The notes under the pieces are model-generated. The model was given only the letters and a program-made list of their open reading frames with translations. It was not told where the DNA came from and did no database searches. A DNA stretch of 64,000 bases from a virus. A program made the translations under genes and the position numbers. Shown in pieces: positions 1-64,000 of this stretch (its first letter is position 1; each line of letters begins with the position of its first letter). The stretch spans positions 7,211 through 71,210 of the IMG/VR virus record IMGVR_UViG_3300046538_000109. One strand, given 5' to 3'.

Positions 1-11
1 CGGCCAATGCC

Positions 12-3000
12 GTGCAGGCCGCAGCCACGGCGCAGGCGGCCGCCAGCGCACCCGCAGCAGCAGCCAGCGCACCAGCCGCCGCCCAGTCAGCGCTGCCGTC
101 GATCGCGCAAATCGACGCCCGGATGGCCGAACTGGTCGCGATCGGGCAAGGCTCGCTGGCGAGCAGCACCACTGACGCTGCCGGCAACAAGGTCAAAGTG
201 CCGGGCGTGCCCGGGCGCCGCCTGACGCACGAGGAAATTACGGAATACAACAGCCTGGAAGCGGCGCGCAGGCAGCGCGCCGCCATCCCGGCCGACCAGC
301 AGGCCGAATTCACGGCGCTGCTGGCGGCCGAGGAAGCCGAGAATAACAAGAAGTTCGAACCGGCCAAGCTGGCGGCCGAGCAGGCGCGCGCCGAGGCCGA
401 AGCACGCCGCGCCGCCGCCGAAGAGGCGCAGCAGCAGGCCGCCCAGAAAGCGCGGGACGACGCCGAGCACGCGCAGATCGCCTCCATGGTCAACGCCGAC
501 GAGCAGTTGCGCCAGCAGACGGCCAAGGTGCGCCAGCAGCAGGATCTGGACGACATCGCCACCCGCGTTGCGCGCGATAACGCCGCCCGTGCGGAAGTGA
601 ACCGCGCAGGCCTGCGCGACGACGTGCTGGCCGACGATTCGATCCCGGCTGACGGTAAGAAATCCGCGTTCGCGGCAGCGCTCAAGCGCGAAGGCTACCG
701 CAGCACCGAACTGACCGAGGCCGACCACCACGAAATCGACGCCGCGACCGCGCCGGTACCGAGTCTGCCCAATGAGCTGGTCGACGCCGTGCCCGAGCGC
801 AAAGCCAGCGCCCCGGCGGCCGCACCTGGCGCGCCGAACACGGACGCCGTCGACGCCGCGATCGCCGCCGGCATGCGCCTGAAAACGGCGAACGGCGCCG
901 TGCTGCACAAGCCAGGTTCGAGCAAGATTTTCAAACTGAGCACCGCCCAGCGCGCGCACTACCTCGAGCGCATGGCCACCCCGGCCGCCGCGCCGGCGCC
1001 AGCAGCGCCGAACGTAGCCGAAGCCGACGACGCGCTGTACGCCGAAGCGGAGGCATTCGTTCGCACCACCAATGACGCATCGGCCGCCAAACTCCAGCAG
1101 CAATTCAAAATCGGCTACAACCGCGCCCAGCGCTTGCTGGAGAAAATGCATGCCGCAGGCTTGGTTTCGCCAATGACCTCGGCGGGGGCGCGCACCGTCA
1201 CGGCGCCGGCCCCAGCTGATGCGCAGCCGAGCGCCGCCGCCCAGGCATTCGACGCGGCCGCCCAGCAAGCGGCTACCAGCCCGCAGAACGACCTGCCGGA
1301 GCCGACCGCAGCCCAGAAGGAAGCCGGCAACTACAAGGTTGGCCGAGCCAAGTTGCACGGCCTGGACCTGTCGATCGAGAACCCGGCCGGGTCCACCCGT
1401 AAGGGCGTGGACAAGTCCGGTACGCCGTGGGAAACCACGATGCAGCACCACTACGGCTACATTCGCGGCACCGTTGGCGCCGACAAGGACCACATCGACA
1501 CCTTCATCGGGAAGAACCTCGACAGCGACAAGGTGTTCGTGGTCGACCAGATCCACCCGGACAGCGGCAAGTTCGATGAGCATAAGGTCATGCTCGGCTT
1601 CAATTCGCTGGAAGAGGCGCGCGCCGCCTACCAGGCGAACTATGACGCCAACTGGACCGGCGGCCGCGCTATCACCGAAACGACCGTCGACGGCTTCAAG
1701 AGCTGGCTGGCCAGCGGCAAGACCAAGAAGCCATTCGCCGCGCCGCGCAACTCGGCGGCTGCACCGACCGCGCCGGCGGCGGCCGCCGCCCCATCGGCGC
1801 CCCAGTTGACCAAGATCGAGCTGAACAAGATGACGGTCAAGGATATGACCAACGACCAGCTGCTGCAGGCAAAGGAAGTATTCAAAGGCCAGTCCCGCGA
1901 GCCGAAGATCGACAGGGAAATTGCGGCGCGCGACATTGCCCCGGCGGCCGATCGCATCGTGGCCGATGAACTGGTGGTGCCGAAGCAAGCGGCGCCGGAT
2001 GCGCGCGAGCGCGCCCGGACCCTGGCCGACTTGGCCGCCAATGCCGGCCATGCGGTCGACATCGACGGCCACTTTAAGCCGGGTGTGTACGGGACGGCAG
2101 AGCAACCGTTGAAATTCGTCTCCGGCATGACGGCCCCGGGCGACTTCACCAGGCTGTTCAGCAACGGGAAGAACGTCGGCATTTCCATGCTGGAACTGTC
2201 GAAGGTGTCCGTCCCCCGGATCGCTGAGCAGCTGGCCAAGGCCGAAGGCGCCCATCTGTTCGTGGATTCCGGCGCGTTTTCCATCCACATGAGCAATGTG
2301 CGCGAGAAAGAGGCGGCAGAGCGCGAGTTGCGCGAGGTCGCCGAGGCGGCGAAACTGGACCATGCCGCCCTGTTTGACCGATATGAGGATCTGTCGCGTG
2401 CGATCAGCGTCGCGAGCGACGGCACGGCCAACGGCCGCGCGCTCTTCGTCATGCCCGACATTGTGGGCGATCAGGCCGGCTCCCTGGCGCTGGTCCAGCG
2501 GTATGCCAGCGAGATCAACAGCTACGGCGCCAGTGCGATCGTGCCCCTGCAGGGCGGCGAACTTACGCTGACCCAGGCATACGAACAGATGATGCGCCAC
2601 CTGGGCATGGATCCGGCAGGCGACATTTCGCCGCTGATCGGGATCCCATCGCAAGCCGAGGCAGTATCGAACGACGAATTCACCGACCTGCTGCGCAAGC
2701 ATGGCGATCGCATCCATGGCGTGCATATTCTGGGCGCGCTGTCCGACCAGCGCCTGCAGCCGCGGCTGAATGCGATGATCGCAGCGGGCTATGACTTCAA
2801 TGTGTCGGCTGACGCCAACCGCGTGCGCTCCCTGACTTCCAAGAGCCGCCCCCGTAAGGAAGCGGTCAAGGCCGTGCTGAATTCTGACACCGCAGACGGC
2901 GCGCCGATGCCGCGCGTTGTGCGCGACGACCAGCGCCCGGAGCCGGCCGAGCCGGTGAGCGCACTCAAGCAGCGCGCGCGCGCGGCCGAGACGGTGGAGC

Positions 3001-6000
3001 CGAACGAGCCAGCCCAGCTGGGCGTGCATGCCAACGCGACCGCGCCGGAGCACGTTGTTCTGGGTGTGGATGACCGCGAGCTGGGCCAGGTTGTCGAGGA
3101 ATTCAACGACGCCCAGGCTGAAATGATGCAGGGCGCACACGCCATCTCCAACATCTTCCAGCCACCGACGAAGCGCGAAGTGGTGCGCCTCGAGGACAAG
3201 GCCCGGGCAACCGGCAAGCTGTGGGACAAGAAAGAGGTCCAGGCGTACAACAAGAATCTGGCCGCGCGCGAGGTGCTGGAAAAGGAAAATCAGCCGATCC
3301 CCGCTGAACTGGCCAAGGTGATCGCCGATTTTGAAGCGGTGTACCTGCCGCACGCCGCCCGGCTCGAGAAAGAAGCCAAGGCCGAAATCGGCAAATGGAA
3401 GAACCACGCGCAGGCGCAGGGTGACGACCCAGCAACCCGCCGCGCTAACGGCCGCAAGATCGTGCTGTCGCTGTTCGATCTCTCCGGTGAATGGTCGCGC
3501 CCATGGGAAGAGGCCGGCTATCAGGTGTACCGCTTCGACATTCAGGACGACCCGACCGTGGGCGACGTGAATAATTTCTCGTCCGAGTTCTTCGGCGACT
3601 GGTTCGGCGACTTCGACGGACTGGATATCCATGCCGTCCTGGCTGCCACGCCCTGCACCGACTTTGCCGTGTCCGGCGCGCGCCACTTCGCCGCCAAAGA
3701 CAAGGACGGCCGCACGGTTTCCAGCGTCAAGCTGGTGCACCAGACCCTGCGCGTGATCGAGTATTTCAAGCCGTCGGTGTGGGCGATCGAAAACCCGGTC
3801 GGTCGCATCGAGAAGCTGGGCGGCCTGCCACCATGGCGCCTGTCGTTCGACCCGAATCACCTGGGCGACTCGTACACCAAGAAAACCCTGCTGTGGGGCC
3901 GCTTCAACGCGGATCTGCCGGTCGCGCCGGTCGAGCCGACCGAAGGCAGCAAGATGCACCGGCTGTACGGCGGCAAGAGCATGGCGACCAAGAACGCCCG
4001 CAGCGAGACGCCCAAGGGCTTTTCCTACGGCTTCTTCATGGCCAACAACGTGGCCGACCATCCCGCCATGGCGCTCGCCAACAAGTTCGACCGGCTGGAC
4101 CGGGCGCTGATCGAGCAGGCGATGGCCGCCGGCGTGACCGAGGAGCAGATCACCGAGGCGGTCGAGGACTACTATTACATGGATCAGGACGACGACGCGG
4201 CCAACGCCGCCGTGCGCGACCTGATCGCGGAGGCCGCGCCGGATCCTGAGCCTGCGCCGACCAAGCCGAAGGCGCGGCAGGAGCCCGCCAAGAAGAAGGG
4301 CACCAAGCAGGCCAGCGCGCCGCAGCCGGCTCCAGCAACCGCCATGGCGGCGGCGAAGTCGGGGCAAGACTTCGGCCAGAAGGCGCGCGACGTGGTCAAC
4401 ATGCTTCCACAGATCACGACCTTCGAGCAGGTGGCCACGGCCGAAAACCTGCTGTTCGATCTGGCCTACGAGATGGAGCGAGCCAAGGACCAGTTGGCGC
4501 CGCAGGTTCGCGCGGCGGCCGATTCGGTGCGCGTCTTCAAGATGATCAACACCGGCGACAAGAGCTATGCGCGCGAAGGGGAGGGCGTGCGTCGCACCCT
4601 CGAAAACGTGCTCGAGCAGCATCCGCCGGCGGCGAAGGTGGAAGAAAACGCGCCGGCAAAAGTCAATCTGGGTTCGGCTGCGACCGGCAGCGTGCTGAAC
4701 GCAGAAGATGGCACGCTGTACCGCATTGAAGGCATCGACATCGGCGCAAACAAGATCCGCACCACCCGCAATCCGGACATGGGATCCGAACGCGTCGTAC
4801 TGATGGACCAGGGCCGCTATGATCGCCTGGCGGCCGAAGATGCCAGCGTGCGCGAAGCCTCGGTGAAGGCGGCGGACAGCGTGCGCAAAACCACGCCGGC
4901 GGCGCAGCCAGCCGCCGACCTTACCGGCCTGGACCAGCGCATTGCCGAAGTCGAGCAGCACCTGGCCACGACGCGCCAAAGCCAGAAGGACGCCGAGAAG
5001 AACGGCAACGCATGGACGTGGGATAAGAAGGTGGCCGAGTGGGAGAAAACCCTGGCCGCTTACCAGGAGGCGCGCGAGCGTCTGCTGAACCCGCCGCCGC
5101 CGTCGCAGTTCGCCGGCAACAAGCTGTTCACCTCCGACGCGGTGGAGAAGGCCCGCGCCCGCATGAAGTCGAAGCTGAGTCAGCTCAATTCCGGCATGGA
5201 CCCTGAGCTGATGATGGACGGCATCACCATCGCCGGCGCTTATATAGAGTCGGGGGTGCGCTCGTTCGCGGCATTCTCGAAGGCCATGGTGGGCGACCTG
5301 GGCGAAGCCGTGCGGCCATACCTGCGCAGCTTCTACGAGGGCGTGCGCCATTACCCGGGCCTGGACGCGGCCGGCATGAACTCGTCCGCCGAGATCGACG
5401 CGATGGAGCAGGCCAATACCGCGCCGCACACCCAGGCGTCGCCCATCAAGAATGACGCGATCGGCGAAACCGTCAAGGCGAAGCCATCGCGCGCCAAGGC
5501 GCCCGCCGACACGCTGCTGCGCGACGACTGGGGCGTGAGCCACATCGATGGATACGCAGAACTCCCCGGCGGGGCGAACGAGCAGACCGACTACGGCCTG
5601 CGCGGCGGGCTGAAAGACGCCTTCCTCAAGGATGCGCAGAATTACCTGCGTAAGGTATCGCTCGAGCTGCAGGCCCAGGGTTTTGTGCCCTACACGGCGG
5701 ACAACGGCAAACCGCTCAAGGTTGTCTCGGTCAACGAGTCGGGCACGGCCGGGTCCGGCGATATCTCGCTGTATGCCTACCACCCGGAAAAGCAGCATGG
5801 GATCTACCTGCATATCGGCGACACGGCGATCCGGGGCATGGTGCCGACCACGAAGTCCGGTATCGCCCTGATGATGCGCGTGGGCCACACGGGCGACCGC
5901 ACCGGCACCCAGGACCACAACCGCTGGATGCCGGTCAACCTGTCGGCGGTCGACCTGGCCGAGCAGGCGGCAAAAGCCGTGCATGCGGCCGCGCTCGCCC

Positions 6001-9000
6001 GCAGCCGGGTTGCACAAAGCCCAACTATCAACCATACTGAAACCATTCCCGCCCCAGTTGCGGAACCGAAGGAGCAAAACAATGATTCCACCCCTGCAGC
6101 AAGTGCGCCTGCGATCGATTCGCCGGTGGCTGAAGGACAACGACCAGCAGGCAGCCACGCTGTCACTCGAGGCGCTGAACAGCCGCGCGCTGGAGCTGGA
6201 CGAGACGATGCTCGAAGCGTTCGAGAGCGGGGAGGACGAGATCAAGTCGCAGATGATGCGCGAGAAGACTTGGGGGACCGACCAGGGGATGACGCGGTTC
6301 CCGACCGAGCGCCTGACGCTGTGGCAGGACATAGCAAGTCAGTTTCTGCCGACTTCCGCCCTGATCTCGGAGGACTGACCCGCGAGGGTTCCTGGTTCGA
6401 CACCGCCAAGCGCAATATCGACCTGATCGAATTGGCGCTCAAGATCGAGAGCGAAGGCCGCCCGGCCACCGCCGCCGAGCAGGCCCAGCTGGCCAAGTAC
6501 GTCGGCTTTGGCGCCTCGGCGATCCGCAACAAGCTGTTCCCGATCCCACCGTCCTACGCCAAGCAGCAGGATCCCAACCGCCTGATCTGGCCGAGCCTGA
6601 TCGGTGAGGCAAGCTGGCGCGCGCTGGCCGAGCGCATGGAGGCGCTGCCGGCCGCCTGGCAGCGTTCGGTGCTGCAATCGTCCCAATACGCGCACTACAC
6701 CAGCGAAGGCATCATCCGCTCGGCGTGGAGCGCCATGCAGCGCCTCGGCTTCACCGGCGGCAAGGTGTTCGAGCCAGGCATGGGTATCGGTTCGTTCTCG
6801 ATGCTGATGCCGGACGCGGTACGCAAGACGTCGCGCTATACCGGCGTGGAATTCGACGGCCCGACCGCGCTGATCGCGCGCCTGCTGTCGCCCGAGCAGA
6901 ACATGCTGCACGACGACTTCATCAAGCGCAAATTCCCGAAAGACTACTTTGACGTGGCGATCGGCAACCCGCCGTTCTCGCAGACCCAGATTTTCGCGGA
7001 TCCCGACTACGAGAAGCACGGCTTCATGCTGCACGACTTCTTCTTTGCCAAATCGATCGACCGAGTGCGCCCGGGCGGCCTACTGGCGTTCGTGACCAGC
7101 AAGGGCACCATGGACAAGCAGACCGACAAGGCCCGCAAGTACCTGGCCGCGCGCGCCGATCTGGTGGGCGCCATCCGCCTGCCGTCGACCGCCTTCGAGG
7201 ACAACGCGGGTACCTCCGTCGTCACCGACGTGATTTTCCTGCGCAAGCGTCTGGAAGACGAGGCGCCGGCCGGCGCGGCGTGGGCCAACGTCGCCACCGT
7301 CGACACCAAGGACGGCCCGGTGGTCATCAATGAATATTTCGCCAAGCATCCCGAGATGGTGCTGGGCCAGAACCGCATTTCCGGCGGCGCCGACGATATG
7401 GGCCGCCGGATCAACAGCAACGGGCGCGGCGCCGCCCAATACACGGTGGTGTCCTACGACCAGACCCCGGCCGAACTCGATGCCAAGTTCGCCGCGGCTG
7501 TTGAGCGCCTGCCGCAGAACGTGTATTCGGTGCTGGGCCAGTCGACCGAGAGTGTGCAGCGCGAAACGGCCAAGGTTGACTTTGACCCGAGCGTGAAGCG
7601 TGAGGGCGTGGTCTACCAGGCCAAGGACGGCGCGATCATGCGCGTGGAGCACGGCGTGGGCGTGCCCCTGGCCAGCGGCATGAAGATGACGGAAAGCGAC
7701 AAGGCATGGTTCGCCAGCTATATCGGCCTGCGCGATCTGGTGAACGAGGCGCGTCTGGCGCAGGCGACGGACGGCAAGTGGGAGTCGTCGCTCAAGAAGC
7801 TGAACAAGGCCTACGACGCATTCCGCAAGGAGCACGGTCCAATCAACGATTTCCGCGTGCAAGTGCGCAAATCGACCGACGAGGATGGCAAGGAGGTGGA
7901 AACCGAGTCGCGCATCTTCAAGAACCGCCGCCGCTTCCGCGAGGACTACGATGCGGCCATCCTGACCCAACTGGAAACGATCAACGAGGCCGGCGACATC
8001 GTCAAGTCGGCATTCCTGCAGGGCCGCACGATCGGCAAGCCCATCACGCGCGAGATCAAGACCGTCGGCGACGCCCTGGCTGTGTCGCTCGATGAAACCG
8101 GCCGCCTGAACCTTGCGGACGTGGGCCGACGCATCGGCCTGAATCGCGAAGAAACCATCGAGGCGCTGGGCAATCAGGTATTCCAGGCGCCCGCCGGCGA
8201 CTGGCAGCTGGCCGACGAGTACCTGTCGGGCGACGTCGTCAGCAAGCTCGAGGAAGCCGAGCAGGCCGCGCGCCTGGATGAATCCCTGTATCGCAACGTC
8301 GAGGCATTGAAGGCGGTGCAGCCCGAGAAGCTGGGACCGTCCCAGATCAGCGCCAAGCTGGGCGCCTCATGGATCCCCGAGGCGCACGTGAACGAATTCG
8401 CGGGCGAGATCGACGCGGGCGCAGTCACGTTCGACCCGAAAACCGAAACCTGGCAGGTGGACGGGGGCAACCTGCGCAGCCAGCGCCGCGCCGGCGCCGA
8501 GTACGGCACCGCCGCGCGCTCGCCGTCGGAGCTGCTGGAGTCGGCGCTGAACAGCCGATCGGTCAAGATCCTGCACGGCAAGGGAGCCGGGGAGCTGGCC
8601 GGCAAGACCGATCAGGAAGCGACCACGGCCGCCAACGAAATGCTCAAGAAGATCAAGGACAAGTTCAAGGGCTGGGTGTGGACGGACGCCGAGCGGGCCT
8701 CCGAACTGGTCGAGTCGTACAACCGGCGCTACAACAACATCGCGCCGCGCCGCTTCGATGGCTCGCACCTGACGCTGCCGGGCGTGTCACTGCGCTACAC
8801 CCTGCACCCGCACCAGAAGAACGGGATCTGGCGCCAAGTGCAGACCGGCGACACCTACCTGGCGCATGCGGTCGGAGCCGGCAAGACGATCGAAATGATC
8901 GCCGGCGGCATGGAGCAAAAGCGCCTGGGCCTGATCAAGAAGCCGATGTATGTGGTGCCGAATCACATGCTTGAACAGTTCTCCAACGAGTTCATGGAAC

Positions 9001-12000
9001 TGTACCCGCTGGCGAACATCATGGTGGCCGACGATGAGAATTTCTCGGCCGAGCGCCGCAAAGCCTTCATCGCCAACGCCACCCTGAACAACCCGGATGC
9101 CGTCATCATCACGCACGACGCGTTCCAGCGCATCGGTGTGAAAGAGGAATCGGTGGCGCCGATCCGCGACGAGATCCTGGCCGACCTCGAAATCGAACTG
9201 TCGGAAACGGCCAAGGACAACGGCGCCCGCGTGCGCCGCAGCCAGCTCGAGCAGCAGATCGAAGCAGTCACCCAGCGCTTCGACCGCATCATTTCCGCCG
9301 GCGGCAAGGATTCGACGCTCAAGTTCGAGGATATCGGCGTCGACTTCATTTTCGCCGACGAGGCGCACGTTTTCCGCAAGCTGGATTTCCACACCTCGCA
9401 GCAGATCAAGGGCATCGACCCGAACGGCTCCAAGCGCGCGCTGGATATGTACGTCAAGACCCGCTGGCTGCAACAGCAGCGGCCGGGCCGCGCCATGGTC
9501 TTCGCTTCGGGCACGCCAGTGACGAACACCATGGGCGAGCTCTACACGATCATGCGCTTCTTCGCGCCGAAGGAAATGGACCGGGCCGGCATTTCCACCT
9601 TCGACGCCTGGGCGCGCCAGTTCGGCGAAGTGGCGCCCGCGCTCGAGCCGAACGCGGCCGGCAAGTACGAGCTGATCGAGCGCTTCGCCAAGTTCGACAA
9701 CGTGCCCGAACTGATGAGCCGCGTGCGGCAATTCATGGACGTGCTGACGTCGGAGCACCTGGGCGCGCTGGTCAAGCGCCCGGACCTGATCGGCGGCAAG
9801 CCGAATCTGAACATCGTGCAGCCCAGCGCGGCCCTGGAGCACTACATGAAAACGGTGCTGGGACCGCGCATCGAGATATCGAAGAAGTGGAAGCCGACGA
9901 AGGACGAGCCGAGCAACCCGGATCCGATCGTCTCGATCATCACGGACGGCCGCTTTGCCGCGATCGACCCGCGTTTCTTCGGTGGTGAGCTGGGCGAAGA
10001 GGGCAGCATCATCACGGAAATGGGCGACAAGGTCGCGGCCGCGTACCATGCCGGCAAAAACAACGTCTATCAGGACAAGAACGGCAAGGACGAGCCGATC
10101 AAGGGCAGCACCCAGATCGTGTTCTATAACATGGGCTTTGGCGAGCAGTCGCAGAAGAACCGCGGCTTCAACGCGCGCGCCGCCTTCACCAAGCGCCTGA
10201 CCGATGGCGGCATCCCGCGCGACCAGATCGCGTGGTTTGACGACGCCAACACCGACGCCAAGAAGGAAGCCGTGTTCAAGGATATGCGCAGCGGCAAGCT
10301 GCGTGTGCTGATCGGCTCGGCGAAGAAGATGGGCACCGGCGTCAACGTGCAAAAGCGCCTGGCGGTGCTGCACTATCAGGATCCGCCATGGTTCCCGGCC
10401 GACGTCGAGCAGCCGCACGGCCGCATCATCCGCCAGGGCAACCAGAACGGCGAAGTGGCGATCGAGTGGTACACCACGAAAGGCACCTACCAGTCGACTA
10501 TGTGGCAGATGGTGGGCCGCAAGCAGCGCTTCATCGACCAGGCTTTCAGCGGCGACAAATCCCTGCGCAGCATGGAAGACATGGGCGAGGCGTCGCTGTT
10601 CGAGCAGGCTGCAGCCGTCGCGTCGGGCGACCCGCGCGCGATCCAGCTGGCGGGCCTGAAACAGGAAGTCGAGCGCTTCGAGCGCCTGCAGGCCGCGCAT
10701 GCCAGCGAACAGATCAACGTCCGCTCCGCGCTGCGCAGCGCCGAGTGGCAAGTGGAATCCGCGCAAAAGCGCATCGTCAGCTACGGCGCCGCCTTCAAGG
10801 CCATCGGCGAACGCTTCTATTCCTTCACCAGCGGCAAGGTTGGGAATCGACTGTTCGACAAGATCGGCGAGTTCGGCCAGGCCATCAAGGACGCCTTTAA
10901 CGAGGTGGCCGCCGATGCCGTGCTGGGCGGCCCGGTCCAGGACCGGCAGATTGCCACGCTCGACACGCTGCCTATCACCGTCGATTCCGAATTCGATAAG
11001 ACCGGCAAGAACCCGAGCGGCGAATTGTCCCTGTACGTCAACGTCGGCAGCCAGGCGCTACACATTTCGACCGCGCCAGCCTTCGGCGCCGACGTCGACG
11101 CCGTTGGCCTGGGCCGCCGGATGGTCAACAGCGTCAACGGCATCAGCTCCGACCTGAGCCGCGCAAAGTCCGATCTGGCCAGCGGCCAAACGGATCTGGT
11201 GCGCCTGCGCAAGAAGCAGGGCGCGCCGTTCGAGTATCAGCAGGAAATGGCCGAGAAATACGGGGATTTGAAGCGCCTCGAGGAAGAGCTGCGACTGGAA
11301 GGCCTGGCGAAGGACGAGCCGGCGCTGCCGATCGTGATCAACGCGGACGGCTCGAGCACCGAGGATAGCGCCGCCAGCGCGGGTGAGCAGGGGCAGGAGC
11401 TGGCATTCAGCCGCGCGCGCATCGACAGCGATGACCCGCTGGTCAACATCTTCTCGAAGATCGCACAGGACGATGCCGCATTCCGCCTGCCGACCAGCAC
11501 CGGCAAGACACTCTCTGCCGTCATGGCCGATATGGCGGGCCTGTCCGTCAACGAGTTCTATGGCGCCGGCGTCGAGGAAGATCCGAAAATGCCAGTTGAC
11601 CGTGTGTGGGAGGTCAGCGCACCCAGCGGCGAACATGCGTGGGTCTATCGCAACAACAAGAACAAGGAAATCTGGCTCGATATCTCGAACTGGAAAGAGG
11701 GCAAACTGGGCGCCGAGGTGTACCAGGCTGTCGCCACCTTCGCCAAGAACACCGGGCATACCTTCATCGGTGACCCGCAAGGCCTGTCCGACAAGGCACT
11801 GTACCGCCGTACCGAGCACATGATCTCGTCGGCCCTGCGCCACGGCACGACCGAGCACCTGGCGCCGCATTCGCGCCAGCGCGAGGACATCGCGACCGCC
11901 ACCGGCACCCCAATGCGCCCGATCCAGTGGCGCGAAGGCGATCACGGACATAACTTGCGGGAAATGCTGGTTTCGTCCTACACTAACATCCTGCAAGTAT

Positions 12001-15000
12001 TCCCTGAGATCGCCGATGTCCAATACAACTTCGCCAACAACCGCTTCGAGCGCGTTTCACCCGTTCGCTCATCTGCCGACGAGTTACTGGCTGACGAATC
12101 CGCTGCGGGAGAACACGCTGCTGGCGCGCGGACTGGATCCGGCGACGCTCGAGGCGCTGTCGGACGAGGATCTGACGGCGCAAATGAAGGCGATGGGCAG
12201 CTCGGCCGAGTGGATGCAGTTGCTTTCACAGACACGGATTTTAAAGCTGTTGCACAATCGGTTCGAGACGCTTATGACGCTCTCTTTCCATCCCGTCGAG
12301 GAGCGTTTACGCCTCCGCTTGGCGTGTCTGATCTTAAGAGAGCGGCGCTTGTCGGTACCGTTTTACGCGAAGAGGGATCAGGAGCAGGGCGAGCGACACT
12401 GGATCACGTTTCAAACCGGCTGCTACAACGAGTAAGCCCGCAGCTCGACTCCGTTCTCTACAGCCGTGACGCGGAATACTTCCGCGATGACGGCAATTTC
12501 CTTCCTGCGATGCCTGCCGGCGTCGACGTCGGCGCCGCCGCGCCGCTCGAACTGAGCGGCCGCGAACTGCTGGACGCCAAGAAATCGACCGAGCAGCTGA
12601 ACCGCCAGCTGGCGAAGGCCGGCATGGAGCCGGTGCGCGCGCTGCGCGTGGCGCCGAACGCGAATTTCGCGCTGGCCCGCCAAATTGGCGAAGCGCTGGG
12701 CATCACGGTCAATTTCGTCAGTCGGAACCCGGAGTTCGAGGGCGTGGCGTACGATGGCATTGCCTACCTGGCTGACGGCATGCGCAACGCCGAGCTGGCG
12801 ATCGCCGGCCACGAGACGCTGCACGCGCTCGAGCAGGGCAACCCGGAGCTGGGCGCCAAGTTGCGCACCCAGATCCGCGCCTACCTCAAGGATGGCGTGG
12901 TCGAGGATCGCCAGGCGCGCGAGTATGCGGCAAACGGGCTGCAGGACGTCTCGGTCGAGCAGGCCGAGGCCGAAGTGATCGCCGATATCAATGGCGCGAT
13001 GTGGATGGATCCGGTGTTCTGGGCGGATCTGGCGAAGGCTGATCGCTCGCTGTTCCGCTCCGTGGCCTACAAATTCATGGAAGTGGCCGCCAAGGCCATC
13101 AAGAGCCTGCGCGGTTCGCGCTTTGACGTGAGCGCCCTGGTGCGCGACGTGGAAGCGGTGCGCGCGATCATGGTGGCCACCTGGGCCGAGCATGGCGCCA
13201 GCCGCGATGCCGCCGAACAGGCCAAACCGGCCGTGTTCAGCACGTCGAACCTGTCAGTCCCATTGCTTTTGCAGGATCGACTCACCGACACGGCGATAGC
13301 CGAAGAAGTGGAGAAACGCATCGGCCAGTTTGCGCACCAGCCCGCGATCCGGATCCGTGACAGCGCGGTTGGGGAACTCCCCGACGCGACAAGCGATGAC
13401 CGGGTGGCCGGGGCGGTCCACGATGGCGCCATCTACCTGTTCCGTGACCAGCTGCCCACCCGGATGGCGGTCCAGCGGACCCTGTTTCACGAGTTGTTCC
13501 ATTACGGGCTCCGACGTTTCCTGACAAAAGACGAGTATATCACCCACATGCTGGACCTCGCCGGGCGTGACGCCGACGTGGACCGGGATGCGCGCCGCTG
13601 GGCGGAAACCCCGGACGGGCGCCGCGCGGCGGCCTATGGTGGCGAAGACTATGCGCACGCCCGCGGCGTCGACGAGCTGCTCGCACAGATCGCCGAAACC
13701 AATGCAGGCGTCTTCCTCGACCAGTCGGTGCAGGCGCGCGTGCTGCGCACCGTGCAGGGCTGGCTGGCCAGCCTGGCACAGGCCTTCGGCATGAAGGCGA
13801 CGGCTGCTTACTTGCGCGGCATGAAAAGCGACGAGGCACGCTCCACGATTCGCTCGATGTTCGCCAAGCTGGAGCAAGACGCGCCGGCGTCGGTCGAGCC
13901 GTGGGGCCCCGCAGCCGACACGGCGTTCCGCCGCGACGGCGTCACGGCAACTCCCGCCTTCAAGGCGTGGTTCGGCGACAGCAAGGTGGTCGACGCCGAC
14001 GGCAAGCCGCTGGTGGTCTATCACGGCACCAACAAGGATATTTCCAAGTTCAAGGGCTCGCATATCTGGGTAACGGATGAGGCGGAACTGGCCAATGAAT
14101 TTGTGGCCGGCGGCCGCAGAAAGATGGGGGATAAGCCCGGGCGCGGCTCGGCCGTCTACCCGGTCTATGCGGCAATACAAAATCCCGTTGATCTGCGTGG
14201 ACTGGATCTGGCATCGGACGTCACCGTGCCGGAAATTCTCAAGCGCGCGGGCATTGCGCCCACCGACGCCATTCTGGAGAAGATTGCCCGGGAAAGCTTG
14301 GACAGTGGCTATGCCGGTGTTTCCGCAAGCCTTGGCGACCCGGTTCAATACCTCGTTGAAAAATACAAGGCCGGCAGTCGCTTGTCGAACCTGTTGGATA
14401 ACCCAGCGTTGAAGTCCGCGCTGGAAGCCGGCGGAATTGATGGCATCCACCTGACGGAGAAATATACCAAGGGCACGCGCAAGGCCCCAATATCGGCCCA
14501 GGCCGATACATATGCCGCCTTCCATCCGGCGCAGATCAAATCGGCCACCGGCAACAATGGCGAATTCGACCCCGGCAATGCCGGCATCGCCTTCAGCCGC
14601 GCCGGCCTGGGCGAGACGCTGGCCAGCGCCGCCAACAACGTCGCGGCGCTGCGCCTGCCGGCCGGTTACCTGGTGGGCGACCTGTTCAACCAGTCCGGCA
14701 AACTGAGCTGGTGGCACAAGACCATCGGCACCATGGAAAACCTGGCCAAGCGCCGGCCGGCGTTCGCCCGCGTCTACGCCGCGGTGCAGAGCTTCCTCGG
14801 CGACGTGTCGCGCTATGCGGTCCAGTCGGCGGATCTGGCGCCAACCCTGCTGCCAAAACTGGAAGACATCGCCGATATCATCGGCAAGAACCGCAAGAAG
14901 CCGCTGACCGGCGAGGATACCAAGGCGATCGGCGGGCCGATCTTCGAGGGCACGCTGGTATGGGCGCGTGACGCCAATGACGAGCCTGTCAAGATCGCCG

Positions 15001-17540
15001 AACTGGAAACTTGGGCCGATACGTTGACGGCCGGACAGAAAGCGCAGATCCTGCTGCAGAAAGGGATCATCGACGATGCGCAGCACCGCTCCTGGCTGAA
15101 CAGTCCGCTCAACCTCTACGAGGCGACCATCAACGTCCGGTTCAAAGCGACCCAGCTCAAGGCCGGCGTGGTGTGGTCCGATGCCGAACTGCGCCGCCTG
15201 TTCAACCTGAACGACGCGCAGATCGGGCTGTACCGCGAATTCCGCGCCGCGATCGACAAGAGCCTGACCAGCCTGACGATCAGTGAAATGATCAAGTTGG
15301 GCGGCAAGGACGCCAAGAGCATGCTGGATCAGGCGATGGCGGCGCCGGATCTGGCGTCGGCCGCTGAACTTCTGCGCGACCACTTCATCGAACTGGCGCG
15401 CATGGATCCGGAAAGGACGGATATGCACCTCGATACCGCCAAGCAGATTATGAATCTGGCGGACAAGGGGGAAGACCTGATGGACCGGGGTTATGCGCCG
15501 CTGTCACGCTTCGGCAAATACACGGTGTACGTGCAGGACGTAAATGAGGATGGGGAGGCCGAGCAGGTCTATTTCGGCATGTTTGAAACCCAGCACGAGG
15601 CCTCACGGATGGCGCGCCAGATGGCGGCCGAGCACCCGCAGGCGCAGGTTTCGCACGGCACCGTGTCCGAGGACGCCTACAAGCTGTTCGCCGGCGTGTC
15701 GCCGGAAACGATCGAGCTCTTCGGCTCCATGGTCGGACTGGACAGCCAGGCGGACCCCGCTACCAGCGAGGTCTACCAGGCGTATCTGAAACTGGCGAAG
15801 AACAATCGAAGCGCGATGAAGCGCATGATTCAGCGCAAGGGCATCGCCGGTTTCTCGGAGGACGCGGGCCGCGTGCTGGCCGGATTCATCTACAGCAATG
15901 CCCGCCTCACGGCCGGCAACGCGCACCTGGGCGAGATCGATGAGGCGATCACCGAGATCCCGAAACAGCAGGGCGAACTGACGGACGCCGCGATGCAGCT
16001 GCGCGAGCACATCCGCAATCCGGAGGGCGGCGGCAGCAAGTTGGGCGGCCTGATGTTCGCGCAGTTCCTGGGCGGATCGGTCGCCTCGGCCATGGTCAAC
16101 TTGACGCAGCCGTTTACCATGACGCTGCCTTACCTGAGCCAATGGGGCGGGCTGGCGAAAGCCGGCACGCGCCTGGGCGCCGCCATCAAGGACGCCGGCA
16201 AGAAGGAAACCGGCGATGCCGGCCTCGATGCCGCGCTGCGGTGGGCATCCGACGAGGGCATCGTGGCGCCGCAGGAGGTGCACTACCTGCAGGCGCAGGC
16301 GGCCGGCAAGGGCTCGCTGCAGTCGGGCGACGGCACGCCAGCCGGCAACGCGCGCGCGCACCTGAACAACGCCATGACCAAGGTGTCGCTGGGCTGGGGC
16401 AAGTTGTTCGCCATGGCCGAGCTGGCCAACCGTCGCGTGACGTTCATCGCGGCCTACCGCACGGCCGTGGCCGAGGGCATCGCCAACCCGGCGGAATTCG
16501 CCCGCGAGGCGGTGTCGCAGACTCAGGGCACCTACAACTCAGGCAACAAACCGAAGTGGGCGCGCGGCGCGATCGGTGGACTTTTATTGACCTTCAAGCA
16601 GTATTCGGTCGGCTACCTCGAGCTGCTATCGCGCATGGCCTTCGCCGGCGAGCCGGGTTCGCCAGAGCGGGCGGCCGGCCGCCGCGCCGCGCTGTACATG
16701 CTCGCGGTCCTGGTGCTGATGTCGGGCGCCGACGGCCTGCCGTTCGAGCAGGATCTGGAGGACGCGATCGACGGACTGATGCAGCGTTTGGGCTACAACT
16801 TCTCGAGCAAGCGCAAGAAGCAGGAAATTCTGACCGACGTGCTGGGCCAGGGCGGCGCCGACTTCGCGCTCAAGGGGATCTCGAGCATGCCGGGTATGCC
16901 GGTCGACGTCGCCGGCCGCTTTGGCATGGGCAACCTGCTGCCGGGCACCGGCCTGCTGACCAAGAAGGCGTCGTACACGTCGGATCTGGGCGAGCTGGCC
17001 GGGCCTGCGGGCGATTTGGTCAAGCGCGCATTCCTCGCCAGCGGCAAGGCGCTGGGCGGCGACCTGGCCGGCGCCGCGCTCGATATCTCCCCGGCATCCG
17101 TGCGCAATGTGGCCAAGGGCGCCGATATGCTGGCCACCGGCGCCTACCACGACGCGCGCGGCTACAAGGTCAACGACACGACCGGCCTGGAAGGCATAAT
17201 GAAGATCGTCGGCTTCCAGCCCAACAGCACGTCCAACATTCAGGATGCCAAGGGGCAGGCGCTGGACATGATCCAGCAGAACCGCTTGCGCTCGTCGGAG
17301 ATCACCGAGCACTGGGCGCAGGGGCTGGCCAACGGCGACACGGCGATGGTCGCAGAAGCCCGGGAGCAGCGCGACGACTGGAACAAGAAGAACCCGGACA
17401 CCCCGATCCGGGTCAACATGCCGGCCGTGATCCAGCGCGTACGCGCGATGAAACAGGACGCGATCAACCGGACGCAGAAGACCGCGCCGGCGGCACTGAA
17501 GGCATCGGTGCGTAACGAGCTGGCGGAGGTTCGGGGATAA
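12..17540 (+). CDS. Giant multidomain 'polyvalent' protein, DarB-like antirestriction/virion-injected type; >5842 aa, frame open upstream of window so N-terminus missing
   Basis: Single frame without stop for 17.5 kb; host-like high GC3 over the checked segments (N-terminal coil, C5-MTase); recognisable motifs in order (see findings): FtsK-gamma-like wHTH (~1020-1175), PPase-like DxDxID (~1320-1660), C5-MTase (3445-4050), N6-MTase (6480-7260), SNF2 helicase (8760-10560), two HExxH (12809-12823, 13488-13502), YHGT ART-like (14020-14031), hydrophobic C-term (~15950-17000). The track's GTG at 12 is not the true start. Confidence 0.7.
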   Translation: MQAAATAQAAASAPAAAASAPAAAQSALPSIAQIDARMAELVAIGQGSLASSTTDAAGNKVKVPGVPGRRLTHEEITEYNSLEAARRQRAAIPADQQAEFTALLAAEEAENNKKFEPAKLAAEQARAEAEARRAAAEEAQQQAAQKARDDAEHAQIASMVNADEQLRQQTAKVRQQQDLDDIATRVARDNAARAEVNRAGLRDDVLADDSIPADGKKSAFAAALKREGYRSTELTEADHHEIDAATAPVPSLPNELVDAVPERKASAPAAAPGAPNTDAVDAAIAAGMRLKTANGAVLHKPGSSKIFKLSTAQRAHYLERMATPAAAPAPAAPNVAEADDALYAEAEAFVRTTNDASAAKLQQQFKIGYNRAQRLLEKMHAAGLVSPMTSAGARTVTAPAPADAQPSAAAQAFDAAAQQAATSPQNDLPEPTAAQKEAGNYKVGRAKLHGLDLSIENPAGSTRKGVDKSGTPWETTMQHHYGYIRGTVGADKDHIDTFIGKNLDSDKVFVVDQIHPDSGKFDEHKVMLGFNSLEEARAAYQANYDANWTGGRAITETTVDGFKSWLASGKTKKPFAAPRNSAAAPTAPAAAAAPSAPQLTKIELNKMTVKDMTNDQLLQAKEVFKGQSREPKIDREIAARDIAPAADRIVADELVVPKQAAPDARERARTLADLAANAGHAVDIDGHFKPGVYGTAEQPLKFVSGMTAPGDFTRLFSNGKNVGISMLELSKVSVPRIAEQLAKAEGAHLFVDSGAFSIHMSNVREKEAAERELREVAEAAKLDHAALFDRYEDLSRAISVASDGTANGRALFVMPDIVGDQAGSLALVQRYASEINSYGASAIVPLQGGELTLTQAYEQMMRHLGMDPAGDISPLIGIPSQAEAVSNDEFTDLLRKHGDRIHGVHILGALSDQRLQPRLNAMIAAGYDFNVSADANRVRSLTSKSRPRKEAVKAVLNSDTADGAPMPRVVRDDQRPEPAEPVSALKQRARAAETVEPNEPAQLGVHANATAPEHVVLGVDDRELGQVVEEFNDAQAEMMQGAHAISNIFQPPTKREVVRLEDKARATGKLWDKKEVQAYNKNLAAREVLEKENQPIPAELAKVIADFEAVYLPHAARLEKEAKAEIGKWKNHAQAQGDDPATRRANGRKIVLSLFDLSGEWSRPWEEAGYQVYRFDIQDDPTVGDVNNFSSEFFGDWFGDFDGLDIHAVLAATPCTDFAVSGARHFAAKDKDGRTVSSVKLVHQTLRVIEYFKPSVWAIENPVGRIEKLGGLPPWRLSFDPNHLGDSYTKKTLLWGRFNADLPVAPVEPTEGSKMHRLYGGKSMATKNARSETPKGFSYGFFMANNVADHPAMALANKFDRLDRALIEQAMAAGVTEEQITEAVEDYYYMDQDDDAANAAVRDLIAEAAPDPEPAPTKPKARQEPAKKKGTKQASAPQPAPATAMAAAKSGQDFGQKARDVVNMLPQITTFEQVATAENLLFDLAYEMERAKDQLAPQVRAAADSVRVFKMINTGDKSYAREGEGVRRTLENVLEQHPPAAKVEENAPAKVNLGSAATGSVLNAEDGTLYRIEGIDIGANKIRTTRNPDMGSERVVLMDQGRYDRLAAEDASVREASVKAADSVRKTTPAAQPAADLTGLDQRIAEVEQHLATTRQSQKDAEKNGNAWTWDKKVAEWEKTLAAYQEARERLLNPPPPSQFAGNKLFTSDAVEKARARMKSKLSQLNSGMDPELMMDGITIAGAYIESGVRSFAAFSKAMVGDLGEAVRPYLRSFYEGVRHYPGLDAAGMNSSAEIDAMEQANTAPHTQASPIKNDAIGETVKAKPSRAKAPADTLLRDDWGVSHIDGYAELPGGANEQTDYGLRGGLKDAFLKDAQNYLRKVSLELQAQGFVPYTADNGKPLKVVSVNESGTAGSGDISLYAYHPEKQHGIYLHIGDTAIRGMVPTTKSGIALMMRVGHTGDRTGTQDHNRWMPVNLSAVDLAEQAAKAVHAAALARSRVAQSPTINHTETIPAPVAEPKEQNNDSTPAASAPAIDSPVAEGQRPAGSHAVTRGAEQPRAGAGRDDARSVRERGGRDQVADDAREDLGDRPGDDAVPDRAPDAVAGHSKSVSADFRPDLGGLTREGSWFDTAKRNIDLIELALKIESEGRPATAAEQAQLAKYVGFGASAIRNKLFPIPPSYAKQQDPNRLIWPSLIGEASWRALAERMEALPAAWQRSVLQSSQYAHYTSEGIIRSAWSAMQRLGFTGGKVFEPGMGIGSFSMLMPDAVRKTSRYTGVEFDGPTALIARLLSPEQNMLHDDFIKRKFPKDYFDVAIGNPPFSQTQIFADPDYEKHGFMLHDFFFAKSIDRVRPGGLLAFVTSKGTMDKQTDKARKYLAARADLVGAIRLPSTAFEDNAGTSVVTDVIFLRKRLEDEAPAGAAWANVATVDTKDGPVVINEYFAKHPEMVLGQNRISGGADDMGRRINSNGRGAAQYTVVSYDQTPAELDAKFAAAVERLPQNVYSVLGQSTESVQRETAKVDFDPSVKREGVVYQAKDGAIMRVEHGVGVPLASGMKMTESDKAWFASYIGLRDLVNEARLAQATDGKWESSLKKLNKAYDAFRKEHGPINDFRVQVRKSTDEDGKEVETESRIFKNRRRFREDYDAAILTQLETINEAGDIVKSAFLQGRTIGKPITREIKTVGDALAVSLDETGRLNLADVGRRIGLNREETIEALGNQVFQAPAGDWQLADEYLSGDVVSKLEEAEQAARLDESLYRNVEALKAVQPEKLGPSQISAKLGASWIPEAHVNEFAGEIDAGAVTFDPKTETWQVDGGNLRSQRRAGAEYGTAARSPSELLESALNSRSVKILHGKGAGELAGKTDQEATTAANEMLKKIKDKFKGWVWTDAERASELVESYNRRYNNIAPRRFDGSHLTLPGVSLRYTLHPHQKNGIWRQVQTGDTYLAHAVGAGKTIEMIAGGMEQKRLGLIKKPMYVVPNHMLEQFSNEFMELYPLANIMVADDENFSAERRKAFIANATLNNPDAVIITHDAFQRIGVKEESVAPIRDEILADLEIELSETAKDNGARVRRSQLEQQIEAVTQRFDRIISAGGKDSTLKFEDIGVDFIFADEAHVFRKLDFHTSQQIKGIDPNGSKRALDMYVKTRWLQQQRPGRAMVFASGTPVTNTMGELYTIMRFFAPKEMDRAGISTFDAWARQFGEVAPALEPNAAGKYELIERFAKFDNVPELMSRVRQFMDVLTSEHLGALVKRPDLIGGKPNLNIVQPSAALEHYMKTVLGPRIEISKKWKPTKDEPSNPDPIVSIITDGRFAAIDPRFFGGELGEEGSIITEMGDKVAAAYHAGKNNVYQDKNGKDEPIKGSTQIVFYNMGFGEQSQKNRGFNARAAFTKRLTDGGIPRDQIAWFDDANTDAKKEAVFKDMRSGKLRVLIGSAKKMGTGVNVQKRLAVLHYQDPPWFPADVEQPHGRIIRQGNQNGEVAIEWYTTKGTYQSTMWQMVGRKQRFIDQAFSGDKSLRSMEDMGEASLFEQAAAVASGDPRAIQLAGLKQEVERFERLQAAHASEQINVRSALRSAEWQVESAQKRIVSYGAAFKAIGERFYSFTSGKVGNRLFDKIGEFGQAIKDAFNEVAADAVLGGPVQDRQIATLDTLPITVDSEFDKTGKNPSGELSLYVNVGSQALHISTAPAFGADVDAVGLGRRMVNSVNGISSDLSRAKSDLASGQTDLVRLRKKQGAPFEYQQEMAEKYGDLKRLEEELRLEGLAKDEPALPIVINADGSSTEDSAASAGEQGQELAFSRARIDSDDPLVNIFSKIAQDDAAFRLPTSTGKTLSAVMADMAGLSVNEFYGAGVEEDPKMPVDRVWEVSAPSGEHAWVYRNNKNKEIWLDISNWKEGKLGAEVYQAVATFAKNTGHTFIGDPQGLSDKALYRRTEHMISSALRHGTTEHLAPHSRQREDIATATGTPMRPIQWREGDHGHNLREMLVSSYTNILQVFPEIADVQYNFANNRFERVSPVRSSADELLADESAAGEHAAGARTGSGDARGAVGRGSDGANEGDGQLGRVDAVAFTDTDFKAVAQSVRDAYDALFPSRRGAFTPPLGVSDLKRAALVGTVLREEGSGAGRATLDHVSNRLLQRVSPQLDSVLYSRDAEYFRDDGNFLPAMPAGVDVGAAAPLELSGRELLDAKKSTEQLNRQLAKAGMEPVRALRVAPNANFALARQIGEALGITVNFVSRNPEFEGVAYDGIAYLADGMRNAELAIAGHETLHALEQGNPELGAKLRTQIRAYLKDGVVEDRQAREYAANGLQDVSVEQAEAEVIADINGAMWMDPVFWADLAKADRSLFRSVAYKFMEVAAKAIKSLRGSRFDVSALVRDVEAVRAIMVATWAEHGASRDAAEQAKPAVFSTSNLSVPLLLQDRLTDTAIAEEVEKRIGQFAHQPAIRIRDSAVGELPDATSDDRVAGAVHDGAIYLFRDQLPTRMAVQRTLFHELFHYGLRRFLTKDEYITHMLDLAGRDADVDRDARRWAETPDGRRAAAYGGEDYAHARGVDELLAQIAETNAGVFLDQSVQARVLRTVQGWLASLAQAFGMKATAAYLRGMKSDEARSTIRSMFAKLEQDAPASVEPWGPAADTAFRRDGVTATPAFKAWFGDSKVVDADGKPLVVYHGTNKDISKFKGSHIWVTDEAELANEFVAGGRRKMGDKPGRGSAVYPVYAAIQNPVDLRGLDLASDVTVPEILKRAGIAPTDAILEKIARESLDSGYAGVSASLGDPVQYLVEKYKAGSRLSNLLDNPALKSALEAGGIDGIHLTEKYTKGTRKAPISAQADTYAAFHPAQIKSATGNNGEFDPGNAGIAFSRAGLGETLASAANNVAALRLPAGYLVGDLFNQSGKLSWWHKTIGTMENLAKRRPAFARVYAAVQSFLGDVSRYAVQSADLAPTLLPKLEDIADIIGKNRKKPLTGEDTKAIGGPIFEGTLVWARDANDEPVKIAELETWADTLTAGQKAQILLQKGIIDDAQHRSWLNSPLNLYEATINVRFKATQLKAGVVWSDAELRRLFNLNDAQIGLYREFRAAIDKSLTSLTISEMIKLGGKDAKSMLDQAMAAPDLASAAELLRDHFIELARMDPERTDMHLDTAKQIMNLADKGEDLMDRGYAPLSRFGKYTVYVQDVNEDGEAEQVYFGMFETQHEASRMARQMAAEHPQAQVSHGTVSEDAYKLFAGVSPETIELFGSMVGLDSQADPATSEVYQAYLKLAKNNRSAMKRMIQRKGIAGFSEDAGRVLAGFIYSNARLTAGNAHLGEIDEAITEIPKQQGELTDAAMQLREHIRNPEGGGSKLGGLMFAQFLGGSVASAMVNLTQPFTMTLPYLSQWGGLAKAGTRLGAAIKDAGKKETGDAGLDAALRWASDEGIVAPQEVHYLQAQAAGKGSLQSGDGTPAGNARAHLNNAMTKVSLGWGKLFAMAELANRRVTFIAAYRTAVAEGIANPAEFAREAVSQTQGTYNSGNKPKWARGAIGGLLLTFKQYSVGYLELLSRMAFAGEPGSPERAAGRRAALYMLAVLVLMSGADGLPFEQDLEDAIDGLMQRLGYNFSSKRKKQEILTDVLGQGGADFALKGISSMPGMPVDVAGRFGMGNLLPGTGLLTKKASYTSDLGELAGPAGDLVKRAFLASGKALGGDLAGAALDISPASVRNVAKGADMLATGAYHDARGYKVNDTTGLEGIMKIVGFQPNSTSNIQDAKGQALDMIQQNRLRSSEITEHWAQGLANGDTAMVAEAREQRDDWNKKNPDTPIRVNMPAVIQRVRAMKQDAINRTQKTAPAALKASVRNELAEVRG
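6082..6378 (+). CDS. 98-aa acidic hypothetical protein encoded in an alternative frame inside the giant ORF's low-complexity linker
   Basis: Perfect SD GAAGGAG (6068-6074) 7 nt before ATG 6082; GC3 ~85% in this frame vs ~45% in the giant frame over the same 297 nt; translation is well-composed (MIPPLQQVRLRSIRRWLKDNDQQAATLSLEALNSRALELDETMLEAFESGEDEIKSQMMREKTWGTDQGMTRFPTERLTLWQDIASQFLPTSALISED) whereas the giant frame reads Ala/Gly/Arg/Asp/Pro low-complexity here; preceded by a short AT-richer stretch (6020-6081). Confidence 0.4.
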   Translation: MIPPLQQVRLRSIRRWLKDNDQQAATLSLEALNSRALELDETMLEAFESGEDEIKSQMMREKTWGTDQGMTRFPTERLTLWQDIASQFLPTSALISED

Positions 17541-17553
17541 GCTCCCGCGCAAG

Positions 17554-17590
17554 TAAAAAGCCCCGGGGTGATACCCGGGGCTTTTTTTCG
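17554..17590. terminator. Intrinsic (rho-independent) terminator after giant ORF, probably bidirectional
   Basis: aaaaagccccgggg-tgatac-ccggggcttttttt hairpin followed by T-run directly after stop at 17540; convergent minus-strand gene ends at 17592. Confidence 0.6.
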
Positions 17591-17591
17591 T

Positions 17592-18044
17592 CTAGTGGAT
17601 CGCTTCCCACAGGGCGGGCTGCATGCTCCTGTACCGCTCTTCAAAGCGTTCGGACCATGGGAACTGGCCGCGCGTATCTGGCAGCACAAGCTGCAAGACC
17701 GTGGGAGGCAGGGGGCGGCCCGCATAATAATTGAACAGCTGCACTGTGTAATCAGCCGCTTTCTCCGTAGCGATCGACTTGGCGGCTATCGGCAGATGCG
17801 AGAGCACGTCAACAATCAGATCGCTGTCGCGGTACACGTCGCCCTGCTTGATTCGCGCGACCAGGTTGTGCATCACGATATGCGCCATTTGCGGCGGCAG
17901 GCCGAAGATCAGCAATTCCGGATGCTTGGCCGATTCGGTCAGTCCGACCGTATAGGCGAAGCCGGGCGATTTCTCGCTGGCGAATACCGCCATCACGGAA
18001 AAGCCATGCTCGGCAATTAGCCGGCCGAGGCGGCTGTCATCCAT
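17592..18044 (-). CDS. Hypothetical protein (150 aa)
   Basis: ORF with translationally coupled neighbours (start overlaps stop of upstream gene at 18037-18044); no recognised catalytic motif. Confidence 0.45.
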   Translation of the reverse strand: MDDSRLGRLIAEHGFSVMAVFASEKSPGFAYTVGLTESAKHPELLIFGLPPQMAHIVMHNLVARIKQGDVYRDSDLIVDVLSHLPIAAKSIATEKAADYTVQLFNYYAGRPLPPTVLQLVLPDTRGQFPWSERFEERYRSMQPALWEAIH

Positions 18045-18327
18045 TGGCGGCCTCCACCGTCGTGGCGACCGTACCCGCGTCGCGGCGATAGTTTTTGATC
18101 ACGTTGCCGTCCTTATCGAAATAGCGGGTTTCCCACCAGGGATGGCAATTACTCGAACCCTTCCCATATTTGAGTCGGTTGGTAAAGACAACGTCCAGAT
18201 TGGCGCTGGAATTCATGCCAACGATCGTTCCCATATCGCCCGCGACTTCGATCTGCATGCCAATGCGAACCCAATCCATGCCTCGGCAGCGGATCATATC
18301 GGCGATAAACTGGCTGGCTTTGCTCAT
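18037..18327 (-). CDS. Hypothetical protein (96 aa)
   Basis: ORF in minus-strand operon, ATGA-type overlaps with both neighbours. Confidence 0.4.
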   Translation of the reverse strand: MSKASQFIADMIRCRGMDWVRIGMQIEVAGDMGTIVGMNSSANLDVVFTNRLKYGKGSSNCHPWWETRYFDKDGNVIKNYRRDAGTVATTVEAANG

Positions 18328-18902
18328 GCGGCCTCCCTGGAAAGTCGGGGTTCAATAATGGCATGCTCAACGGGCCGGAAAATTTCCTCCACGCGTGGCG
18401 ATTCCAGAAATTTATCCTTGATGACCACGCGCAGGCCTTTGCCGAGCGTGCGGAAGAAGCCATAGGATTTCCAGTTACACGGCTTGCCATCGCGCACCGT
18501 GCCGGCGTCGCATTCATACGGGTTATTGGAGTGGCCATCGCATGACGGGCAAACGTATTTCCCCGATGGGTAGGCCGCTTTAAATGCAGCCAGTGTGTCA
18601 AACATCGCCACGTCGGCAAGGCTCGGGAAGTTGGCCTCTTGGTAGAAGTTGATGGCGTTCACGTTGCGGCAGCTCTCGATGGCGGCCAGCACGGCATCCT
18701 GGGTCAGACCCAGCGCGGCGGCGTATTCCGGCAGCACGCGGTCGAGCAGGGCGCGCACGCTGGCGGCGCGTTCCTCTCCGATGCGACCCGCCCATCCGGC
18801 GATGCACTCGGCGGCTAAGGCGTTAATGGTTTCAGCCATCGTTTTCTGCGGCGCATTCGCGATCGGGTTGCAGCCCGGCGCATTATTTGTCTTGGTTGTC
18901 AT
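18324..18902 (-). CDS. Hypothetical Cys-rich protein (192 aa), possible zinc-ribbon
   Basis: Motif CPSCDGHSNNPYECDAG...KPC near C-terminus; operon position. Confidence 0.45.
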   Translation of the reverse strand: MTTKTNNAPGCNPIANAPQKTMAETINALAAECIAGWAGRIGEERAASVRALLDRVLPEYAAALGLTQDAVLAAIESCRNVNAINFYQEANFPSLADVAMFDTLAAFKAAYPSGKYVCPSCDGHSNNPYECDAGTVRDGKPCNWKSYGFFRTLGKGLRVVIKDKFLESPRVEEIFRPVEHAIIEPRLSREAA

Positions 18903-18920
18903 AGCTGTTTTCTGAGGAAA

Positions 18921-19274
18921 TTAAACGCGTGCGCTCTCGAGTTGGCCGGCTTCATTCAGTTTGGCCGCCCACTGGGGCATGCGGCCGCGCCCGGTCCACT
19001 GGTTTTTAGGCTCCGATGGGTCACGATATTTCACTGCCACCGTGCCGGGCGCTTTCGGCGCTTTCATGCTGTCCATCAAATCTTTCAGGGGGACGCCGAC
19101 ACTGCGGGCGATCTCGTTAATCTGGGCGCGCGCGTTGTTCACGGCTTCCGCTTCGCGGGTCGCGATCACGCGGGCGACGGCGACTGTTAATTCTTTCAGT
19201 TCTGGCAGCGACAGGGAGGACGCCAGTTCGGTCAACTCGGACAGCGACAGCAGGGAAGCAGCAGGGGTATTCAT
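18921..19274 (-). CDS. H-NS-like nucleoid-associated DNA-binding protein (xenogeneic silencer family)
   Basis: 117 aa; N-terminal helical oligomerisation-like region; C-terminal KYRDPSEPKNQWTGRGRMPQW matches the H-NS/Bv3F DNA-binding signature (TWTGRGRxPxW). Confidence 0.7.
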   Translation of the reverse strand: MNTPAASLLSLSELTELASSLSLPELKELTVAVARVIATREAEAVNNARAQINEIARSVGVPLKDLMDSMKAPKAPGTVAVKYRDPSEPKNQWTGRGRMPQWAAKLNEAGQLESARV

Positions 19275-19484
19275 AGGTTTTTTCCTTGGGTTAGCGGGTG
19301 AGTTACAATAAAACGTTGTAACGATACCCGCTCAGCATCCACGCTGTCAAAGATTATTTAAATAAAACGTCACAGCTGGCTTTAAATCTGGCTTTAAAGC
19401 CAATTGCCGAAGCGCTTTAAATGCCGATTTAAAGCATGTGGAGAAAGGGAGGCGCCCTGCGGAGAACCCGCAGGACGTGGAAGA

Positions 19485-20150
19485 TCAGGCTGCCAGGGAG
19501 ACGATCTGGGCGTGCACCTGGCGCGGCGCCTCTTGGGGTGCATCGCGCTCGCGGCGCCGGTCGCGGGCGCGGATCTCGCGGCGCTGCGGCCCCTGCGCGG
19601 CGAGGATCTGGTCGAGCAGCGCCTGCACGTCCTGCGGTTCGACGATGAGCTCCTGCGTCTCCGGCCGTGCCGCGTACAGTTGCGCGAACAGCGGTAGCCG
19701 GTGCAACTCGCGGATGTCGGACTCGACGTATTCGGGCGCGGTGTCGCGCCAGCTCATCGACCGAAGCTCCGGCATCCTGACCACTTGGCTGTTGCGCATG
19801 GCGGCGCGCTGGATCTCGATGTGTGGCAGGTGCATATCTCGCGCGGCATACCACGCGGCGCTCTGCCGGCTGAAATCGGATTCGCCCGAGTCGACCCAGC
19901 CGTACCCGCATGCCCGGTCCATGCGATCGCTGCGCAGCTGCTCCCAGCCGTTCAGGCGCCCGAACAGCGACAGGCCGAGCTCCTTGTGGTGCAGCACCGC
20001 ATTTTTGCCCAATGGGTCGCGGAAGTCCTCATCCAACGCGAGATCCCAGCCAAACCGGCCCAGGATGTACGTGTTGGTGAAGAACCCAAGCAGCTGGACC
20101 GGCACCGGCTCCGACTGCATCAGGTAGGCGCGATTAGGTGAACGAGCCAT
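19485..20150 (-). CDS. Hypothetical protein (221 aa, Arg-rich C-terminus)
   Basis: ORF; no motif recognised. Start may be the internal Met (MQSEPV...). Confidence 0.4.
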   Translation of the reverse strand: MARSPNRAYLMQSEPVPVQLLGFFTNTYILGRFGWDLALDEDFRDPLGKNAVLHHKELGLSLFGRLNGWEQLRSDRMDRACGYGWVDSGESDFSRQSAAWYAARDMHLPHIEIQRAAMRNSQVVRMPELRSMSWRDTAPEYVESDIRELHRLPLFAQLYAARPETQELIVEPQDVQALLDQILAAQGPQRREIRARDRRRERDAPQEAPRQVHAQIVSLAA

Positions 20151-20325
20151 CGGCGATGCTGGCTTTCAGGTCGTCGACTTCCGCCTCGCAGTTGCGCACC
20201 ACCTGGCGCGCCGCCTCGAGCTTGCGCAGCGCATTGACCAGCGCGCCCTTGGCCTTGGTGGTGCGCTCGGCGACGATCTGTTTCTCGGCGTCGGCGACCA
20301 CGCCCGTAATATCGATAAGACTCAT
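20134..20325 (-). CDS. Small hypothetical coiled-coil protein (63 aa)
   Basis: Short ORF overlapping downstream gene start by 17 nt; helical, charged. Confidence 0.3.
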   Translation of the reverse strand: MSLIDITGVVADAEKQIVAERTTKAKGALVNALRKLEAARQVVRNCEAEVDDLKASIADGSFT

Positions 20326-20428
20326 GCAGTTCTCCTTGATGGCGATGTGGGAACGGCAGTATGCCTGCGTGCACCGGGAAACTTGGATAGTCTACGCTCG
20401 TCGCGGACTCGGCGCCCGCCCGCAGGCG

Positions 20429-21154
20429 TCAGGCCGCTTCCGCCAGCTTCTCGTCACAGTCCCCGCAGCGCAGATTCAGCCCGGGCTTGCCCCACACGGC
20501 GACGTCGCAGCTGCAGCTGTATTTCGAGCGGTTGCTCTTGTTGGCGCCGCCTGCGGCCGTCGCCGGCGCGGCCAGCTGGAGGCCGCTGTCGGCGGCGATC
20601 GCGCTCGCCGCCGGCGGCAGATTCAGCACGATGCCGGGCGCCGCGGCGCCGGTGGCCGGCGGCCGCAGGGCGGTGAAGCGGTCATACCACGAGATCTTGA
20701 AATCGCTCGTGAGCAGCTTGGCGCACACGGCCAGGAAGCGGCCGCCGGCGATCGGGTAGTCGGCCACCTTGTCGCCGGTCTTTTTGCCGCCGGGCAGGCC
20801 GGTGGACGAGGGCATCAGTCCGATGGCCTCCATCTTGTCGCCCCATTCCTTGTCGTGATAGCGCCCGCGCGCCGGCGTGCCATGCTGGTGCTGCCACAGG
20901 TGCGCCATTTCGTGCGCGATGGTGGCCATGATTTCGACCAGCGGCACCACGGCGAAGCACTCCGGGTTCAGTGCGATCTCGTGCAGCTTTTCGCCCTGGC
21001 GGTTGCCAAAGCGGCCGGGCGAGAAGTAACCCATGGTGCCCGCTTTGCGTTGCAGTGTCAGCAGGCAGTCGCCCAAGCTGTTGTCGAACAGCTCGGCATT
21101 GAACGTGTCGTAGGCCTGCTGCAGCTCGGCGTAGACGATCGCGGTTTGTTTCAT
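20429..21154 (-). CDS. SprT-like zinc-metallopeptidase domain protein
   Basis: MKQTAIVYAELQQAYDTFNAELF... N-terminus typical of SprT family; HEMAHLWQH (HExxH) motif; C-terminal Cys cluster (CSCDVAVWGKPGLNLRCGDCDEKL) zinc ribbon. Start set to internal Met (codon 22 of the track ORF). Confidence 0.65.
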   Translation of the reverse strand: MKQTAIVYAELQQAYDTFNAELFDNSLGDCLLTLQRKAGTMGYFSPGRFGNRQGEKLHEIALNPECFAVVPLVEIMATIAHEMAHLWQHQHGTPARGRYHDKEWGDKMEAIGLMPSSTGLPGGKKTGDKVADYPIAGGRFLAVCAKLLTSDFKISWYDRFTALRPPATGAAAPGIVLNLPPAASAIAADSGLQLAAPATAAGGANKSNRSKYSCSCDVAVWGKPGLNLRCGDCDEKLAEAA

Positions 21155-21156
21155 GG

Positions 21157-21221
21157 CGTGTATTGTGCAATACAAATATGGAGGAAGATGAATTCTATCA
21201 ACTTTTGTATTGTGCAATACA
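21157..21221. promoter_or_regulatory. Two copies of an 8-2-8 palindrome TTGTATTG-TG-CAATACAA (21157-21174 imperfect 7/8; 21204-21221 perfect) overlapping the SprT-like start codon / divergent promoter
   Basis: Read directly; spaced ~47 bp centre to centre; region is AT-rich relative to genome. Confidence 0.5.
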
Positions 21222-21315
21222 AATAATGAGCAAAGACAGGCGCGATATCAATGCTTTGTTGCAGATGGTTGCCGGTCGGCTAATATGTTTGCTAACGATG
21301 CTTGCCGTTTACTAA

Positions 21316-21362
21316 ATCATAACGTAACATAACATTAGTAACATATCATAACGTAACATAAC
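21316..21362. promoter_or_regulatory. Direct repeat ATCATAACGTAACATAAC x2 (21316-21333, 21345-21362) immediately upstream of the kfrA-like start
   Basis: Read directly; 29-bp periodicity; AT-rich promoter-like region. Confidence 0.4.
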
Positions 21363-21373
21363 TGGGGTGAGCG

Positions 21374-22441
21374 ATGGGTCGAGAGTCGGCAATTACATAT
21401 GAACAAGTGGTGGCAGCGGCGGACGCGATGAAGGCGGGCGGGCTGCGGCCGACGTCCCGCGCGATCCGGGAGCGACTGGGCAATACGGGGAGCATGGGCA
21501 CCATCAACAGGATGCTGGGGGAGTGGAAAGTGGGCCAGGAGCACGCGATCACGAGTGCCCTCGTATTGCCGTCCGGGATCCAGCGCGCCATCCTCGAATT
21601 CATGGGTCAGGAACTGTCAGCAGCGAAGGCGGCGCTTGAAGCCGACTTGGCCGAGCAGCATCAAGAGGTGGCCGATCTCGCCACCGAAAACGAGCGGCAG
21701 GCCTCGGAGATCGATGGCCACATCGCCGCTGTCACGGCGCTGCAGGTGGAACTGGCGATGCTGCAGGGGCGCGCTACCCAGGTAGATCTCGACTGCCATG
21801 CCGCGCAGGCCGAGGCCGAGCGGGAGCGCCAGGCGGCCGAGAGCGCGCGTACCGAACTGGCGAAAGCGATGTTGCGCCTGGAATCCATGCCGCGCCTCGA
21901 GGCCGATCTCGGGACGGTGCGCGCTGCGCTGGAGTCTGAGCAGCGCGCCCGCGTGGCCGCAGAGCAGAGCGCGGCCGTGCTCGCGGCGCAGCTGGTGGGC
22001 TGCAATGACCGTGGCGCCGAGCTCCAGAACCGCGAAGCCAAGGGGCTGGCGCACGCCGCCGAGCTGGAGCATCAGCTGCAGGCGGCGACGGCCGATGCCG
22101 GCAAGGCCCGCGCCGCGGCGCAGACGGTCGAGCAGCAAGCAGCGGTATTGGCGGCAAAACTGGAGGCCAGCGACCAGCGCGGCGCCGAAATCGAAGCGCG
22201 GGAGCAGGCGGCAATCGCGCGCTGTGGCGAGCTCGAGCGCCAGATCCAGGGGTTGACGCGAGAAGTCGGCACGGCCAACGTGGCGGTGCAGGCCAGCCAG
22301 GCGCGACTGGAAAGCGCCGCCCGGGAACTGGATGGGGCGAGAGAGCAAATGCGCACGGCGCGGGAGGACTCCAAGCGGGCCGGCGAAGAGGCGGCCGAGC
22401 TGCGCGGGCAGCTGGACGCGCGCGGCAAGGACAAGCAGTAA
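21374..22441 (+). CDS. kfrA: KfrA-like DNA-binding protein (N-terminal KfrA_N wHTH + long Ala/Glu/Gln-rich coiled coil)
   Basis: N-terminus MGRESAITYEQVVAAADAMKAGGLRPTSRAIRERLGNTGSMGTINRMLGEWK closely parallels the RK2 KfrA N-terminal domain; remainder is a ~300 aa alanine-rich coiled coil as in KfrA. Confidence 0.7.
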   Translation: MGRESAITYEQVVAAADAMKAGGLRPTSRAIRERLGNTGSMGTINRMLGEWKVGQEHAITSALVLPSGIQRAILEFMGQELSAAKAALEADLAEQHQEVADLATENERQASEIDGHIAAVTALQVELAMLQGRATQVDLDCHAAQAEAERERQAAESARTELAKAMLRLESMPRLEADLGTVRAALESEQRARVAAEQSAAVLAAQLVGCNDRGAELQNREAKGLAHAAELEHQLQAATADAGKARAAAQTVEQQAAVLAAKLEASDQRGAEIEAREQAAIARCGELERQIQGLTREVGTANVAVQASQARLESAARELDGAREQMRTAREDSKRAGEEAAELRGQLDARGKDKQ

Positions 22442-22469
22442 CGCTGCTGTTCCCTCTCCCGGCGCCCTG

Positions 22470-22634
22470 CTACGGCGCTGCGCGTGGCTTGCTTGGCCAG
22501 GCCAGCAGCAGGGCGCCGCCGGCGAGCGAAAGCGCGCCGATGACCGGGCGCGACACATCGAACAGCAGGGCCAGTGGCCAGCCGATGATCAGCGCGACGA
22601 GTATCGACATGCTGATCCAGGTAACAAATTTCAT
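22470..22634 (-). CDS. Possible small membrane protein (54 aa, two TM segments), below ORF-track length cutoff
   Basis: MKFVTWISMSILVALIIGWPLALLFDVSRPVIGALSLAGGALLLAWPSKPRAAP; convergent with kfrA. Confidence 0.25.
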   Translation of the reverse strand: MKFVTWISMSILVALIIGWPLALLFDVSRPVIGALSLAGGALLLAWPSKPRAAP

Positions 22635-22726
22635 CGTGGTTGCGGCCGCTGCCAGTAGTTGATTTTTTGCAAGTATAGCCCGGCGTCGACGCCGCCGGTT
22701 GCAACAATACGGTTCAACCGGCGGGT

Positions 22727-22763
22727 GTGAATGCGTGATTATTGCCCATAATCACGCATTCAC
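22727..22763. repeat. Perfect 16-bp inverted repeat GTGAATGCGTGATTAT-tgccc-ATAATCACGCATTCAC
   Basis: Read directly (arms 22727-22742 and 22748-22763, 5-bp spacer); no downstream T-run so not a canonical terminator; lies between kfrA and the recombinase gene. Confidence 0.55.
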
Positions 22764-22827
22764 CATTTGCCAACTTTTTCAGCGTAGAATTACCCAATCG
22801 TCAATCGCCCTACCCCATAGGATCGCC

Positions 22828-23145
22828 ATGCACACTCTGCAAATCAGCATCCCCGAAGACCTTGATTTCTCCGCCCTGAAATTAAGCCGCCACCTTGAAA
22901 GCGGCGACATCGAATTCGACTGGGCACCCGTCGACGCCATCTGCGCCGCCTCCGGCATCGACCCGGATGTCTTCCGGCAGACCGCCGAGGACAACCTGGC
23001 CAGCTTGATCTCAACGTGGTACCACATGCACCGCGAACTGGGCGGCGCCGCCGACCCGGTGGCCGAGCAGATCACCGCCGAGATCGAGGCCGAAGCGATC
23101 GCCGGTATCGCCGGTGTTCAGGAGGCGTCGGGCCGCCTGCAATAG
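22828..23145 (+). CDS. Hypothetical protein (~105 aa)
   Basis: ORF; start assigned to internal ATG at 22828 downstream of the inverted repeat. Confidence 0.35.
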   Translation: MHTLQISIPEDLDFSALKLSRHLESGDIEFDWAPVDAICAASGIDPDVFRQTAEDNLASLISTWYHMHRELGGAADPVAEQITAEIEAEAIAGIAGVQEASGRLQ

Positions 23146-23152
23146 CGGTCCG

Positions 23153-24304
23153 ATGGACAGCAACCAGTCGCGCCCGCCAGCGCGATTCCAGCCGGCCACC
23201 GCGCTGGCCAGCCCTCCCCTACTCCCTGGCGCGCTCACGCACGCCGACACTGACGCGCGCCTGGTGCGACTATGGCTGCAACGCCCCAACCTCTCCCCGC
23301 GCACCATCCGCGCCGCCGACAAGGAGGCGCACCGTTTCCTGCTCTGGTGCGGCGCACACGGTCTGCAGCTGCGCACCGTCTACTACGAGCACCTGCTGGC
23401 CTACGCCAACTTCATCAGCCAGCCCGAACCAGCCGACCAATGGATCGCGGCGGCGAAGTACCCGCGCACCGATCAGCGCTGGCGTCCCTTCCTTGGCCCG
23501 CTGTCCGAACCGTCGCAGCGGCAAACGCTGGTGATCCTGAAAGGATTGTTCGGCTGGGCGCGCGCAGCCGAGTACCTGGCCCACAATCCGGCCAAGCTGC
23601 TGGGTAACCTGGCGCTGTCGGGCGAGGAAACCGTGTCGCGCTTCCTGCCCTCCCCAGCCATCCCGTTGCTGCTGGCGGCCGTCGAGCAGCTGCCGTGCGA
23701 TCGTCCAGGCGAAGCGATCCGCAAGGCCCGCGCCCGCTTCATCATCCTGGCCTACTACCATTCCGCCGCTAGGCTGAACGAGCTGGTGCAGGCGGACATG
23801 CGCAGCATCGCGCGCGAGCGCGACGGCCGCTGGTGGCTGCACGTTCTGGGGAAAGGAAAGAAGAAGGGCAAGGTACCGGTGACGGATCAGCTGCTGGCGG
23901 AGTATCAACGCTACCGTGAAGCGCTTGGTTTGAGTGCCCTGCCCCGGCACGATGAATCATTGCCGCTGCTACTGGCGTCACGCGGGCCACAACGCCGGGC
24001 CAGCCACTACACGATTGCCCGCGCAATCAAGCTCGTCATGAAAAGCGCCGGCGCGCTGGCCAGCGCCGATGGCAACCCCGAACTCGCGCGGCGGATTGAG
24101 CAAGCCTCCACGCACTGGTTGCGGCATTCCTCGCTCACGCACCAGCTCGACGCCGGGATGCCGCTGACCACCGTGCAGCGGAACGGCCGCCACGCGCACA
24201 TCAAAACCACGGGGCGTTACCTGCATAAAGAGGATGATGCTCGCCACAACGAAACGCAGGACGCTTGGGTGAAACTTTACACAGAGGGCGATTATTCAAA
24301 TTGA
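23153..24304 (+). CDS. Tyrosine site-specific recombinase / integrase
   Basis: C-terminal catalytic signature ...HWLRHSSLTHQ...HIKTTGRYLH (R-H-R-Y family); N-terminal SAM-like core-binding region; stop codon lies inside a palindromic repeat. Confidence 0.8.
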   Translation: MDSNQSRPPARFQPATALASPPLLPGALTHADTDARLVRLWLQRPNLSPRTIRAADKEAHRFLLWCGAHGLQLRTVYYEHLLAYANFISQPEPADQWIAAAKYPRTDQRWRPFLGPLSEPSQRQTLVILKGLFGWARAAEYLAHNPAKLLGNLALSGEETVSRFLPSPAIPLLLAAVEQLPCDRPGEAIRKARARFIILAYYHSAARLNELVQADMRSIARERDGRWWLHVLGKGKKKGKVPVTDQLLAEYQRYREALGLSALPRHDESLPLLLASRGPQRRASHYTIARAIKLVMKSAGALASADGNPELARRIEQASTHWLRHSSLTHQLDAGMPLTTVQRNGRHAHIKTTGRYLHKEDDARHNETQDAWVKLYTEGDYSN

Positions 24305-24327
24305 ATAATTCGTAAGTCATTGATTTT
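24288..24327. repeat. 40-bp direct repeat copy 1 containing 9-1-9 palindrome ATTATTCAA-a-TTGAATAAT then TCGTAAGTCATTGATTTT
   Basis: Read directly; near-identical copy at 25887-25926; overlaps recombinase stop codon (24302-24304). Confidence 0.6.
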
Positions 24328-24452
24328 TAATGGCGTGATGGCGGAATATCCGCTGACGCACTTCGTTTGTCGCCCGTCGAATTTGCTTCGCAAATCAAGC
24401 AGCGCTGTCGCGCTGTCGAAGCCGGGGCGGTTTCTTGGGGTTGCTCGTAAGA

Positions 24453-25645
24453 TCATCCATCATGAATATTCGGCATTCTGGCTATCGCAGCGAAAGAGGG
24501 CAGGATCTTTGCCTCTGGCTCAACAAATGACAAGGCCCCAGTTACCTGATGTGCAGCATACTTAACATCGCGGTTTGCGGCCGGTGGTGGCGCCAGGCTG
24601 ATGGTCGGAGGGGGAGTGGAGGCAACGACATGCTTATATTTGGCTATGGTCTGCCTGGCTAGACCAGTGGCACGTCCGATAGCTGCTTGAGTCAGTGTCT
24701 CGCCGCGCGCCTGCAATAAGCGACATGCGGCGCGGATCTTCGCTTCCGTGACAGATTGGCGCTCTTGGTGCGTGCGGGTCGCGGCGCGCTTTTGGCGCTC
24801 GGCCAGCGGCAACTCGGCGTCAAGCTGCATCACGCCGCGGTTTGCGCGACGAGAGCCGGTGTAATGCTCCCATGTCCACCTGGCGACCGATTTCACCGTC
24901 GCGCGGACTGATGACAGCGCCAGATTCGCGGCGAATCCGAGATGCAGGAACTGATTCTTGCTGTGCGCATAGGCGTCCACCATGCGTGTGAAGGAGGCGA
25001 GGGTGCCGCTGGCACGTTCGCGGCCCACAATCGAGTAGGCGTAGTGACGAAGGTACTCGAACAGCGTACAGTGGCGGGAATGCGCAACCTCATCCAGCTG
25101 GACGCCTTTGCTCCAAGGGCTTGTCGTTACCAGATCCACGTAGTCGGCCAGATCGCCCAGTTCATAGACGGTGCTGTGCAGTTCGTGCGTCAGCCACCAT
25201 GGATGGCCCGGGGTCTTGGCCACCGGCCCCGAATGATATTCCGGGTCGGCTGACAGCTTGGCGGCGAATGCCTCATAGACCGCCTTCATATAGGCGATCG
25301 GCCCGCCACGAGCTGCTGCCGTCGTGCACACTGGCGTGATGGCATAGTAAAGATGGCTGTGCCCGTTCTTTCGGTTGCGCACGATCAGATTCGGCGCCGG
25401 CAGACCGGCGTCCTCCCAGCGCCAAGCGTCCGCGTGGTCGAGGTCAAAAATCAACCAGCTCACAAAGCCCGGGCGGTTTATCTGCATATACGGGTAACGT
25501 ATCGCGTACTCACGTGGTCTAATTCGCGTCGCCGTCTTATCGTCGCTGCAGCGAGGCAGGTAAGGCGCTTCCCGCAGAATGCGGTTAAGCGCCGTTCCCG
25601 CCTGGAAGAAGCGAACCTCTTCCGATTTTGGAACGTGCATAGCCA
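24453..25645 (-). CDS. Putative plasmid/phage replication initiator (Replicase/primase-like N-terminus, C-terminal HTH)
   Basis: N-terminal region (LIVRNRKNGHSHLYYAIT...) recalled as resembling the plasmid 'Replicase' primase-type Rep family; C-terminal HTH LTQAAIGRATGLARQTIAKY; sits between partition genes and recombinase, flanked by palindromic direct repeats. Start set to the Met of MAMHVPK. Confidence 0.5.
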
Positions 25646-25683
25646 TCCTTGCCCCTGGAGGGGGTAAAGTTATTGACAGCCAT

Positions 25684-25741
25684 ACCAAGGGGGACTAAGA
25701 TGAAGTTTCTCAGGCCTCGGGGTCTTTGGTCCCCCTTGGTA
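25684..25741. promoter_or_regulatory. 13-bp perfect inverted repeat TACCAAGGGGGAC ... GTCCCCCTTGGTA (32-bp spacer) in the rep promoter region
   Basis: Read directly; 40-95 bp upstream of the rep start. Confidence 0.4.
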
Positions 25742-25757
25742 CAGCATCTAATTGTTT

Positions 25758-25790
25758 AAAAACGCCTCGATCGCCAAATCGGGGCGTTTT
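25758..25790 (-). terminator. Intrinsic terminator for the parAB operon (minus strand)
   Basis: Stem AAAACGCC/GGCGTTTT with 15-nt loop; on the minus-strand transcript followed by UUUUUAAA. Confidence 0.45.
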
Positions 25791-25886
25791 GCTTTCTAGG
25801 GTGGGTTTCAGTGGCCCATATTCATCCTCGTAGAAATGACAAAAACCCAGCCGAAGCCGGGTTTTCAATTAATAGTTGTTCCTCAC

Positions 25887-25926
25887 GCGATTATTCAATT
25901 TGAATAATTCGTAAGTCATTGATTTT
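25887..25926. repeat. 40-bp direct repeat copy 2 containing 9-1-9 palindrome ATTATTCAA-t-TTGAATAAT; 8 bp downstream of parB stop (candidate parS)
   Basis: Read directly; differs from copy 1 only at the central base of the palindrome. Confidence 0.6.
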
Positions 25927-25933
25927 ATTGAAA

Positions 25934-26869
25934 TCAACTATTGCTCTCCTGCTGAATTAACGTCCGCAGGAACGATTCTATTTTGTCGCGATGCGCTTCG
26001 AGATCCAAATTGCGGTCTGCCAAGCGAATAGTAATATCGCGCTTCTTCACTATTGTAACGTATGCAGTATTGCCGGAAGAGTTTGAAATGATGCGATTGG
26101 GCACATCTTTTTTTTCGTCGTTCAGCCTGGAAATCTGCTGAGCCACCCAGGCCTTCAAGCCATTTTGATCGGCGCCTTCTTTGAATCGCTTGACGCCCTC
26201 CACGATTGTCGCCGTATGTTCTGGGTGGGCCTTCCACAGCGCTTGGATATTGGCGGCGGCGGACACGCCAAACAGGCCGGGATCATCATCCAGCAGCGCA
26301 AGAATAGGCGAGGGCAGTTCCAGCATCGACAGGCACTTGGACACGAAGCCCTGAGACTTGCCGACTTGTACTGCCAGCTCGGACTGGGTATTCGCCAGCT
26401 TCTCATCCAGTCGGCGGCGGAAGCTGCAGCCGTACTCGTAGTCGTGCGGCGGAGTGCCGGTGTTATCGATCAGGACAGCGGCAGCGGCTTCCTTGTTGGA
26501 CAGGGCGACAATCAGCACGCGCGCCTCTTCCCATCCAATGCTCAGGGCCGAGTACTTGCGGGTATGCCCTTTGACAACTTCTGCGCGCCCTGGTGTGACA
26601 ATCCGCACCTCGATGGGGTCAACCTGGCGCGTGGCCAGCATGGACTGGCCAATGGCATCTACGCGCAGTGGATCAATCTTGAGGCGCGTCTGGTAGGGGC
26701 TATCATCCAGTAGGTCCAGGCGCATCATCATTTCGGTGCCCGGGACCGGGGCTGTTGGGCCGCTCGGCGCATCCTGTGGCGCGAATGCCGCAGATGGAGT
26801 GATGCCGGTGGCCGGCACGACACGCCCGGATTGGATTAATCCGGATACCTTGAATCCTGGCTTGCTCAC
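25934..26869 (-). CDS. parB: ParB-family partition protein
   Basis: 311 aa; ParB/Srx-like N-terminal region and central HTH (ELAVQVGKSQGFVSKCLSML); translationally coupled to the upstream parA (ATGA-type overlap 26866-26869). Confidence 0.75.
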   Translation of the reverse strand: MSKPGFKVSGLIQSGRVVPATGITPSAAFAPQDAPSGPTAPVPGTEMMMRLDLLDDSPYQTRLKIDPLRVDAIGQSMLATRQVDPIEVRIVTPGRAEVVKGHTRKYSALSIGWEEARVLIVALSNKEAAAAVLIDNTGTPPHDYEYGCSFRRRLDEKLANTQSELAVQVGKSQGFVSKCLSMLELPSPILALLDDDPGLFGVSAAANIQALWKAHPEHTATIVEGVKRFKEGADQNGLKAWVAQQISRLNDEKKDVPNRIISNSSGNTAYVTIVKKRDITIRLADRNLDLEAHRDKIESFLRTLIQQESNS

Positions 26870-28089
26870 GCGGCTTCCTCCAGCTGGGCGGCCGGGCCGG
26901 CGCCGGCCAGGCGAATACTGTAGAGGCGAGTGAGGGACTTGGTCAGGTCGATAATGTCGCGTGCACCGCCGCTATTGGGCTCCTTTTCCAACACCGGACC
27001 ATTGGTATGGATGCTATCCGGGTCGGTTTCGCGCAAGAAGCCGACGAAGTCGCGCACGATGGTGTCATTAATCTTGTCCGGATACTTCGCCAGTAACTTG
27101 GAGAGGGAGAAATTGTGCGGTTTTTTCGTCTGGTTGTACTGATTCACGACGATATGCACGTCCAAGTTGATGCCCTGGCGGTTGAAGGCGGCATTGATCT
27201 CCTGCACGTTCGACGCCAGCACGTCCAGAGCTGCGATTGCTTGGCCCTCCGGCGATACCACGGTCAGTAGCGTTTTGCTGGCCACCATGAACGTGGTGGA
27301 GAGTAGGGAGGCGCCCGGAGCCGAGTCGATGACGATCACATCATATTTGCTAAAGAATTCCTGTTCCTGCTCCAGCAGGCGCTGGAATGCGAATTCACGG
27401 TTCATGATTCCCATCAACCAAGTGTCATCCACCATCGTGATATCGCTGGGGATCAGGTCGAGCATGCCCCCAGGGTAGACCGAGCGCACCGCTTGCTCAG
27501 GATTGGCAGGCTCGTTGCGTGCTGCGCGCTGCATCAACTTGGACACGTGGGTGATCTCTTCTTCCAGCCAGTTGATGCCGAACAGGGAGGTCAACGATGC
27601 CTGTGGGTCGCCGTCAATCAGCAGCACTTTGTAGCCGGACAGGGCAAGGCAACTGGCAACATTGCCCGTGATGGTCGTCTTTCCGACGCCGCCCTTGGCC
27701 ATGCGCGTATCAATGATCGGGGGAAGGTTGCGCGGTCGCGTGGCATCTTGAGGGATGCCCAGTAGATCCATGCGGATATGCCGAATTTCTTGCGCCGAAT
27801 ACAGCTTGTGTGAGTTATCGGTCGAGTCGCGGTAGCGAGCGCGGAACGTCTTGGGCGTGCCCGTGAAGCCGGTCAACTCCATGGCGAGTTTCGCCTTCAC
27901 CCCATCAAAAGATCGCATAATTTGCCTTGGTTCAAAAATAATGTTGCCTATCATATCTTTCTCAAGGGTTCTTTTCAATACGGTTTTTGAAAAATAAAGG
28001 GGAATCTGCAAAAAAAGGGCGTTGCTACGATTGCTTGGTCGCCATGGCGTGTACGTCGATGGCTTCTCGGAGGTCGGCATGCCAGTCAT
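26866..28089 (-). CDS. parA: ParA partition ATPase, type Ia (long N-terminal extension)
   Basis: Deviant Walker A MAKGGVGKTT preceded by ~120-aa N-terminal extension as in P1 ParA/F SopA; 407 aa. Confidence 0.85.
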   Translation of the reverse strand: MTGMPTSEKPSTYTPWRPSNRSNALFLQIPLYFSKTVLKRTLEKDMIGNIIFEPRQIMRSFDGVKAKLAMELTGFTGTPKTFRARYRDSTDNSHKLYSAQEIRHIRMDLLGIPQDATRPRNLPPIIDTRMAKGGVGKTTITGNVASCLALSGYKVLLIDGDPQASLTSLFGINWLEEEITHVSKLMQRAARNEPANPEQAVRSVYPGGMLDLIPSDITMVDDTWLMGIMNREFAFQRLLEQEQEFFSKYDVIVIDSAPGASLLSTTFMVASKTLLTVVSPEGQAIAALDVLASNVQEINAAFNRQGINLDVHIVVNQYNQTKKPHNFSLSKLLAKYPDKINDTIVRDFVGFLRETDPDSIHTNGPVLEKEPNSGGARDIIDLTKSLTRLYSIRLAGAGPAAQLEEAA

Positions 28090-28200
28090 CGCTGCCTAGA
28101 ATCCTATAGGCAGTTGCTCCATCGGCCGTGCCTCGCAGGAAGCCACCTGCAGTTGCAAGGTGGTCCAGCCGTTGCGCATCCGTCAGCTCGGGGATGGCAG

Positions 28201-28704
28201 TCATGCTGCGGCCGCAGTGCTCAGTAATTGGCGCATCATGGCCAAGTTTGCGGCGGCCCCAGCAGGGAGCCCCTTTCCAGCGATCTCGTGCGCAATGCGA
28301 CGGGTGGCGCAGCTGGCCAGCGCGCGTTGTTCGGCGGCGGCATGCGCCTGTTGCCGCTCGATGCGCGCAGCGGCAGCGGCGAACAAGTAAGCGGCGTGCT
28401 CGATGGCGGCCGCACTGAAGTCGTAGCCGGGCGCGGCGATGCGCAGCTGCGCCTGCTTGAGCTGGTGCAGGCGCGTGATGGGCCGCGCCCGGTGCTCAGC
28501 TTCCAACGCGAAGCCCGCCAGGTGGCGCATCGGCGCCGGCACATTGCAGGCGCGGCCGATGAAGCGCTGCAGGCGCCGAGGGGCGTAGAAATCGTCCTCG
28601 GTGAGCAGGGTGTACACGCAGCCAGGTGCAACGATGCCCAGCGCGGGCTGATGCCAGTAACCGGCACGCATGCGTGCCAACTCGGTCGCGGGACAGTGAG
28701 CCAT
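28201..28704 (-). CDS. Hypothetical protein (167 aa); coding status uncertain (overlapping + strand ORF of similar length)
   Basis: ORF only. Confidence 0.25.
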   Translation of the reverse strand: MAHCPATELARMRAGYWHQPALGIVAPGCVYTLLTEDDFYAPRRLQRFIGRACNVPAPMRHLAGFALEAEHRARPITRLHQLKQAQLRIAAPGYDFSAAAIEHAAYLFAAAAARIERQQAHAAAEQRALASCATRRIAHEIAGKGLPAGAAANLAMMRQLLSTAAAA

Positions 28705-29810
28705 TATTCGCAGGTGCTCGGCCAGGTCGACGCGGCGGTCGCCGCCGGCGCCGGCTGCTGAAGTGGATTGGTCATGGCGTGCACTCTTGAAGGTAGTTGT
28801 CGATGGTGGCCAGCAGGTCGGTCCGATACCCGCCCAGCGTCAGGGCGGTCATCGCATAGCCTTCGCTCGCGACGATCGCGCGTAGCTCGCGCAGGGCGCC
28901 AGTGGCCCGCTCGAGCTTCTGCAGGGTGGCGCGGGCCGACTGGGGCGGGGCGGGTGTTGCGTGGGTTGTGGCGGCCGGCACGGCTATGCTTGCATTTCCG
29001 AGCGGCAGGCGAGCGGGGCGGGCGAGCGGGGCGAGTGCATGGCGATGACGTTCGCGCAGACAAGGACGGTGCCCACGACGAGCAGCACCAGGGTGTAAAG
29101 CCGTTTCATTGCGGGGTCCAGTGGCTCAAGGCAAGGGGGAATGAGGCGGGGCGGTATGGGGTGCGAAAGCGTACTCTGCATGGATCCTCGGTCGAAGGTG
29201 GCGCCCTGGTGGGCAGGCTGGCGCCGGTTCGGCAAGAGCGCCAACAGGCAAGGCGGCTTGTCGAGTCTCCCCAGAAACGCAGTAAGGCAGCGGGCGGAAT
29301 GCCCGTCTGCCACCGCCTCGCGGCCGCCTTGCCTGTTGGCGCTAAAGAGGCGCACAGGCACGAATAATTGCCAGGCAGATACTACAACTAAAAATTGCAG
29401 ATGCGCAAGCATGTTGTGACGATTTATTTAAAAATTGTTACATGGCAAATGTTGCGATACTTACGCGATACTTGGGGGGCTTAATGCTCCTTTAATTGCC
29501 CTTGATGGATGGCGAGAGGTAGGGGCAGAGTGCGCGGTATACGTGGAACAACAACTTGATGGAAGAAAATAGAATGCGCGGTATAGGTTCGAGTAATACA
29601 GGGAGCGGCCCAGTTGGCGCGATTGATATTGGCAACATGGCACCGGATGAGGGGCGCCAGTCGCTCCTGGCCGCGTTTGACCGCGCCTCGCCGGCAGACC
29701 AGGCCTACGTGGTGAAAGTCGTGCTGTCGCTGACCGCAGTAGGCGACGAGGCTGTCGCAGCGGACGACGCGGCCGCCAGGGAGGCGCAGCTCGAGCGGGC
29801 GCGCCCGGGG

Positions 29811-30242
29811 TTACGACTTGTGCCGGGCGCGGGTCTTCGCCGGCAGGGCTTCAGGGGGTAGTCGCTCCGCATGGAGGGCGGCAGCGCGCAGCTGCCGTCT
29901 ACCTGTTTCGCTCAACTCACGATACAGGGTCAGCAGGTCGGCCTCTTCGAGCAGTACATACATCAGTATCCACTCCATAGGCGGCGGCGGTAGTGGCGCC
30001 GGTGGCGTATGCGGTGTGCTGCCAAATTTCAAATACTCCGGGGTCACGTTCAGATATCCGGCCACCTTGCGGAGGACGCGATCGCGTGGGAATTGCATTC
30101 CCTTTACCCACTTGTTGACTGCTTGCGGGGTGCACCCGATGGATCGGGCCATTTCCGATTGGTTTCCCCCGTTTTTCGTTTTCAGGGCCGCTTCCAGTCT
30201 CGCTGCGAACTCTTTGGTTGCCATATCGTCATACTTCTTCAT
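29811..30242 (-). CDS. cI-like repressor (XRE-family HTH)
   Basis: HTH_3 motif QSEMARSIGCTPQAVNKWVKG; divergent from a Cro-like gene across a palindrome-rich 92-bp region. Confidence 0.65.
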   Translation of the reverse strand: MKKYDDMATKEFAARLEAALKTKNGGNQSEMARSIGCTPQAVNKWVKGMQFPRDRVLRKVAGYLNVTPEYLKFGSTPHTPPAPLPPPPMEWILMYVLLEEADLLTLYRELSETGRRQLRAAALHAERLPPEALPAKTRARHKS

Positions 30243-30254
30243 TGGGTGGAGCAT

Positions 30255-30346
30255 ACAGCGAGAATCGCGCGTTTACACTACAACAATTCGTTGCAAAAAC
30301 TAGTGTTTATCTGTAATAATTCGGTTAACTTTCTTACTGGGAAACA
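30255..30346. promoter_or_regulatory. Divergent cI/cro promoter-operator region with nested palindromes (ACACTA-20 bp-TAGTGT; CAACAATTCGTTG; GTTAAC)
   Basis: Read directly; AT-rich. Confidence 0.45.
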
Positions 30347-30562
30347 ATGTTGGAATCAGGTATCGCAAAAGCAGTGCGCTTGGCGGAGAGTCAATCTGCC
30401 CTTGCAAGGTTGCTCAAGTGCACACCGCAGTGCGTGCAGCGCTGGGCCAAGCAAGGATTCGTGGCCGCAAAGCGCTGCAAAGATGTTGAGGCCGCACTGG
30501 GCGGGCGCGTGACGAGGGCGGAGCTCAACCCGTCGACGTTCGGCCCGGCAGCGCTGGCCTGA
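30347..30562 (+). CDS. Cro/YdaS-like small HTH regulator
   Basis: 71 aa, HTH SQSALARLLKCTPQCVQRWAKQG; position opposite the repressor gene. Confidence 0.6.
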   Translation: MLESGIAKAVRLAESQSALARLLKCTPQCVQRWAKQGFVAAKRCKDVEAALGGRVTRAELNPSTFGPAALA

Positions 30563-30608
30563 TACATCAGCACGGCAATTTTTTCGATTTACATAGCATA
30601 GGAAAGTA

Positions 30609-30914
30609 ATGACAGATAACACCGCAAACAGCACAGACGAGCTCGAATTCAGCAGGACGGCATCCTTCGAACTGGAGCCAGTATCCCCCGAAATAGCCGC
30701 GCGGTCACGCAAGAATCAAGCCGTTATCTTGCAGACAATTAATGATGTCACGGCGGCAGCGATCGCCGAGACGATGAACGTGCACGAATCCTCCGTGTCG
30801 CGTTTTAAATCGGGCGGCGGCTTGGCGTTTGCCGCCCGCCTGCTGGCGAGCGCCGGCCTGAAAGTTGTCCCGGTGGATGCCATTGTCTTTACCCAGTCAG
30901 ACGTACACAAATGA
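30609..30914 (+). CDS. CII-like transcriptional activator
   Basis: Alignable by eye to lambda CII core: AAIAETMNVHESSVSRFK vs TAEAVGVDKSQISRWK, followed by a hydrophobic helix; good SD. Confidence 0.5.
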   Translation: MTDNTANSTDELEFSRTASFELEPVSPEIAARSRKNQAVILQTINDVTAAAIAETMNVHESSVSRFKSGGGLAFAARLLASAGLKVVPVDAIVFTQSDVHK

Positions 30915-30999
30915 TGCCGCCGCGCCAGCACGCGTAAAAACGCTGGACGAAAAAAAGCCCGGCTGCAACCGGGCTTCCCTCTTACTTCACTTGACTGCC

Positions 31000-31611
31000 A
31001 TGACAAAACGAACTTTACCACAACCGGACGCCGCATGCCTTGCTGTTGTCCTCGATGTGCTGGCGACCACAGAGGCGCCGTTGTCCCTGCCCCTCATTCA
31101 AAAAACGATCCGGGCTAAACATAAGCTCACAGCCTCCGAGATCCGGGCCGCCGTGAACGCCCTGGTGGCGGACGAGCGGGTCGATAGCGAGCAGTTCAGC
31201 CTGGCCCAGCCCCGCGTGTACTTTCTCCCCAGTCGGCCGCCACGCGGCGCAATCTGGACGCCAGCCAGCCAGGTGCCGCGCATCGCCCCGGTAGTGCCGC
31301 GCCAGCCTGGCATGAGCGCCTTCGCCATGTTTGCCGCGCAGCACGAGCAACTGCTGGACCACCAGCGTGCTGGCGCCGCGCCAGCCGCGGCGCCCATCGT
31401 CCGACCCGGCGCGCTCGAACACCCAACCGAGATCGCCGTGCTCGAGCACGTCAAGGCAAATCCGAATGTCGACGTCGGCGGGATCGCGCTCGCCATCAAT
31501 GTTCAGACTGAACTGCTGTACCCGGTCATGCAGAAGCTGAAACGCACAGGGCAGATTTGCTCCGCCGGCCGCGTCGGCAATAGCAACCAGTGGCGGGCTG
31601 TCGTATGCTGA
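31000..31611 (+). CDS. Hypothetical protein (~203 aa)
   Basis: ORF; start assigned to internal ATG at 31000 after a weak hairpin at 30956-30975. Confidence 0.4.
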   Translation: MTKRTLPQPDAACLAVVLDVLATTEAPLSLPLIQKTIRAKHKLTASEIRAAVNALVADERVDSEQFSLAQPRVYFLPSRPPRGAIWTPASQVPRIAPVVPRQPGMSAFAMFAAQHEQLLDHQRAGAAPAAAPIVRPGALEHPTEIAVLEHVKANPNVDVGGIALAINVQTELLYPVMQKLKRTGQICSAGRVGNSNQWRAVVC

Positions 31612-31790
31612 TCGGCTACGCAAGTACCATCGAAAAGTTCCGCGAGCGCACCGCCGCAAGCGTCGCGTATGTTCACCGCAAGCAAAAATGCGCCTGTGGC
31701 AAAGAGGCGCCGGCCAAGCAGTTGACCCAATACGGCAAGTGCGTGGCGTGTGTCCGGCTCGCGGCCGCAGCGATTCCGGAGGCGGCATGA
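31605..31790 (+). CDS. Small Cys-rich hypothetical protein (possible zinc finger)
   Basis: CACGKEAPAKQLTQYGKCVAC; ATGA overlap with the downstream dam. Confidence 0.25.
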   Translation: MLIGYASTIEKFRERTAASVAYVHRKQKCACGKEAPAKQLTQYGKCVACVRLAAAAIPEAA

Positions 31791-32638
31791 TCGACACAAT
31801 CAAGCCGGTCCTGCGCTACCACGGCGGGAAGTTCCGCCTGGCCCAGTGGATTATGTCGTTCTTCCCCGATCACAGCTGCTATGTCGAGCCGTTCGGCGGC
31901 GCGGCCGGCGTGCTGATTCAGAAGGAACGCGTCTATGCCGAGGTCTACAACGACCTCGATCGGGACGTCGCCAATTTCTTCGCTGTGCTGCGCGATCCTG
32001 AGCTGCGCCGCCAGTTGATCGAGGCCGTTGTGTTCACGCCCTACGCGCGCACCGAGTTCGAGCAGGCCTGGGAGCCCACAGACGAGCCGATCGAGTCCGC
32101 GCGCCGTCTGTGCATCCGTGCCCAGATGGGATTCGGATCCGCCGGCGCTACTAAGGGGACGACGGGCTTTCGCATCGACACCAAGCGCGAATACGGTACG
32201 GCCCAGCACCTATGGGCGCAATACCCGGCGGCGCTGGCGGCCGCCGGCGAGCGCCTCACTGGCGTGCTGATCGAAAACCGGCCGGCGCTCGAAGTGATCG
32301 CCGCCCACGACGCCCCGACCACGCTGCATTTCGTGGATCCGCCGTATGTGCACGCGACGCGGACCCATGGCGGCCGCAAGGGCTATCGCCATGAAATGAG
32401 CGACGAAGACCACCTCGAACTGATCGAATCGCTCGGCGAACTGGACGGCTTTGTCGTCCTGTCGGGCTACGATTCGGACCTGTATCGGTCGCGCTTGGCT
32501 GGATGGACCCGACACTGCACAACGTCCCGCATTTCAGGGGGGCGCGGCTCCGTGCTGCGCAATGAGGTTGTCTGGGTCAACCCGGCCTGCAGCGCCGCGC
32601 TCGCGCGCGAAGCTGCACAGCAGAGCTTGTTCGCATGA
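31787..32638 (+). CDS. dam: DNA adenine methyltransferase (Dam-like, D12 class)
   Basis: Motif I VEPFGGAAGV and motif IV DPPY (LHFVDPPYVHATR); N-terminal MIDTIKPVLRYHGGK typical of Dam. Confidence 0.85.
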   Translation: MIDTIKPVLRYHGGKFRLAQWIMSFFPDHSCYVEPFGGAAGVLIQKERVYAEVYNDLDRDVANFFAVLRDPELRRQLIEAVVFTPYARTEFEQAWEPTDEPIESARRLCIRAQMGFGSAGATKGTTGFRIDTKREYGTAQHLWAQYPAALAAAGERLTGVLIENRPALEVIAAHDAPTTLHFVDPPYVHATRTHGGRKGYRHEMSDEDHLELIESLGELDGFVVLSGYDSDLYRSRLAGWTRHCTTSRISGGRGSVLRNEVVWVNPACSAALAREAAQQSLFA

Positions 32639-32706
32639 GGCGCGACCCGATGAATCGCAGTACCGCAGCGATCAAACGCTCCCCCATCGCCCCCAGTTCG
32701 GCGCCG

Positions 32707-32811
32707 ATGGCCCGCTCGGCCATCCAGCCGGGCTCGTCCCAGCTGACCCGGTCCAGTCCTATGGTGCGCTCGGCGATTCAGCCCGGCCCGGCCCAGCTCG
32801 TGCGCGCGCCG
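32707..32811. repeat. Imperfect tandem direct repeat (~54 + 51 bp) in the dam/ybcO-like intergenic region
   Basis: atggcccgctcggccatccagccgggctcgtcccagctgacccggtccagtcct / atggtgcgctcggcgattcagcccggcccggcccagctcgtgcgcgcgccg. Confidence 0.35.
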
Positions 32812-32898
32812 ATGGCATGGGCACAGGTCACCCGCTCCGAGACGCGGGTGGCGGCGCCGCTGCCGCGCAAGCGCGGGCTGCGATCGCGCGGGCCAAGG

Positions 32899-33198
32899 AT
32901 GACGCCTATCCGCCGCTCGGCAAAGAACGAGGACTGCACGCTGAACATCCCCGGCCTCTGCGAGAACAAGACCGACACGACGGTGTGGTGCCACTCGAAT
33001 CTCTACACCGATGGAAAGGGAATGGGCATCAAGGCCGATGATGAAGCCGGCTGCTATGGGTGCGCGATCTGTCACGCGTTCTATGACGGGGGATGGACCA
33101 GCTATCCGGGCATGACCCGCGAACTGGTCGAGCAGTATTTCGCAATCGCCCGCGCCAAGAGCCGTCTGAAATTGAAGCACAAAGGATTAGTTGAATGA
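32899..33198 (+). CDS. YbcO-like (DUF1364) putative prophage nuclease
   Basis: CTLNIPGLCENKTDTTVWCHSN...GKGMGIKADD...GCYGCAICH parallels E. coli YbcO (CQVRIPGVCNGNPETSVLAHIR...GTGTKPPD...ACSACH); start at ATG 32899 with AAGGA SD gives 99 aa. Confidence 0.5.
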   Translation: MTPIRRSAKNEDCTLNIPGLCENKTDTTVWCHSNLYTDGKGMGIKADDEAGCYGCAICHAFYDGGWTSYPGMTRELVEQYFAIARAKSRLKLKHKGLVE

Positions 33199-34106
33199 GT
33201 ATTGTTTTAATGACACAGGCATGGGCTTCAACAATGTCTTCGGGCAAAAAGTTCGTGCTGCTCTCCCTGTGCGACAACGCCAACGAGCAGGGCATGTGCT
33301 ATCCGTCCGTCGGACTGATCGCGCAGAAGTGCACGATGGGCGAGCGCACCGTCCAGCAGCACCTGCGCGCCCTAGAAGAAGAGGGCATCATTCGCCGCGA
33401 AATGCGCGCCGGACGTCGCACCTGGTACTTCATCCACCCCGAGCAATTCCCGCAAACCCCCGCAGATAATGCACCCCCGCAGTACCCGCACCCCGCAGAT
33501 GACGACGTGATACCCCCGCAAGATTTGCCAAAAACCCCCGCAAAACTCGCACCCAGAACCGTCAAGGAACCATCACAGAAGCGTCAGGTGGTGCGCGCTG
33601 CGCGCTTACCCTCCGACTGGGTACTGCCGAAAGCTTGGGGAGAATGGGCAATGCAACACTGTCCCGAATGGACCGTCGAGCAGGTCCGGCAGATCGGCGA
33701 GAAGTTCAAGGACCACTGGATCGCCTTGTCCGGACAGCGGGCCAACAAGACCGACTGGCTGGCCACTTGGCGCAACTGGTGCCGCAATGAAAGCGCTCGC
33801 CAGCCGGCCGCCGGTGGCGCCAAGCAGGGCGGCGGAATGTGGTGGGCCAGCGACACGTCCATCCTGGCCAAGGGTGCGGAGCTGAACCTGCGACCGTATC
33901 CGGGCGAGGCCATGCCGGCGTTCAAGGGCCGCGTGCAGGCCGCCATCGACAACGGCGGCGTGGCTCCAGCGCCGAAGCCGAGCGTATTGCCGCCGCTGCC
34001 CGTGCCAACTGCTCCAGCCTCGTCCGACGGCAAGCGCGTCAAGCCGGAAGGCCTGGACCTCAAATCGCTCATCAGCAAAAACTATAAACGTATTAACAAT
34101 AACTAA
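33195..34106 (+). CDS. Phage replication-initiation protein (N-terminal HTH_36-like, W-rich C-terminal DnaT-like domain)
   Basis: KFVLLSLCDNANEQGMCYPSVGLIAQKCTMGERTVQQHLRALEEEGII motif; C-terminal WVLPKAWGEWAMQHCPEWT...WLATWRNW. Confidence 0.5.
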   Translation: MSIVLMTQAWASTMSSGKKFVLLSLCDNANEQGMCYPSVGLIAQKCTMGERTVQQHLRALEEEGIIRREMRAGRRTWYFIHPEQFPQTPADNAPPQYPHPADDDVIPPQDLPKTPAKLAPRTVKEPSQKRQVVRAARLPSDWVLPKAWGEWAMQHCPEWTVEQVRQIGEKFKDHWIALSGQRANKTDWLATWRNWCRNESARQPAAGGAKQGGGMWWASDTSILAKGAELNLRPYPGEAMPAFKGRVQAAIDNGGVAPAPKPSVLPPLPVPTAPASSDGKRVKPEGLDLKSLISKNYKRINNN

Positions 34107-34119
34107 TTAATAAGAAATC

Positions 34120-34392
34120 ATGCCGAATTCGACCACCACCAACTCCGCCGGCGCCCTGCTGGACGCCGCCATCGCCAAGATGGGCCTGAAAAGCGATGCC
34201 GAGTTGTCGCGCGCCTTGGGCATGGCGCCTGCGAACATCAGCAGCATCCGCTGCAACAGAATGCCAGTGCGCGCTTCCATGTTGCTGCGCCTGCACGACA
34301 TCACTGGTTTGGCACTCGCCGAAATGCGCGGCATGATCGGCGCCGAGCCGTACCGCAGCCCCTTGTTGGCCCCCCATGCCGCCGCTATGTGA
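34120..34392 (+). CDS. Small HTH regulatory protein
   Basis: LKSDAELSRALGMAPANISSIRCNR HTH-like. Confidence 0.4.
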   Translation: MPNSTTTNSAGALLDAAIAKMGLKSDAELSRALGMAPANISSIRCNRMPVRASMLLRLHDITGLALAEMRGMIGAEPYRSPLLAPHAAAM

Positions 34393-34641
34393 ATGGTGCA
34401 TGGAACTCTCACCACGCTTCCAGGCGCGGCGGGAGTGCTGCCAGGTGCGGCTGCTGGCGAGCATGCCCAGGCACGCGCGCGCAACGGCCTACCAGCAAGC
34501 GCGCCAGACCGAGGGAGCCGACGCCGAGCAGCGACTCAAGGATCTGGTGGCGGCGGAATACCAGCGACAGAACGGCGAGCGCCTGGCGCTGGCCAAGAAG
34601 CACTTTGAAGAAATGAAGAAATTGATAGGAGCAAGACCGCG

Positions 34642-35154
34642 ATGAGCAAGACCAAGAAACCCCGCAACAAACCCTACCGCCCCAAGATGACAGCTGCAGG
34701 CGGCGGCCTGATGGCGCTGGTGCGGATTGAAGACCGTGCGCGCCATCGTGCCGTGCTCAGCTCGCCCTACGCTGAGGAAGACCGCAACGACCTGGCCACC
34801 GCCTACTGGAGGGCGTTCGGTGACCTGAAAAGCGGGACCGCGACCGAGGAAGCCTGGTCGAATGTGGCCGCATCCGTGAATATGGCGCTGCTGCTGGCCG
34901 AGGGCGGACTGGGCGAAGAATGCACGCCTGAAATCGTACCGGCGCTGGAAGGCCTGTTCAAGGCCAAGCAGCGCGGCGAGCGTCACGGTAGCTATCGCCT
35001 CGACGGCCCCGGCTTGGTGGCGGTCCAGAACGTGCTCAAGATCCACGATGCGCAGATGGAGCACGCTACGCCGATGGACATGCTGAACGCCGACGCGGAG
35101 CTGAAAAAGCGCATGCGCGAGGGCAACGTCTATTCGGCGGAACGCATTCATTGA
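34642..35154 (+). CDS. Hypothetical protein (170 aa)
   Basis: ORF, good coding composition. Confidence 0.4.
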   Translation: MSKTKKPRNKPYRPKMTAAGGGLMALVRIEDRARHRAVLSSPYAEEDRNDLATAYWRAFGDLKSGTATEEAWSNVAASVNMALLLAEGGLGEECTPEIVPALEGLFKAKQRGERHGSYRLDGPGLVAVQNVLKIHDAQMEHATPMDMLNADAELKKRMREGNVYSAERIH

Positions 35155-35243
35155 CAGGCGCGCCGCGCCGATCGCGCGGCGTCACGGCCGAGCCGATCTC
35201 GGCCTGACCGATTCGACAAACACTCTACCAACCACCGGAAAAC

Positions 35244-35528
35244 ATGGCTTTCTCTGACACCCTGGACCGATTGCGCGACGCAGCGCTACCCTATCCTCGA
35301 TCGGATGCGCACCGCGGAATGCAGGCCGAGCGCCGGATCGTGGCGCGCCGCGATCTGGTCGATATCCTGCGCCAGTTCGACCGCCTCGATGCTGAGGCGC
35401 GACTGGGCTATCCGCCGCACATCGCCCAACTTGCCGACGCTGCGACGAATGCGATCGGCTGGATACCGCCCGGGGATGTGCGCGGGCAGCTGAAGTACGC
35501 GCTGAACCTGGTGAGGCCGGCCCGATGA
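35244..35528 (+). CDS. Hypothetical protein (94 aa)
   Basis: ORF. Confidence 0.35.
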   Translation: MAFSDTLDRLRDAALPYPRSDAHRGMQAERRIVARRDLVDILRQFDRLDAEARLGYPPHIAQLADAATNAIGWIPPGDVRGQLKYALNLVRPAR

Positions 35529-35881
35529 AATTCCCCGAAACGAACTCGCGCGGAGAGGCGATCCTGAAAGCCTTCCTCAAAGGGCCGATGACGATATACC
35601 AGGGCGCAGAGGCGCATGGCGAATTCCCGAACCGCCATCTTCCCAACGGCATCAACCATGCCAAGATGGTCGAGTTGTACGACAGCCTCGTTGAGCGCGG
35701 CTGCCTGGTGAAGGAGGGAATTGTGTACCGGATCACGACGCAGGCCCGCACCCGCCTTGAGCAGAAATTGCGTGGACCCGAAGAGCCGCCTTCGATCGTG
35801 CCCCCGCGCGTGCGCAATTTCTTCGCCAAGTCTCTGTTCGTGGGCTATTCGCCCATGTTCCCATGGCGTATAGCGTTGTGA
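35525..35881 (+). CDS. Hypothetical protein (118 aa)
   Basis: ORF, ATGA overlap with upstream gene. Confidence 0.35.
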   Translation: MKFPETNSRGEAILKAFLKGPMTIYQGAEAHGEFPNRHLPNGINHAKMVELYDSLVERGCLVKEGIVYRITTQARTRLEQKLRGPEEPPSIVPPRVRNFFAKSLFVGYSPMFPWRIAL

Positions 35882-35946
35882 CGAAAATCTAAGTTTTCCG
35901 GAAAGCCCACTTAGACTGCCTCGCGTTGACCAAGGAGGCGGGGCAG

Positions 35947-36378
35947 ATGAAAACGAAGGATCCGATAACGCAATACTGCTGGGACTGGGTGCGATGGTGC
36001 GAAACGCGCCATTTCTACATCCGCTCTGTCGGGCAGGGCACGCTCGGCGCCCTGCAGCAGGGCAAGGGCGGCGGCCGCGAGCCCAACGCGCGCAACGATC
36101 CCGACATGCAGTATTTCAACATGGCCGTGCACACCCTGCGCGACCTACCCCAGTATCGCCGCGAGTGGCTGGCGTTCGAGTATTTTTATCTCAAGCCCGA
36201 TCAGGTCGTGAAGCGCACGGCCGAGCAGCTGGGCGTCGGCCTGCGCACCTACTACGACATGGTGCGCCGGTTCGGCCAGCGCGCCTACCGGCTTTACCCG
36301 AGCATCAAGAAAGCCCACGAGGCAATGTCCGCCGCGAGCAACAAGCACGCCGCGCTGGCGGCCGCAGACATCGACTGA
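35947..36378 (+). CDS. Possible late-gene regulator (Q-antiterminator-like by position)
   Basis: SD AAGGAGG 8 nt before ATG 35947; W/Y-rich small protein at the position lambdoid phages place Q; homology not verified. Confidence 0.3.
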   Translation: MKTKDPITQYCWDWVRWCETRHFYIRSVGQGTLGALQQGKGGGREPNARNDPDMQYFNMAVHTLRDLPQYRREWLAFEYFYLKPDQVVKRTAEQLGVGLRTYYDMVRRFGQRAYRLYPSIKKAHEAMSAASNKHAALAAADID

Positions 36379-36421
36379 CCGGCGCCGGCCGCCGCATCCC
36401 GTCCACTTCGCCCAGAGCGCC

Positions 36422-37486
36422 ATGACCTGTACCGTTTTCCTCGTCGGCAGCAAGTATCACTACCGATTCCGCCTGGCGCCGCTGCCCCGGATCCAGCGCA
36501 GCACGCGCGACACTGACAAGCGCCGCGCCCAGCGGATCGCCAATCTGGCCTACGCCGCCGCGCTGGTGCGGGTCAACGGCGGCCACATAATGCCCACGCT
36601 CGATGAGCTGATCGACCAGTGGTTCGAGATCCGTGGCCCGGTGGCCAGCGCCTCGCACCGGCGCGGCGTCGACACCTTCAAGCGCAAGCACCTGTACGGC
36701 ATGGGCGCGCTGCCGATCGACCAGCTGCACACCAAGGTGGTGGAGATCGCCCGCAACAAGCATCTGGCCACGCGCAAGCCGGCGTCGGGCAATCACTGGC
36801 TGCGGATACTCAATCTGCTGGTCAACTGGGCCGTCAAGGGCAAGATCCTCACCGAACGGCCGTGGGATGTGGACATGCTGCCGGAGCAGAAGTCGCCGCG
36901 CCAAATCCTTCCCATCAGCCTGACCGACGCATGGTTTGACGCGATCGACGCGGCCAGTCGGCGCCGCCCGTCGGTGGCGATCGCCGTGCGCCTGATGTAC
37001 GGACTGGGCTTGCGCGAGTCGGAAGCGGCCACCGCGCGCTGGGAATGGATCGACTGGGAGCGCCGCACGTACACGCCCGGCATCACCAAGGGCAAGGAAG
37101 CGGTGCCGATCCGGATGCCTGGCTGGCTGGCCGGCTACCTGCACGAGCGCCGCCAGAAGGATGGACCGATCACGCCCGGGCGCAACGGCCAGCTGCCCGA
37201 GGGTTACGCGCGCCACGCCATGCGGCAAGCCAACCTGGCGACGTCGCTGACCGGCATCACGCCGCACCGACTGCGCGGCACCTGCGCGACGCTGCTGTCT
37301 GAGGAAGGAACGCCCGTCCAGACCATCCAGGCCATCATGCGCCACAAGGACGCCACGACCACCATGCGCTATCTGGAAATCAACATGGACACCGCCGGCG
37401 CAGCGCAGGACCGCATCGAAAGCAAGGTCCGCTTCGGTGGGCGAAAACTGGGCGCAGACCTGCCAACGGAGGCTACGGGCAAATGA
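36422..37486 (+). CDS. Second tyrosine integrase (phage integrase family)
   Basis: N-terminal arm-binding-like GSKYHYRFR; C-terminal HRLRGTCATLL...HKDATTTMRYL (R...HxxR...Y). Confidence 0.8.
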   Translation: MTCTVFLVGSKYHYRFRLAPLPRIQRSTRDTDKRRAQRIANLAYAAALVRVNGGHIMPTLDELIDQWFEIRGPVASASHRRGVDTFKRKHLYGMGALPIDQLHTKVVEIARNKHLATRKPASGNHWLRILNLLVNWAVKGKILTERPWDVDMLPEQKSPRQILPISLTDAWFDAIDAASRRRPSVAIAVRLMYGLGLRESEAATARWEWIDWERRTYTPGITKGKEAVPIRMPGWLAGYLHERRQKDGPITPGRNGQLPEGYARHAMRQANLATSLTGITPHRLRGTCATLLSEEGTPVQTIQAIMRHKDATTTMRYLEINMDTAGAAQDRIESKVRFGGRKLGADLPTEATGK

Positions 37487-37790
37487 AGACGCGGACAAAT
37501 CATAATCATCGGTGTCAATTCAGCCGGCCGCCTTGCCACAACGGCAACTGCCCGGTTGCGCCGCCGGTTGCAGAGGTTGCGCGCGACCCGAAATGCAACC
37601 GCGCGGGCACCGTCCCGCAAATTGTTCCACGGCCAGCAAGTGCGGGGAAATGCCGCACGCCGATTCATGGAAATCACAAGCGTTATCAATCACTTAGCCG
37701 ATCAGAACCAGACGCGGCCGAGCAGCTGCGCGCGGCGTCCGGACATCGGCAAATCGGCCAAAAATCGGGCCTGTCGGAAGACCTCAGAAA

Positions 37791-37848
37791 GTTACACAAA
37801 ATCCGGTTACACAAAAAGTTACACAACGCCCATTTGTGCAACCTGCAC
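37791..37848. promoter_or_regulatory. Three direct repeats GTTACACAA (37791, 37806, 37819) followed by 6-3-6 palindrome TGTGCA-acc-TGCACA
   Basis: Read directly; between integrase 2 and the SPFH gene. Confidence 0.4.
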
Positions 37849-37905
37849 ACATTTTCAGCACCGGGAAACCGCGCCCCGATCCGCGCGGACTAGAAGGAAG
37901 AACAA

Positions 37906-38847
37906 ATGCAATTTGCACAACGCTACACCAAGCAATTCCCTGAAACGCTCCGCCGCCCGGCCTACACCGAGCTGAACACTTTCGCCATCGCCCGCGATGT
38001 GATCGCCGCTCTGCTGGTTGCGATACTGCTGCTGACCCTCTGGCCATTCCGCACGGTGCCGACGGGCTCGCGCGGCGTCGTCACCCAGTTCGGCGCGATC
38101 AAGGGCATCCAGAACGAAGGACTGGTAATCCTGGCACCGTGGGAGAAGCTGGCCCTGTTCAGCGTGCGCGCCGAGACGGCCAGCATTGAGAGCGCGGACG
38201 GAAGCACGTCCGACACCCAGCCGGTCAAGGTCAGCATGACGGTGCGCTACAGCATCAAGGTTGCGAAGGTGGCCGAGGTCTACGAGAAATACAGCCACGA
38301 CGGGGATTTGTCCTCCTACGTGCAAACCGCCACCCAGGAAGCATTTAAGGCGGTGACGGCCCGCTACACCGCGCCGGACCTGATTTCCAAGCGCGCGCAG
38401 GTTTCCGCCGATATCGCGACCGCACTCTCGGGCAAGCTGGCGATGTACGGCGCCCAGGTAATCAACATCGATATGCGCAACTTCGCATTCTCGGGCGACT
38501 ACATGAATGCCATCAGCGCGAAGGTGACGCAGGAGCAGCTGCGCTTGGGCGCGGAGAACAAGCTGCACACCGTCGAGGCGGAACAGAAACAAAAGGTCGC
38601 CATCGCCGAGGCGGAAGCGAACGCGCTCAAGGCCAAGGCCGACGGCGAGGCGTATGCAAATCTGAAAGTGGCAACCGCCCAGGCCGACGCGCTGCGTATC
38701 CAGAACGCCGCACTGGCGCAGAACAAGGACGTGCTCGAGCTGCGCCGCATTGAAGTGGAGAAGGTCAAGGCCGAGCGCTGGAATGGCGCGCTGCCGCAGA
38801 ACATGTATGCGGGAGCCCCGATCCCATTCCTCAACATGGGCAAGTAA
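37906..38847 (+). CDS. SPFH/band-7 (prohibitin/HflC-like) membrane protein
   Basis: N-terminal TM helix then band-7 core (VPTGSRGVVTQFGAIKG...APWEKLALFSVRAE...) and C-terminal coiled coil (KQKVAIAEAEANALKAKADGEA). Confidence 0.8.
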   Translation: MQFAQRYTKQFPETLRRPAYTELNTFAIARDVIAALLVAILLLTLWPFRTVPTGSRGVVTQFGAIKGIQNEGLVILAPWEKLALFSVRAETASIESADGSTSDTQPVKVSMTVRYSIKVAKVAEVYEKYSHDGDLSSYVQTATQEAFKAVTARYTAPDLISKRAQVSADIATALSGKLAMYGAQVINIDMRNFAFSGDYMNAISAKVTQEQLRLGAENKLHTVEAEQKQKVAIAEAEANALKAKADGEAYANLKVATAQADALRIQNAALAQNKDVLELRRIEVEKVKAERWNGALPQNMYAGAPIPFLNMGK

Positions 38848-38922
38848 CAGCAGTGCATTGCGGGGCACCCTCACCGGAAGCCCCTCACCGCGCGCCTCCT
38901 AACCACCACCAAGGAAACGACA

Positions 38923-39483
38923 ATGCCCCACTCAACATGTCTTGCGGCACTGCGCGCCGAACGTGACAAAACGACAGGTCCTATTCGCCGCGCCTACAAC
39001 GCAGTGTGCGATCGCCTCGAGGTGCTAAACAGCGTGATTGCGCAGGAAGCCGCCGGCCCAGCCGCGCGGACCATTGAAACAATGGGAATGCAGTCGACGC
39101 ACATCGCCAAGCCCGAACTCGTCACCGCGATCGCGATCTCCAACTGCGTCATGACCGCAACCGGATATCGGCTCACCCTGGCAGATAACACCGACTTGGA
39201 GATCCCAGCCGCGACCGTCGAGATCTTCGGCGGGCCTCAGTTTGGCGACTACTGGGTAACGCGCGATGGTTTCAGCTACATCATGAAAAAGACCGTGTTC
39301 GAGCACCGCTACATGAAGCTGGCCAGTCTGCCGACCGATCCGCGCCCGCTTTGCTACCCAATGCCGCCGGTGGAAGTCTGCGCCGCAGCGGAACTCGTCG
39401 GCCGCTACTTCGCAACCCAGAACGTCGGCAGCTGGGAGCTCGGACCGTGCAAGACCCGCTTCCCGCGCGGAGCACTCGCATGA
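38923..39483 (+). CDS. Hypothetical protein (186 aa)
   Basis: ORF; SD-like ACCAAGGAAACG upstream. Confidence 0.4.
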   Translation: MPHSTCLAALRAERDKTTGPIRRAYNAVCDRLEVLNSVIAQEAAGPAARTIETMGMQSTHIAKPELVTAIAISNCVMTATGYRLTLADNTDLEIPAATVEIFGGPQFGDYWVTRDGFSYIMKKTVFEHRYMKLASLPTDPRPLCYPMPPVEVCAAAELVGRYFATQNVGSWELGPCKTRFPRGALA

Positions 39484-40562
39484 GCGCCACAATCGATCAC
39501 GGCGAGCCAGAGTGGATCGTCAATGACCTCGGCGAGCTGGGCGTGAAACTGCGCGGGCGCTTCTTCTTCCTCTACAAGGGCGACAGCATCGAATATCACG
39601 ACGGCGTGCACGACGACGGTACGCCAATCCTGTGGCGCCCAGTCGGCAAGCGCGAGTTCGGCGAGACGTGCTGGCCGGTAGTTTGGCAATTGGCCGGGAG
39701 CCGCGAGGCTCGCTACACCCAGGAGCTGATCTACACCCCCGGGCTGAGCTTCGGCGCGCCCGGAGATTGCGACTGGCGGCCGTTGGGCAAGGCCGTACCC
39801 GCTGCGCCAGATCCGGTCGAGCCGCCAGCGCACATCGCCGCCCCGAACATCAAGGACATGAGCCTGCTGATCGCGCGGCTGGCGTATTCGCTCAAGAAGG
39901 CCGCACCCGAGCACGAGTTGCCCGCCAAGGCGACGGCTTACCTGAAAAAGCACGATCTGATCGGCAGTCCGTTGCGCGGCGCGGAAGAACCCAGCACCGT
40001 CCCGGTCAATGCTTCGCTGCGCGCATGGGTGGAGCGCCGCTACCTGGGCGACGAAATGGTGCATGAAACTGTGACGTTGCAGCCGATGCCAGAGCACGAG
40101 CGCACGCATCTGGAGCAGTTTTATCGGCTGGAGATCATCGAATTGGCCCCGGTCGCGCCGCTGGCGACCCTCAGCTACATGGGGGAGAGCGGCGAGTACC
40201 AAGAAATTGGGGTGGCGAATGGCGCCGGCACGATGCGCGGCAATCTGGTCCATGTGTATCGGGACGCCAAGACGGGCATCCTCTACTACCGCACGCCGAT
40301 GGAATTCGCCGCGCGCATGGTGCGCACCTCGCCGGCGCCTGATGCTACACAGATGCGCTGCACTTGCCCAAGCCATGCCGCTCCCACCTTGCCGAAGGTG
40401 AAGGGCCACGTCTTGGCTGCGGTCGTCAACAACCTCCGCGATATCGCCATCCAGTTCCATGCGGCGGGCCAGCTGCGCGAGCGCCTTCGAGCAGCGTTAG
40501 GGCCGCTCCTATCTGGCACAGAACCCGATCCGCGCGACCTACATGAAGGGAAAACAACATGA
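39480..40562 (+). CDS. Hypothetical protein (360 aa)
   Basis: ATGA overlap with upstream gene; no motif recognised. Confidence 0.45.
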   Translation: MSATIDHGEPEWIVNDLGELGVKLRGRFFFLYKGDSIEYHDGVHDDGTPILWRPVGKREFGETCWPVVWQLAGSREARYTQELIYTPGLSFGAPGDCDWRPLGKAVPAAPDPVEPPAHIAAPNIKDMSLLIARLAYSLKKAAPEHELPAKATAYLKKHDLIGSPLRGAEEPSTVPVNASLRAWVERRYLGDEMVHETVTLQPMPEHERTHLEQFYRLEIIELAPVAPLATLSYMGESGEYQEIGVANGAGTMRGNLVHVYRDAKTGILYYRTPMEFAARMVRTSPAPDATQMRCTCPSHAAPTLPKVKGHVLAAVVNNLRDIAIQFHAAGQLRERLRAALGPLLSGTEPDPRDLHEGKTT

Positions 40563-40801
40563 GAGATATGTGCATCATGGCATGCGTGTTCTGCCACAAC
40601 CTCGAATTCCAGCGATGGGCGGACTCGCTCGGCGATCGCCGCGTCGAAGATGACGAGGACGCCAAGGCGTTCATCCTCGATACCTGCAGCGTCACAACCC
40701 GCAACGCCCTGGACAGTGACGCGGCCGCCGCCGAACGATTCCACGAGCAGATCCGCAAGCCGTTTCTGGCATGGAAGGAGGCGCAGCATGCCCAGCGATG
40801 A
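40559..40801 (+). CDS. Hypothetical protein (80 aa)
   Basis: ATGA overlap with upstream gene. Confidence 0.35.
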   Translation: MRDMCIMACVFCHNLEFQRWADSLGDRRVEDDEDAKAFILDTCSVTTRNALDSDAAAAERFHEQIRKPFLAWKEAQHAQR

Positions 40802-41528
40802 ACGTCACCCAGGCGGGCACATCTCACCCCGATACGCGATCTACCCGGGCAGCGTGGGCAGCCGGTCCGATGGCGACGTACACCACATCACCGCCGGCCA
40901 GCTGCGCGCGCTCTACCGCGTGCGGCAGGACGAGTGCATCGTGGTCTACCCGCACGAATCGTTCGACCCGTCGAAGCGCGAAAAGCTCGAACGGGCCAGC
41001 AACCTGATCCCGCTCACGCCGCGCTACGACGGCAATTACACCTTACCGACGGCAGGCGCCGGATTCAAACGACTCCACCACAGTCCACAAGCGGTATTCA
41101 AGGGCGCAACCCTGTTATCACTATCGCCGCGCGGCACCTGGTTGAAAAAGCGAAGTGAAGAGCGTTACCTTGCGCGCGATGACGCTTATGGCTTGCGCGC
41201 CCCACCTATCGCCGAAATTGGAGTAGTGGAGCAGTTTCGATTCATTGTTTCGCCGACCACCCCCAAACCACCAACGAGAAAAACAAATATGGCAATCACC
41301 GTATTCAAGTCGAGCAGCATCGGCAAGTCGCAGATCGAGCCCCACGTCGTCAACACGCACAGCCTACTCACGCGCGCCGGCTTTCACCGCTACGTGATCC
41401 AGCGTCTCAGCGGCTACGCCAGCGACGGCGAAGCCTGGACCGGCACGCATTTCCTTCGATTCGTACCCTGCAGGCGCAATCACGGCGCAGCTGCCGTGCA
41501 CGCGGCGTTCACCAGTTCGGCAACCTGA
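40788..41528 (+). CDS. Hypothetical protein (246 aa)
   Basis: Strong SD GGAAGGAGG before ATG 40788; overlaps upstream stop by 14 nt. Confidence 0.45.
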   Translation: MPSDERHPGGHISPRYAIYPGSVGSRSDGDVHHITAGQLRALYRVRQDECIVVYPHESFDPSKREKLERASNLIPLTPRYDGNYTLPTAGAGFKRLHHSPQAVFKGATLLSLSPRGTWLKKRSEERYLARDDAYGLRAPPIAEIGVVEQFRFIVSPTTPKPPTRKTNMAITVFKSSSIGKSQIEPHVVNTHSLLTRAGFHRYVIQRLSGYASDGEAWTGTHFLRFVPCRRNHGAAAVHAAFTSSAT

Positions 41529-41548
41529 CCACCACCCAACCACAAGGA

Positions 41549-42322
41549 ATGACACCTATGCGCCTCACCTACCTTATCCTGTCCGTTGTCTGGGTCGCGT
41601 TCTACGCGCTCGTACTGAGCCCCTTCCTCGCGACGAGCCCGGCGAGCGCCGCCGGCGAGATCGACCAGGCTCTCGTCATCTTCGGTTGCTGCTGGACCGC
41701 GCTCGGCGTGTGCCTTGCCCTGCATGCGCACCCGGTAAATCAGCCCCGCACCGAAGCGGAAGCGCCGGCCGAGGCACCCGCGCACGAAGCAGCAGAGCCA
41801 CCCTTGCAGCCCCCGAGCCGCGCGGACGCGCAAAAGCACAACGCACGCATGCACGCCATGTTGGATCGCCTCACCGCCAGTTCGCCCGACATGGGCATGG
41901 ACATGCGCGACGCGTTCCTCTACGGCCTGTCCGGGCAGTCAATCGCGTTCGACCCAGAAAGCGGCGAACCAGTCTGGAAGATTATCCCCATGCCGGAATT
42001 ATTCAATCACCTTGGATCGATGCACGCCGCGGAGCGCACGGCCGCAATCGCAGCGAAGGTGCCACCCACCAGTAGCGCAGTCGATCCGTCGCGCCCTGTT
42101 GTTATCGGCGTCGACCTGGCGAAGCCGGGCGCCGAGCGGACCGTAATCCTTCAAGCCAGTCGGATCGGGCGCGCGACCATCCTCAAGGCCCGCCAGAATG
42201 GGATAACAGAGGCGGCCAAGCGCGAGGCGGCAGCGGGCCACCAGCACGCGGCCAAGGCAGCGGCGAAGCGCGCGAAGCGGGAACAGCGCAACGCGCACCA
42301 GGTTGCGATGGGAGCGGCATAG
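41549..42322 (+). CDS. Hypothetical membrane protein (two N-terminal TM helices)
   Basis: LTYLILSVVWVAFYALVLSPFL / ALVIFGCCWTALGVCLALH hydrophobic segments. Confidence 0.45.
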   Translation: MTPMRLTYLILSVVWVAFYALVLSPFLATSPASAAGEIDQALVIFGCCWTALGVCLALHAHPVNQPRTEAEAPAEAPAHEAAEPPLQPPSRADAQKHNARMHAMLDRLTASSPDMGMDMRDAFLYGLSGQSIAFDPESGEPVWKIIPMPELFNHLGSMHAAERTAAIAAKVPPTSSAVDPSRPVVIGVDLAKPGAERTVILQASRIGRATILKARQNGITEAAKREAAAGHQHAAKAAAKRAKREQRNAHQVAMGAA

Positions 42323-43242
42323 TGGACGGCCACGGCATAAGCGCAGCGGCCGGACGCTGGGGCAAGATCACCGCTGCGGACACCATCACGCCGGATATCG
42401 TCATCCATCCCGGGCCGAACGAGACACGATTCACCACCAAGGGCATGACGTACCGGGGCCAGCTGGTCGAGGACGCCGGCGCCGCGCATGCGATCCTGCT
42501 GGCCGTGCTCAATGGGCACCCGGTACCGCCGCCAGCAGCAGCGAACGAGGGGCAGGAGGCAAGGGAGATAGCGCGCCTCACCAAGCTGGCGGCCCAGAAC
42601 AACGCCGACGCCGAAATGTACGCGCGCGCGTGGCAGCGCGAACTGGCCGGGTTCCTGCGTCCAAAGGGCCACCACATCGATATGCTGGTAGTGTCGACGC
42701 GCGATCTCGCAGAGCGCTGCCGCACCGCAGAGAGTCGGGTCAAGGAATTGACTGCAGCAAGCGCGGACTGCGGCGCACCGATCGCCGAATCTGGCTCCCT
42801 TGCGGACAAGTTCGACCGCGCCCGTTTCGATGCGATGAACCTCACCGCAGCCCACGGAACCGCATTGCCGCCGCTGGCATTCGTCATCGACCAACTGGAG
42901 GCGGCCGACGCGCCCGATACCCGTCTCGACTGCCTGATCGCGATCGTGGTCGGATGCAACCAGGCGCCGGTCCCGGCCTACACGGCCAGCTTTGATGAAG
43001 CGCTCAAGCTGATCGAGCCGGGCCGCGACTATGAGCTGACCAGCTACGGCAGCGGCAGCGATGGCGCCACCTACACATGCGCCGCAATGAAGTGGTGGCC
43101 ACGCCCGGACGATAAGAAAGGCTGGCGCAGCGAAAGCGGGAACAAGCTGTCGCCGGCACTTGCGCTGTGCATCGCGGCGCTAAAGGTGAAACTGGCCCGG
43201 GCGGAAGAGGGCGGCGGCGCCGTTAAGCGGAGCGCGGCCTGA
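42322..43242 (+). CDS. Hypothetical protein (306 aa)
   Basis: GTG start overlapping upstream TAG (taGTG). Confidence 0.4.
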   Translation: MDGHGISAAAGRWGKITAADTITPDIVIHPGPNETRFTTKGMTYRGQLVEDAGAAHAILLAVLNGHPVPPPAAANEGQEAREIARLTKLAAQNNADAEMYARAWQRELAGFLRPKGHHIDMLVVSTRDLAERCRTAESRVKELTAASADCGAPIAESGSLADKFDRARFDAMNLTAAHGTALPPLAFVIDQLEAADAPDTRLDCLIAIVVGCNQAPVPAYTASFDEALKLIEPGRDYELTSYGSGSDGATYTCAAMKWWPRPDDKKGWRSESGNKLSPALALCIAALKVKLARAEEGGGAVKRSAA

Positions 43243-43393
43243 TAACACGGCGATACCGACCACAGCACGCAATTATGTGTGCACATGGCAATTATATGCG
43301 CATATAATTCTCTGTCGTCGCGCACCCGGCGCGGCTTTAACCAGAGGACTACCATGACAGATCCCACCATCCCGACGTCTCGGCTGCAACCGA

Positions 43394-43636
43394 ATGACAG
43401 TTCCACAGAGCCAGGCACCTCTGACCATGGCCAGTAACGCCAACAAGACCACCAAGCCAGCACCGGAACCCGCGCCAGTCGGCGCACCGCGCCAGCTTGA
43501 GGGCGGCCGTGCCGTCAATGTCTACCTCGATGCCGCCAGCATCACCAAGGCAGAGCGACTGGGCGACGGCGTCATCAGCAAAGGGATCCGGATCGCCCTG
43601 CAGGCGGCCAAAATAACAACGAAAGGCAAGCAATGA
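43394..43636 (+). CDS. Small hypothetical protein, possible ribbon-helix-helix-type DNA binder
   Basis: AVNVYLDAASITKAERLGDGVISKGIRIAL resembles RHH/antitoxin-like beta-strand-helix pattern; weak. Confidence 0.3.
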   Translation: MTVPQSQAPLTMASNANKTTKPAPEPAPVGAPRQLEGGRAVNVYLDAASITKAERLGDGVISKGIRIALQAAKITTKGKQ

Positions 43637-44337
43637 GCACACCACACGAGGCGTTACTCGCAGAAATCGACACCATGCAGGCACAGTGCGCGCAACTGGG
43701 CGCCCTGGTAGAGCGCCAAGAGGCCGAACTGGCCGAAGCGCACCGCGCCAACGACAACATGCAGCAATGCCTGCAAGAGCAATCTGAGTTGATTGGTGCG
43801 CAGGCGCGAGATTTGCGCGCCACCCCGCAGGCACAGCCCACGCTGACGGATGCGCAGATCGAGCAGCACGTACGCGCCATCTACGGCACGGCGGCGACGG
43901 CGCAGGAATTTGCCCTTGCTCGTGCTCTTTCTGGCGCGCCATCACAGTGCGCAGCGCCGAGTGAGCGGGCGCAGATCAAGCGCGTTGATTTAGAGGGCGG
44001 ATTCTGGATCGAGTTCGAGCGCAAGACCAGCGGAGCGAGTGGATGGCTACTGCGTGATAAGACAGGAAAGCTGTTGAGCGCTCTAACCTTGCATGAGGTT
44101 GATCTGGTTGACGGCGCATTGCGCGCATCCCTCGCACCAGCACCGCCAGTTGCAACGCCGGGTGAGCGGGAGCCCGACACCGACTTGGGCGCGGCCACCG
44201 ACGGCATGGAAATCCTTGACGACCTGATCGAGAGCATCAGGAAGCACGGCAACTACAGCGCGGAGGCTACGCTGACTTTCCTGGGGCAGTTGCGGCAATG
44301 CCTGGTCGCCGCCCCAGCACCGGAAGCACAGCGATGA
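43633..44337 (+). CDS. Hypothetical protein (234 aa, N-terminal coiled coil)
   Basis: ATGA overlap with upstream. Confidence 0.45.
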   Translation: MSTPHEALLAEIDTMQAQCAQLGALVERQEAELAEAHRANDNMQQCLQEQSELIGAQARDLRATPQAQPTLTDAQIEQHVRAIYGTAATAQEFALARALSGAPSQCAAPSERAQIKRVDLEGGFWIEFERKTSGASGWLLRDKTGKLLSALTLHEVDLVDGALRASLAPAPPVATPGEREPDTDLGAATDGMEILDDLIESIRKHGNYSAEATLTFLGQLRQCLVAAPAPEAQR

Positions 44338-44495
44338 GTGCCACGCCTACAGTGGAATGGATCACCGAGAAAATCCTGTCGTACACGCGCCCGGAAACAC
44401 CACGCGACCACGAGGCCGCGCAACGCTGCGCGCGCGTCATCGCCATTGCATTTGAAAAGGCTTCGGCCAACCAGCAACAGAAAGGACAACCATGA
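44334..44495 (+). CDS. Small hypothetical protein (53 aa)
   Basis: ATGA overlaps on both sides. Confidence 0.3.
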   Translation: MSATPTVEWITEKILSYTRPETPRDHEAAQRCARVIAIAFEKASANQQQKGQP

Positions 44496-45760
44496 GTACG
44501 AATGTCAAGAAGTGGGATGCGCTGCGCGATGCAGCCATGGCATGCGAAGGCTGGTCGTGGCCTGACCGCATGCGCGATGAGAATGGAACGCATCATTTTG
44601 GCCAGCGCCGGGAAGGTGAGTTCTACCAAATCGGAACCATCGACGCATGGACCTACACAAGCGATTACGCGGACGATATCCGCGTCCTGAAATTCATCCG
44701 CGCCGCTCAGCCAGAGGCCGTACTTTCCCTGTTCTCGGAAATCGACCGGCTCCGCGCAGCCCTCCAGGCGCAACAGGGCACAATCGGTCAAGCTGTCGCC
44801 TACTGCTACGAAGTGCGTCAGCCGTTCACCGATCCTTTCGAGTGGGCTGAATTCTTAGACCGCGATAAGCCATCCGAGAGCCGCGACGTGCGCAACGTCC
44901 GCGCCCTTGGCTATATAGATAGTCCTAGTGCTGCGGACGCAGGCAATCAGCTGGAAGACGCCGCCCTGGTGGCGATCAGGGAAACGGCCCCACCGCGTGA
45001 CCGACTGGGACCGCCGACGAGCAACGACAAGATGAGGGCGCAGATTGGCGAACGCATCGCGGAAAAAATCCGCGCACTGAAACCTGGTGCTACGAACGCA
45101 GGCGCTCAACCTGTTGAGCAATCCCCATACGAAGCGATCACGCTTGCCAACCTGCGCGCGGGCAAGCTGTCGGCGGCCAGGGTATACGTCGGCTACTGCG
45201 AGGTAAGCGAAGAACTGAAGGCCGCCAACGGCGCAATCAAGCGCTACCAGGCCCAGGCCGCGCCAGCACCTACAGGAGATCTGGAGTGGCGACGCTTGGC
45301 CTTGCAGTTCGACGGACACCGTATGCAAGCCATTGGGCATCTGAAATGCATGCTGAAAGATCCACAGGCTCATAAAGATGTGGCTGAAAAGTTTCTGTCT
45401 GCTGGCCCGATCAGTGGTGAAGAAGTGCTGGCAGAGCGCATTAAAGCTCTTGCGCCAGCACCGGCCACGCTGAGTGATGAGCAGATCATGCGGATTATTG
45501 GCGACGTTAGGCAGCGCAATGCGGGCACATGGCCTGGTGATGTCGTTGTCGCCAGATCCCTGCTGGCCGCTGCCGGTAACGGCCAAGGGCAGGATGGCCG
45601 GATTCTTGGCCTGCTGCGAGAAGCTCGGGCCGCGCTGGAAATGTGGAAGGACGTAGCGCCCGCTGTAAGCCTTTGCGCTGATATCGATGCCGCTCTGGAG
45701 GCGAATGAACAAGCCAACATGCGGCCTGCGCGAGTGTGCGGGAAAATCCGCACGATTTAG
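44492..45760 (+). CDS. Hypothetical protein (422 aa)
   Basis: Long ORF with good composition; no motif recognised. Confidence 0.5.
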   Translation: MSTNVKKWDALRDAAMACEGWSWPDRMRDENGTHHFGQRREGEFYQIGTIDAWTYTSDYADDIRVLKFIRAAQPEAVLSLFSEIDRLRAALQAQQGTIGQAVAYCYEVRQPFTDPFEWAEFLDRDKPSESRDVRNVRALGYIDSPSAADAGNQLEDAALVAIRETAPPRDRLGPPTSNDKMRAQIGERIAEKIRALKPGATNAGAQPVEQSPYEAITLANLRAGKLSAARVYVGYCEVSEELKAANGAIKRYQAQAAPAPTGDLEWRRLALQFDGHRMQAIGHLKCMLKDPQAHKDVAEKFLSAGPISGEEVLAERIKALAPAPATLSDEQIMRIIGDVRQRNAGTWPGDVVVARSLLAAAGNGQGQDGRILGLLREARAALEMWKDVAPAVSLCADIDAALEANEQANMRPARVCGKIRTI

Positions 45761-45908
45761 TTATGGCAAAACCCGCACAAAAGCCCGTAAAATTCGCCTC
45801 AATTCGATAGTCTGAAAAACTGTCTCTTGCGTAAAGACCCGCCATCGTGGGCCTTTCAAGGGTATCGAATGTGCGGCGCCACCGTCCAGATAGGGCGGGG
45901 CGCACCGA

Positions 45909-45984
45909 TGTCATGTAGCTCAGTTGGTAGAGCGCCGGACTGTTAATCCGGTGGTCGCTGGTTCGATCCCAGCCTTGACAGCCA
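45909..45984 (+). tRNA. tRNA-Asn (anticodon GTT), 76 nt with encoded CCA
   Basis: Cloverleaf folded by hand: acceptor TGTCATG/CTTGACA (one T:T mismatch at 6:67), D-arm GCTC-AGTTGGTA-GAGC, anticodon arm CCGGA-CTGTTAA-TCCGG, T-arm GCTGG-TTCGATC-CCAGC, discriminator G, CCA. Confidence 0.8.
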
Positions 45985-46004
45985 TAATTTACGAGCACTT
46001 CGAG

Positions 46005-46040
46005 AAAGCCCGGACGACGAAAAATCGCCCGGGCTTTTTT
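46005..46040 (+). terminator. Intrinsic terminator downstream of the tRNA
   Basis: GCCCGG-(15 nt)-CCGGGC followed by TTTTTT. Confidence 0.6.
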
Positions 46041-46096
46041 CATGGGCCGGCCGAGTAGACGCCGCCCACAACACCGAATTCAACGCGGAAGCGAGC

Positions 46097-46357
46097 ATGA
46101 AAGCCAGAATCACCATCAAGCCCTCGTCCCTCCCGATGGGGTCGCCAATCGGCATCATCATCCTGTTCGGCCTGCTGCTGGATCGCCTTGCCGCGCCTAG
46201 CTGGGTATGGGGCGTGGCGGGCATATTCGCTGTCCTTCTGGTGATCGAGTTCTTCCGTCAGCGCGCGTGGGGCGTCGAGCACGACGTTCCCGGCTTCGGG
46301 GATGCGAGCCCGGCGTACGCCACACCTGATCCGGACTTTCCACCGCCGCCGCTTTAA
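46097..46357 (+). CDS. Small hypothetical membrane protein (86 aa)
   Basis: Hydrophobic segments IGIIILFGLLL and VWGVAGIFAVLLVI. Confidence 0.35.
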   Translation: MKARITIKPSSLPMGSPIGIIILFGLLLDRLAAPSWVWGVAGIFAVLLVIEFFRQRAWGVEHDVPGFGDASPAYATPDPDFPPPPL

Positions 46358-46660
46358 ATCAAAGGCTTACGAGCCGTGGTAAATCGCGCGGGGCAAACCC
46401 CCAGCGGCATTTACCACCTACCGGCCCCGCCGCAGCGATGCGTTCGGGGCCTTCTTTTTGGGGGCGCCGTGAAAACCACCCGTCAAAGCAGGCCGATGCC
46501 GGAATGCCAGCAGGAACACCGCCAGTTGACGATCCATGACGCGCGCAACCCGTCGCTGCCGTGGCTTTCCGCCGGCGATGGCCCCGACGACTACGAGGAC
46601 ATGCAATACGCGGCCAGCTGGGTGCACTCCCGCGACAAATACAAGGAAGCCTAGCAACCC

Positions 46661-47284
46661 ATGGCAGCAGCAGACAAAAAGACGATCGACTGGGATCTGG
46701 TCGAGGCCGACTGGCGCGCCGGCGTCAAGACCAAGCAGCAAATGGCGACCCAGTACGGCGTGTCGCGCGCCGCGATGGACAAGCATTTCACCAAGCGCGG
46801 CATCACGCGCAACCTGGCTGACAAGATCCGCGCGAAAACGGAATCCATCGTCGCGGAGTCGATCATCGTCGTTGCGCCGGACCTGCCGCCCGCCCAGGAG
46901 CGCGACATCATCGAGGCCAACGCCGCGATGCAGTCGAAAATCATCCTGGCGCACCGCACCGATATCCAGCGTGCGCGCAAGCTGTCGATGAGCCTGTTGA
47001 CGGAACTGGAATTCCAGACCGACAACCAGAGCTTGCTCGAGCAGCTGGCGGAAATGCTGTGCGATCCCGACGACAAGGGCCAGAACAAGCGCATGGAGCT
47101 GTTCGAGAAGGTTATTTCGCTGGGCTCGCGCGCCGGCACCATGAAAACGCTGGCCGACTCCCTGCGCGGCCTGATCTCGATGGAGCGCCAGGCCTTCGGA
47201 CTGGACGAGAAGAGCGACGACGAAGTCGGCAGCGGCGTCGAAGACGCGATTCGCCGCGTGATGGACAAGCATGGCGGCGATTAA
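46661..47284 (+). CDS. terS: Terminase small subunit
   Basis: Position immediately upstream of the large terminase with 14-nt overlap; N-terminal HTH-like TKQQMATQYGVSRAAMDKHFTKRGI. Confidence 0.55.
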   Translation: MAAADKKTIDWDLVEADWRAGVKTKQQMATQYGVSRAAMDKHFTKRGITRNLADKIRAKTESIVAESIIVVAPDLPPAQERDIIEANAAMQSKIILAHRTDIQRARKLSMSLLTELEFQTDNQSLLEQLAEMLCDPDDKGQNKRMELFEKVISLGSRAGTMKTLADSLRGLISMERQAFGLDEKSDDEVGSGVEDAIRRVMDKHGGD

Positions 47285-48803
47285 CGCCCGCCAGTCCGAC
47301 TACGATCGGACCATCGCGGCGCTGCGGGACGATATCCAGCTGCACTGCGAAACCCAGATGTACGTGCAGAACAAGAAGGGCGAACGCGTCCTCTTGCGGT
47401 TCAACCGGGCGCAACGCTATATCCACGCCAAGATCGAGGAACAGCGCAAGCGCACTGGCAAAGTGCGCGCCATCATCCTCAAGGGCCGCCAGCAGGGCGC
47501 CAGCACCTACATCGGCGCGCGCTTCTACTGCATCAGCAGCATCAACTACGGCCGCAACGCCTTCATCGTGGCCCACGAGCAGAAGGCGACTGACAATCTT
47601 TTCAAGATGGTCAAGCGCTACCACCAGCACAACGTGTTCGCGCCAGCCACCAGCGCGACCAACAGCAAGGAGCTGGTGTTCAACCGCCTCGATGGCGGCT
47701 ACAAGCTGGCCACCGCCGGCTCGAAGGACGTCGGCCGCTCCAACACCGCCCAGTTGCTGCACGCCTCCGAATTCGCGTTCTGGGACAACGCCATCATGCA
47801 CATGGCGGGCCTGGGCAACGCCATTTCGGACGCCGAGGGCACCGAGATCATCATCGAGTCGACCGCCAACGGCATCGGCGGCGCCTACCACCAGATGTGG
47901 CAGGACGCCGAAGCGGGGAAGGGCGAGTACATCGCCATCTTCGTGCCCTGGTACTGGCAGGACGAGTATCGCGCGCCGGTACCGGACGGCTTCACGCTCT
48001 CTGCGGACGACACCAAGTACATGGAGGTGTACGCGCTCGATATGGAGCAGATGGCGTGGCGCGCGAACAAGATCACAGTCTACGGGCAGGGTTTCGCCTG
48101 GCTGTTCGACCAAGAGTACCCGGCCACCGCGGCGCTGGCATTCAAGTCGGCCACGACAGATCCGCTGATCAACCCGACTTCCGTCATGGCGGCGATCAAC
48201 AACAGCTACCGCGAAATGCACGGCCCGCTGATCATCGGCTGCGACCCGGCCGAGTATGGCCCCGACCGCACCGCGATCGCGTTCCGGCGCGGCCGCGTGG
48301 TGTACCGCCTGGAGACGCACGAAAAGAAGGGGCCGATGGAAGTGGCCGGCATCCTTGCGTCCTACTGGCGCGAGTACCAGCCCGACGGCATGCTGGTCGA
48401 CAAGATCGGTATCGGCTCGGGCATCGTGGACCGCCTGCACGAGCTCAACATCCCGGTTATCGGCGTCAACAGCGCCTCGCGCGCCGAGGACAGCGAGACA
48501 TACGCCAACAAGCGGGCGGAAATGTGGTACCGGATGAAAAAATGGGTCGAGGACTTCCCCTGCCGCCTGCCCAACAACGCCGCGATGACGGCAGATATGT
48601 CGGCGCCCAAGTTCAAGACCAGTTCGAACGGCCGCAAGCTGATCGAATCGAAGGAGGAAATGGCGAAGCGCCAGGTCCGCTCGCCCGACTTAGCCGACGC
48701 GATCGCGCTGACCTTCGCCGAGAACGTCGCGCCGCGCAGCGCTCCACTGGACGGTCGCGGCGACCATACGAACTACAAAGCGGCGACCAGCGCGGGCTAT
48801 TGA
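47271..48803 (+). CDS. terL: Terminase large subunit (ATPase + nuclease)
   Basis: Walker-A-like ILKGRQQGAST, 510 aa, followed by the portal gene. Confidence 0.8.
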   Translation: MAAINARQSDYDRTIAALRDDIQLHCETQMYVQNKKGERVLLRFNRAQRYIHAKIEEQRKRTGKVRAIILKGRQQGASTYIGARFYCISSINYGRNAFIVAHEQKATDNLFKMVKRYHQHNVFAPATSATNSKELVFNRLDGGYKLATAGSKDVGRSNTAQLLHASEFAFWDNAIMHMAGLGNAISDAEGTEIIIESTANGIGGAYHQMWQDAEAGKGEYIAIFVPWYWQDEYRAPVPDGFTLSADDTKYMEVYALDMEQMAWRANKITVYGQGFAWLFDQEYPATAALAFKSATTDPLINPTSVMAAINNSYREMHGPLIIGCDPAEYGPDRTAIAFRRGRVVYRLETHEKKGPMEVAGILASYWREYQPDGMLVDKIGIGSGIVDRLHELNIPVIGVNSASRAEDSETYANKRAEMWYRMKKWVEDFPCRLPNNAAMTADMSAPKFKTSSNGRKLIESKEEMAKRQVRSPDLADAIALTFAENVAPRSAPLDGRGDHTNYKAATSAGY

Positions 48804-48827
48804 CGCGCGGCGCACCATCAACAACAA

Positions 48828-48852
48828 GCCATCCCCCGGGGTGGCTTTTTTT
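48828..48852 (+). terminator. Hairpin + T7 run between terL and portal (partial terminator/attenuator)
   Basis: GCCATCCCCC-GGGGTGGC then TTTTTTT, immediately followed by ATGAGCAACCAC. Confidence 0.45.
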
Positions 48853-51216
48853 ATGAGCAACCACATGACAGACAGCACCGCATCGGACGAGGGCCAGCTG
48901 GGAGCGATGGCGCACGCCATGCTCAAGGCGCAAGCCGGCGCGCAGCGCGAAGCCGAGCAGCGCGAATACGAGCAGGCCTCGGCCGAGGCGCTGATGTCGG
49001 AAGAACCCGGCGCGCCGGCGTTCAAGACGCTGGCCAGCCTGGGCTCCGTATGGCTGGCCGAGTTCAGCCAGGCGGAACAGGATCGCCGGACCACCGAGCA
49101 GCGCTGGCTGCAGGATCTGCGCCAGTATCGCGGCAAGTACGATCCGGACATCGAATCCAACATGGACGTAAACCGCTCCAAGGCCTTCGTGCGCAAGACG
49201 CGCGTGAAGGTCAAGACGGTCGATTCGCGCGTGTTCGACCTGCTGTTCCCGGCCAATGCGGACCGCAACTGGTCGATCGAGCCCACGCCGGTACCGACGG
49301 TGGCGCCAGAACAAGAACAGGCGATCAAGAGCGAGCTCGAGCAAGCCCTGCAGCGCAAGCCACTTGCCGACGAGGTCAATCAGGCGATAAAACAGATGGT
49401 CGACACGGCGGCGACAGCTATGTCGAAGACGATCGATGACCAGCTTACCGAGTCGCGCTACAAGAAGGCGGCGCGCGCCGTCATCCACAGCGGACATTTG
49501 TACGGCACCGGGATCTTGAAAGCGCCGCTCATCGAGCGCAAGGTGCGCACCCGCTTCGTGCACCGCGACGGCAAGTGGCAGTCGATCACCGAGTCGTATG
49601 TCGTGCCGTTCGTCGATTACGTGCCGCTGTGGCGCTTTTTCCCCGATATGAGCGCCACCGAGCTCGAGAACTGCCGCTATGTGTACGAGCGCCACGTCCT
49701 GAGCAAGGCGGCCACGCTGGCACTGGCCGAGCGCAAGAGCTTCGATTCGGCCAAGATCCGCGAATATGTGCTGTCCAACCCGGACGGCTCGCAGCAGCGC
49801 AAATCCTTCGAGGACGAGTTACGCGACGTGGGCGAGCGCAGCATCACGCACCTTACCGATGGACAGTACGAGATACTGGAGCGGTGGGGCTGGGTCGATG
49901 CGGTCCAGCTGGCCCATTGCGGCGTGACGGTGCCGGAAGACCGCATGCACGAGACGTTTTTCGCCAACGTGTGGCTGCTGCCCAACGGCGAAGTGGTGCG
50001 CGCGGCCCTGCAGCCGATCAACGGCGTCACTTGGCCATACCATTTATATTATTTCGACAAGGACGAGACGTCGATCTTCGGCGAAGGCCTGGCCACCATC
50101 ATGCGCGATGATCAGACCATGATCAACGCAGGCGTGCGCATGATTCTGGACAACGCCGCGCTGACCGCCGGCCCGCAGCTGGAAGTGAACATGGACCTGA
50201 TGGCGCCGTCGGAGCGCGCGGACCGCATGCACCCGTTCAAGATCTGGGCGCGCAACGGCAAGGAGCCGAACGCGCAGGCCATCCGCGTGCTCAACATTCC
50301 CGGCAAGCTCGAAGAGCTGTATCCCATTGTGGAAATGTTCGAGTCCAACGCTGACGAGGTCACGGCGGTACCGCGCTACATGGGCGGCGACAACCCGACG
50401 CAGGGGGCCGCCGGCACCGCCTCCGGCCTGTCTATGCTGATGGGCAATACCTCCGTCGTGATGAAAGACCTGATCACCGGCTACGACGAGGGCATCACCA
50501 CCCCGTTTATCTCCGCCCTGTACTACTGGAACATGCAGTTCAACCAGGACAACGCCATCAAAGGCGACTACAACATCAAGGCACGCGGATCGGCCTCGTT
50601 AGTGGCGAAAGAGATCCGCGCCCAGCAACTCGACGCGTTTTCGGCCCAGACTGCCAACCCGATGGACGCGCCGTTCATCAAGCGCGAGAAGCTGCTGCGC
50701 CAGCGCGCCGAGGCGCACGACCTGGTCGACGTCGTCAAGACCGAGGAAGAAGTCGCGGCAGAGCAGAACAACGACCAGGCGAAGCAACAGATGCAGCTGG
50801 CCCAGCAGCAGCAAGAACTGGCCATGAAGATCCAAATGGCGACGCTGGACAAGCTGACCGCCGAAGTGACGAAGGTACTTGCGGAAGCACGCCTCAAGTC
50901 GGCCGAGGCGGTCGCCAAGAACGTCGGCGCCGTGTATGCGGCGACGCAGGCCAGCGGCGTGGCGGCGACCAATCCAGCGATCGCGCCGGGCGCCGATGAA
51001 GTCCTGAAATCGTCGGGCTGGCAGGACGCCGCGGCGCCGGAGCAAATGCCGCAGGCGCCGGCAGGCACCATCCAGGCGGCCGCGCCCGGTAACGATCTGC
51101 CCACCCCAGCGCCGGCCGGGAGCCCAGCACCGGAGCAGCCGAGCGCAGCTGTTCCCGCCATGCCGGGGCCGGATCAGGGCCTGCGGGCCGGCATCGAGAC
51201 ACAGGCGATTGACTGA
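48853..51216 (+). CDS. Portal protein (T7-like, with Gln/Ala-rich C-terminal tail)
   Basis: Gene order terL-portal-scaffold-capsid; C-terminus (EEEVAAEQNNDQAKQQMQLAQQQQELAMKIQMA...) resembles the Q/A-rich C-terminus of T7 gp8; the track's 'MAFF' GTG start lies inside the terminator hairpin, so the start is set to ATG 48853. Confidence 0.55.
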   Translation: MSNHMTDSTASDEGQLGAMAHAMLKAQAGAQREAEQREYEQASAEALMSEEPGAPAFKTLASLGSVWLAEFSQAEQDRRTTEQRWLQDLRQYRGKYDPDIESNMDVNRSKAFVRKTRVKVKTVDSRVFDLLFPANADRNWSIEPTPVPTVAPEQEQAIKSELEQALQRKPLADEVNQAIKQMVDTAATAMSKTIDDQLTESRYKKAARAVIHSGHLYGTGILKAPLIERKVRTRFVHRDGKWQSITESYVVPFVDYVPLWRFFPDMSATELENCRYVYERHVLSKAATLALAERKSFDSAKIREYVLSNPDGSQQRKSFEDELRDVGERSITHLTDGQYEILERWGWVDAVQLAHCGVTVPEDRMHETFFANVWLLPNGEVVRAALQPINGVTWPYHLYYFDKDETSIFGEGLATIMRDDQTMINAGVRMILDNAALTAGPQLEVNMDLMAPSERADRMHPFKIWARNGKEPNAQAIRVLNIPGKLEELYPIVEMFESNADEVTAVPRYMGGDNPTQGAAGTASGLSMLMGNTSVVMKDLITGYDEGITTPFISALYYWNMQFNQDNAIKGDYNIKARGSASLVAKEIRAQQLDAFSAQTANPMDAPFIKREKLLRQRAEAHDLVDVVKTEEEVAAEQNNDQAKQQMQLAQQQQELAMKIQMATLDKLTAEVTKVLAEARLKSAEAVAKNVGAVYAATQASGVAATNPAIAPGADEVLKSSGWQDAAAPEQMPQAPAGTIQAAAPGNDLPTPAPAGSPAPEQPSAAVPAMPGPDQGLRAGIETQAID

Positions 51217-51503
51217 TGCGCTCCCGGACTCAACTCAACACCGCCACCAACGAAGCACTGGCCGAGGTGCAGGCCTATCGCGGATCCAGCCTCTACGCCG
51301 CGCTCATCCAGTTGCTCGACGTCGTTGGCGCGCAGCACCTCGAGAACCTGGCCGACGCCAGCGTCGACGCGGTACCGAAGATGCAGGGCGCGCTGTCCCA
51401 GGTGCGCCAGCTGCGCAAGGCGCTGATGGGCGACGCCAACACTTCCCCGATCGGGTAACGCCCGCAACGATTCTTTGACCCCTGAGCGATCAGGACAGCC
51501 AAA

Positions 51504-51530
51504 GCCACTCCTGACGGGGTGGCTTTTTTT
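51504..51530 (+). terminator. Second copy of hairpin + T7 run element upstream of the scaffold gene
   Basis: GCCACTCC-tgac-GGGGTGGC then TTTTTTT then ATGAGCCAACCAC; near-duplicate of the 48828-48860 element. Confidence 0.45.
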
Positions 51531-51554
51531 ATGAGCCAACCACAGGAGATCCAC

Positions 51555-52502
51555 ATGGCGACCATTACCGACGACAGCAAGAAAAAAGACGCAGCCGACT
51601 TCGAGGCGGCCTACGCCGAAGAGCAGAAGAAACCCGAGCAGAGCGAAGATGAGGCGTTCGGCCTGACCCCGGACGAAGCGCCGGGCACCGCGACGCCGAC
51701 CGGCGCGCCGACCGTCGTTATCGCCATGGACAAGGGCGCTGAAGGCAGCGCTGCCGAAGAGGCGGGCGAGATATCGGGACAGGAAGCGGACGAACAGGCC
51801 GCCGGCAGCAATGCGGACGACCAGGGCGGCGGCGCTGCGCCAGCTGTCGACGTGGAGAAGGAAACCCAGCGCCTCAAATCGTGGGAGGGCCGCTTGAAAG
51901 CCCAGCAGGCCGAGATTGACCGCGCCAAAGCGGAAGCGGCAGCATCGGGCGCCGGCGGCACTGGCGACGACGACGCGGACGGCGCCAAGGCCGGCAAAGG
52001 CGAAGGTGAAGGCGAAGATGAGGACTTCAACAAGGCGATGGAAGCGCTGGAGGCGGACTTCGGCCCCGAATTCGTCCAACTGCTGAAAACGGTAGTGACT
52101 GGCATCACGAAGCGCTGCGCCAGTGAGCACGCCGCGCCATATCGCAAGGATATCGACGCCATCATCGCCGAGATCACCAACGAAAAGCAGCGCAACCACT
52201 ACGAAAAGATCGCCGACGCACACCCGGACTTCATGGAGCTGGCGGAATCCGCCGACTTCAAGGCGTGGGTCGCCGGCATGGCAGAAGCCGACAAGGCCGA
52301 AACCGAACGCATCATCAGTTCCGGCACCGCCAAGGAAATCATCGCCATGCTCAAGCGCTACAAGGCGACGCAGGGCAACGCCGGCGCGGACATGGATCAC
52401 GCCATGGACCAAGCCGAGGGCGTGCGCTCGACGGGCGGCCTCAAGTTGCCGGAATCCCCGGCCGCCTCCGGCGACTACGCGGACGCCTGGGACAAGTTCT
52501 GA
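51555..52502 (+). CDS. Scaffolding protein (acidic, Ala/Glu/Asp-rich)
   Basis: Highly acidic low-complexity N-half, helical C-half, located between the portal and capsid genes; SD AGGAGA before ATG 51555. Confidence 0.5.
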   Translation: MATITDDSKKKDAADFEAAYAEEQKKPEQSEDEAFGLTPDEAPGTATPTGAPTVVIAMDKGAEGSAAEEAGEISGQEADEQAAGSNADDQGGGAAPAVDVEKETQRLKSWEGRLKAQQAEIDRAKAEAAASGAGGTGDDDADGAKAGKGEGEGEDEDFNKAMEALEADFGPEFVQLLKTVVTGITKRCASEHAAPYRKDIDAIIAEITNEKQRNHYEKIADAHPDFMELAESADFKAWVAGMAEADKAETERIISSGTAKEIIAMLKRYKATQGNAGADMDHAMDQAEGVRSTGGLKLPESPAASGDYADAWDKF

Positions 52503-52773
52503 TCCACACGTTGTAGCTGCATCTGCGCAGTCTCGCAGATCGCCTCCCCGCCAGCGTCATCGGCGGGGGCCACAGGAACACAACCATAGCGCAAGCAACA
52601 CCTGTCGCGCGGCCGCCATCGGGCGCCCGCGCCGCCAGGTCACGTCTGCATACGACTGGTTTCCGAATTTCATGGTGTGAACGGACAGGCCGAACGGTCC
52701 CCGCTCCCGCGCTGAATCGACTGTGCACACAACTTTCAATTCGATTTTGCACCCATTTTTTTAAGGAAATTTT

Positions 52774-53751
52774 ATGTCCGTTTTCGGCGATATCACCCCC
52801 CGCACCGCGGCGTTCGCGGCCAAGGAACTGCTCAAGCGCGGCCTGCCGTACCTGATCCTGGAGAAGTTCGGCCAGTCCAAGCCCCTGCCGGGCAACTCGA
52901 GCAAGACCGTCAAATTCCGCCGCTACAACGCGCTGGACGCCACCCCGACCGCCCTGGCCGAAGGCATCACGCCTGCATCGCAGTCCCTGACCGTCACCGA
53001 CGTGACCGCCAACCTGCAGCAGTACGGCAGCCGCATCCAGATCACCGACGTGATCATCGACACGCACGAGGATCCAGTGCTGAACGAGTCGGTCACGCTG
53101 CTGGGCGAGCAAGCCGCCCAGATGATCGAAAAGATGCGCTACGGCGTGCTGAAGGCCGGCACCAACGTGGTCTACGCCAACGGCGCGACCCGCAACGCGG
53201 TCAACACCGTGCTGACCATCGCCACCCAGCGCAAAGCCACCCGCGCGCTGAAACGCCAGAACGGCCGCCCGATCACCAACGTGGTCAAGTCGACCCCAGC
53301 ATGGGGCACCGAGGCCATCGCGCCAGGCTTCATCGGCCTGACCCACCCGGATCTGGAAAGCGACATTCGCGGCATGCCGGGCTTCGTCCCAGCCGAGAAG
53401 TACGGCTCGATGACGCCGTTCGAGAACGAGCTGGGCAAGGTCGAGGACGTGCGCTACCTCACCTCGACGATTTTCGACGCGTTCCCGGATGCCGGCGGCG
53501 CCAAGGGCACGACGCTGTCGACTGGCGGCGCGAACTCGGACGTGTACCCAGTGCTGTACATCGCCGCGAATGCCTACGGCATCGTCCCGCTGAAAGGCAT
53601 GCACGCCGTGACCCCGATGGTGGTCAATCCCAAGCCTTCGGACAGCGATCCGATGGGCCAGCGTGGCCACGCCGCATGGAAATCCATGCAAACCGCCGTG
53701 ATCCTGAACGACGCGTGGATGGTGCGCTGCGAGGTCGCCGCCACCGCGTAA
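52774..53751 (+). CDS. Major capsid protein
   Basis: 325 aa, strong SD, follows the scaffold gene and is followed by a strong terminator (high-expression unit). Confidence 0.6.
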   Translation: MSVFGDITPRTAAFAAKELLKRGLPYLILEKFGQSKPLPGNSSKTVKFRRYNALDATPTALAEGITPASQSLTVTDVTANLQQYGSRIQITDVIIDTHEDPVLNESVTLLGEQAAQMIEKMRYGVLKAGTNVVYANGATRNAVNTVLTIATQRKATRALKRQNGRPITNVVKSTPAWGTEAIAPGFIGLTHPDLESDIRGMPGFVPAEKYGSMTPFENELGKVEDVRYLTSTIFDAFPDAGGAKGTTLSTGGANSDVYPVLYIAANAYGIVPLKGMHAVTPMVVNPKPSDSDPMGQRGHAAWKSMQTAVILNDAWMVRCEVAATA

Positions 53752-53766
53752 TGCGGTAACACCCAG

Positions 53767-53794
53767 AGGCCCGCGCAGATCGCGGGCCTTTTTC
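53767..53794 (+). terminator. Intrinsic terminator after the capsid gene
   Basis: AGGCCCGCG-cagat-CGCGGGCCT + TTTTT. Confidence 0.6.
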
Positions 53795-53817
53795 ATTCCC
53801 ATTCAAGGAGCAACAGC

Positions 53818-54177
53818 ATGAGCACCAAAAAGAACGAAAACACCCAAATCTCCACCCTGGACGACGCACCTTACGCCGATCAGTCCGCGCCAGTCGCGCA
53901 CGTCGTCACCGGCTCGACCCACGACGACGCCCTGAGCGGCGACAAGGTCAACATCGTCATCCACGAGCAGGAAGGCGACGCCGGCCGCGAGGCGGTATTC
54001 GTCAGCGTCAATGGCGTGGGCTACCAGATCCCGCGCGGCATCGTGTGCGCGGTGCCGGTGGAAGTGCTGCACGTACTGGACAACAGCGTGCAAAAAATCT
54101 TCGAGTCGCTGCCGAACGGCGAGACGCGCGAGCGCGCCCTGCGCCGCTTCAACCACCAGAACCACGGCAAGGCGTAA
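53818..54177 (+). CDS. Hypothetical virion protein (119 aa)
   Basis: ORF with SD in the structural module. Confidence 0.4.
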   Translation: MSTKKNENTQISTLDDAPYADQSAPVAHVVTGSTHDDALSGDKVNIVIHEQEGDAGREAVFVSVNGVGYQIPRGIVCAVPVEVLHVLDNSVQKIFESLPNGETRERALRRFNHQNHGKA

Positions 54178-54225
54178 TCCACGCCCCTTCCGGCGCCGCC
54201 GGTCCACCTTCCATCGGAGAGCGAC

Positions 54226-55020
54226 ATGCCTTCAATACTTGTCCGGGACGCGCTGTTTCGCGTCTCTACCCAACTGCAGGACATGGCGCCGCAGTACACC
54301 CGGTGGACCGAGCGCGAGCTCGTTACCTGGCTCAACGACGGCCAACGCGCCATCGCCAAGTACCTGGCCGCAGCCTGCGCGCGCGTCGACGCAGTCAAAC
54401 TCAAGGCCGGCACGAAACAGTCGATCGAGCTCATTGCCGCCGCCGACGTCAAGCCCGGCGACGGCGCTCCGGCGGCTATCGTGCGCGGCAATTATCTCAA
54501 CGACGTGGTGCGCAACATGGGCGCCGATGGCCTGACGCCCGGCCGCGCGGTGCGCATGGTGTCGCGCGAGCTGCTCGACGCCCAAAACCCCGACTGGCAC
54601 AGCCAGACCGGCACCGGCAAGGTCGATCAGTTCGTGTTCGATCCGCGCGCGCCGAAGGTGTTCTACGTCACGCCTGCGGTCGGCGCCGCGCCGACGTGGG
54701 TCGAGCTCTCCTACATCGCCGATCCGCTCGAGATCCCGAACACGGGCACGCCGGCCGCCCCCTTGTACCAGGCCGACGGCGCCAACACGACCGTGATCTC
54801 GGTTGACGACAAGTACGTCGACGACCTGGTGAACTACGTTATGGCGCGCGCCTACATGAAAGACGTCGACTTTGCCGTGTCGCAGCCCAACGTCTCCGCC
54901 TACACGTCCATGTTTCTCAGCTCGATCAATGCCCAGGCGCAGGCCATCACCGGCAACAACCCGAACCTGACCGCGCTGCCGTTCGCCGGGCAGTCCCAGA
55001 TCCCCGCAGCCACCCGATAA
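54226..55020 (+). CDS. Hypothetical virion protein (264 aa)
   Basis: ORF in the structural module. Confidence 0.45.
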   Translation: MPSILVRDALFRVSTQLQDMAPQYTRWTERELVTWLNDGQRAIAKYLAAACARVDAVKLKAGTKQSIELIAAADVKPGDGAPAAIVRGNYLNDVVRNMGADGLTPGRAVRMVSRELLDAQNPDWHSQTGTGKVDQFVFDPRAPKVFYVTPAVGAAPTWVELSYIADPLEIPNTGTPAAPLYQADGANTTVISVDDKYVDDLVNYVMARAYMKDVDFAVSQPNVSAYTSMFLSSINAQAQAITGNNPNLTALPFAGQSQIPAATR

Positions 55021-55023
55021 GCC

Positions 55024-55665
55024 ATGACCACATCGATTGACGTTTTCCTACCCCATATCCTGCCATCCGTGATCGGCTGCCCGGATTTTTCCGTGCGCAG
55101 CGCCATCGTCGAGGCCGCGATCAAGTTCTGCACGGAGTCGCACGCGTGGACCGAGACGCTGGACACGCTGTACCTGAACAACGGCACCCATTCCTACGAG
55201 CTGGATCTGCCCAAGGACACCCGCGTGGTGCTGGTCAAGAACGTCTGGGCCGACCAGGGCGAGCTGACCGACGCGACCATGACGGAAATCAGCAGCCAGA
55301 TTCCCAACTGGCAGAGCGCGCGCGGCACGCCGAGGTTCTACAACCAGCTGAACTGGGAGGAATTGCGCATCTACCCGACGCCATCCGCCCCGGCAACGAC
55401 GGCGCTGACCGTGCGCGCCGCCCTGGCGCCGAAGCGCACCGCGACCACGTTCCCGGATTCGTTCGCCGATCGGAACTTCCAGGCGATTGTCTCGGGCGCG
55501 CTGTGGAAGCTGATGCTGACACCGGGGCAGGCTTGGGCCAACCCGTCCCTTGCGGCATTCCATAAGGGCGAATTCGATATCGCCGTCGGCACCGCCAAGG
55601 CGGAAATGTTCCACGAGCGCGTCGTCGGCAATGTGCGCGTGGCCCCGCGCCGCTTCGGAGGCTGA
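55024..55665 (+). CDS. Hypothetical virion protein (213 aa)
   Basis: ORF in the structural module. Confidence 0.45.
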   Translation: MTTSIDVFLPHILPSVIGCPDFSVRSAIVEAAIKFCTESHAWTETLDTLYLNNGTHSYELDLPKDTRVVLVKNVWADQGELTDATMTEISSQIPNWQSARGTPRFYNQLNWEELRIYPTPSAPATTALTVRAALAPKRTATTFPDSFADRNFQAIVSGALWKLMLTPGQAWANPSLAAFHKGEFDIAVGTAKAEMFHERVVGNVRVAPRRFGG

Positions 55666-55668
55666 CCC

Positions 55669-56052
55669 ATGGCTGAAAAAATCAAACTGGTTGCCGGCGA
55701 CACCCGCCCGCAACTGGTCTTCGCGATCACCGACGACCATACCGGGCGACCTATCGACCTGTCCAACGCGGCCACAACGATCGCGCTCAAATTCCGCCAA
55801 CTCGGCTCGACCGCAATCAAGGACACCATGGCGTGCGGCAAGCTGGCCGGCTTGCTGCTGGAGGACGGCACGATCAGCTATGAGGCGCCGTACGGCGCGC
55901 CGGGCGTCGGCGGCCGCGCCTACATGAACTGGTCGCCCACCGCGCTCGACACCGAGGGCGAATACGAGGGCGAGATCGAAATCACGTTCGAGGACGGCGG
56001 CCGGCAAACCGTCTTCGAAACACTGAAATTCAAGGTCCGGAGCCAGTATTAA
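55669..56052 (+). CDS. Hypothetical virion protein (127 aa)
   Basis: ORF in the structural module. Confidence 0.4.
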   Translation: MAEKIKLVAGDTRPQLVFAITDDHTGRPIDLSNAATTIALKFRQLGSTAIKDTMACGKLAGLLLEDGTISYEAPYGAPGVGGRAYMNWSPTALDTEGEYEGEIEITFEDGGRQTVFETLKFKVRSQY

Positions 56053-56913
56053 ATGCCGTTGACGCTGACCTTCATCCACCCGGCGATCGCGGTGACGGTG
56101 CTGGCGGCGCAGGCGACCAGCACCTATGTACAGCCGGTGGCCGGCGTGGCCGCCGTCCTCATGGCGGTAAGCGCCTATACGGATGCGCGGCCGATGAATT
56201 TCGAGATGGCCGACGACGTCAACGCGATCGACCTGGCGACGATCGCCGTCAACAAGCTGCTGGCCGACACCGCACTGGCTGGCGACGGCCTCGCCCTGGC
56301 CGTGACCAAGGCGCTGCAAGATGCCGCAGCCGCGACCGACGTGCTGGCCAGAGTGGTCCAGTTCTACCGAACGTTCGCCGAGGTCGCAGCCGCCAGCGAC
56401 GTTGCCGTGCTGGCGACCGTCAAGGTGCTGGCGGAGGCGGTCACCGCCGCCGACGCGACACAAGTCACCACCAGCAAGGAGCTGGCCGACGCTGCGGCGG
56501 GCAGTGACGCGGCCACGCTTGCCACCGTCAAGGCGCTGGCGGAGGCGGTCACCGCCACCGACGCGACACAGGTCACCACCGGCAAGGAGTTGGCCGACGC
56601 TGCGGCGGGCAGTGACGCGGCCACGCTTGCCACCGTCAAGGCGCTGGCGGAGGCGGTCACCGCCACCGACGCGACACAAGTCACCACCGGCAAGGCGCTG
56701 ACCGACACCGTCAACGCGAGCGAATCCGTGCAACTCGGCGCCGACAAGGAGTTGGCCGACGCTGTGGCGGGCAGTGACGCGGCCACGCTTGCCACCGTCA
56801 AGGCCACCAGCGACACAGCCGCAGCAACAGAAGCCGGCAGCGTCCGCATGACCAGCTACGCCGACATCACTTATTTTGCCGACGACTTTGTCGGCACCTC
56901 CACCACCTTCTAA
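56053..56913 (+). CDS. Hypothetical structural protein with ~4 tandem 36-aa repeats (ATVKALAEAVTATDATQVTTGKELADAAAGSDAATL)
   Basis: 108-bp tandem repeats at ~56400-56830 read directly. Confidence 0.45.
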   Translation: MPLTLTFIHPAIAVTVLAAQATSTYVQPVAGVAAVLMAVSAYTDARPMNFEMADDVNAIDLATIAVNKLLADTALAGDGLALAVTKALQDAAAATDVLARVVQFYRTFAEVAAASDVAVLATVKVLAEAVTAADATQVTTSKELADAAAGSDAATLATVKALAEAVTATDATQVTTGKELADAAAGSDAATLATVKALAEAVTATDATQVTTGKALTDTVNASESVQLGADKELADAVAGSDAATLATVKATSDTAAATEAGSVRMTSYADITYFADDFVGTSTTF

Positions 56914-56922
56914 AGGAGCACT

Positions 56923-57363
56923 ATGAAACTGAACGAATTACCGCAAGCACTCGGCCAGCTCGACATCAAGTTGTTCGACCAGCACGGCAACCTCAAGGAT
57001 CAGCGCCTGGTCGACAACCTGCTCGTCACCACTGGCCTGAACTGGATGGCGGCGCGGTTTGTCGGCACGCCGACCGCCATGAGCCACATGGCGGTCGGCT
57101 CGGGCGCTGTCGCACCGGCCCTGGCGAATACCACGCTGGGCGCTGAACTCGGCCGCGCCGCGCTGTCGGCGCAGACCTCCGCCGCCAACGTCGCGACCTA
57201 CTCGGCATCCTTCGCTGCCGGCGTAGGTACCGGCGCGGTCACCGAGGCCGGCATCTTCAACGCGGCCGGCGCCGGCACCATGCTCAACCGTGCGACGTTT
57301 GCCGTCGTGAACAAGGGCGCGCTGGACACGATGCAGATTAACTGGACCGTGACCCAGAACTGA
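56923..57363 (+). CDS. Hypothetical virion protein (146 aa)
   Basis: Strong SD AAGGAG. Confidence 0.45.
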   Translation: MKLNELPQALGQLDIKLFDQHGNLKDQRLVDNLLVTTGLNWMAARFVGTPTAMSHMAVGSGAVAPALANTTLGAELGRAALSAQTSAANVATYSASFAAGVGTGAVTEAGIFNAAGAGTMLNRATFAVVNKGALDTMQINWTVTQN

Positions 57364-57372
57364 TAGGCGCCC

Positions 57373-58593
57373 ATGGCAATCACTCTTCGAAGTGTCAAGG
57401 GCACGCCCCTGACGAACGCGGAACTGGACGGCAATTTCACCGACCTGAACAACCAGATTGCATTGAAGGCGGATCTGAACGGCAACGCCGGGCAGAACTT
57501 CAACATGGCCAGCCTGAATGGTGGTGCTTTGAGTGGTATGAATAACCGCATCATCAACGGCGACATGGCCGTAGATCAGCGGTACGCCGGTACGCTTATC
57601 ACTGTCCCGGCGCAATCGTTCCAGTACACGGCGGATCGCTGGCAGGTGGGTAACAACCGAAATTCCGGCGCTATGACGGTTCAGCGCGTTGTCCGTTCCG
57701 CGCCGAGCGTAAGCGCTAACCCGTATGCGCTGCGCATCACCGTTAGCACAGGGAACGCGCTGGCCGCTGGTGATAACACCAACCTGACGCAGTGCATCGA
57801 GGGGCTTAACATCGCTGACTTTGCATGGGGCACTGCTAACGCTAAACCGCTAACGCTGGCATTCTGCGTCACTGCAAGCATTGCCGGCAACTACGCCATC
57901 GCCGTGCGCAACGCTTCGGTGAACCGCTGCTACGTGGCGCACTTTAACGTGGCGAGTGCGGGTGTGGAGCAACTTTGCTCGGTTACAATTCCCGGAGAGA
58001 CGACCGGCAGTTGGAATTCCGACACTGGGCCGGGGGCATACGTGTCGTTCGACCTCGGCATCGGCAGCACGTACAACACCGCCAGCCTTAACACTTGGGT
58101 AACTAGCGGCAACGTATTCGGAAGCACTACCAGTGTTAAGCTAAGCACCGTCACCGGGGCCACGTTTGAAATAACTAACATCCGTGCAGTTGCCGGTTCG
58201 GTAGTGGTGCCTATGGAGTCGATGCCCTTCTCGGTAAAGCTGGCCTTGTGCCAGCGATACTTTGCCAAGACCTTTGCACAGGGCGTAGCAGTAGGCAACA
58301 ACAAAGGCACTACAGGTGCACTGTTCATTGGGCCTACGTCAACAGCCGCCTACTGGTCTGCACGCTGGGAGTTCCCTGTCACCATGCGTACGACGCCGAC
58401 CGTCAATTGCTACAACCCTGATGTCGGTACAGTGGGCTACTGGCGGGATGCAGGGAATGCCTCAGATATCCCGGCAACGCCGTTGGCTACAAGCGATAAG
58501 GCTGTGCAAATCCTGCTGGGTACTGGTGGGCCATACACACCGGCAGCCAGTTCTGCCATTTATCTACAAGTTACAGCCGCTGCGGAGTTTTAA
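57373..58593 (+). CDS. Tail fibre protein
   Basis: N-terminus MAITLRSVKGTPLTNAELDGNFTDLN is the conserved opener of many podo-/siphophage tail-fibre proteins; Gly/Asn/Thr-rich beta-rich remainder. Confidence 0.55.
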   Translation: MAITLRSVKGTPLTNAELDGNFTDLNNQIALKADLNGNAGQNFNMASLNGGALSGMNNRIINGDMAVDQRYAGTLITVPAQSFQYTADRWQVGNNRNSGAMTVQRVVRSAPSVSANPYALRITVSTGNALAAGDNTNLTQCIEGLNIADFAWGTANAKPLTLAFCVTASIAGNYAIAVRNASVNRCYVAHFNVASAGVEQLCSVTIPGETTGSWNSDTGPGAYVSFDLGIGSTYNTASLNTWVTSGNVFGSTTSVKLSTVTGATFEITNIRAVAGSVVVPMESMPFSVKLALCQRYFAKTFAQGVAVGNNKGTTGALFIGPTSTAAYWSARWEFPVTMRTTPTVNCYNPDVGTVGYWRDAGNASDIPATPLATSDKAVQILLGTGGPYTPAASSAIYLQVTAAAEF

Positions 58594-58596
58594 TCC

Positions 58597-59055
58597 ATGT
58601 ACAAACTATCAAACAACCCTGACTTCATCGTGCATTTGGACGATGGTGCAATTATCCCTATGGATGCCGGAAATTCCGATTACGCTGCATACTTGGCATG
58701 GGTGGATGCTGGCTACACCCCGGCGCCACCAGAGGGTCCGGACTCCGCCACGCTGCTGAAGCTGGGCGAGGTAGCCATCCAGAAGGTAATGGACGAAATG
58801 GCGCGCACGCGAGGTTACGACGACATCAAGAGTGCCTGCGCATACGCGAGTCCTACGCCTGTTGTTGCTGAGGATTCGCCCCTTTTTGAGCGCTGCGAGC
58901 GCTTCCGCATCGAGGGCAATGCGCTGCAACAGTGGATGGCGCAGACGTGGGCCAAGGCTTACGACTATCTTGACCTCGTGGCAGCGGGTCAGCATCCGAT
59001 GCCTACGCCAGATGAGGCGGTGGCCATGATGCCTGCATTCTCTTGGCCGGGTTGA
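58597..59055 (+). CDS. Hypothetical protein following the tail fibre (possible fibre assembly/chaperone)
   Basis: Position only. Confidence 0.35.
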   Translation: MYKLSNNPDFIVHLDDGAIIPMDAGNSDYAAYLAWVDAGYTPAPPEGPDSATLLKLGEVAIQKVMDEMARTRGYDDIKSACAYASPTPVVAEDSPLFERCERFRIEGNALQQWMAQTWAKAYDYLDLVAAGQHPMPTPDEAVAMMPAFSWPG

Positions 59056-59059
59056 CCGA

Positions 59060-59356
59060 ATGACGTGGCTAAAACGCTTCATTATCCTGCTGATCCTATG
59101 GCCCGCCTGTGTCGCAGCATCGGCGATTTCTTCCGCCCTGATGCTGAGTGCGATCATCTTCAACCACGGCCGGGCATGGACGCTGGCCATCGCGCATGAC
59201 CAGCTGGCCAACGCCGCGACCGGCGGCAGTGAGGATGAAACGATCAGCAGCCGCGCCAATCGCGCCAGCCTGAAAGGGCGGCGCTGGGGTTGTCTGCTGT
59301 GCCGGCTGCTGGACCACATCGACAAAGACCACTGCCGCAGAGCGACTGGCACCTGA
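59060..59356 (+). CDS. Small membrane protein (98 aa)
   Basis: N-terminal TM FIILLILWPACVAASAISSALMLSAIIF. Confidence 0.35.
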   Translation: MTWLKRFIILLILWPACVAASAISSALMLSAIIFNHGRAWTLAIAHDQLANAATGGSEDETISSRANRASLKGRRWGCLLCRLLDHIDKDHCRRATGT

Positions 59357-59408
59357 TCCCCCACCTTGACCCGCTTCGGCGGGTTTTTCTTTTTGAAACA
59401 GGATCCAC

Positions 59409-59756
59409 ATGGCAGAGCCAGTATCAACCCTCGCTGCAATCCTCGCCGCCATCGGCAAATGCGCACTGTCGTTCCTTCCGGGCGCGGCCGGCGCGGCCGT
59501 CTCGCTCAAGTTCTTGGGCGACAACCTCACGCTGTCGCAAAAGCTGATCTCGTTCATGGTCGGCTTCGCCTGCGCCGTGTTCATCGGCCCGGCGCTGATC
59601 GAGTTCTTCGACATCAGCGGTGCCCGCGTGCATTCTGGCGTGGAATTCCTCGTCGGCCTGTTTGCCTTGGCCACCACCCGCGAGTTGTTCACCGAGATCA
59701 ATTCGGCCGACCTGGTCGGCGCCTTGAAGCGCCGTTACCTGGGAGCCGATCAATGA
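59409..59756 (+). CDS. Putative holin (115 aa, 3 hydrophobic segments)
   Basis: TM-rich small protein directly upstream of the endolysin. Confidence 0.45.
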   Translation: MAEPVSTLAAILAAIGKCALSFLPGAAGAAVSLKFLGDNLTLSQKLISFMVGFACAVFIGPALIEFFDISGARVHSGVEFLVGLFALATTRELFTEINSADLVGALKRRYLGADQ

Positions 59757-59890
59757 TAATCAAGACCGCTGCCGCACTCGTCCTCGCCACCTGCGTCTGG
59801 GGCGTGCTTGACCACCGCATCAAGACACGCACCGTCGGCACCCTGGCGCTCTCCCTGATCGGCATTCTCTCCCTCATGCACCTACTATGA
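59753..59890 (+). CDS. Small membrane protein (45 aa), possible second holin/antiholin component
   Basis: MIIKTAAALVLATCVWGVLDHRIKTRTVGTLALSLIGILSLMHLL; ATGA overlaps with both neighbours. Confidence 0.3.
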   Translation: MIIKTAAALVLATCVWGVLDHRIKTRTVGTLALSLIGILSLMHLL

Positions 59891-60546
59891 TTACCCTCGA
59901 CCAGTTGATCAAGATCATGCCGGATGCCCGCTCTCGAGCGGGTATTTTTTTGGCTCCGCTCAATGCCGCCATGGCCGAGTTCGGCATCAACACGAAAGCG
60001 CGCCAGGCGCCGTTCCTTGCCCAGTTCGCGAATGAAACCGGGCAACTGGCATCGGTGGCCGAAAACCTCAACTACACCCCGCAGGCGATCATCGCCACCT
60101 TCAATCGCAAGGTGCAGCGCTTCACGCCCGCCCAGGCGGAACAGTACGGCCGCACCAAGGCGCACGCGGCCAATCAGGAAATGATCGCCAACATCGCCTA
60201 CGCAAACCGGATGGGCAACGGCGCGCCGGAAACCGGCGACGGCTGGCGGCATCGCGGATCCGGGGGTATCCAGCTGACCGGCAAGGACAACCAGCGAACC
60301 TGCGCCGCCCACTTCGGCATCCCGACCGGGCAGATCGGCGAGTGGTTGCGCACGCCCGAGGGCGCCTGTCGTTCGGCCGCCTGGTTCTGGCAGCGCGCCG
60401 GCTGCAACGAGATGGCCGACAGGTACGACTTCGATGCCGTGTCGGACGCGGTCAACATCGGCCACGATACCGCCGCCGAGGGCGATGCGATCGGCTACGG
60501 CGACCGCCTGGCCTTCAACATCGTCGCCAATCGGGTGCTCGCATGA
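59887..60546 (+). CDS. Endolysin, glycoside hydrolase family 19 (chitinase-like)
   Basis: APFLAQFANETGQLASVAEN matches the GH19 catalytic-region signature of phage endolysins; 219 aa. Confidence 0.8.
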   Translation: MITLDQLIKIMPDARSRAGIFLAPLNAAMAEFGINTKARQAPFLAQFANETGQLASVAENLNYTPQAIIATFNRKVQRFTPAQAEQYGRTKAHAANQEMIANIAYANRMGNGAPETGDGWRHRGSGGIQLTGKDNQRTCAAHFGIPTGQIGEWLRTPEGACRSAAWFWQRAGCNEMADRYDFDAVSDAVNIGHDTAAEGDAIGYGDRLAFNIVANRVLA

Positions 60547-61016
60547 TCCGCCAGCTGGGCGCGGCGATCGCGCTCGCGGCGGCCGCGTTTTGCGCTGGCC
60601 AGTGGCGCGAGAGCCTGGCCGGCGCGGCCCGCATGGAGCTGGCCGACGGCATCGCCAAAGCCACGCTCGAGAACGCCACCGCGCGCGCGCTGAAAGCCGA
60701 GAAAGCCCTGGCCGATTCCCATTCGGCCATTGATAACGACCTCAAATCAGGAAAAGCCAATGCGAAAACCGCTATTGATTCTTTGCGTGCTGACGTGCGC
60801 AGCGGCGCTGAGCGCCTGTCAGTCCCCACCCGTTCGTGTAGTCCAGCCCCCGCCAGTGGCAGTGCCGCCACTGGGGATCCAGAAGCGCGTGCCGAACTCC
60901 TGCCAGCGACTGCTCTCGAGCTTATCGACATCGCCGCAGACGGCGACGACGCGGTGCGCGAGCTCAACGCCTGCGTCGACAAATACAACGCGGTAAGGAA
61001 TGGCATCCACCCGTAA
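60543..61016 (+). CDS. Rz-like i-spanin
   Basis: N-terminal TM (LGAAIALAAAAFCAG) then periplasmic coiled coil; start overlaps the endolysin stop (ATGA); contains an embedded +1-frame lipoprotein gene. Confidence 0.6.
   Translation: MIRQLGAAIALAAAAFCAGQWRESLAGAARMELADGIAKATLENATARALKAEKALADSHSAIDNDLKSGKANAKTAIDSLRADVRSGAERLSVPTRSCSPAPASGSAATGDPEARAELLPATALELIDIAADGDDAVRELNACVDKYNAVRNGIHP
60760..60996 (+). CDS. Rz1-like o-spanin embedded in the i-spanin gene
   Basis: MRKPLLILCVLTCAAALSAC lipobox then Pro-rich QSPPVRVVQPPPVAVPP; entirely within the Rz-like gene in another frame. Confidence 0.5.
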   Translation: MRKPLLILCVLTCAAALSACQSPPVRVVQPPPVAVPPLGIQKRVPNSCQRLLSSLSTSPQTATTRCASSTPASTNTTR

Positions 61017-61032
61017 CGGCCGAGTCACCAGT

Positions 61033-61058
61033 TCAAGCCCGCCGTGTGCGGGCTTTTT
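61033..61058 (+). terminator. Intrinsic terminator after the lysis cassette
   Basis: AAGCCCGC-cgtgt-GCGGGCTT + TTTTTTT. Confidence 0.55.
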
Positions 61059-61073
61059 TTATCTCCGGGCACC

Positions 61074-62669
61074 ATGATCTCAATTTCCAATTTCGGCGGC
61101 ATGATGCCGCTGCTCAATCCCGTCATGCTGCCGAACACGGCCGCGCAAATGGCGCGCAACTGCACGCTCTGGCATGGCGACCTGCGCCCGCTCAAGGCGC
61201 CCTTGCCGGTGCTGACGCCGGCCGCGATCGGCGCCACGATCCGCAGCATCTACCGGATCGGCATGACGTTGCCAGAGACGCAGTACTGGATGGCGTGGGC
61301 TGGCGACGTCAATGTCGTGCGCGGCATGATCGCCGGCGACACGTCCGAACGCACCTACTTCACCGGCGACGGCGTGCCAAAGGTGACGAACCTGCAAATG
61401 GCGACACAGGGCGGCGCGCGCTACCCGGTCAATGCGTTCACCTTGGGCGTGCAAGCCCCGACGCAGGCGCCGGCGTGCGTCCCCAGCAGCATCGTCGCTC
61501 CCGTCGAAACCCGGGTCTACGTCTACACGTACGTGACGGCCTGGGGCGAAGAGGGCGCGCCGTCGCCACCTACGCGGATCGTGGTCAGCGAAAGCGGCAC
61601 CGTGCAGCTGTCGGCCCTGAGCACGGCGCCGGGCGGCAACCACAACATCGTGGCCAAGCGGATCTACCGGAGCGTGCAAGCCGCCACCGGTGGCGCGCTT
61701 TACGAGTTCGCTGCCGAAATCCCGGACGCCAATGTCGTCTTCAACGACATCCTCAAGCCTACCGAGCTGGGCGAAGAACTCACTACGCTGAGCTATGCCG
61801 AGCCGCCTGACGGACTGGCCGGACTGATCGCGCTGCCGAACGGCATCATGGCCGGCTTCGACGGGTACGACCTGTATTTCTGCGAGCCGTTCCTGCCGTA
61901 CGCATGGCCGGAAAAGTACCGCCTGACGGCCGACTACCCGATCGTCGGACTGGGCGTATTCGGCTCCAGTCTGCTGGTGTGCACCAAAGGCGCGCCCTAC
62001 CTCGTCACCGGCGTGCACCCGGACAGCATGAGCATGGAGCGCATCGAACTGGATCAGGCCTGCGTGTCGAAGCGCTCGATCGTGTCGATTGGCGGCGGCG
62101 TCATGTACGCGTCCCCGGACGGCCTGGTGTATGTCGGCGCCGGCGGGTCGCGCATCGTGACCCAGGGCCTGTACACCCGCGAGGAATGGCAGGCGCTCAA
62201 CCCGAGCACGATAGATGGCTATTTTCACGACGGCAAGTACGTCGCCCTGTATGCCGGCGGCGGCTTCATCCTCAATTCAATCGAGGATGCCAGCCTGACC
62301 GTGTTTGACGAAGCGGTTACCGCCGGCTACGCCGATCCGGTCAACGACACGCTCTATCTGGCCATCGGGGGCGTGATCACCAAATTCAACGCCGGTGTCG
62401 ACAAGCAGTACACCTGGCGCTCCAAGAAATTCGTCTTTTCGGCCCGCCCCGGGCCTGGGTGCGCGCGCGTCGACGCCGATTCCTACCCCGTCACCCTGAA
62501 CCTGTACGCGGATGGCGCGCTGTTCCATACCCGATCGGTGACGGACGAGCGGGTATTCCGCCTGCCTGGCAACTATCGCCCGCGTGAAGTTGAATTCGAG
62601 CTGGTCGGCACGCCACGCGTGCGCCTGCTCAGCATCGCGGACCGACCCGAGGAGTTGAAGATTGCTTAA
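61074..62669 (+). CDS. Hypothetical virion/tail protein (531 aa)
   Basis: Long ORF upstream of the J-like fibre gene; the track start (61044) lies inside the terminator, so the start is set to ATG 61074. Confidence 0.45.
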   Translation: MISISNFGGMMPLLNPVMLPNTAAQMARNCTLWHGDLRPLKAPLPVLTPAAIGATIRSIYRIGMTLPETQYWMAWAGDVNVVRGMIAGDTSERTYFTGDGVPKVTNLQMATQGGARYPVNAFTLGVQAPTQAPACVPSSIVAPVETRVYVYTYVTAWGEEGAPSPPTRIVVSESGTVQLSALSTAPGGNHNIVAKRIYRSVQAATGGALYEFAAEIPDANVVFNDILKPTELGEELTTLSYAEPPDGLAGLIALPNGIMAGFDGYDLYFCEPFLPYAWPEKYRLTADYPIVGLGVFGSSLLVCTKGAPYLVTGVHPDSMSMERIELDQACVSKRSIVSIGGGVMYASPDGLVYVGAGGSRIVTQGLYTREEWQALNPSTIDGYFHDGKYVALYAGGGFILNSIEDASLTVFDEAVTAGYADPVNDTLYLAIGGVITKFNAGVDKQYTWRSKKFVFSARPGPGCARVDADSYPVTLNLYADGALFHTRSVTDERVFRLPGNYRPREVEFELVGTPRVRLLSIADRPEELKIA

Positions 62670-64000
62670 AGTTCCTAGCATCCCATCGGTATCGTCGCGG
62701 ATCCCGGCCGAGATCGGCGCGCTCCTGCGCCCGATGCGCGAGATTCTGACTGCGTTCACCGCCGGCAGCGGCGTGGCGATGAAAAGCGATCTTCTGGCGA
62801 CCAAGATCCCGGACCCGACCGGCTGGATTGCCGACGGCACCGACTCGTCCACCCCACCAGGGCCGACCGGGCTCTCTGTCAGCGGCGCGCTGGCCAACAT
62901 CATCCTGAGCTGGGATCCGGTTATCTACAAGAACCTGTCGCACACCGAGATCTGGCGCGCCCAGACGGACGATTTCGCGCTGGCACAGATGATCGGCCGC
63001 GGCGAAGGCCGAAGCTACGTCGACAGCATTGGCGGCTCGGCGGTGCGCTACTACTGGATCCGCCACATCTCGCGCGCGAATGTCCAAGGGCCGTTCAACG
63101 CGCAGGCGGGCACGCGCGGCGAAACCGGCACCGACCCGGCCTATCTCCTGCAGCTGATGCTCAATAAACTGGGTTACGACCAGTTCGACAGCGCCGCAGG
63201 AGTGTTCCCGGTGCGCACCGAGACGGCGCTGCCGGCCCTGCCACACGCGAAATACCCCGTCGGCGTGCTGGTCATGCTCACCACCGATGGCAAGCTCTAC
63301 CGCAACGTGGCGAATGTGTGGACCGCAGCCGTTCCAGCGGCCGATATTACCGGCCAGCTCACCGACGCCCAACTCGGCTCGATCGATGCCGCCAAGGTGG
63401 CCGGGCAGCTCACCAATGCCCAGATCGCCGCGATCGCGTCGACCAAGATCACCGGCCAGCTCACCGACGCCCAACTCGGCTCGATCGATGCCGCCAAGGT
63501 GGCCGGGCAGCTCACCAATGCCCAGATCGCCGCGATCGCGTCGACCAAGATCACCGGCCAGCTCACCGACGCCCAGGTGGCGGCAATCGCCGCCGCGAAG
63601 GTGACTGGACAGATCGCCGGTACGCAGATCACGGACGGCGCTATCTCGACAGCTAAAATCGCCGCCGGCGCCGTCACCGCCAACCAGATCGCCGCCGACA
63701 CCATCACGGCAGCGCAAATCGCCGCTTCCGCCATCACCGCAACCGAACTGAGCGCGGGCGCCGTCACCACCGCCAAGCTCGCAGCGGGCGCCGTCACCGC
63801 CGGCGAGCTGGCAGCGGGCGCGGTCACGACCGTGAAGCTCGCCGCCGGCGCAGTCACCGCCAACGAGATCGCGGCCGACACCATCACGGCGGCGCAAATC
63901 GCCGCTTCCGCCATCACCGCAACCGAACTAAGCGCGGGCGCCGTCACCACCGCCAAGCTCGCGGCGGGCGCCGTCACCGCCGGCGAGCTGGCAGCGGGCG
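62662..64000 (+). CDS. Tail fibre / host-specificity protein J-like, partial (runs off the window end)
   Basis: Not in the ORF track because there is no stop in the window. Hand translation from TTG 62662 (SD GGAG 7 nt upstream) gives an FN3-like segment PTGLSVSGALANIILSWDP as in lambda J's central region, then exact tandem repeats ITGQLTDAQLGSIDAAKVAGQLTNAQIAAIASTK x2 and a ~180-bp repeat block. Confidence 0.55.
   Translation, partial: MLKVPSIPSVSSRIPAEIGALLRPMREILTAFTAGSGVAMKSDLLATKIPDPTGWIADGTDSSTPPGPTGLSVSGALANIILSWDPVIYKNLSHTEIWRAQTDDFALAQMIGRGEGRSYVDSIGGSAVRYYWIRHISRANVQGPFNAQAGTRGETGTDPAYLLQLMLNKLGYDQFDSAAGVFPVRTETALPALPHAKYPVGVLVMLTTDGKLYRNVANVWTAAVPAADITGQLTDAQLGSIDAAKVAGQLTNAQIAAIASTKITGQLTDAQLGSIDAAKVAGQLTNAQIAAIASTKITGQLTDAQVAAIAAAKVTGQIAGTQITDGAISTAKIAAGAVTANQIAADTITAAQIAASAITATELSAGAVTTAKLAAGAVTAGELAAGAVTTVKLAAGAVTANEIAADTITAAQIAASAITATELSAGAVTTAKLAAGAVTAGELAAG

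Follow-up and report, generated by a model that had tools for sequence, protein, structure and literature searches.

A probable swappable cargo region of several unrelated modules, not one new defence system, upstream of the packaging genes of a plasmid-like temperate phage

The region described here lies at 36.4-46.0 kb of a 64 kb window (the whole stretch of DNA that was analysed, 64,000 nucleotides from a source contig of 71,210 bp). Its features, with those bordering it, are as follows.

35926-36378, + strand: lineage-specific protein g150 (weak HTH match), anchoring the hotspot on the left
36422-37486, + strand: int2, a tyrosine site-specific recombinase (Pfam Phage_integrase PF00589, 1.5e-18; phrog_1, 1.7e-42)
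37487-37862, + strand: conserved non-coding, putative recombination-site region with two repeat clusters
37906-38847, + strand: stand-alone SPFH (prohibitin/HflK-like) membrane protein (Band_7, 2.8e-28; phrog_200, 2.3e-48)
38923-43242, + strand: six early, translationally coupled ORFs that are mosaics of small phage domains (38923-39483; 39480-40562; 40559-40801; 40788-41528; 41549-42322, with two TM segments; 42322-43242)
43243-43426, + strand: intergenic region with a promoter-like site, TGCACA-17-TATAAT, at 43280-43308
43394-45760, + strand: strain-specific four-gene cassette, made up of the next four entries
43394 or 43427 to 43636, + strand: small basic protein
43633-44337, + strand: acidic 234-aa protein (g234)
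44334-44495 (also called as 44298-44495), + strand: 53-aa ORF
44492-45760, + strand: 422-aa helical multidomain protein (g422)
45735-45870, + strand: conserved non-coding element; right border of the hotspot
45909-45984, + strand: tRNA-Asn(GTT) (ARAGORN; Rfam 71.7 bits)
about 46003-46040, + strand: intrinsic terminator (GC-rich hairpin, then U6)

All of the features which a first-pass annotation had listed for this stretch are present in the sequence. The ten same-strand ORFs between 38923 and 45760, which it had described as overlapping, are separated by computed gaps of -4, -4, -14, +20, -1, +184, -4, -4 and -4 nt, and the identical ten genes were called in an independent Logan assembly. It had found no assignable motif in these genes, and likewise Pfam, NCBIfam, PDB sequences and Foldseek assigned a function to none of the ten. 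The RHH-like character that it had suggested for the protein at 43394-43636 was confirmed by no tool.

Judging from its genes, the whole window is a phage-plasmid. It encodes Replicase with PriCT_1, ParB, ParA, KfrA_N and a cI-like HTH protein, a polyvalent protein of >5,800 aa (domains InPase, FtsK_gamma, methylase, SNF2, LPD37 and ART-PolyVal) and SU10-like packaging proteins (terS, terL and portal). The element, of about 71 kb, is a plasmid-like temperate phage of Janthinobacterium/Massilia-type bacteria (Oxalobacteraceae), and most of its relatives are found on contigs of 70-80 kb. Another recombinase, int1, is present at 23114-24304, and int2 is thus an extra integrase, as had been proposed. 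An integrase identity was also considered for the gene at 26866-28089, but was rejected, this gene being ParA.

When about 25 related phage contigs were compared, the part that varies among relatives proved to correspond to 37.85-45.73 kb and to have sharp borders, the left one formed by the conserved site just after int2 and the right one by the element at 45735-45870. Homology to L091, L143, L144 and L145 ends at 37845-37862 and picks up again at 45735-45747. In one relative, L007, g150 is followed by the conserved element, the terminator and terS with zero cargo genes, another (L149) has a single gene in this position, and in close relatives other genes are found there despite an int2 that is 81-91% identical. 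The cargo of relatives includes SIR2 PDC-S25, PDC-S20, C5 and N6 methylases, UmuDC, SRAP, NinX, a KAP NTPase, Tad2-like, Hcp, PAAR and TsiV genes and a ParE-like toxin gene (called by eye from its translation), of which SIR2 PDC-S25, PDC-S20, the Tad2-like gene and the methylases are defence or counter-defence candidates. This pattern of presence and absence agrees with the moron-type cargo position that had been suggested, and it supports the view that the block acts as cargo, variable and dispensable, in a "moron hotspot". In our judgement, 36.4-46.0 kb is quite probably an accessory-gene hotspot, bounded by g150 and by the late promoter and leader upstream of terS, in which four modules (int2 with its site, the SPFH gene, the six early ORFs and the strain-specific cassette) are juxtaposed without forming one system; the exchange of cargo would proceed between two fixed cis-elements. 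Because the stretch is a swappable cargo region of several unrelated modules, and not one new defence system, it is largely ordinary.

The homologues of g150 are restricted to this phage lineage, mostly on contigs of 70-80 kb, and in Pfam it matched HTH_23 alone (0.018). The gene next to it on the 3' side is always int2, except in L007 and L149, where the late-promoter element and terS take this place. It is the last conserved early gene and, from its position, probably a late-gene regulator. The element at 45735-45870 contains, besides the invariant stretch CCGTAAAATTCGCCTCAATTCGATAGTCTGAAAAACTG and a short leader hairpin, the inverted repeat GTGCGGG-N4-TCCGCAC with CCCGCAC as a third copy. 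Its identity across 11 relatives is 70-93%, often above that of the adjacent genes, and in L007 its equivalent lies directly 3' of g150. The three motif copies co-vary from phage to phage, and the element is probably the late promoter and the target of the regulator. The tRNA slot holds 0-3 tRNAs (Asn, Gly, Tyr, Phe, Ile, His or Gln) at the same place in relatives; the RNA fold of 45985-46100 has an energy of -38.2 kcal/mol (z = -2.5), and L007 has a comparable terminator after the conserved element. The block had been described as ending at a tRNA and a strong terminator right before the packaging genes. Both of these are present; however, they are part of the conserved late leader and not cargo, and due to their conservation in the leader of relatives they should not be interpreted as marking the end of an island. 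Similarly, terS does lie downstream, but two small ORFs (46097-46357 and 46376-46654) separate it from the terminator.

At the other border, the R, HxxR, H and Y segments of int2 align with those of a solved XerC-like recombinase (4a8e). The protein is 50-91% identical in L143, L144, L145, L091, L080, L002, L101 and L112, always right after g150, and it was not found in the 10 kb of L007 examined; int2 and its site are a conserved module of the lineage and not cargo. Cluster 1 of the site (37553-37600) consists of direct GGTTGCR copies and inverted GCAACC. In cluster 2 (37791-37842), where a threefold direct repeat had been noted, there are exactly three copies of GTTACACAA, at 37791, 37806 and 37818 (spacing 15 and 12), followed after a 7-bp spacer by the inverted copy TTGTGCAAC at 37834-37842, and no further exact copy of either is present anywhere in the 64 kb. 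In six aligned relatives, GGTTRCA x3 and inverted TGYAACC are invariant at fixed spacing while the spacers vary. The '+++-' cluster is restricted to loci carrying int2, and the window has 2 core-like inverted pairs, both at the int2 site, versus 0.27 expected; a looser second cluster is located 240 bp upstream. Going by co-occurrence, int2 would bind GGTTRCA and recombine at the inverted pair, and its site would be one-sided, with two accessory direct copies and then the inverted pair around the 7-bp spacer. This may serve for integration, for the resolution of multimers or for cyclising the episome.

If int2 and its site are a true int-attP, then the cargo would be an equivalent of the b region of lambda, gained beside att, for example via aberrant chromosomal excision. 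The intact catalytic motifs and the conservation of int2 are consistent with this, as are the two motif clusters about 240 bp apart, which resemble P and P' arms, and the start of the cargo at 3-20 bp from the core-like pair. However, in all of the isolate and metagenome contigs seen, int2 and the site run on into the downstream phage genes without a break, indicating that the phage is not integrated there, and the element has Replicase and ParAB. Further, no conserved arm is present to the right of the core-like pair, the integrated relative L149 has a different integrase of the Arm-DNA-bind_3 type, and a search for attB yielded only unrelated core-pattern matches in IMG/VR, making this explanation rather doubtful. 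Alternatively, by analogy with Cre-loxP of P1, TnpI-IRS of Tn4430 and Xer-cer, int2 and its site could be a multimer-resolution or cyclisation system of the plasmid prophage, a proposal which we make only tentatively. One-sided accessory repeats beside an inverted core pair are the layout of resolution sites, and here such repeats flank the core-like pair on one side only; the element is a likely phage-plasmid, and the site is intact in stand-alone contigs of 70-80 kb. Against this, int1, located beside the KfrA/Replicase/ParAB module, could serve instead, int2 at the end of the early operon would be expected to be repressed in the plasmid state, and L007, as noted, showed no int2.

Known one-sided sites of tyrosine recombinases include the TnpI IRS of Tn4430 (DR1-DR2-IR1-IR2), FRT, with two direct and one inverted element, and integron attI1 (DR2-DR1-L-R). 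The int2 site is like these in having direct accessory copies, an inverted pair and a 7-bp spacer beside a recombinase gene, with the variable DNA beginning just past the inverted pair, and this likeness is a lead. However, it shows no sequence relation to them, it has the second upstream cluster, and recombination is putative. Unlike integron integrases, int2 fails the corresponding model (42.8 bits versus a cut-off of 265), and the coupled ORFs leave no space for attC-like elements.

The SPFH protein has one N-terminal TM segment, and its nearest solved chains among PDB sequences are prohibitin 1/2 (3e-15) and HflK. Versions 51-88% identical to it occur in 49 viral contigs, and no NfeD and no recurrent partner was seen among its neighbours in these, in agreement with the earlier description of a stand-alone gene. 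Among the relatives, it is found in L091, L101, L112 and L143 but is missing from the matching stretch of L144 and L145; it is a solitary, widely exchanged gene. It resembles the components of HflK/HflC-FtsH and prohibitin-m-AAA cages in its SPFH domain, coiled-coil C-terminal part and N-terminal TM segment, and by family analogy it would form a membrane-anchored ring and may modulate FtsH or membrane integrity. However, it scores 43 bits versus the NCBIfam equivalog cut-off of 159 for HflK, it is a single gene lacking an HflC-like or NfeD partner, and an interaction with FtsH is putative. One phage-borne example of this kind is orf75 of Burkholderia phage CSP3, an SPFH/HflC 'moron' without other hfl genes that was annotated as accessory cargo (PMC10269572). 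CSP3 also has the giant-polyvalent-protein trait of Bcep22-like phages (PMC10269572), which this window shares. The likeness is one of annotation, both SPFH proteins being known from their genes alone, and the two phages belong to different lineages, as the terL of the window is at most 41% identical to that of any cultured phage.

For the six early ORFs, PHROG matches are limited to single domains, all of unknown function, and no assignment was obtained from Pfam, NCBIfam, PADLOC or PDB. Parts of them are met again as ORFs of their own in L143, L144, L145 and L091, with their order roughly maintained, and one pair, the two-TM protein (41549-42322, which has the two TM-like segments described earlier) followed by a g306-like protein, is kept in four relatives. 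The six ORFs are assembled from shuffled small phage domains and are probably transcribed as the last part of the early operon. In contrast to these ORFs, none of the four cassette genes has a match in L143-L146. Local matches at other loci are limited to the small basic protein (L002, L006, L008 and L064) and one g234 domain (L002). At full length, g422 matches its own copy alone among 5.8e9 proteins and g234 likewise among 1.8e9, the remaining matches of both being confined to stretches some 40-170 aa long. In its AF2 model g422 is all-helical (pLDDT 69.8), and Foldseek found no match to it in PDB below E = 2. The promoter-like site before the cassette overlaps a perfect 20-bp palindrome, AATTATATGCGCATATAATT (43290-43309), the sole one of its kind in 64 kb; the promoter scan gave 4 sites where 2.8 were expected, by itself not a significant excess. 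From this arrangement we infer a promoter and an operator, such that the cassette would have a promoter-like site of its own that overlaps an operator palindrome, although this and the early-operon assignment are guesses. The cassette is the sole part of the block that is built like a classical moron.

The first-pass annotation had proposed that the SPFH gene and the ten coupled genes together make up a single undescribed system for superinfection exclusion or against phages, carried as a moron. In its favour, the block lies in a cargo hotspot where relatives have defence candidates, SPFH and the two-TM protein are both membrane proteins, the tight coupling, with its conserved pair, could reflect functional linkage, and no assigned function contradicts the proposal. 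However, PADLOC, run on int2, SPFH and 8 of the 10 ORFs (all but the two smallest, 43394-43636 and 44298-44495), gave no match, SPFH stands alone beside unrelated genes in the 49 contigs, and L091 and L143 have it apart from the other ORFs or in a different order with them. Further, the ORFs recur in relatives piecemeal as separate domains, the last four being absent there, and the run is split by the 184-bp gap with its promoter-like site. Thus, although the missing PADLOC and Pfam matches are compatible with an undescribed defence function, such a function is not supported for the genes of this window, and it is improbable that these genes are one system; the solitary SPFH gene, the piecemeal ORFs and the strain-specific cassette, together with int2 and its site, point to four independent modules. 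That the block is instead a set of conserved early or replication genes with an essential role, as its tight packing on the same strand as, and directly 3' of, such genes might suggest, is already contradicted by the comparative sequence data and is most improbable, since it is absent from L007 and L149, relatives with a terL about 85% identical hold other genes there, and a search for replication domains found none.

As an accessory-gene hotspot, the stretch can be compared with other regions of this kind. P2/P4-like elements and phage-plasmids have hotspots for defence and counter-defence genes, and published abstracts describe phage-plasmids as carrying defence genes. The fixed borders and exchangeable cargo seen here, including the SIR2 PDC-S25, PDC-S20, methylase, Tad2-like and ParE-like toxin genes of relatives, are similar; however, in this window the cargo has no match to any known family of defence or anti-defence genes.

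The accessory (moron) regions of lambdoid phages include the nin region, the b region beside attP and the Q-pR' region of Stx phages with tRNAs and cargo. Like these, the present hotspot has variable, dispensable same-strand small genes near a late regulator, tRNAs and a terminator, before the late genes, and its content varies among close relatives. It differs from them in that the cargo is located between the regulator gene and the presumed promoter, not downstream of the promoter, the host element is a phage-plasmid, as judged above, with a polyvalent protein, and the left border is marked by a tyrosine recombinase and its site.

From terS onward, the structural genes are collinear in all relatives whose terL is 65-85% identical, and the region upstream of terS is not collinear. 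The features found in this upstream region are as follows (window coordinates).

35926-36378 (+): g150, the last conserved early gene
36422-37486: int2, a tyrosine recombinase (PF00589, 1.5e-18; phrog_1, 1.7e-42)
37791, 37806 and 37818: exact copies of the direct repeat GTTACACAA
37834-37842: the inverted repeat TTGTGCAAC
37906-38847: SPFH/Band_7 protein (PF01145) with one N-terminal transmembrane (TM) segment
38923-43242 (+): six early ORFs, matching only single-domain PHROGs without assigned function
43290-43309: AATTATATGCGCATATAATT, a perfect palindrome of 20 bp (no other of this kind in the 64 kb), overlapping a TATAAT
43394-45760 (+): a cassette of four ORFs
45735-45870: conserved non-coding element (alignment A3), 70-93% identical in 11 relatives
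45909-45984: tRNA-Asn(GTT), detected by tRNA scan and by Rfam
about 46003-46040: terminator, a strong hairpin followed by U6 (RNA fold)

The first-pass annotation had proposed that the second integrase, the SPFH gene and ten coupled genes extending up to the tRNA-Asn constitute a moron or defence island, and the comparison of related phages that it called for shows that the presence of this block varies among phages which are otherwise collinear. In L007, the stretch between g150 and terS consists of the conserved non-coding element followed by a terminator and a single small ORF, and int2, the SPFH gene and cargo are all absent, while in L149, which appears to be integrated and has a different integrase, one minus-strand gene separates g150 from terS. 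The block is thus lacking in these two relatives, and other cargo is present in L091, L143, L144, L145, L080 and L002. The nucleotide homology of the window with L091, L143, L144 and L145 spans int2 and the non-coding region following it and ends at 37845-37862; past this point it is patchy, and it becomes continuous again from 45735-45747. Due to these breaks, the variable region has two sharp borders. Based on the absence of the block from L007 and L149, the replacement of its cargo in other relatives and the sharpness of its borders, the moron part of the proposal is supported, as is the interpretation that this locus is an accessory-gene hotspot of a temperate phage or phage-plasmid, of a kind already known. 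It provides a worked example of cargo organisation in a little-studied environmental phage-plasmid lineage with giant polyvalent proteins, and with its two precisely mapped cis-element borders it can guide the search for cargo in related contigs, where genes for defence, counter-defence and type VI secretion have already been encountered. Follow-up would be most worthwhile for the int2 site, the conserved element that is probably the late promoter, and the four-gene cassette with its promoter-like site; the first two of these amount to specific, bench-testable hypotheses.

At the left border, int2 is indeed an extra tyrosine integrase, being the second recombinase beside that at 23114-24304. 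Its PF00589 catalytic-domain match scores 67.6 bits against a cut-off of 27.1, and its alignment to the XerC-like 4a8e includes GLRESE, HRLRGT, RHKD and MRY. The genes g118, g150 and int2 co-occur in L091, L101, L112, L080, L002, L143, L144 and L145. The threefold direct repeat reported after the integrase is also borne out, as exactly three copies of GTTACACAA are present and the 64-kb window contains no exact copies elsewhere. The architecture of the ~420 bp following int2 is kept across relatives, and in an alignment of six of these the sole invariant block consists of three direct copies of GGTTRCA (spacing 15 and 12) and an inverted TGYAACC 19-20 bp further on, the spacers among the copies being variable. 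This '+++-' cluster is restricted to loci encoding int2 homologues. Within it, the third direct copy is paired with the inverted one across a 7-bp spacer, an arrangement typical of the core of tyrosine-recombinase sites. A looser second cluster with the same logic is present at 37553-37600, and these two clusters account for both of the core-like inverted pairs found in the 64 kb, where 0.27 are expected. From this arrangement of repeats, we infer that the region of the GGTTRCA cluster is the putative recombination site of int2. Every repeat is on the left side of the core-like pair, which has no conserved arm on its right, and this one-sided layout is nearer to resolution-type or attI-type sites than to a two-armed attP. 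The phage is not integrated at this site, as the site is uninterrupted in every contig examined, and the search of IMG/VR for an attB or for further copies of the core-like pair gave only unrelated chance matches and a Janthinobacterium relative.

If site-specific recombination at the inverted pair (37818-37842) were the means of taking up or exchanging foreign DNA, then int2 and its one-sided, multi-copy site would serve this phage-plasmid lineage as a platform for cargo exchange, comparable in function to the attI site of an integron but lacking attC cassettes. The breaks in homology within a few bases of the inverted pair would then be due to the swapping of cargo at this position. We regard such a platform as very improbable. 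The further possibilities that int2 is an integron integrase and the block an integron platform were rejected: TIGR02249 gives 42.8 bits against a cut-off of 265 and PRK15417 30.6 against 435, overlaps of 1-14 nt between the ORFs leave no room for attC, and no recurrent inverted repeats are seen between the block genes. A phage satellite or PICI-like element was rejected as well, as the searches of the block brought up neither replication nor packaging domains, the flanking direct repeats expected of such an element are lacking, and both site clusters are on the same side of int2.

The right border of the accessory-gene hotspot is formed by the conserved element at 45735-45870, which is often better conserved than the genes flanking it. 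It contains an inverted repeat and a third half-site copy (GTGCGGG / TCCGCAC / CCCGCAC); across phages, these copies vary in concert. They are followed by an invariant stretch with a -10-like GATAGT and then by a short hairpin, whose stem, as read from the alignment, varies in a compensatory way. The simplest reading of these sequence characteristics is that of a predicted regulator-dependent late promoter and leader with binding sites for the regulator, for which the inferred candidate is g150. On the 3' side of this element, a tRNA slot (0-3 tRNAs) and the terminator are followed by two small ORFs and then by terS. The block had been described as ending at a tRNA gene and a strong terminator; both of these are present, but if the late promoter and leader are correctly predicted, then the tRNA-Asn and terminator would be part of the late leader and should not be interpreted as the end of an island. 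The tRNA-Asn, which is the only Rfam match, was also considered as an attachment site of an island and rejected, as the tRNA slot at this place is variable in relatives and the collinearity of the phage genes is unbroken there. In the relatives where this slot was compared (viz. L002, L003/L101, L004/L112, L010, L011 and L014), it holds no tRNA, one (Gln) or several (Ile-His-Gly, Phe-Asn-Gly, Tyr-Asn-Gly, Gln-Asn). The assembly of the same phage in Logan (L140, SRR26077549_45169) breaks ~190 bp after the last ORF of the block, near the start of the tRNA-Asn, and this might be due to a near-identical tRNA elsewhere in that sample.

Between these borders, the first gene encodes the SPFH protein, whose PF01145 match scores 99.6 bits against a cut-off of 23.6, with a TM-like segment at residues 23-53. 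Its description as a stand-alone gene without an NfeD partner is accurate: there is no Pfam NfeD among its neighbours, and in 49 viral contigs encoding homologues that are 51-88% identical, no recurring neighbour is observed. Prohibitins and HflK are its closest solved relatives. Its assignment as HflK or HflC is rejected, as TIGR01933 gives 43.1 bits against 159.4 and TIGR01932 27.6 against 134.4, and an HflK/HflC pairing is likewise rejected, since the gene is on its own, without another SPFH gene in its vicinity. Stand-alone SPFH genes are widespread in phages, and that of Burkholderia phage CSP3 has already been termed a moron (PMC10269572).

The ten overlapping, same-strand genes described after the SPFH gene are confirmed, though one 184-nt gap interrupts the series, and the same ten genes are called in an independent Logan assembly. 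That none of them carries an assignable motif also remains correct, as Pfam, NCBIfam and PHROGs give no functional assignment. PDB sequence searches with seven proteins gave nothing beyond SPFH and int2. In the closest relatives, segments of the six early ORFs are found again as individual ORFs whose order is largely kept, and the two-TM protein (41549-42322) followed by a protein similar to that encoded by g306 (42322-43242) is a conserved pair there. IMG/VR scans with these two proteins did not find relatives, and a scan with g360 gave a match through one domain only. The AF2 model for g306 (pLDDT 54.8) is too poor for a structure search. A resemblance of its C-terminus to P22 NinX was rejected, as hhalign of alignment A5 with the Pfam-annotated NinX protein of L143 gave a probability of 0.5% and there is no Pfam match. 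The two-TM protein was set aside as a holin in view of an Rz-like lysis gene at ~60.5 kb, near which the lysis cassette is therefore probably located.

The 184-nt gap preceding the last four ORFs contains a promoter-like site overlapping the 20-bp palindrome, and due to this the cassette appears to be built like an autonomous, regulated unit; by sequence scan, only the 43.29-45.76 kb cassette has such a site with a unique palindrome, and a terminal hairpin (45735-45754). It has no counterparts in the closest relatives L143-L146, and in other loci it has local matches through two products only, viz. the small basic protein and a single domain of g234 (43633-44337, 234 aa). At full length, g234 and g422 (44492-45760, 422 aa) each find only their own copy in two large protein collections, and their other matches span ~40-170 aa and are scattered in the early regions of unrelated phages. 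A Foldseek comparison of the AF2 model for g422 (pLDDT 69.8) with the PDB gave no match below E = 2. The small protein at 43394-43636 had been called RHH-like, and this assignment is not sustained by Pfam (E <= 0.1), PHROGs or PDB sequence matches (E <= 5); the likeness consists only of a beta-strand/helix sequence pattern, common to its homologues in L002, L006, L008 and L064.

The PADLOC scan proposed in the earlier work gave no match in the ten proteins covered: with PADLOC-DB v2 at E <= 0.01, no family was found in int2, the SPFH protein and eight ORFs (all of the ten except the two smallest, at 43394-43636 and 44298-44495). The view that the block is one coupled defence system is also not supported, in view of the SPFH gene having no recurrent partner, the piecemeal recurrence of the early ORFs and the lack of the cassette in L143-L146, and there is as yet no evidence that the genes in this window are a new system. 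The equivalent regions of relatives do give PADLOC matches. Their cargo at the same place includes a SIR2 PDC-S25 candidate, PDC-S20 and other PDC candidates, and C5 and N6 methylases; UmuDC, SRAP, NinX, a KAP NTPase, Tad2-like, Hcp, PAAR and TsiV; and a ParE-like toxin gene, recognised by visual inspection of its translation. As relatives carry such genes there, the locus is a real cargo hotspot, sometimes with conflict genes. One example is L080 (Massilia frigida), where the hotspot begins in the 2345-2800 region with a minus-strand gene for a ParE/RelE-like toxin (a by-eye call), and where, in a hotspot for which 3572-6196 is also listed, a SIR2_2 protein matches the PADLOC candidate PDC-S25 (7.7e-81). 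Tad2-like and type VI secretion-related genes are found in L143 (14716-15234 and 18298-18789) and L144 (11608-12153 and 15651-18013), whose hotspot genes comprise Tad2-like (anti-Thoeris family), Hcp, PAAR, VRR_NUC and TsiV.

The element carrying this hotspot has, in addition to the virion genes from 46.7 kb on (terS, terL, portal and capsid homologues), the following features.

12-17540 (+): ORF for a polyvalent protein of >5,800 aa, extending beyond the window start
21374-28089: plasmid maintenance module (KfrA_N, a tyrosine recombinase, Replicase with PriCT_1, ParB and ParA)
23114-24304: the tyrosine recombinase besides int2
24453-25688 (-): Replicase/PriCT_1
26866-28089: ParA gene

The polyvalent protein contains InPase, FtsK-gamma, C5 and N6 methylase, SNF2, LPD37 and ART-PolyVal domains; giant polyvalent proteins are of the kind described for Bcep22-type phages. 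The GC content falls to 0.55-0.59 across the maintenance module, and the window also contains genes for cI-like repressor, H-NS-like and SprT-like proteins; past the polyvalent gene, a minus-strand cluster (17592-21217) encodes DUF4262, an H-NS C-terminal-domain protein and a SprT-like metallopeptidase. Plasmid replication and partition genes thus occur with virion genes on one contig, the source contig is 71,210 bp, and the majority of relatives are stand-alone contigs of 70-80 kb. From this gene content and the contigs of its relatives, the element is read as a phage-plasmid. Its closest relatives come from Oxalobacteraceae, including Janthinobacterium and Massilia. Cultured phages are all distant from it, as a megablast search of 50,697 phage records with the block gave zero matches and its terL is at most 41% identical to that of any cultured phage. 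In Janthinobacterium sp. CG23_2 (L148, FAOS01000002.1), two modules of int2 plus its site are present (1420-3730 and 9935-11881), ~8 kb apart and in direct orientation; genes for IS66 and rve transposases occupy the interval and also adjoin the modules. The relative in the 176-kb ENA scaffold L149 is apparently integrated in a long contig. In the 10 kb to the left of g150 it carries an Arm-DNA-bind_3 integrase and DUF1376/DnaC-like replication genes, whereas L145 has ParA/ParB there, which suggests that the lifestyle module is swapped within this lineage.
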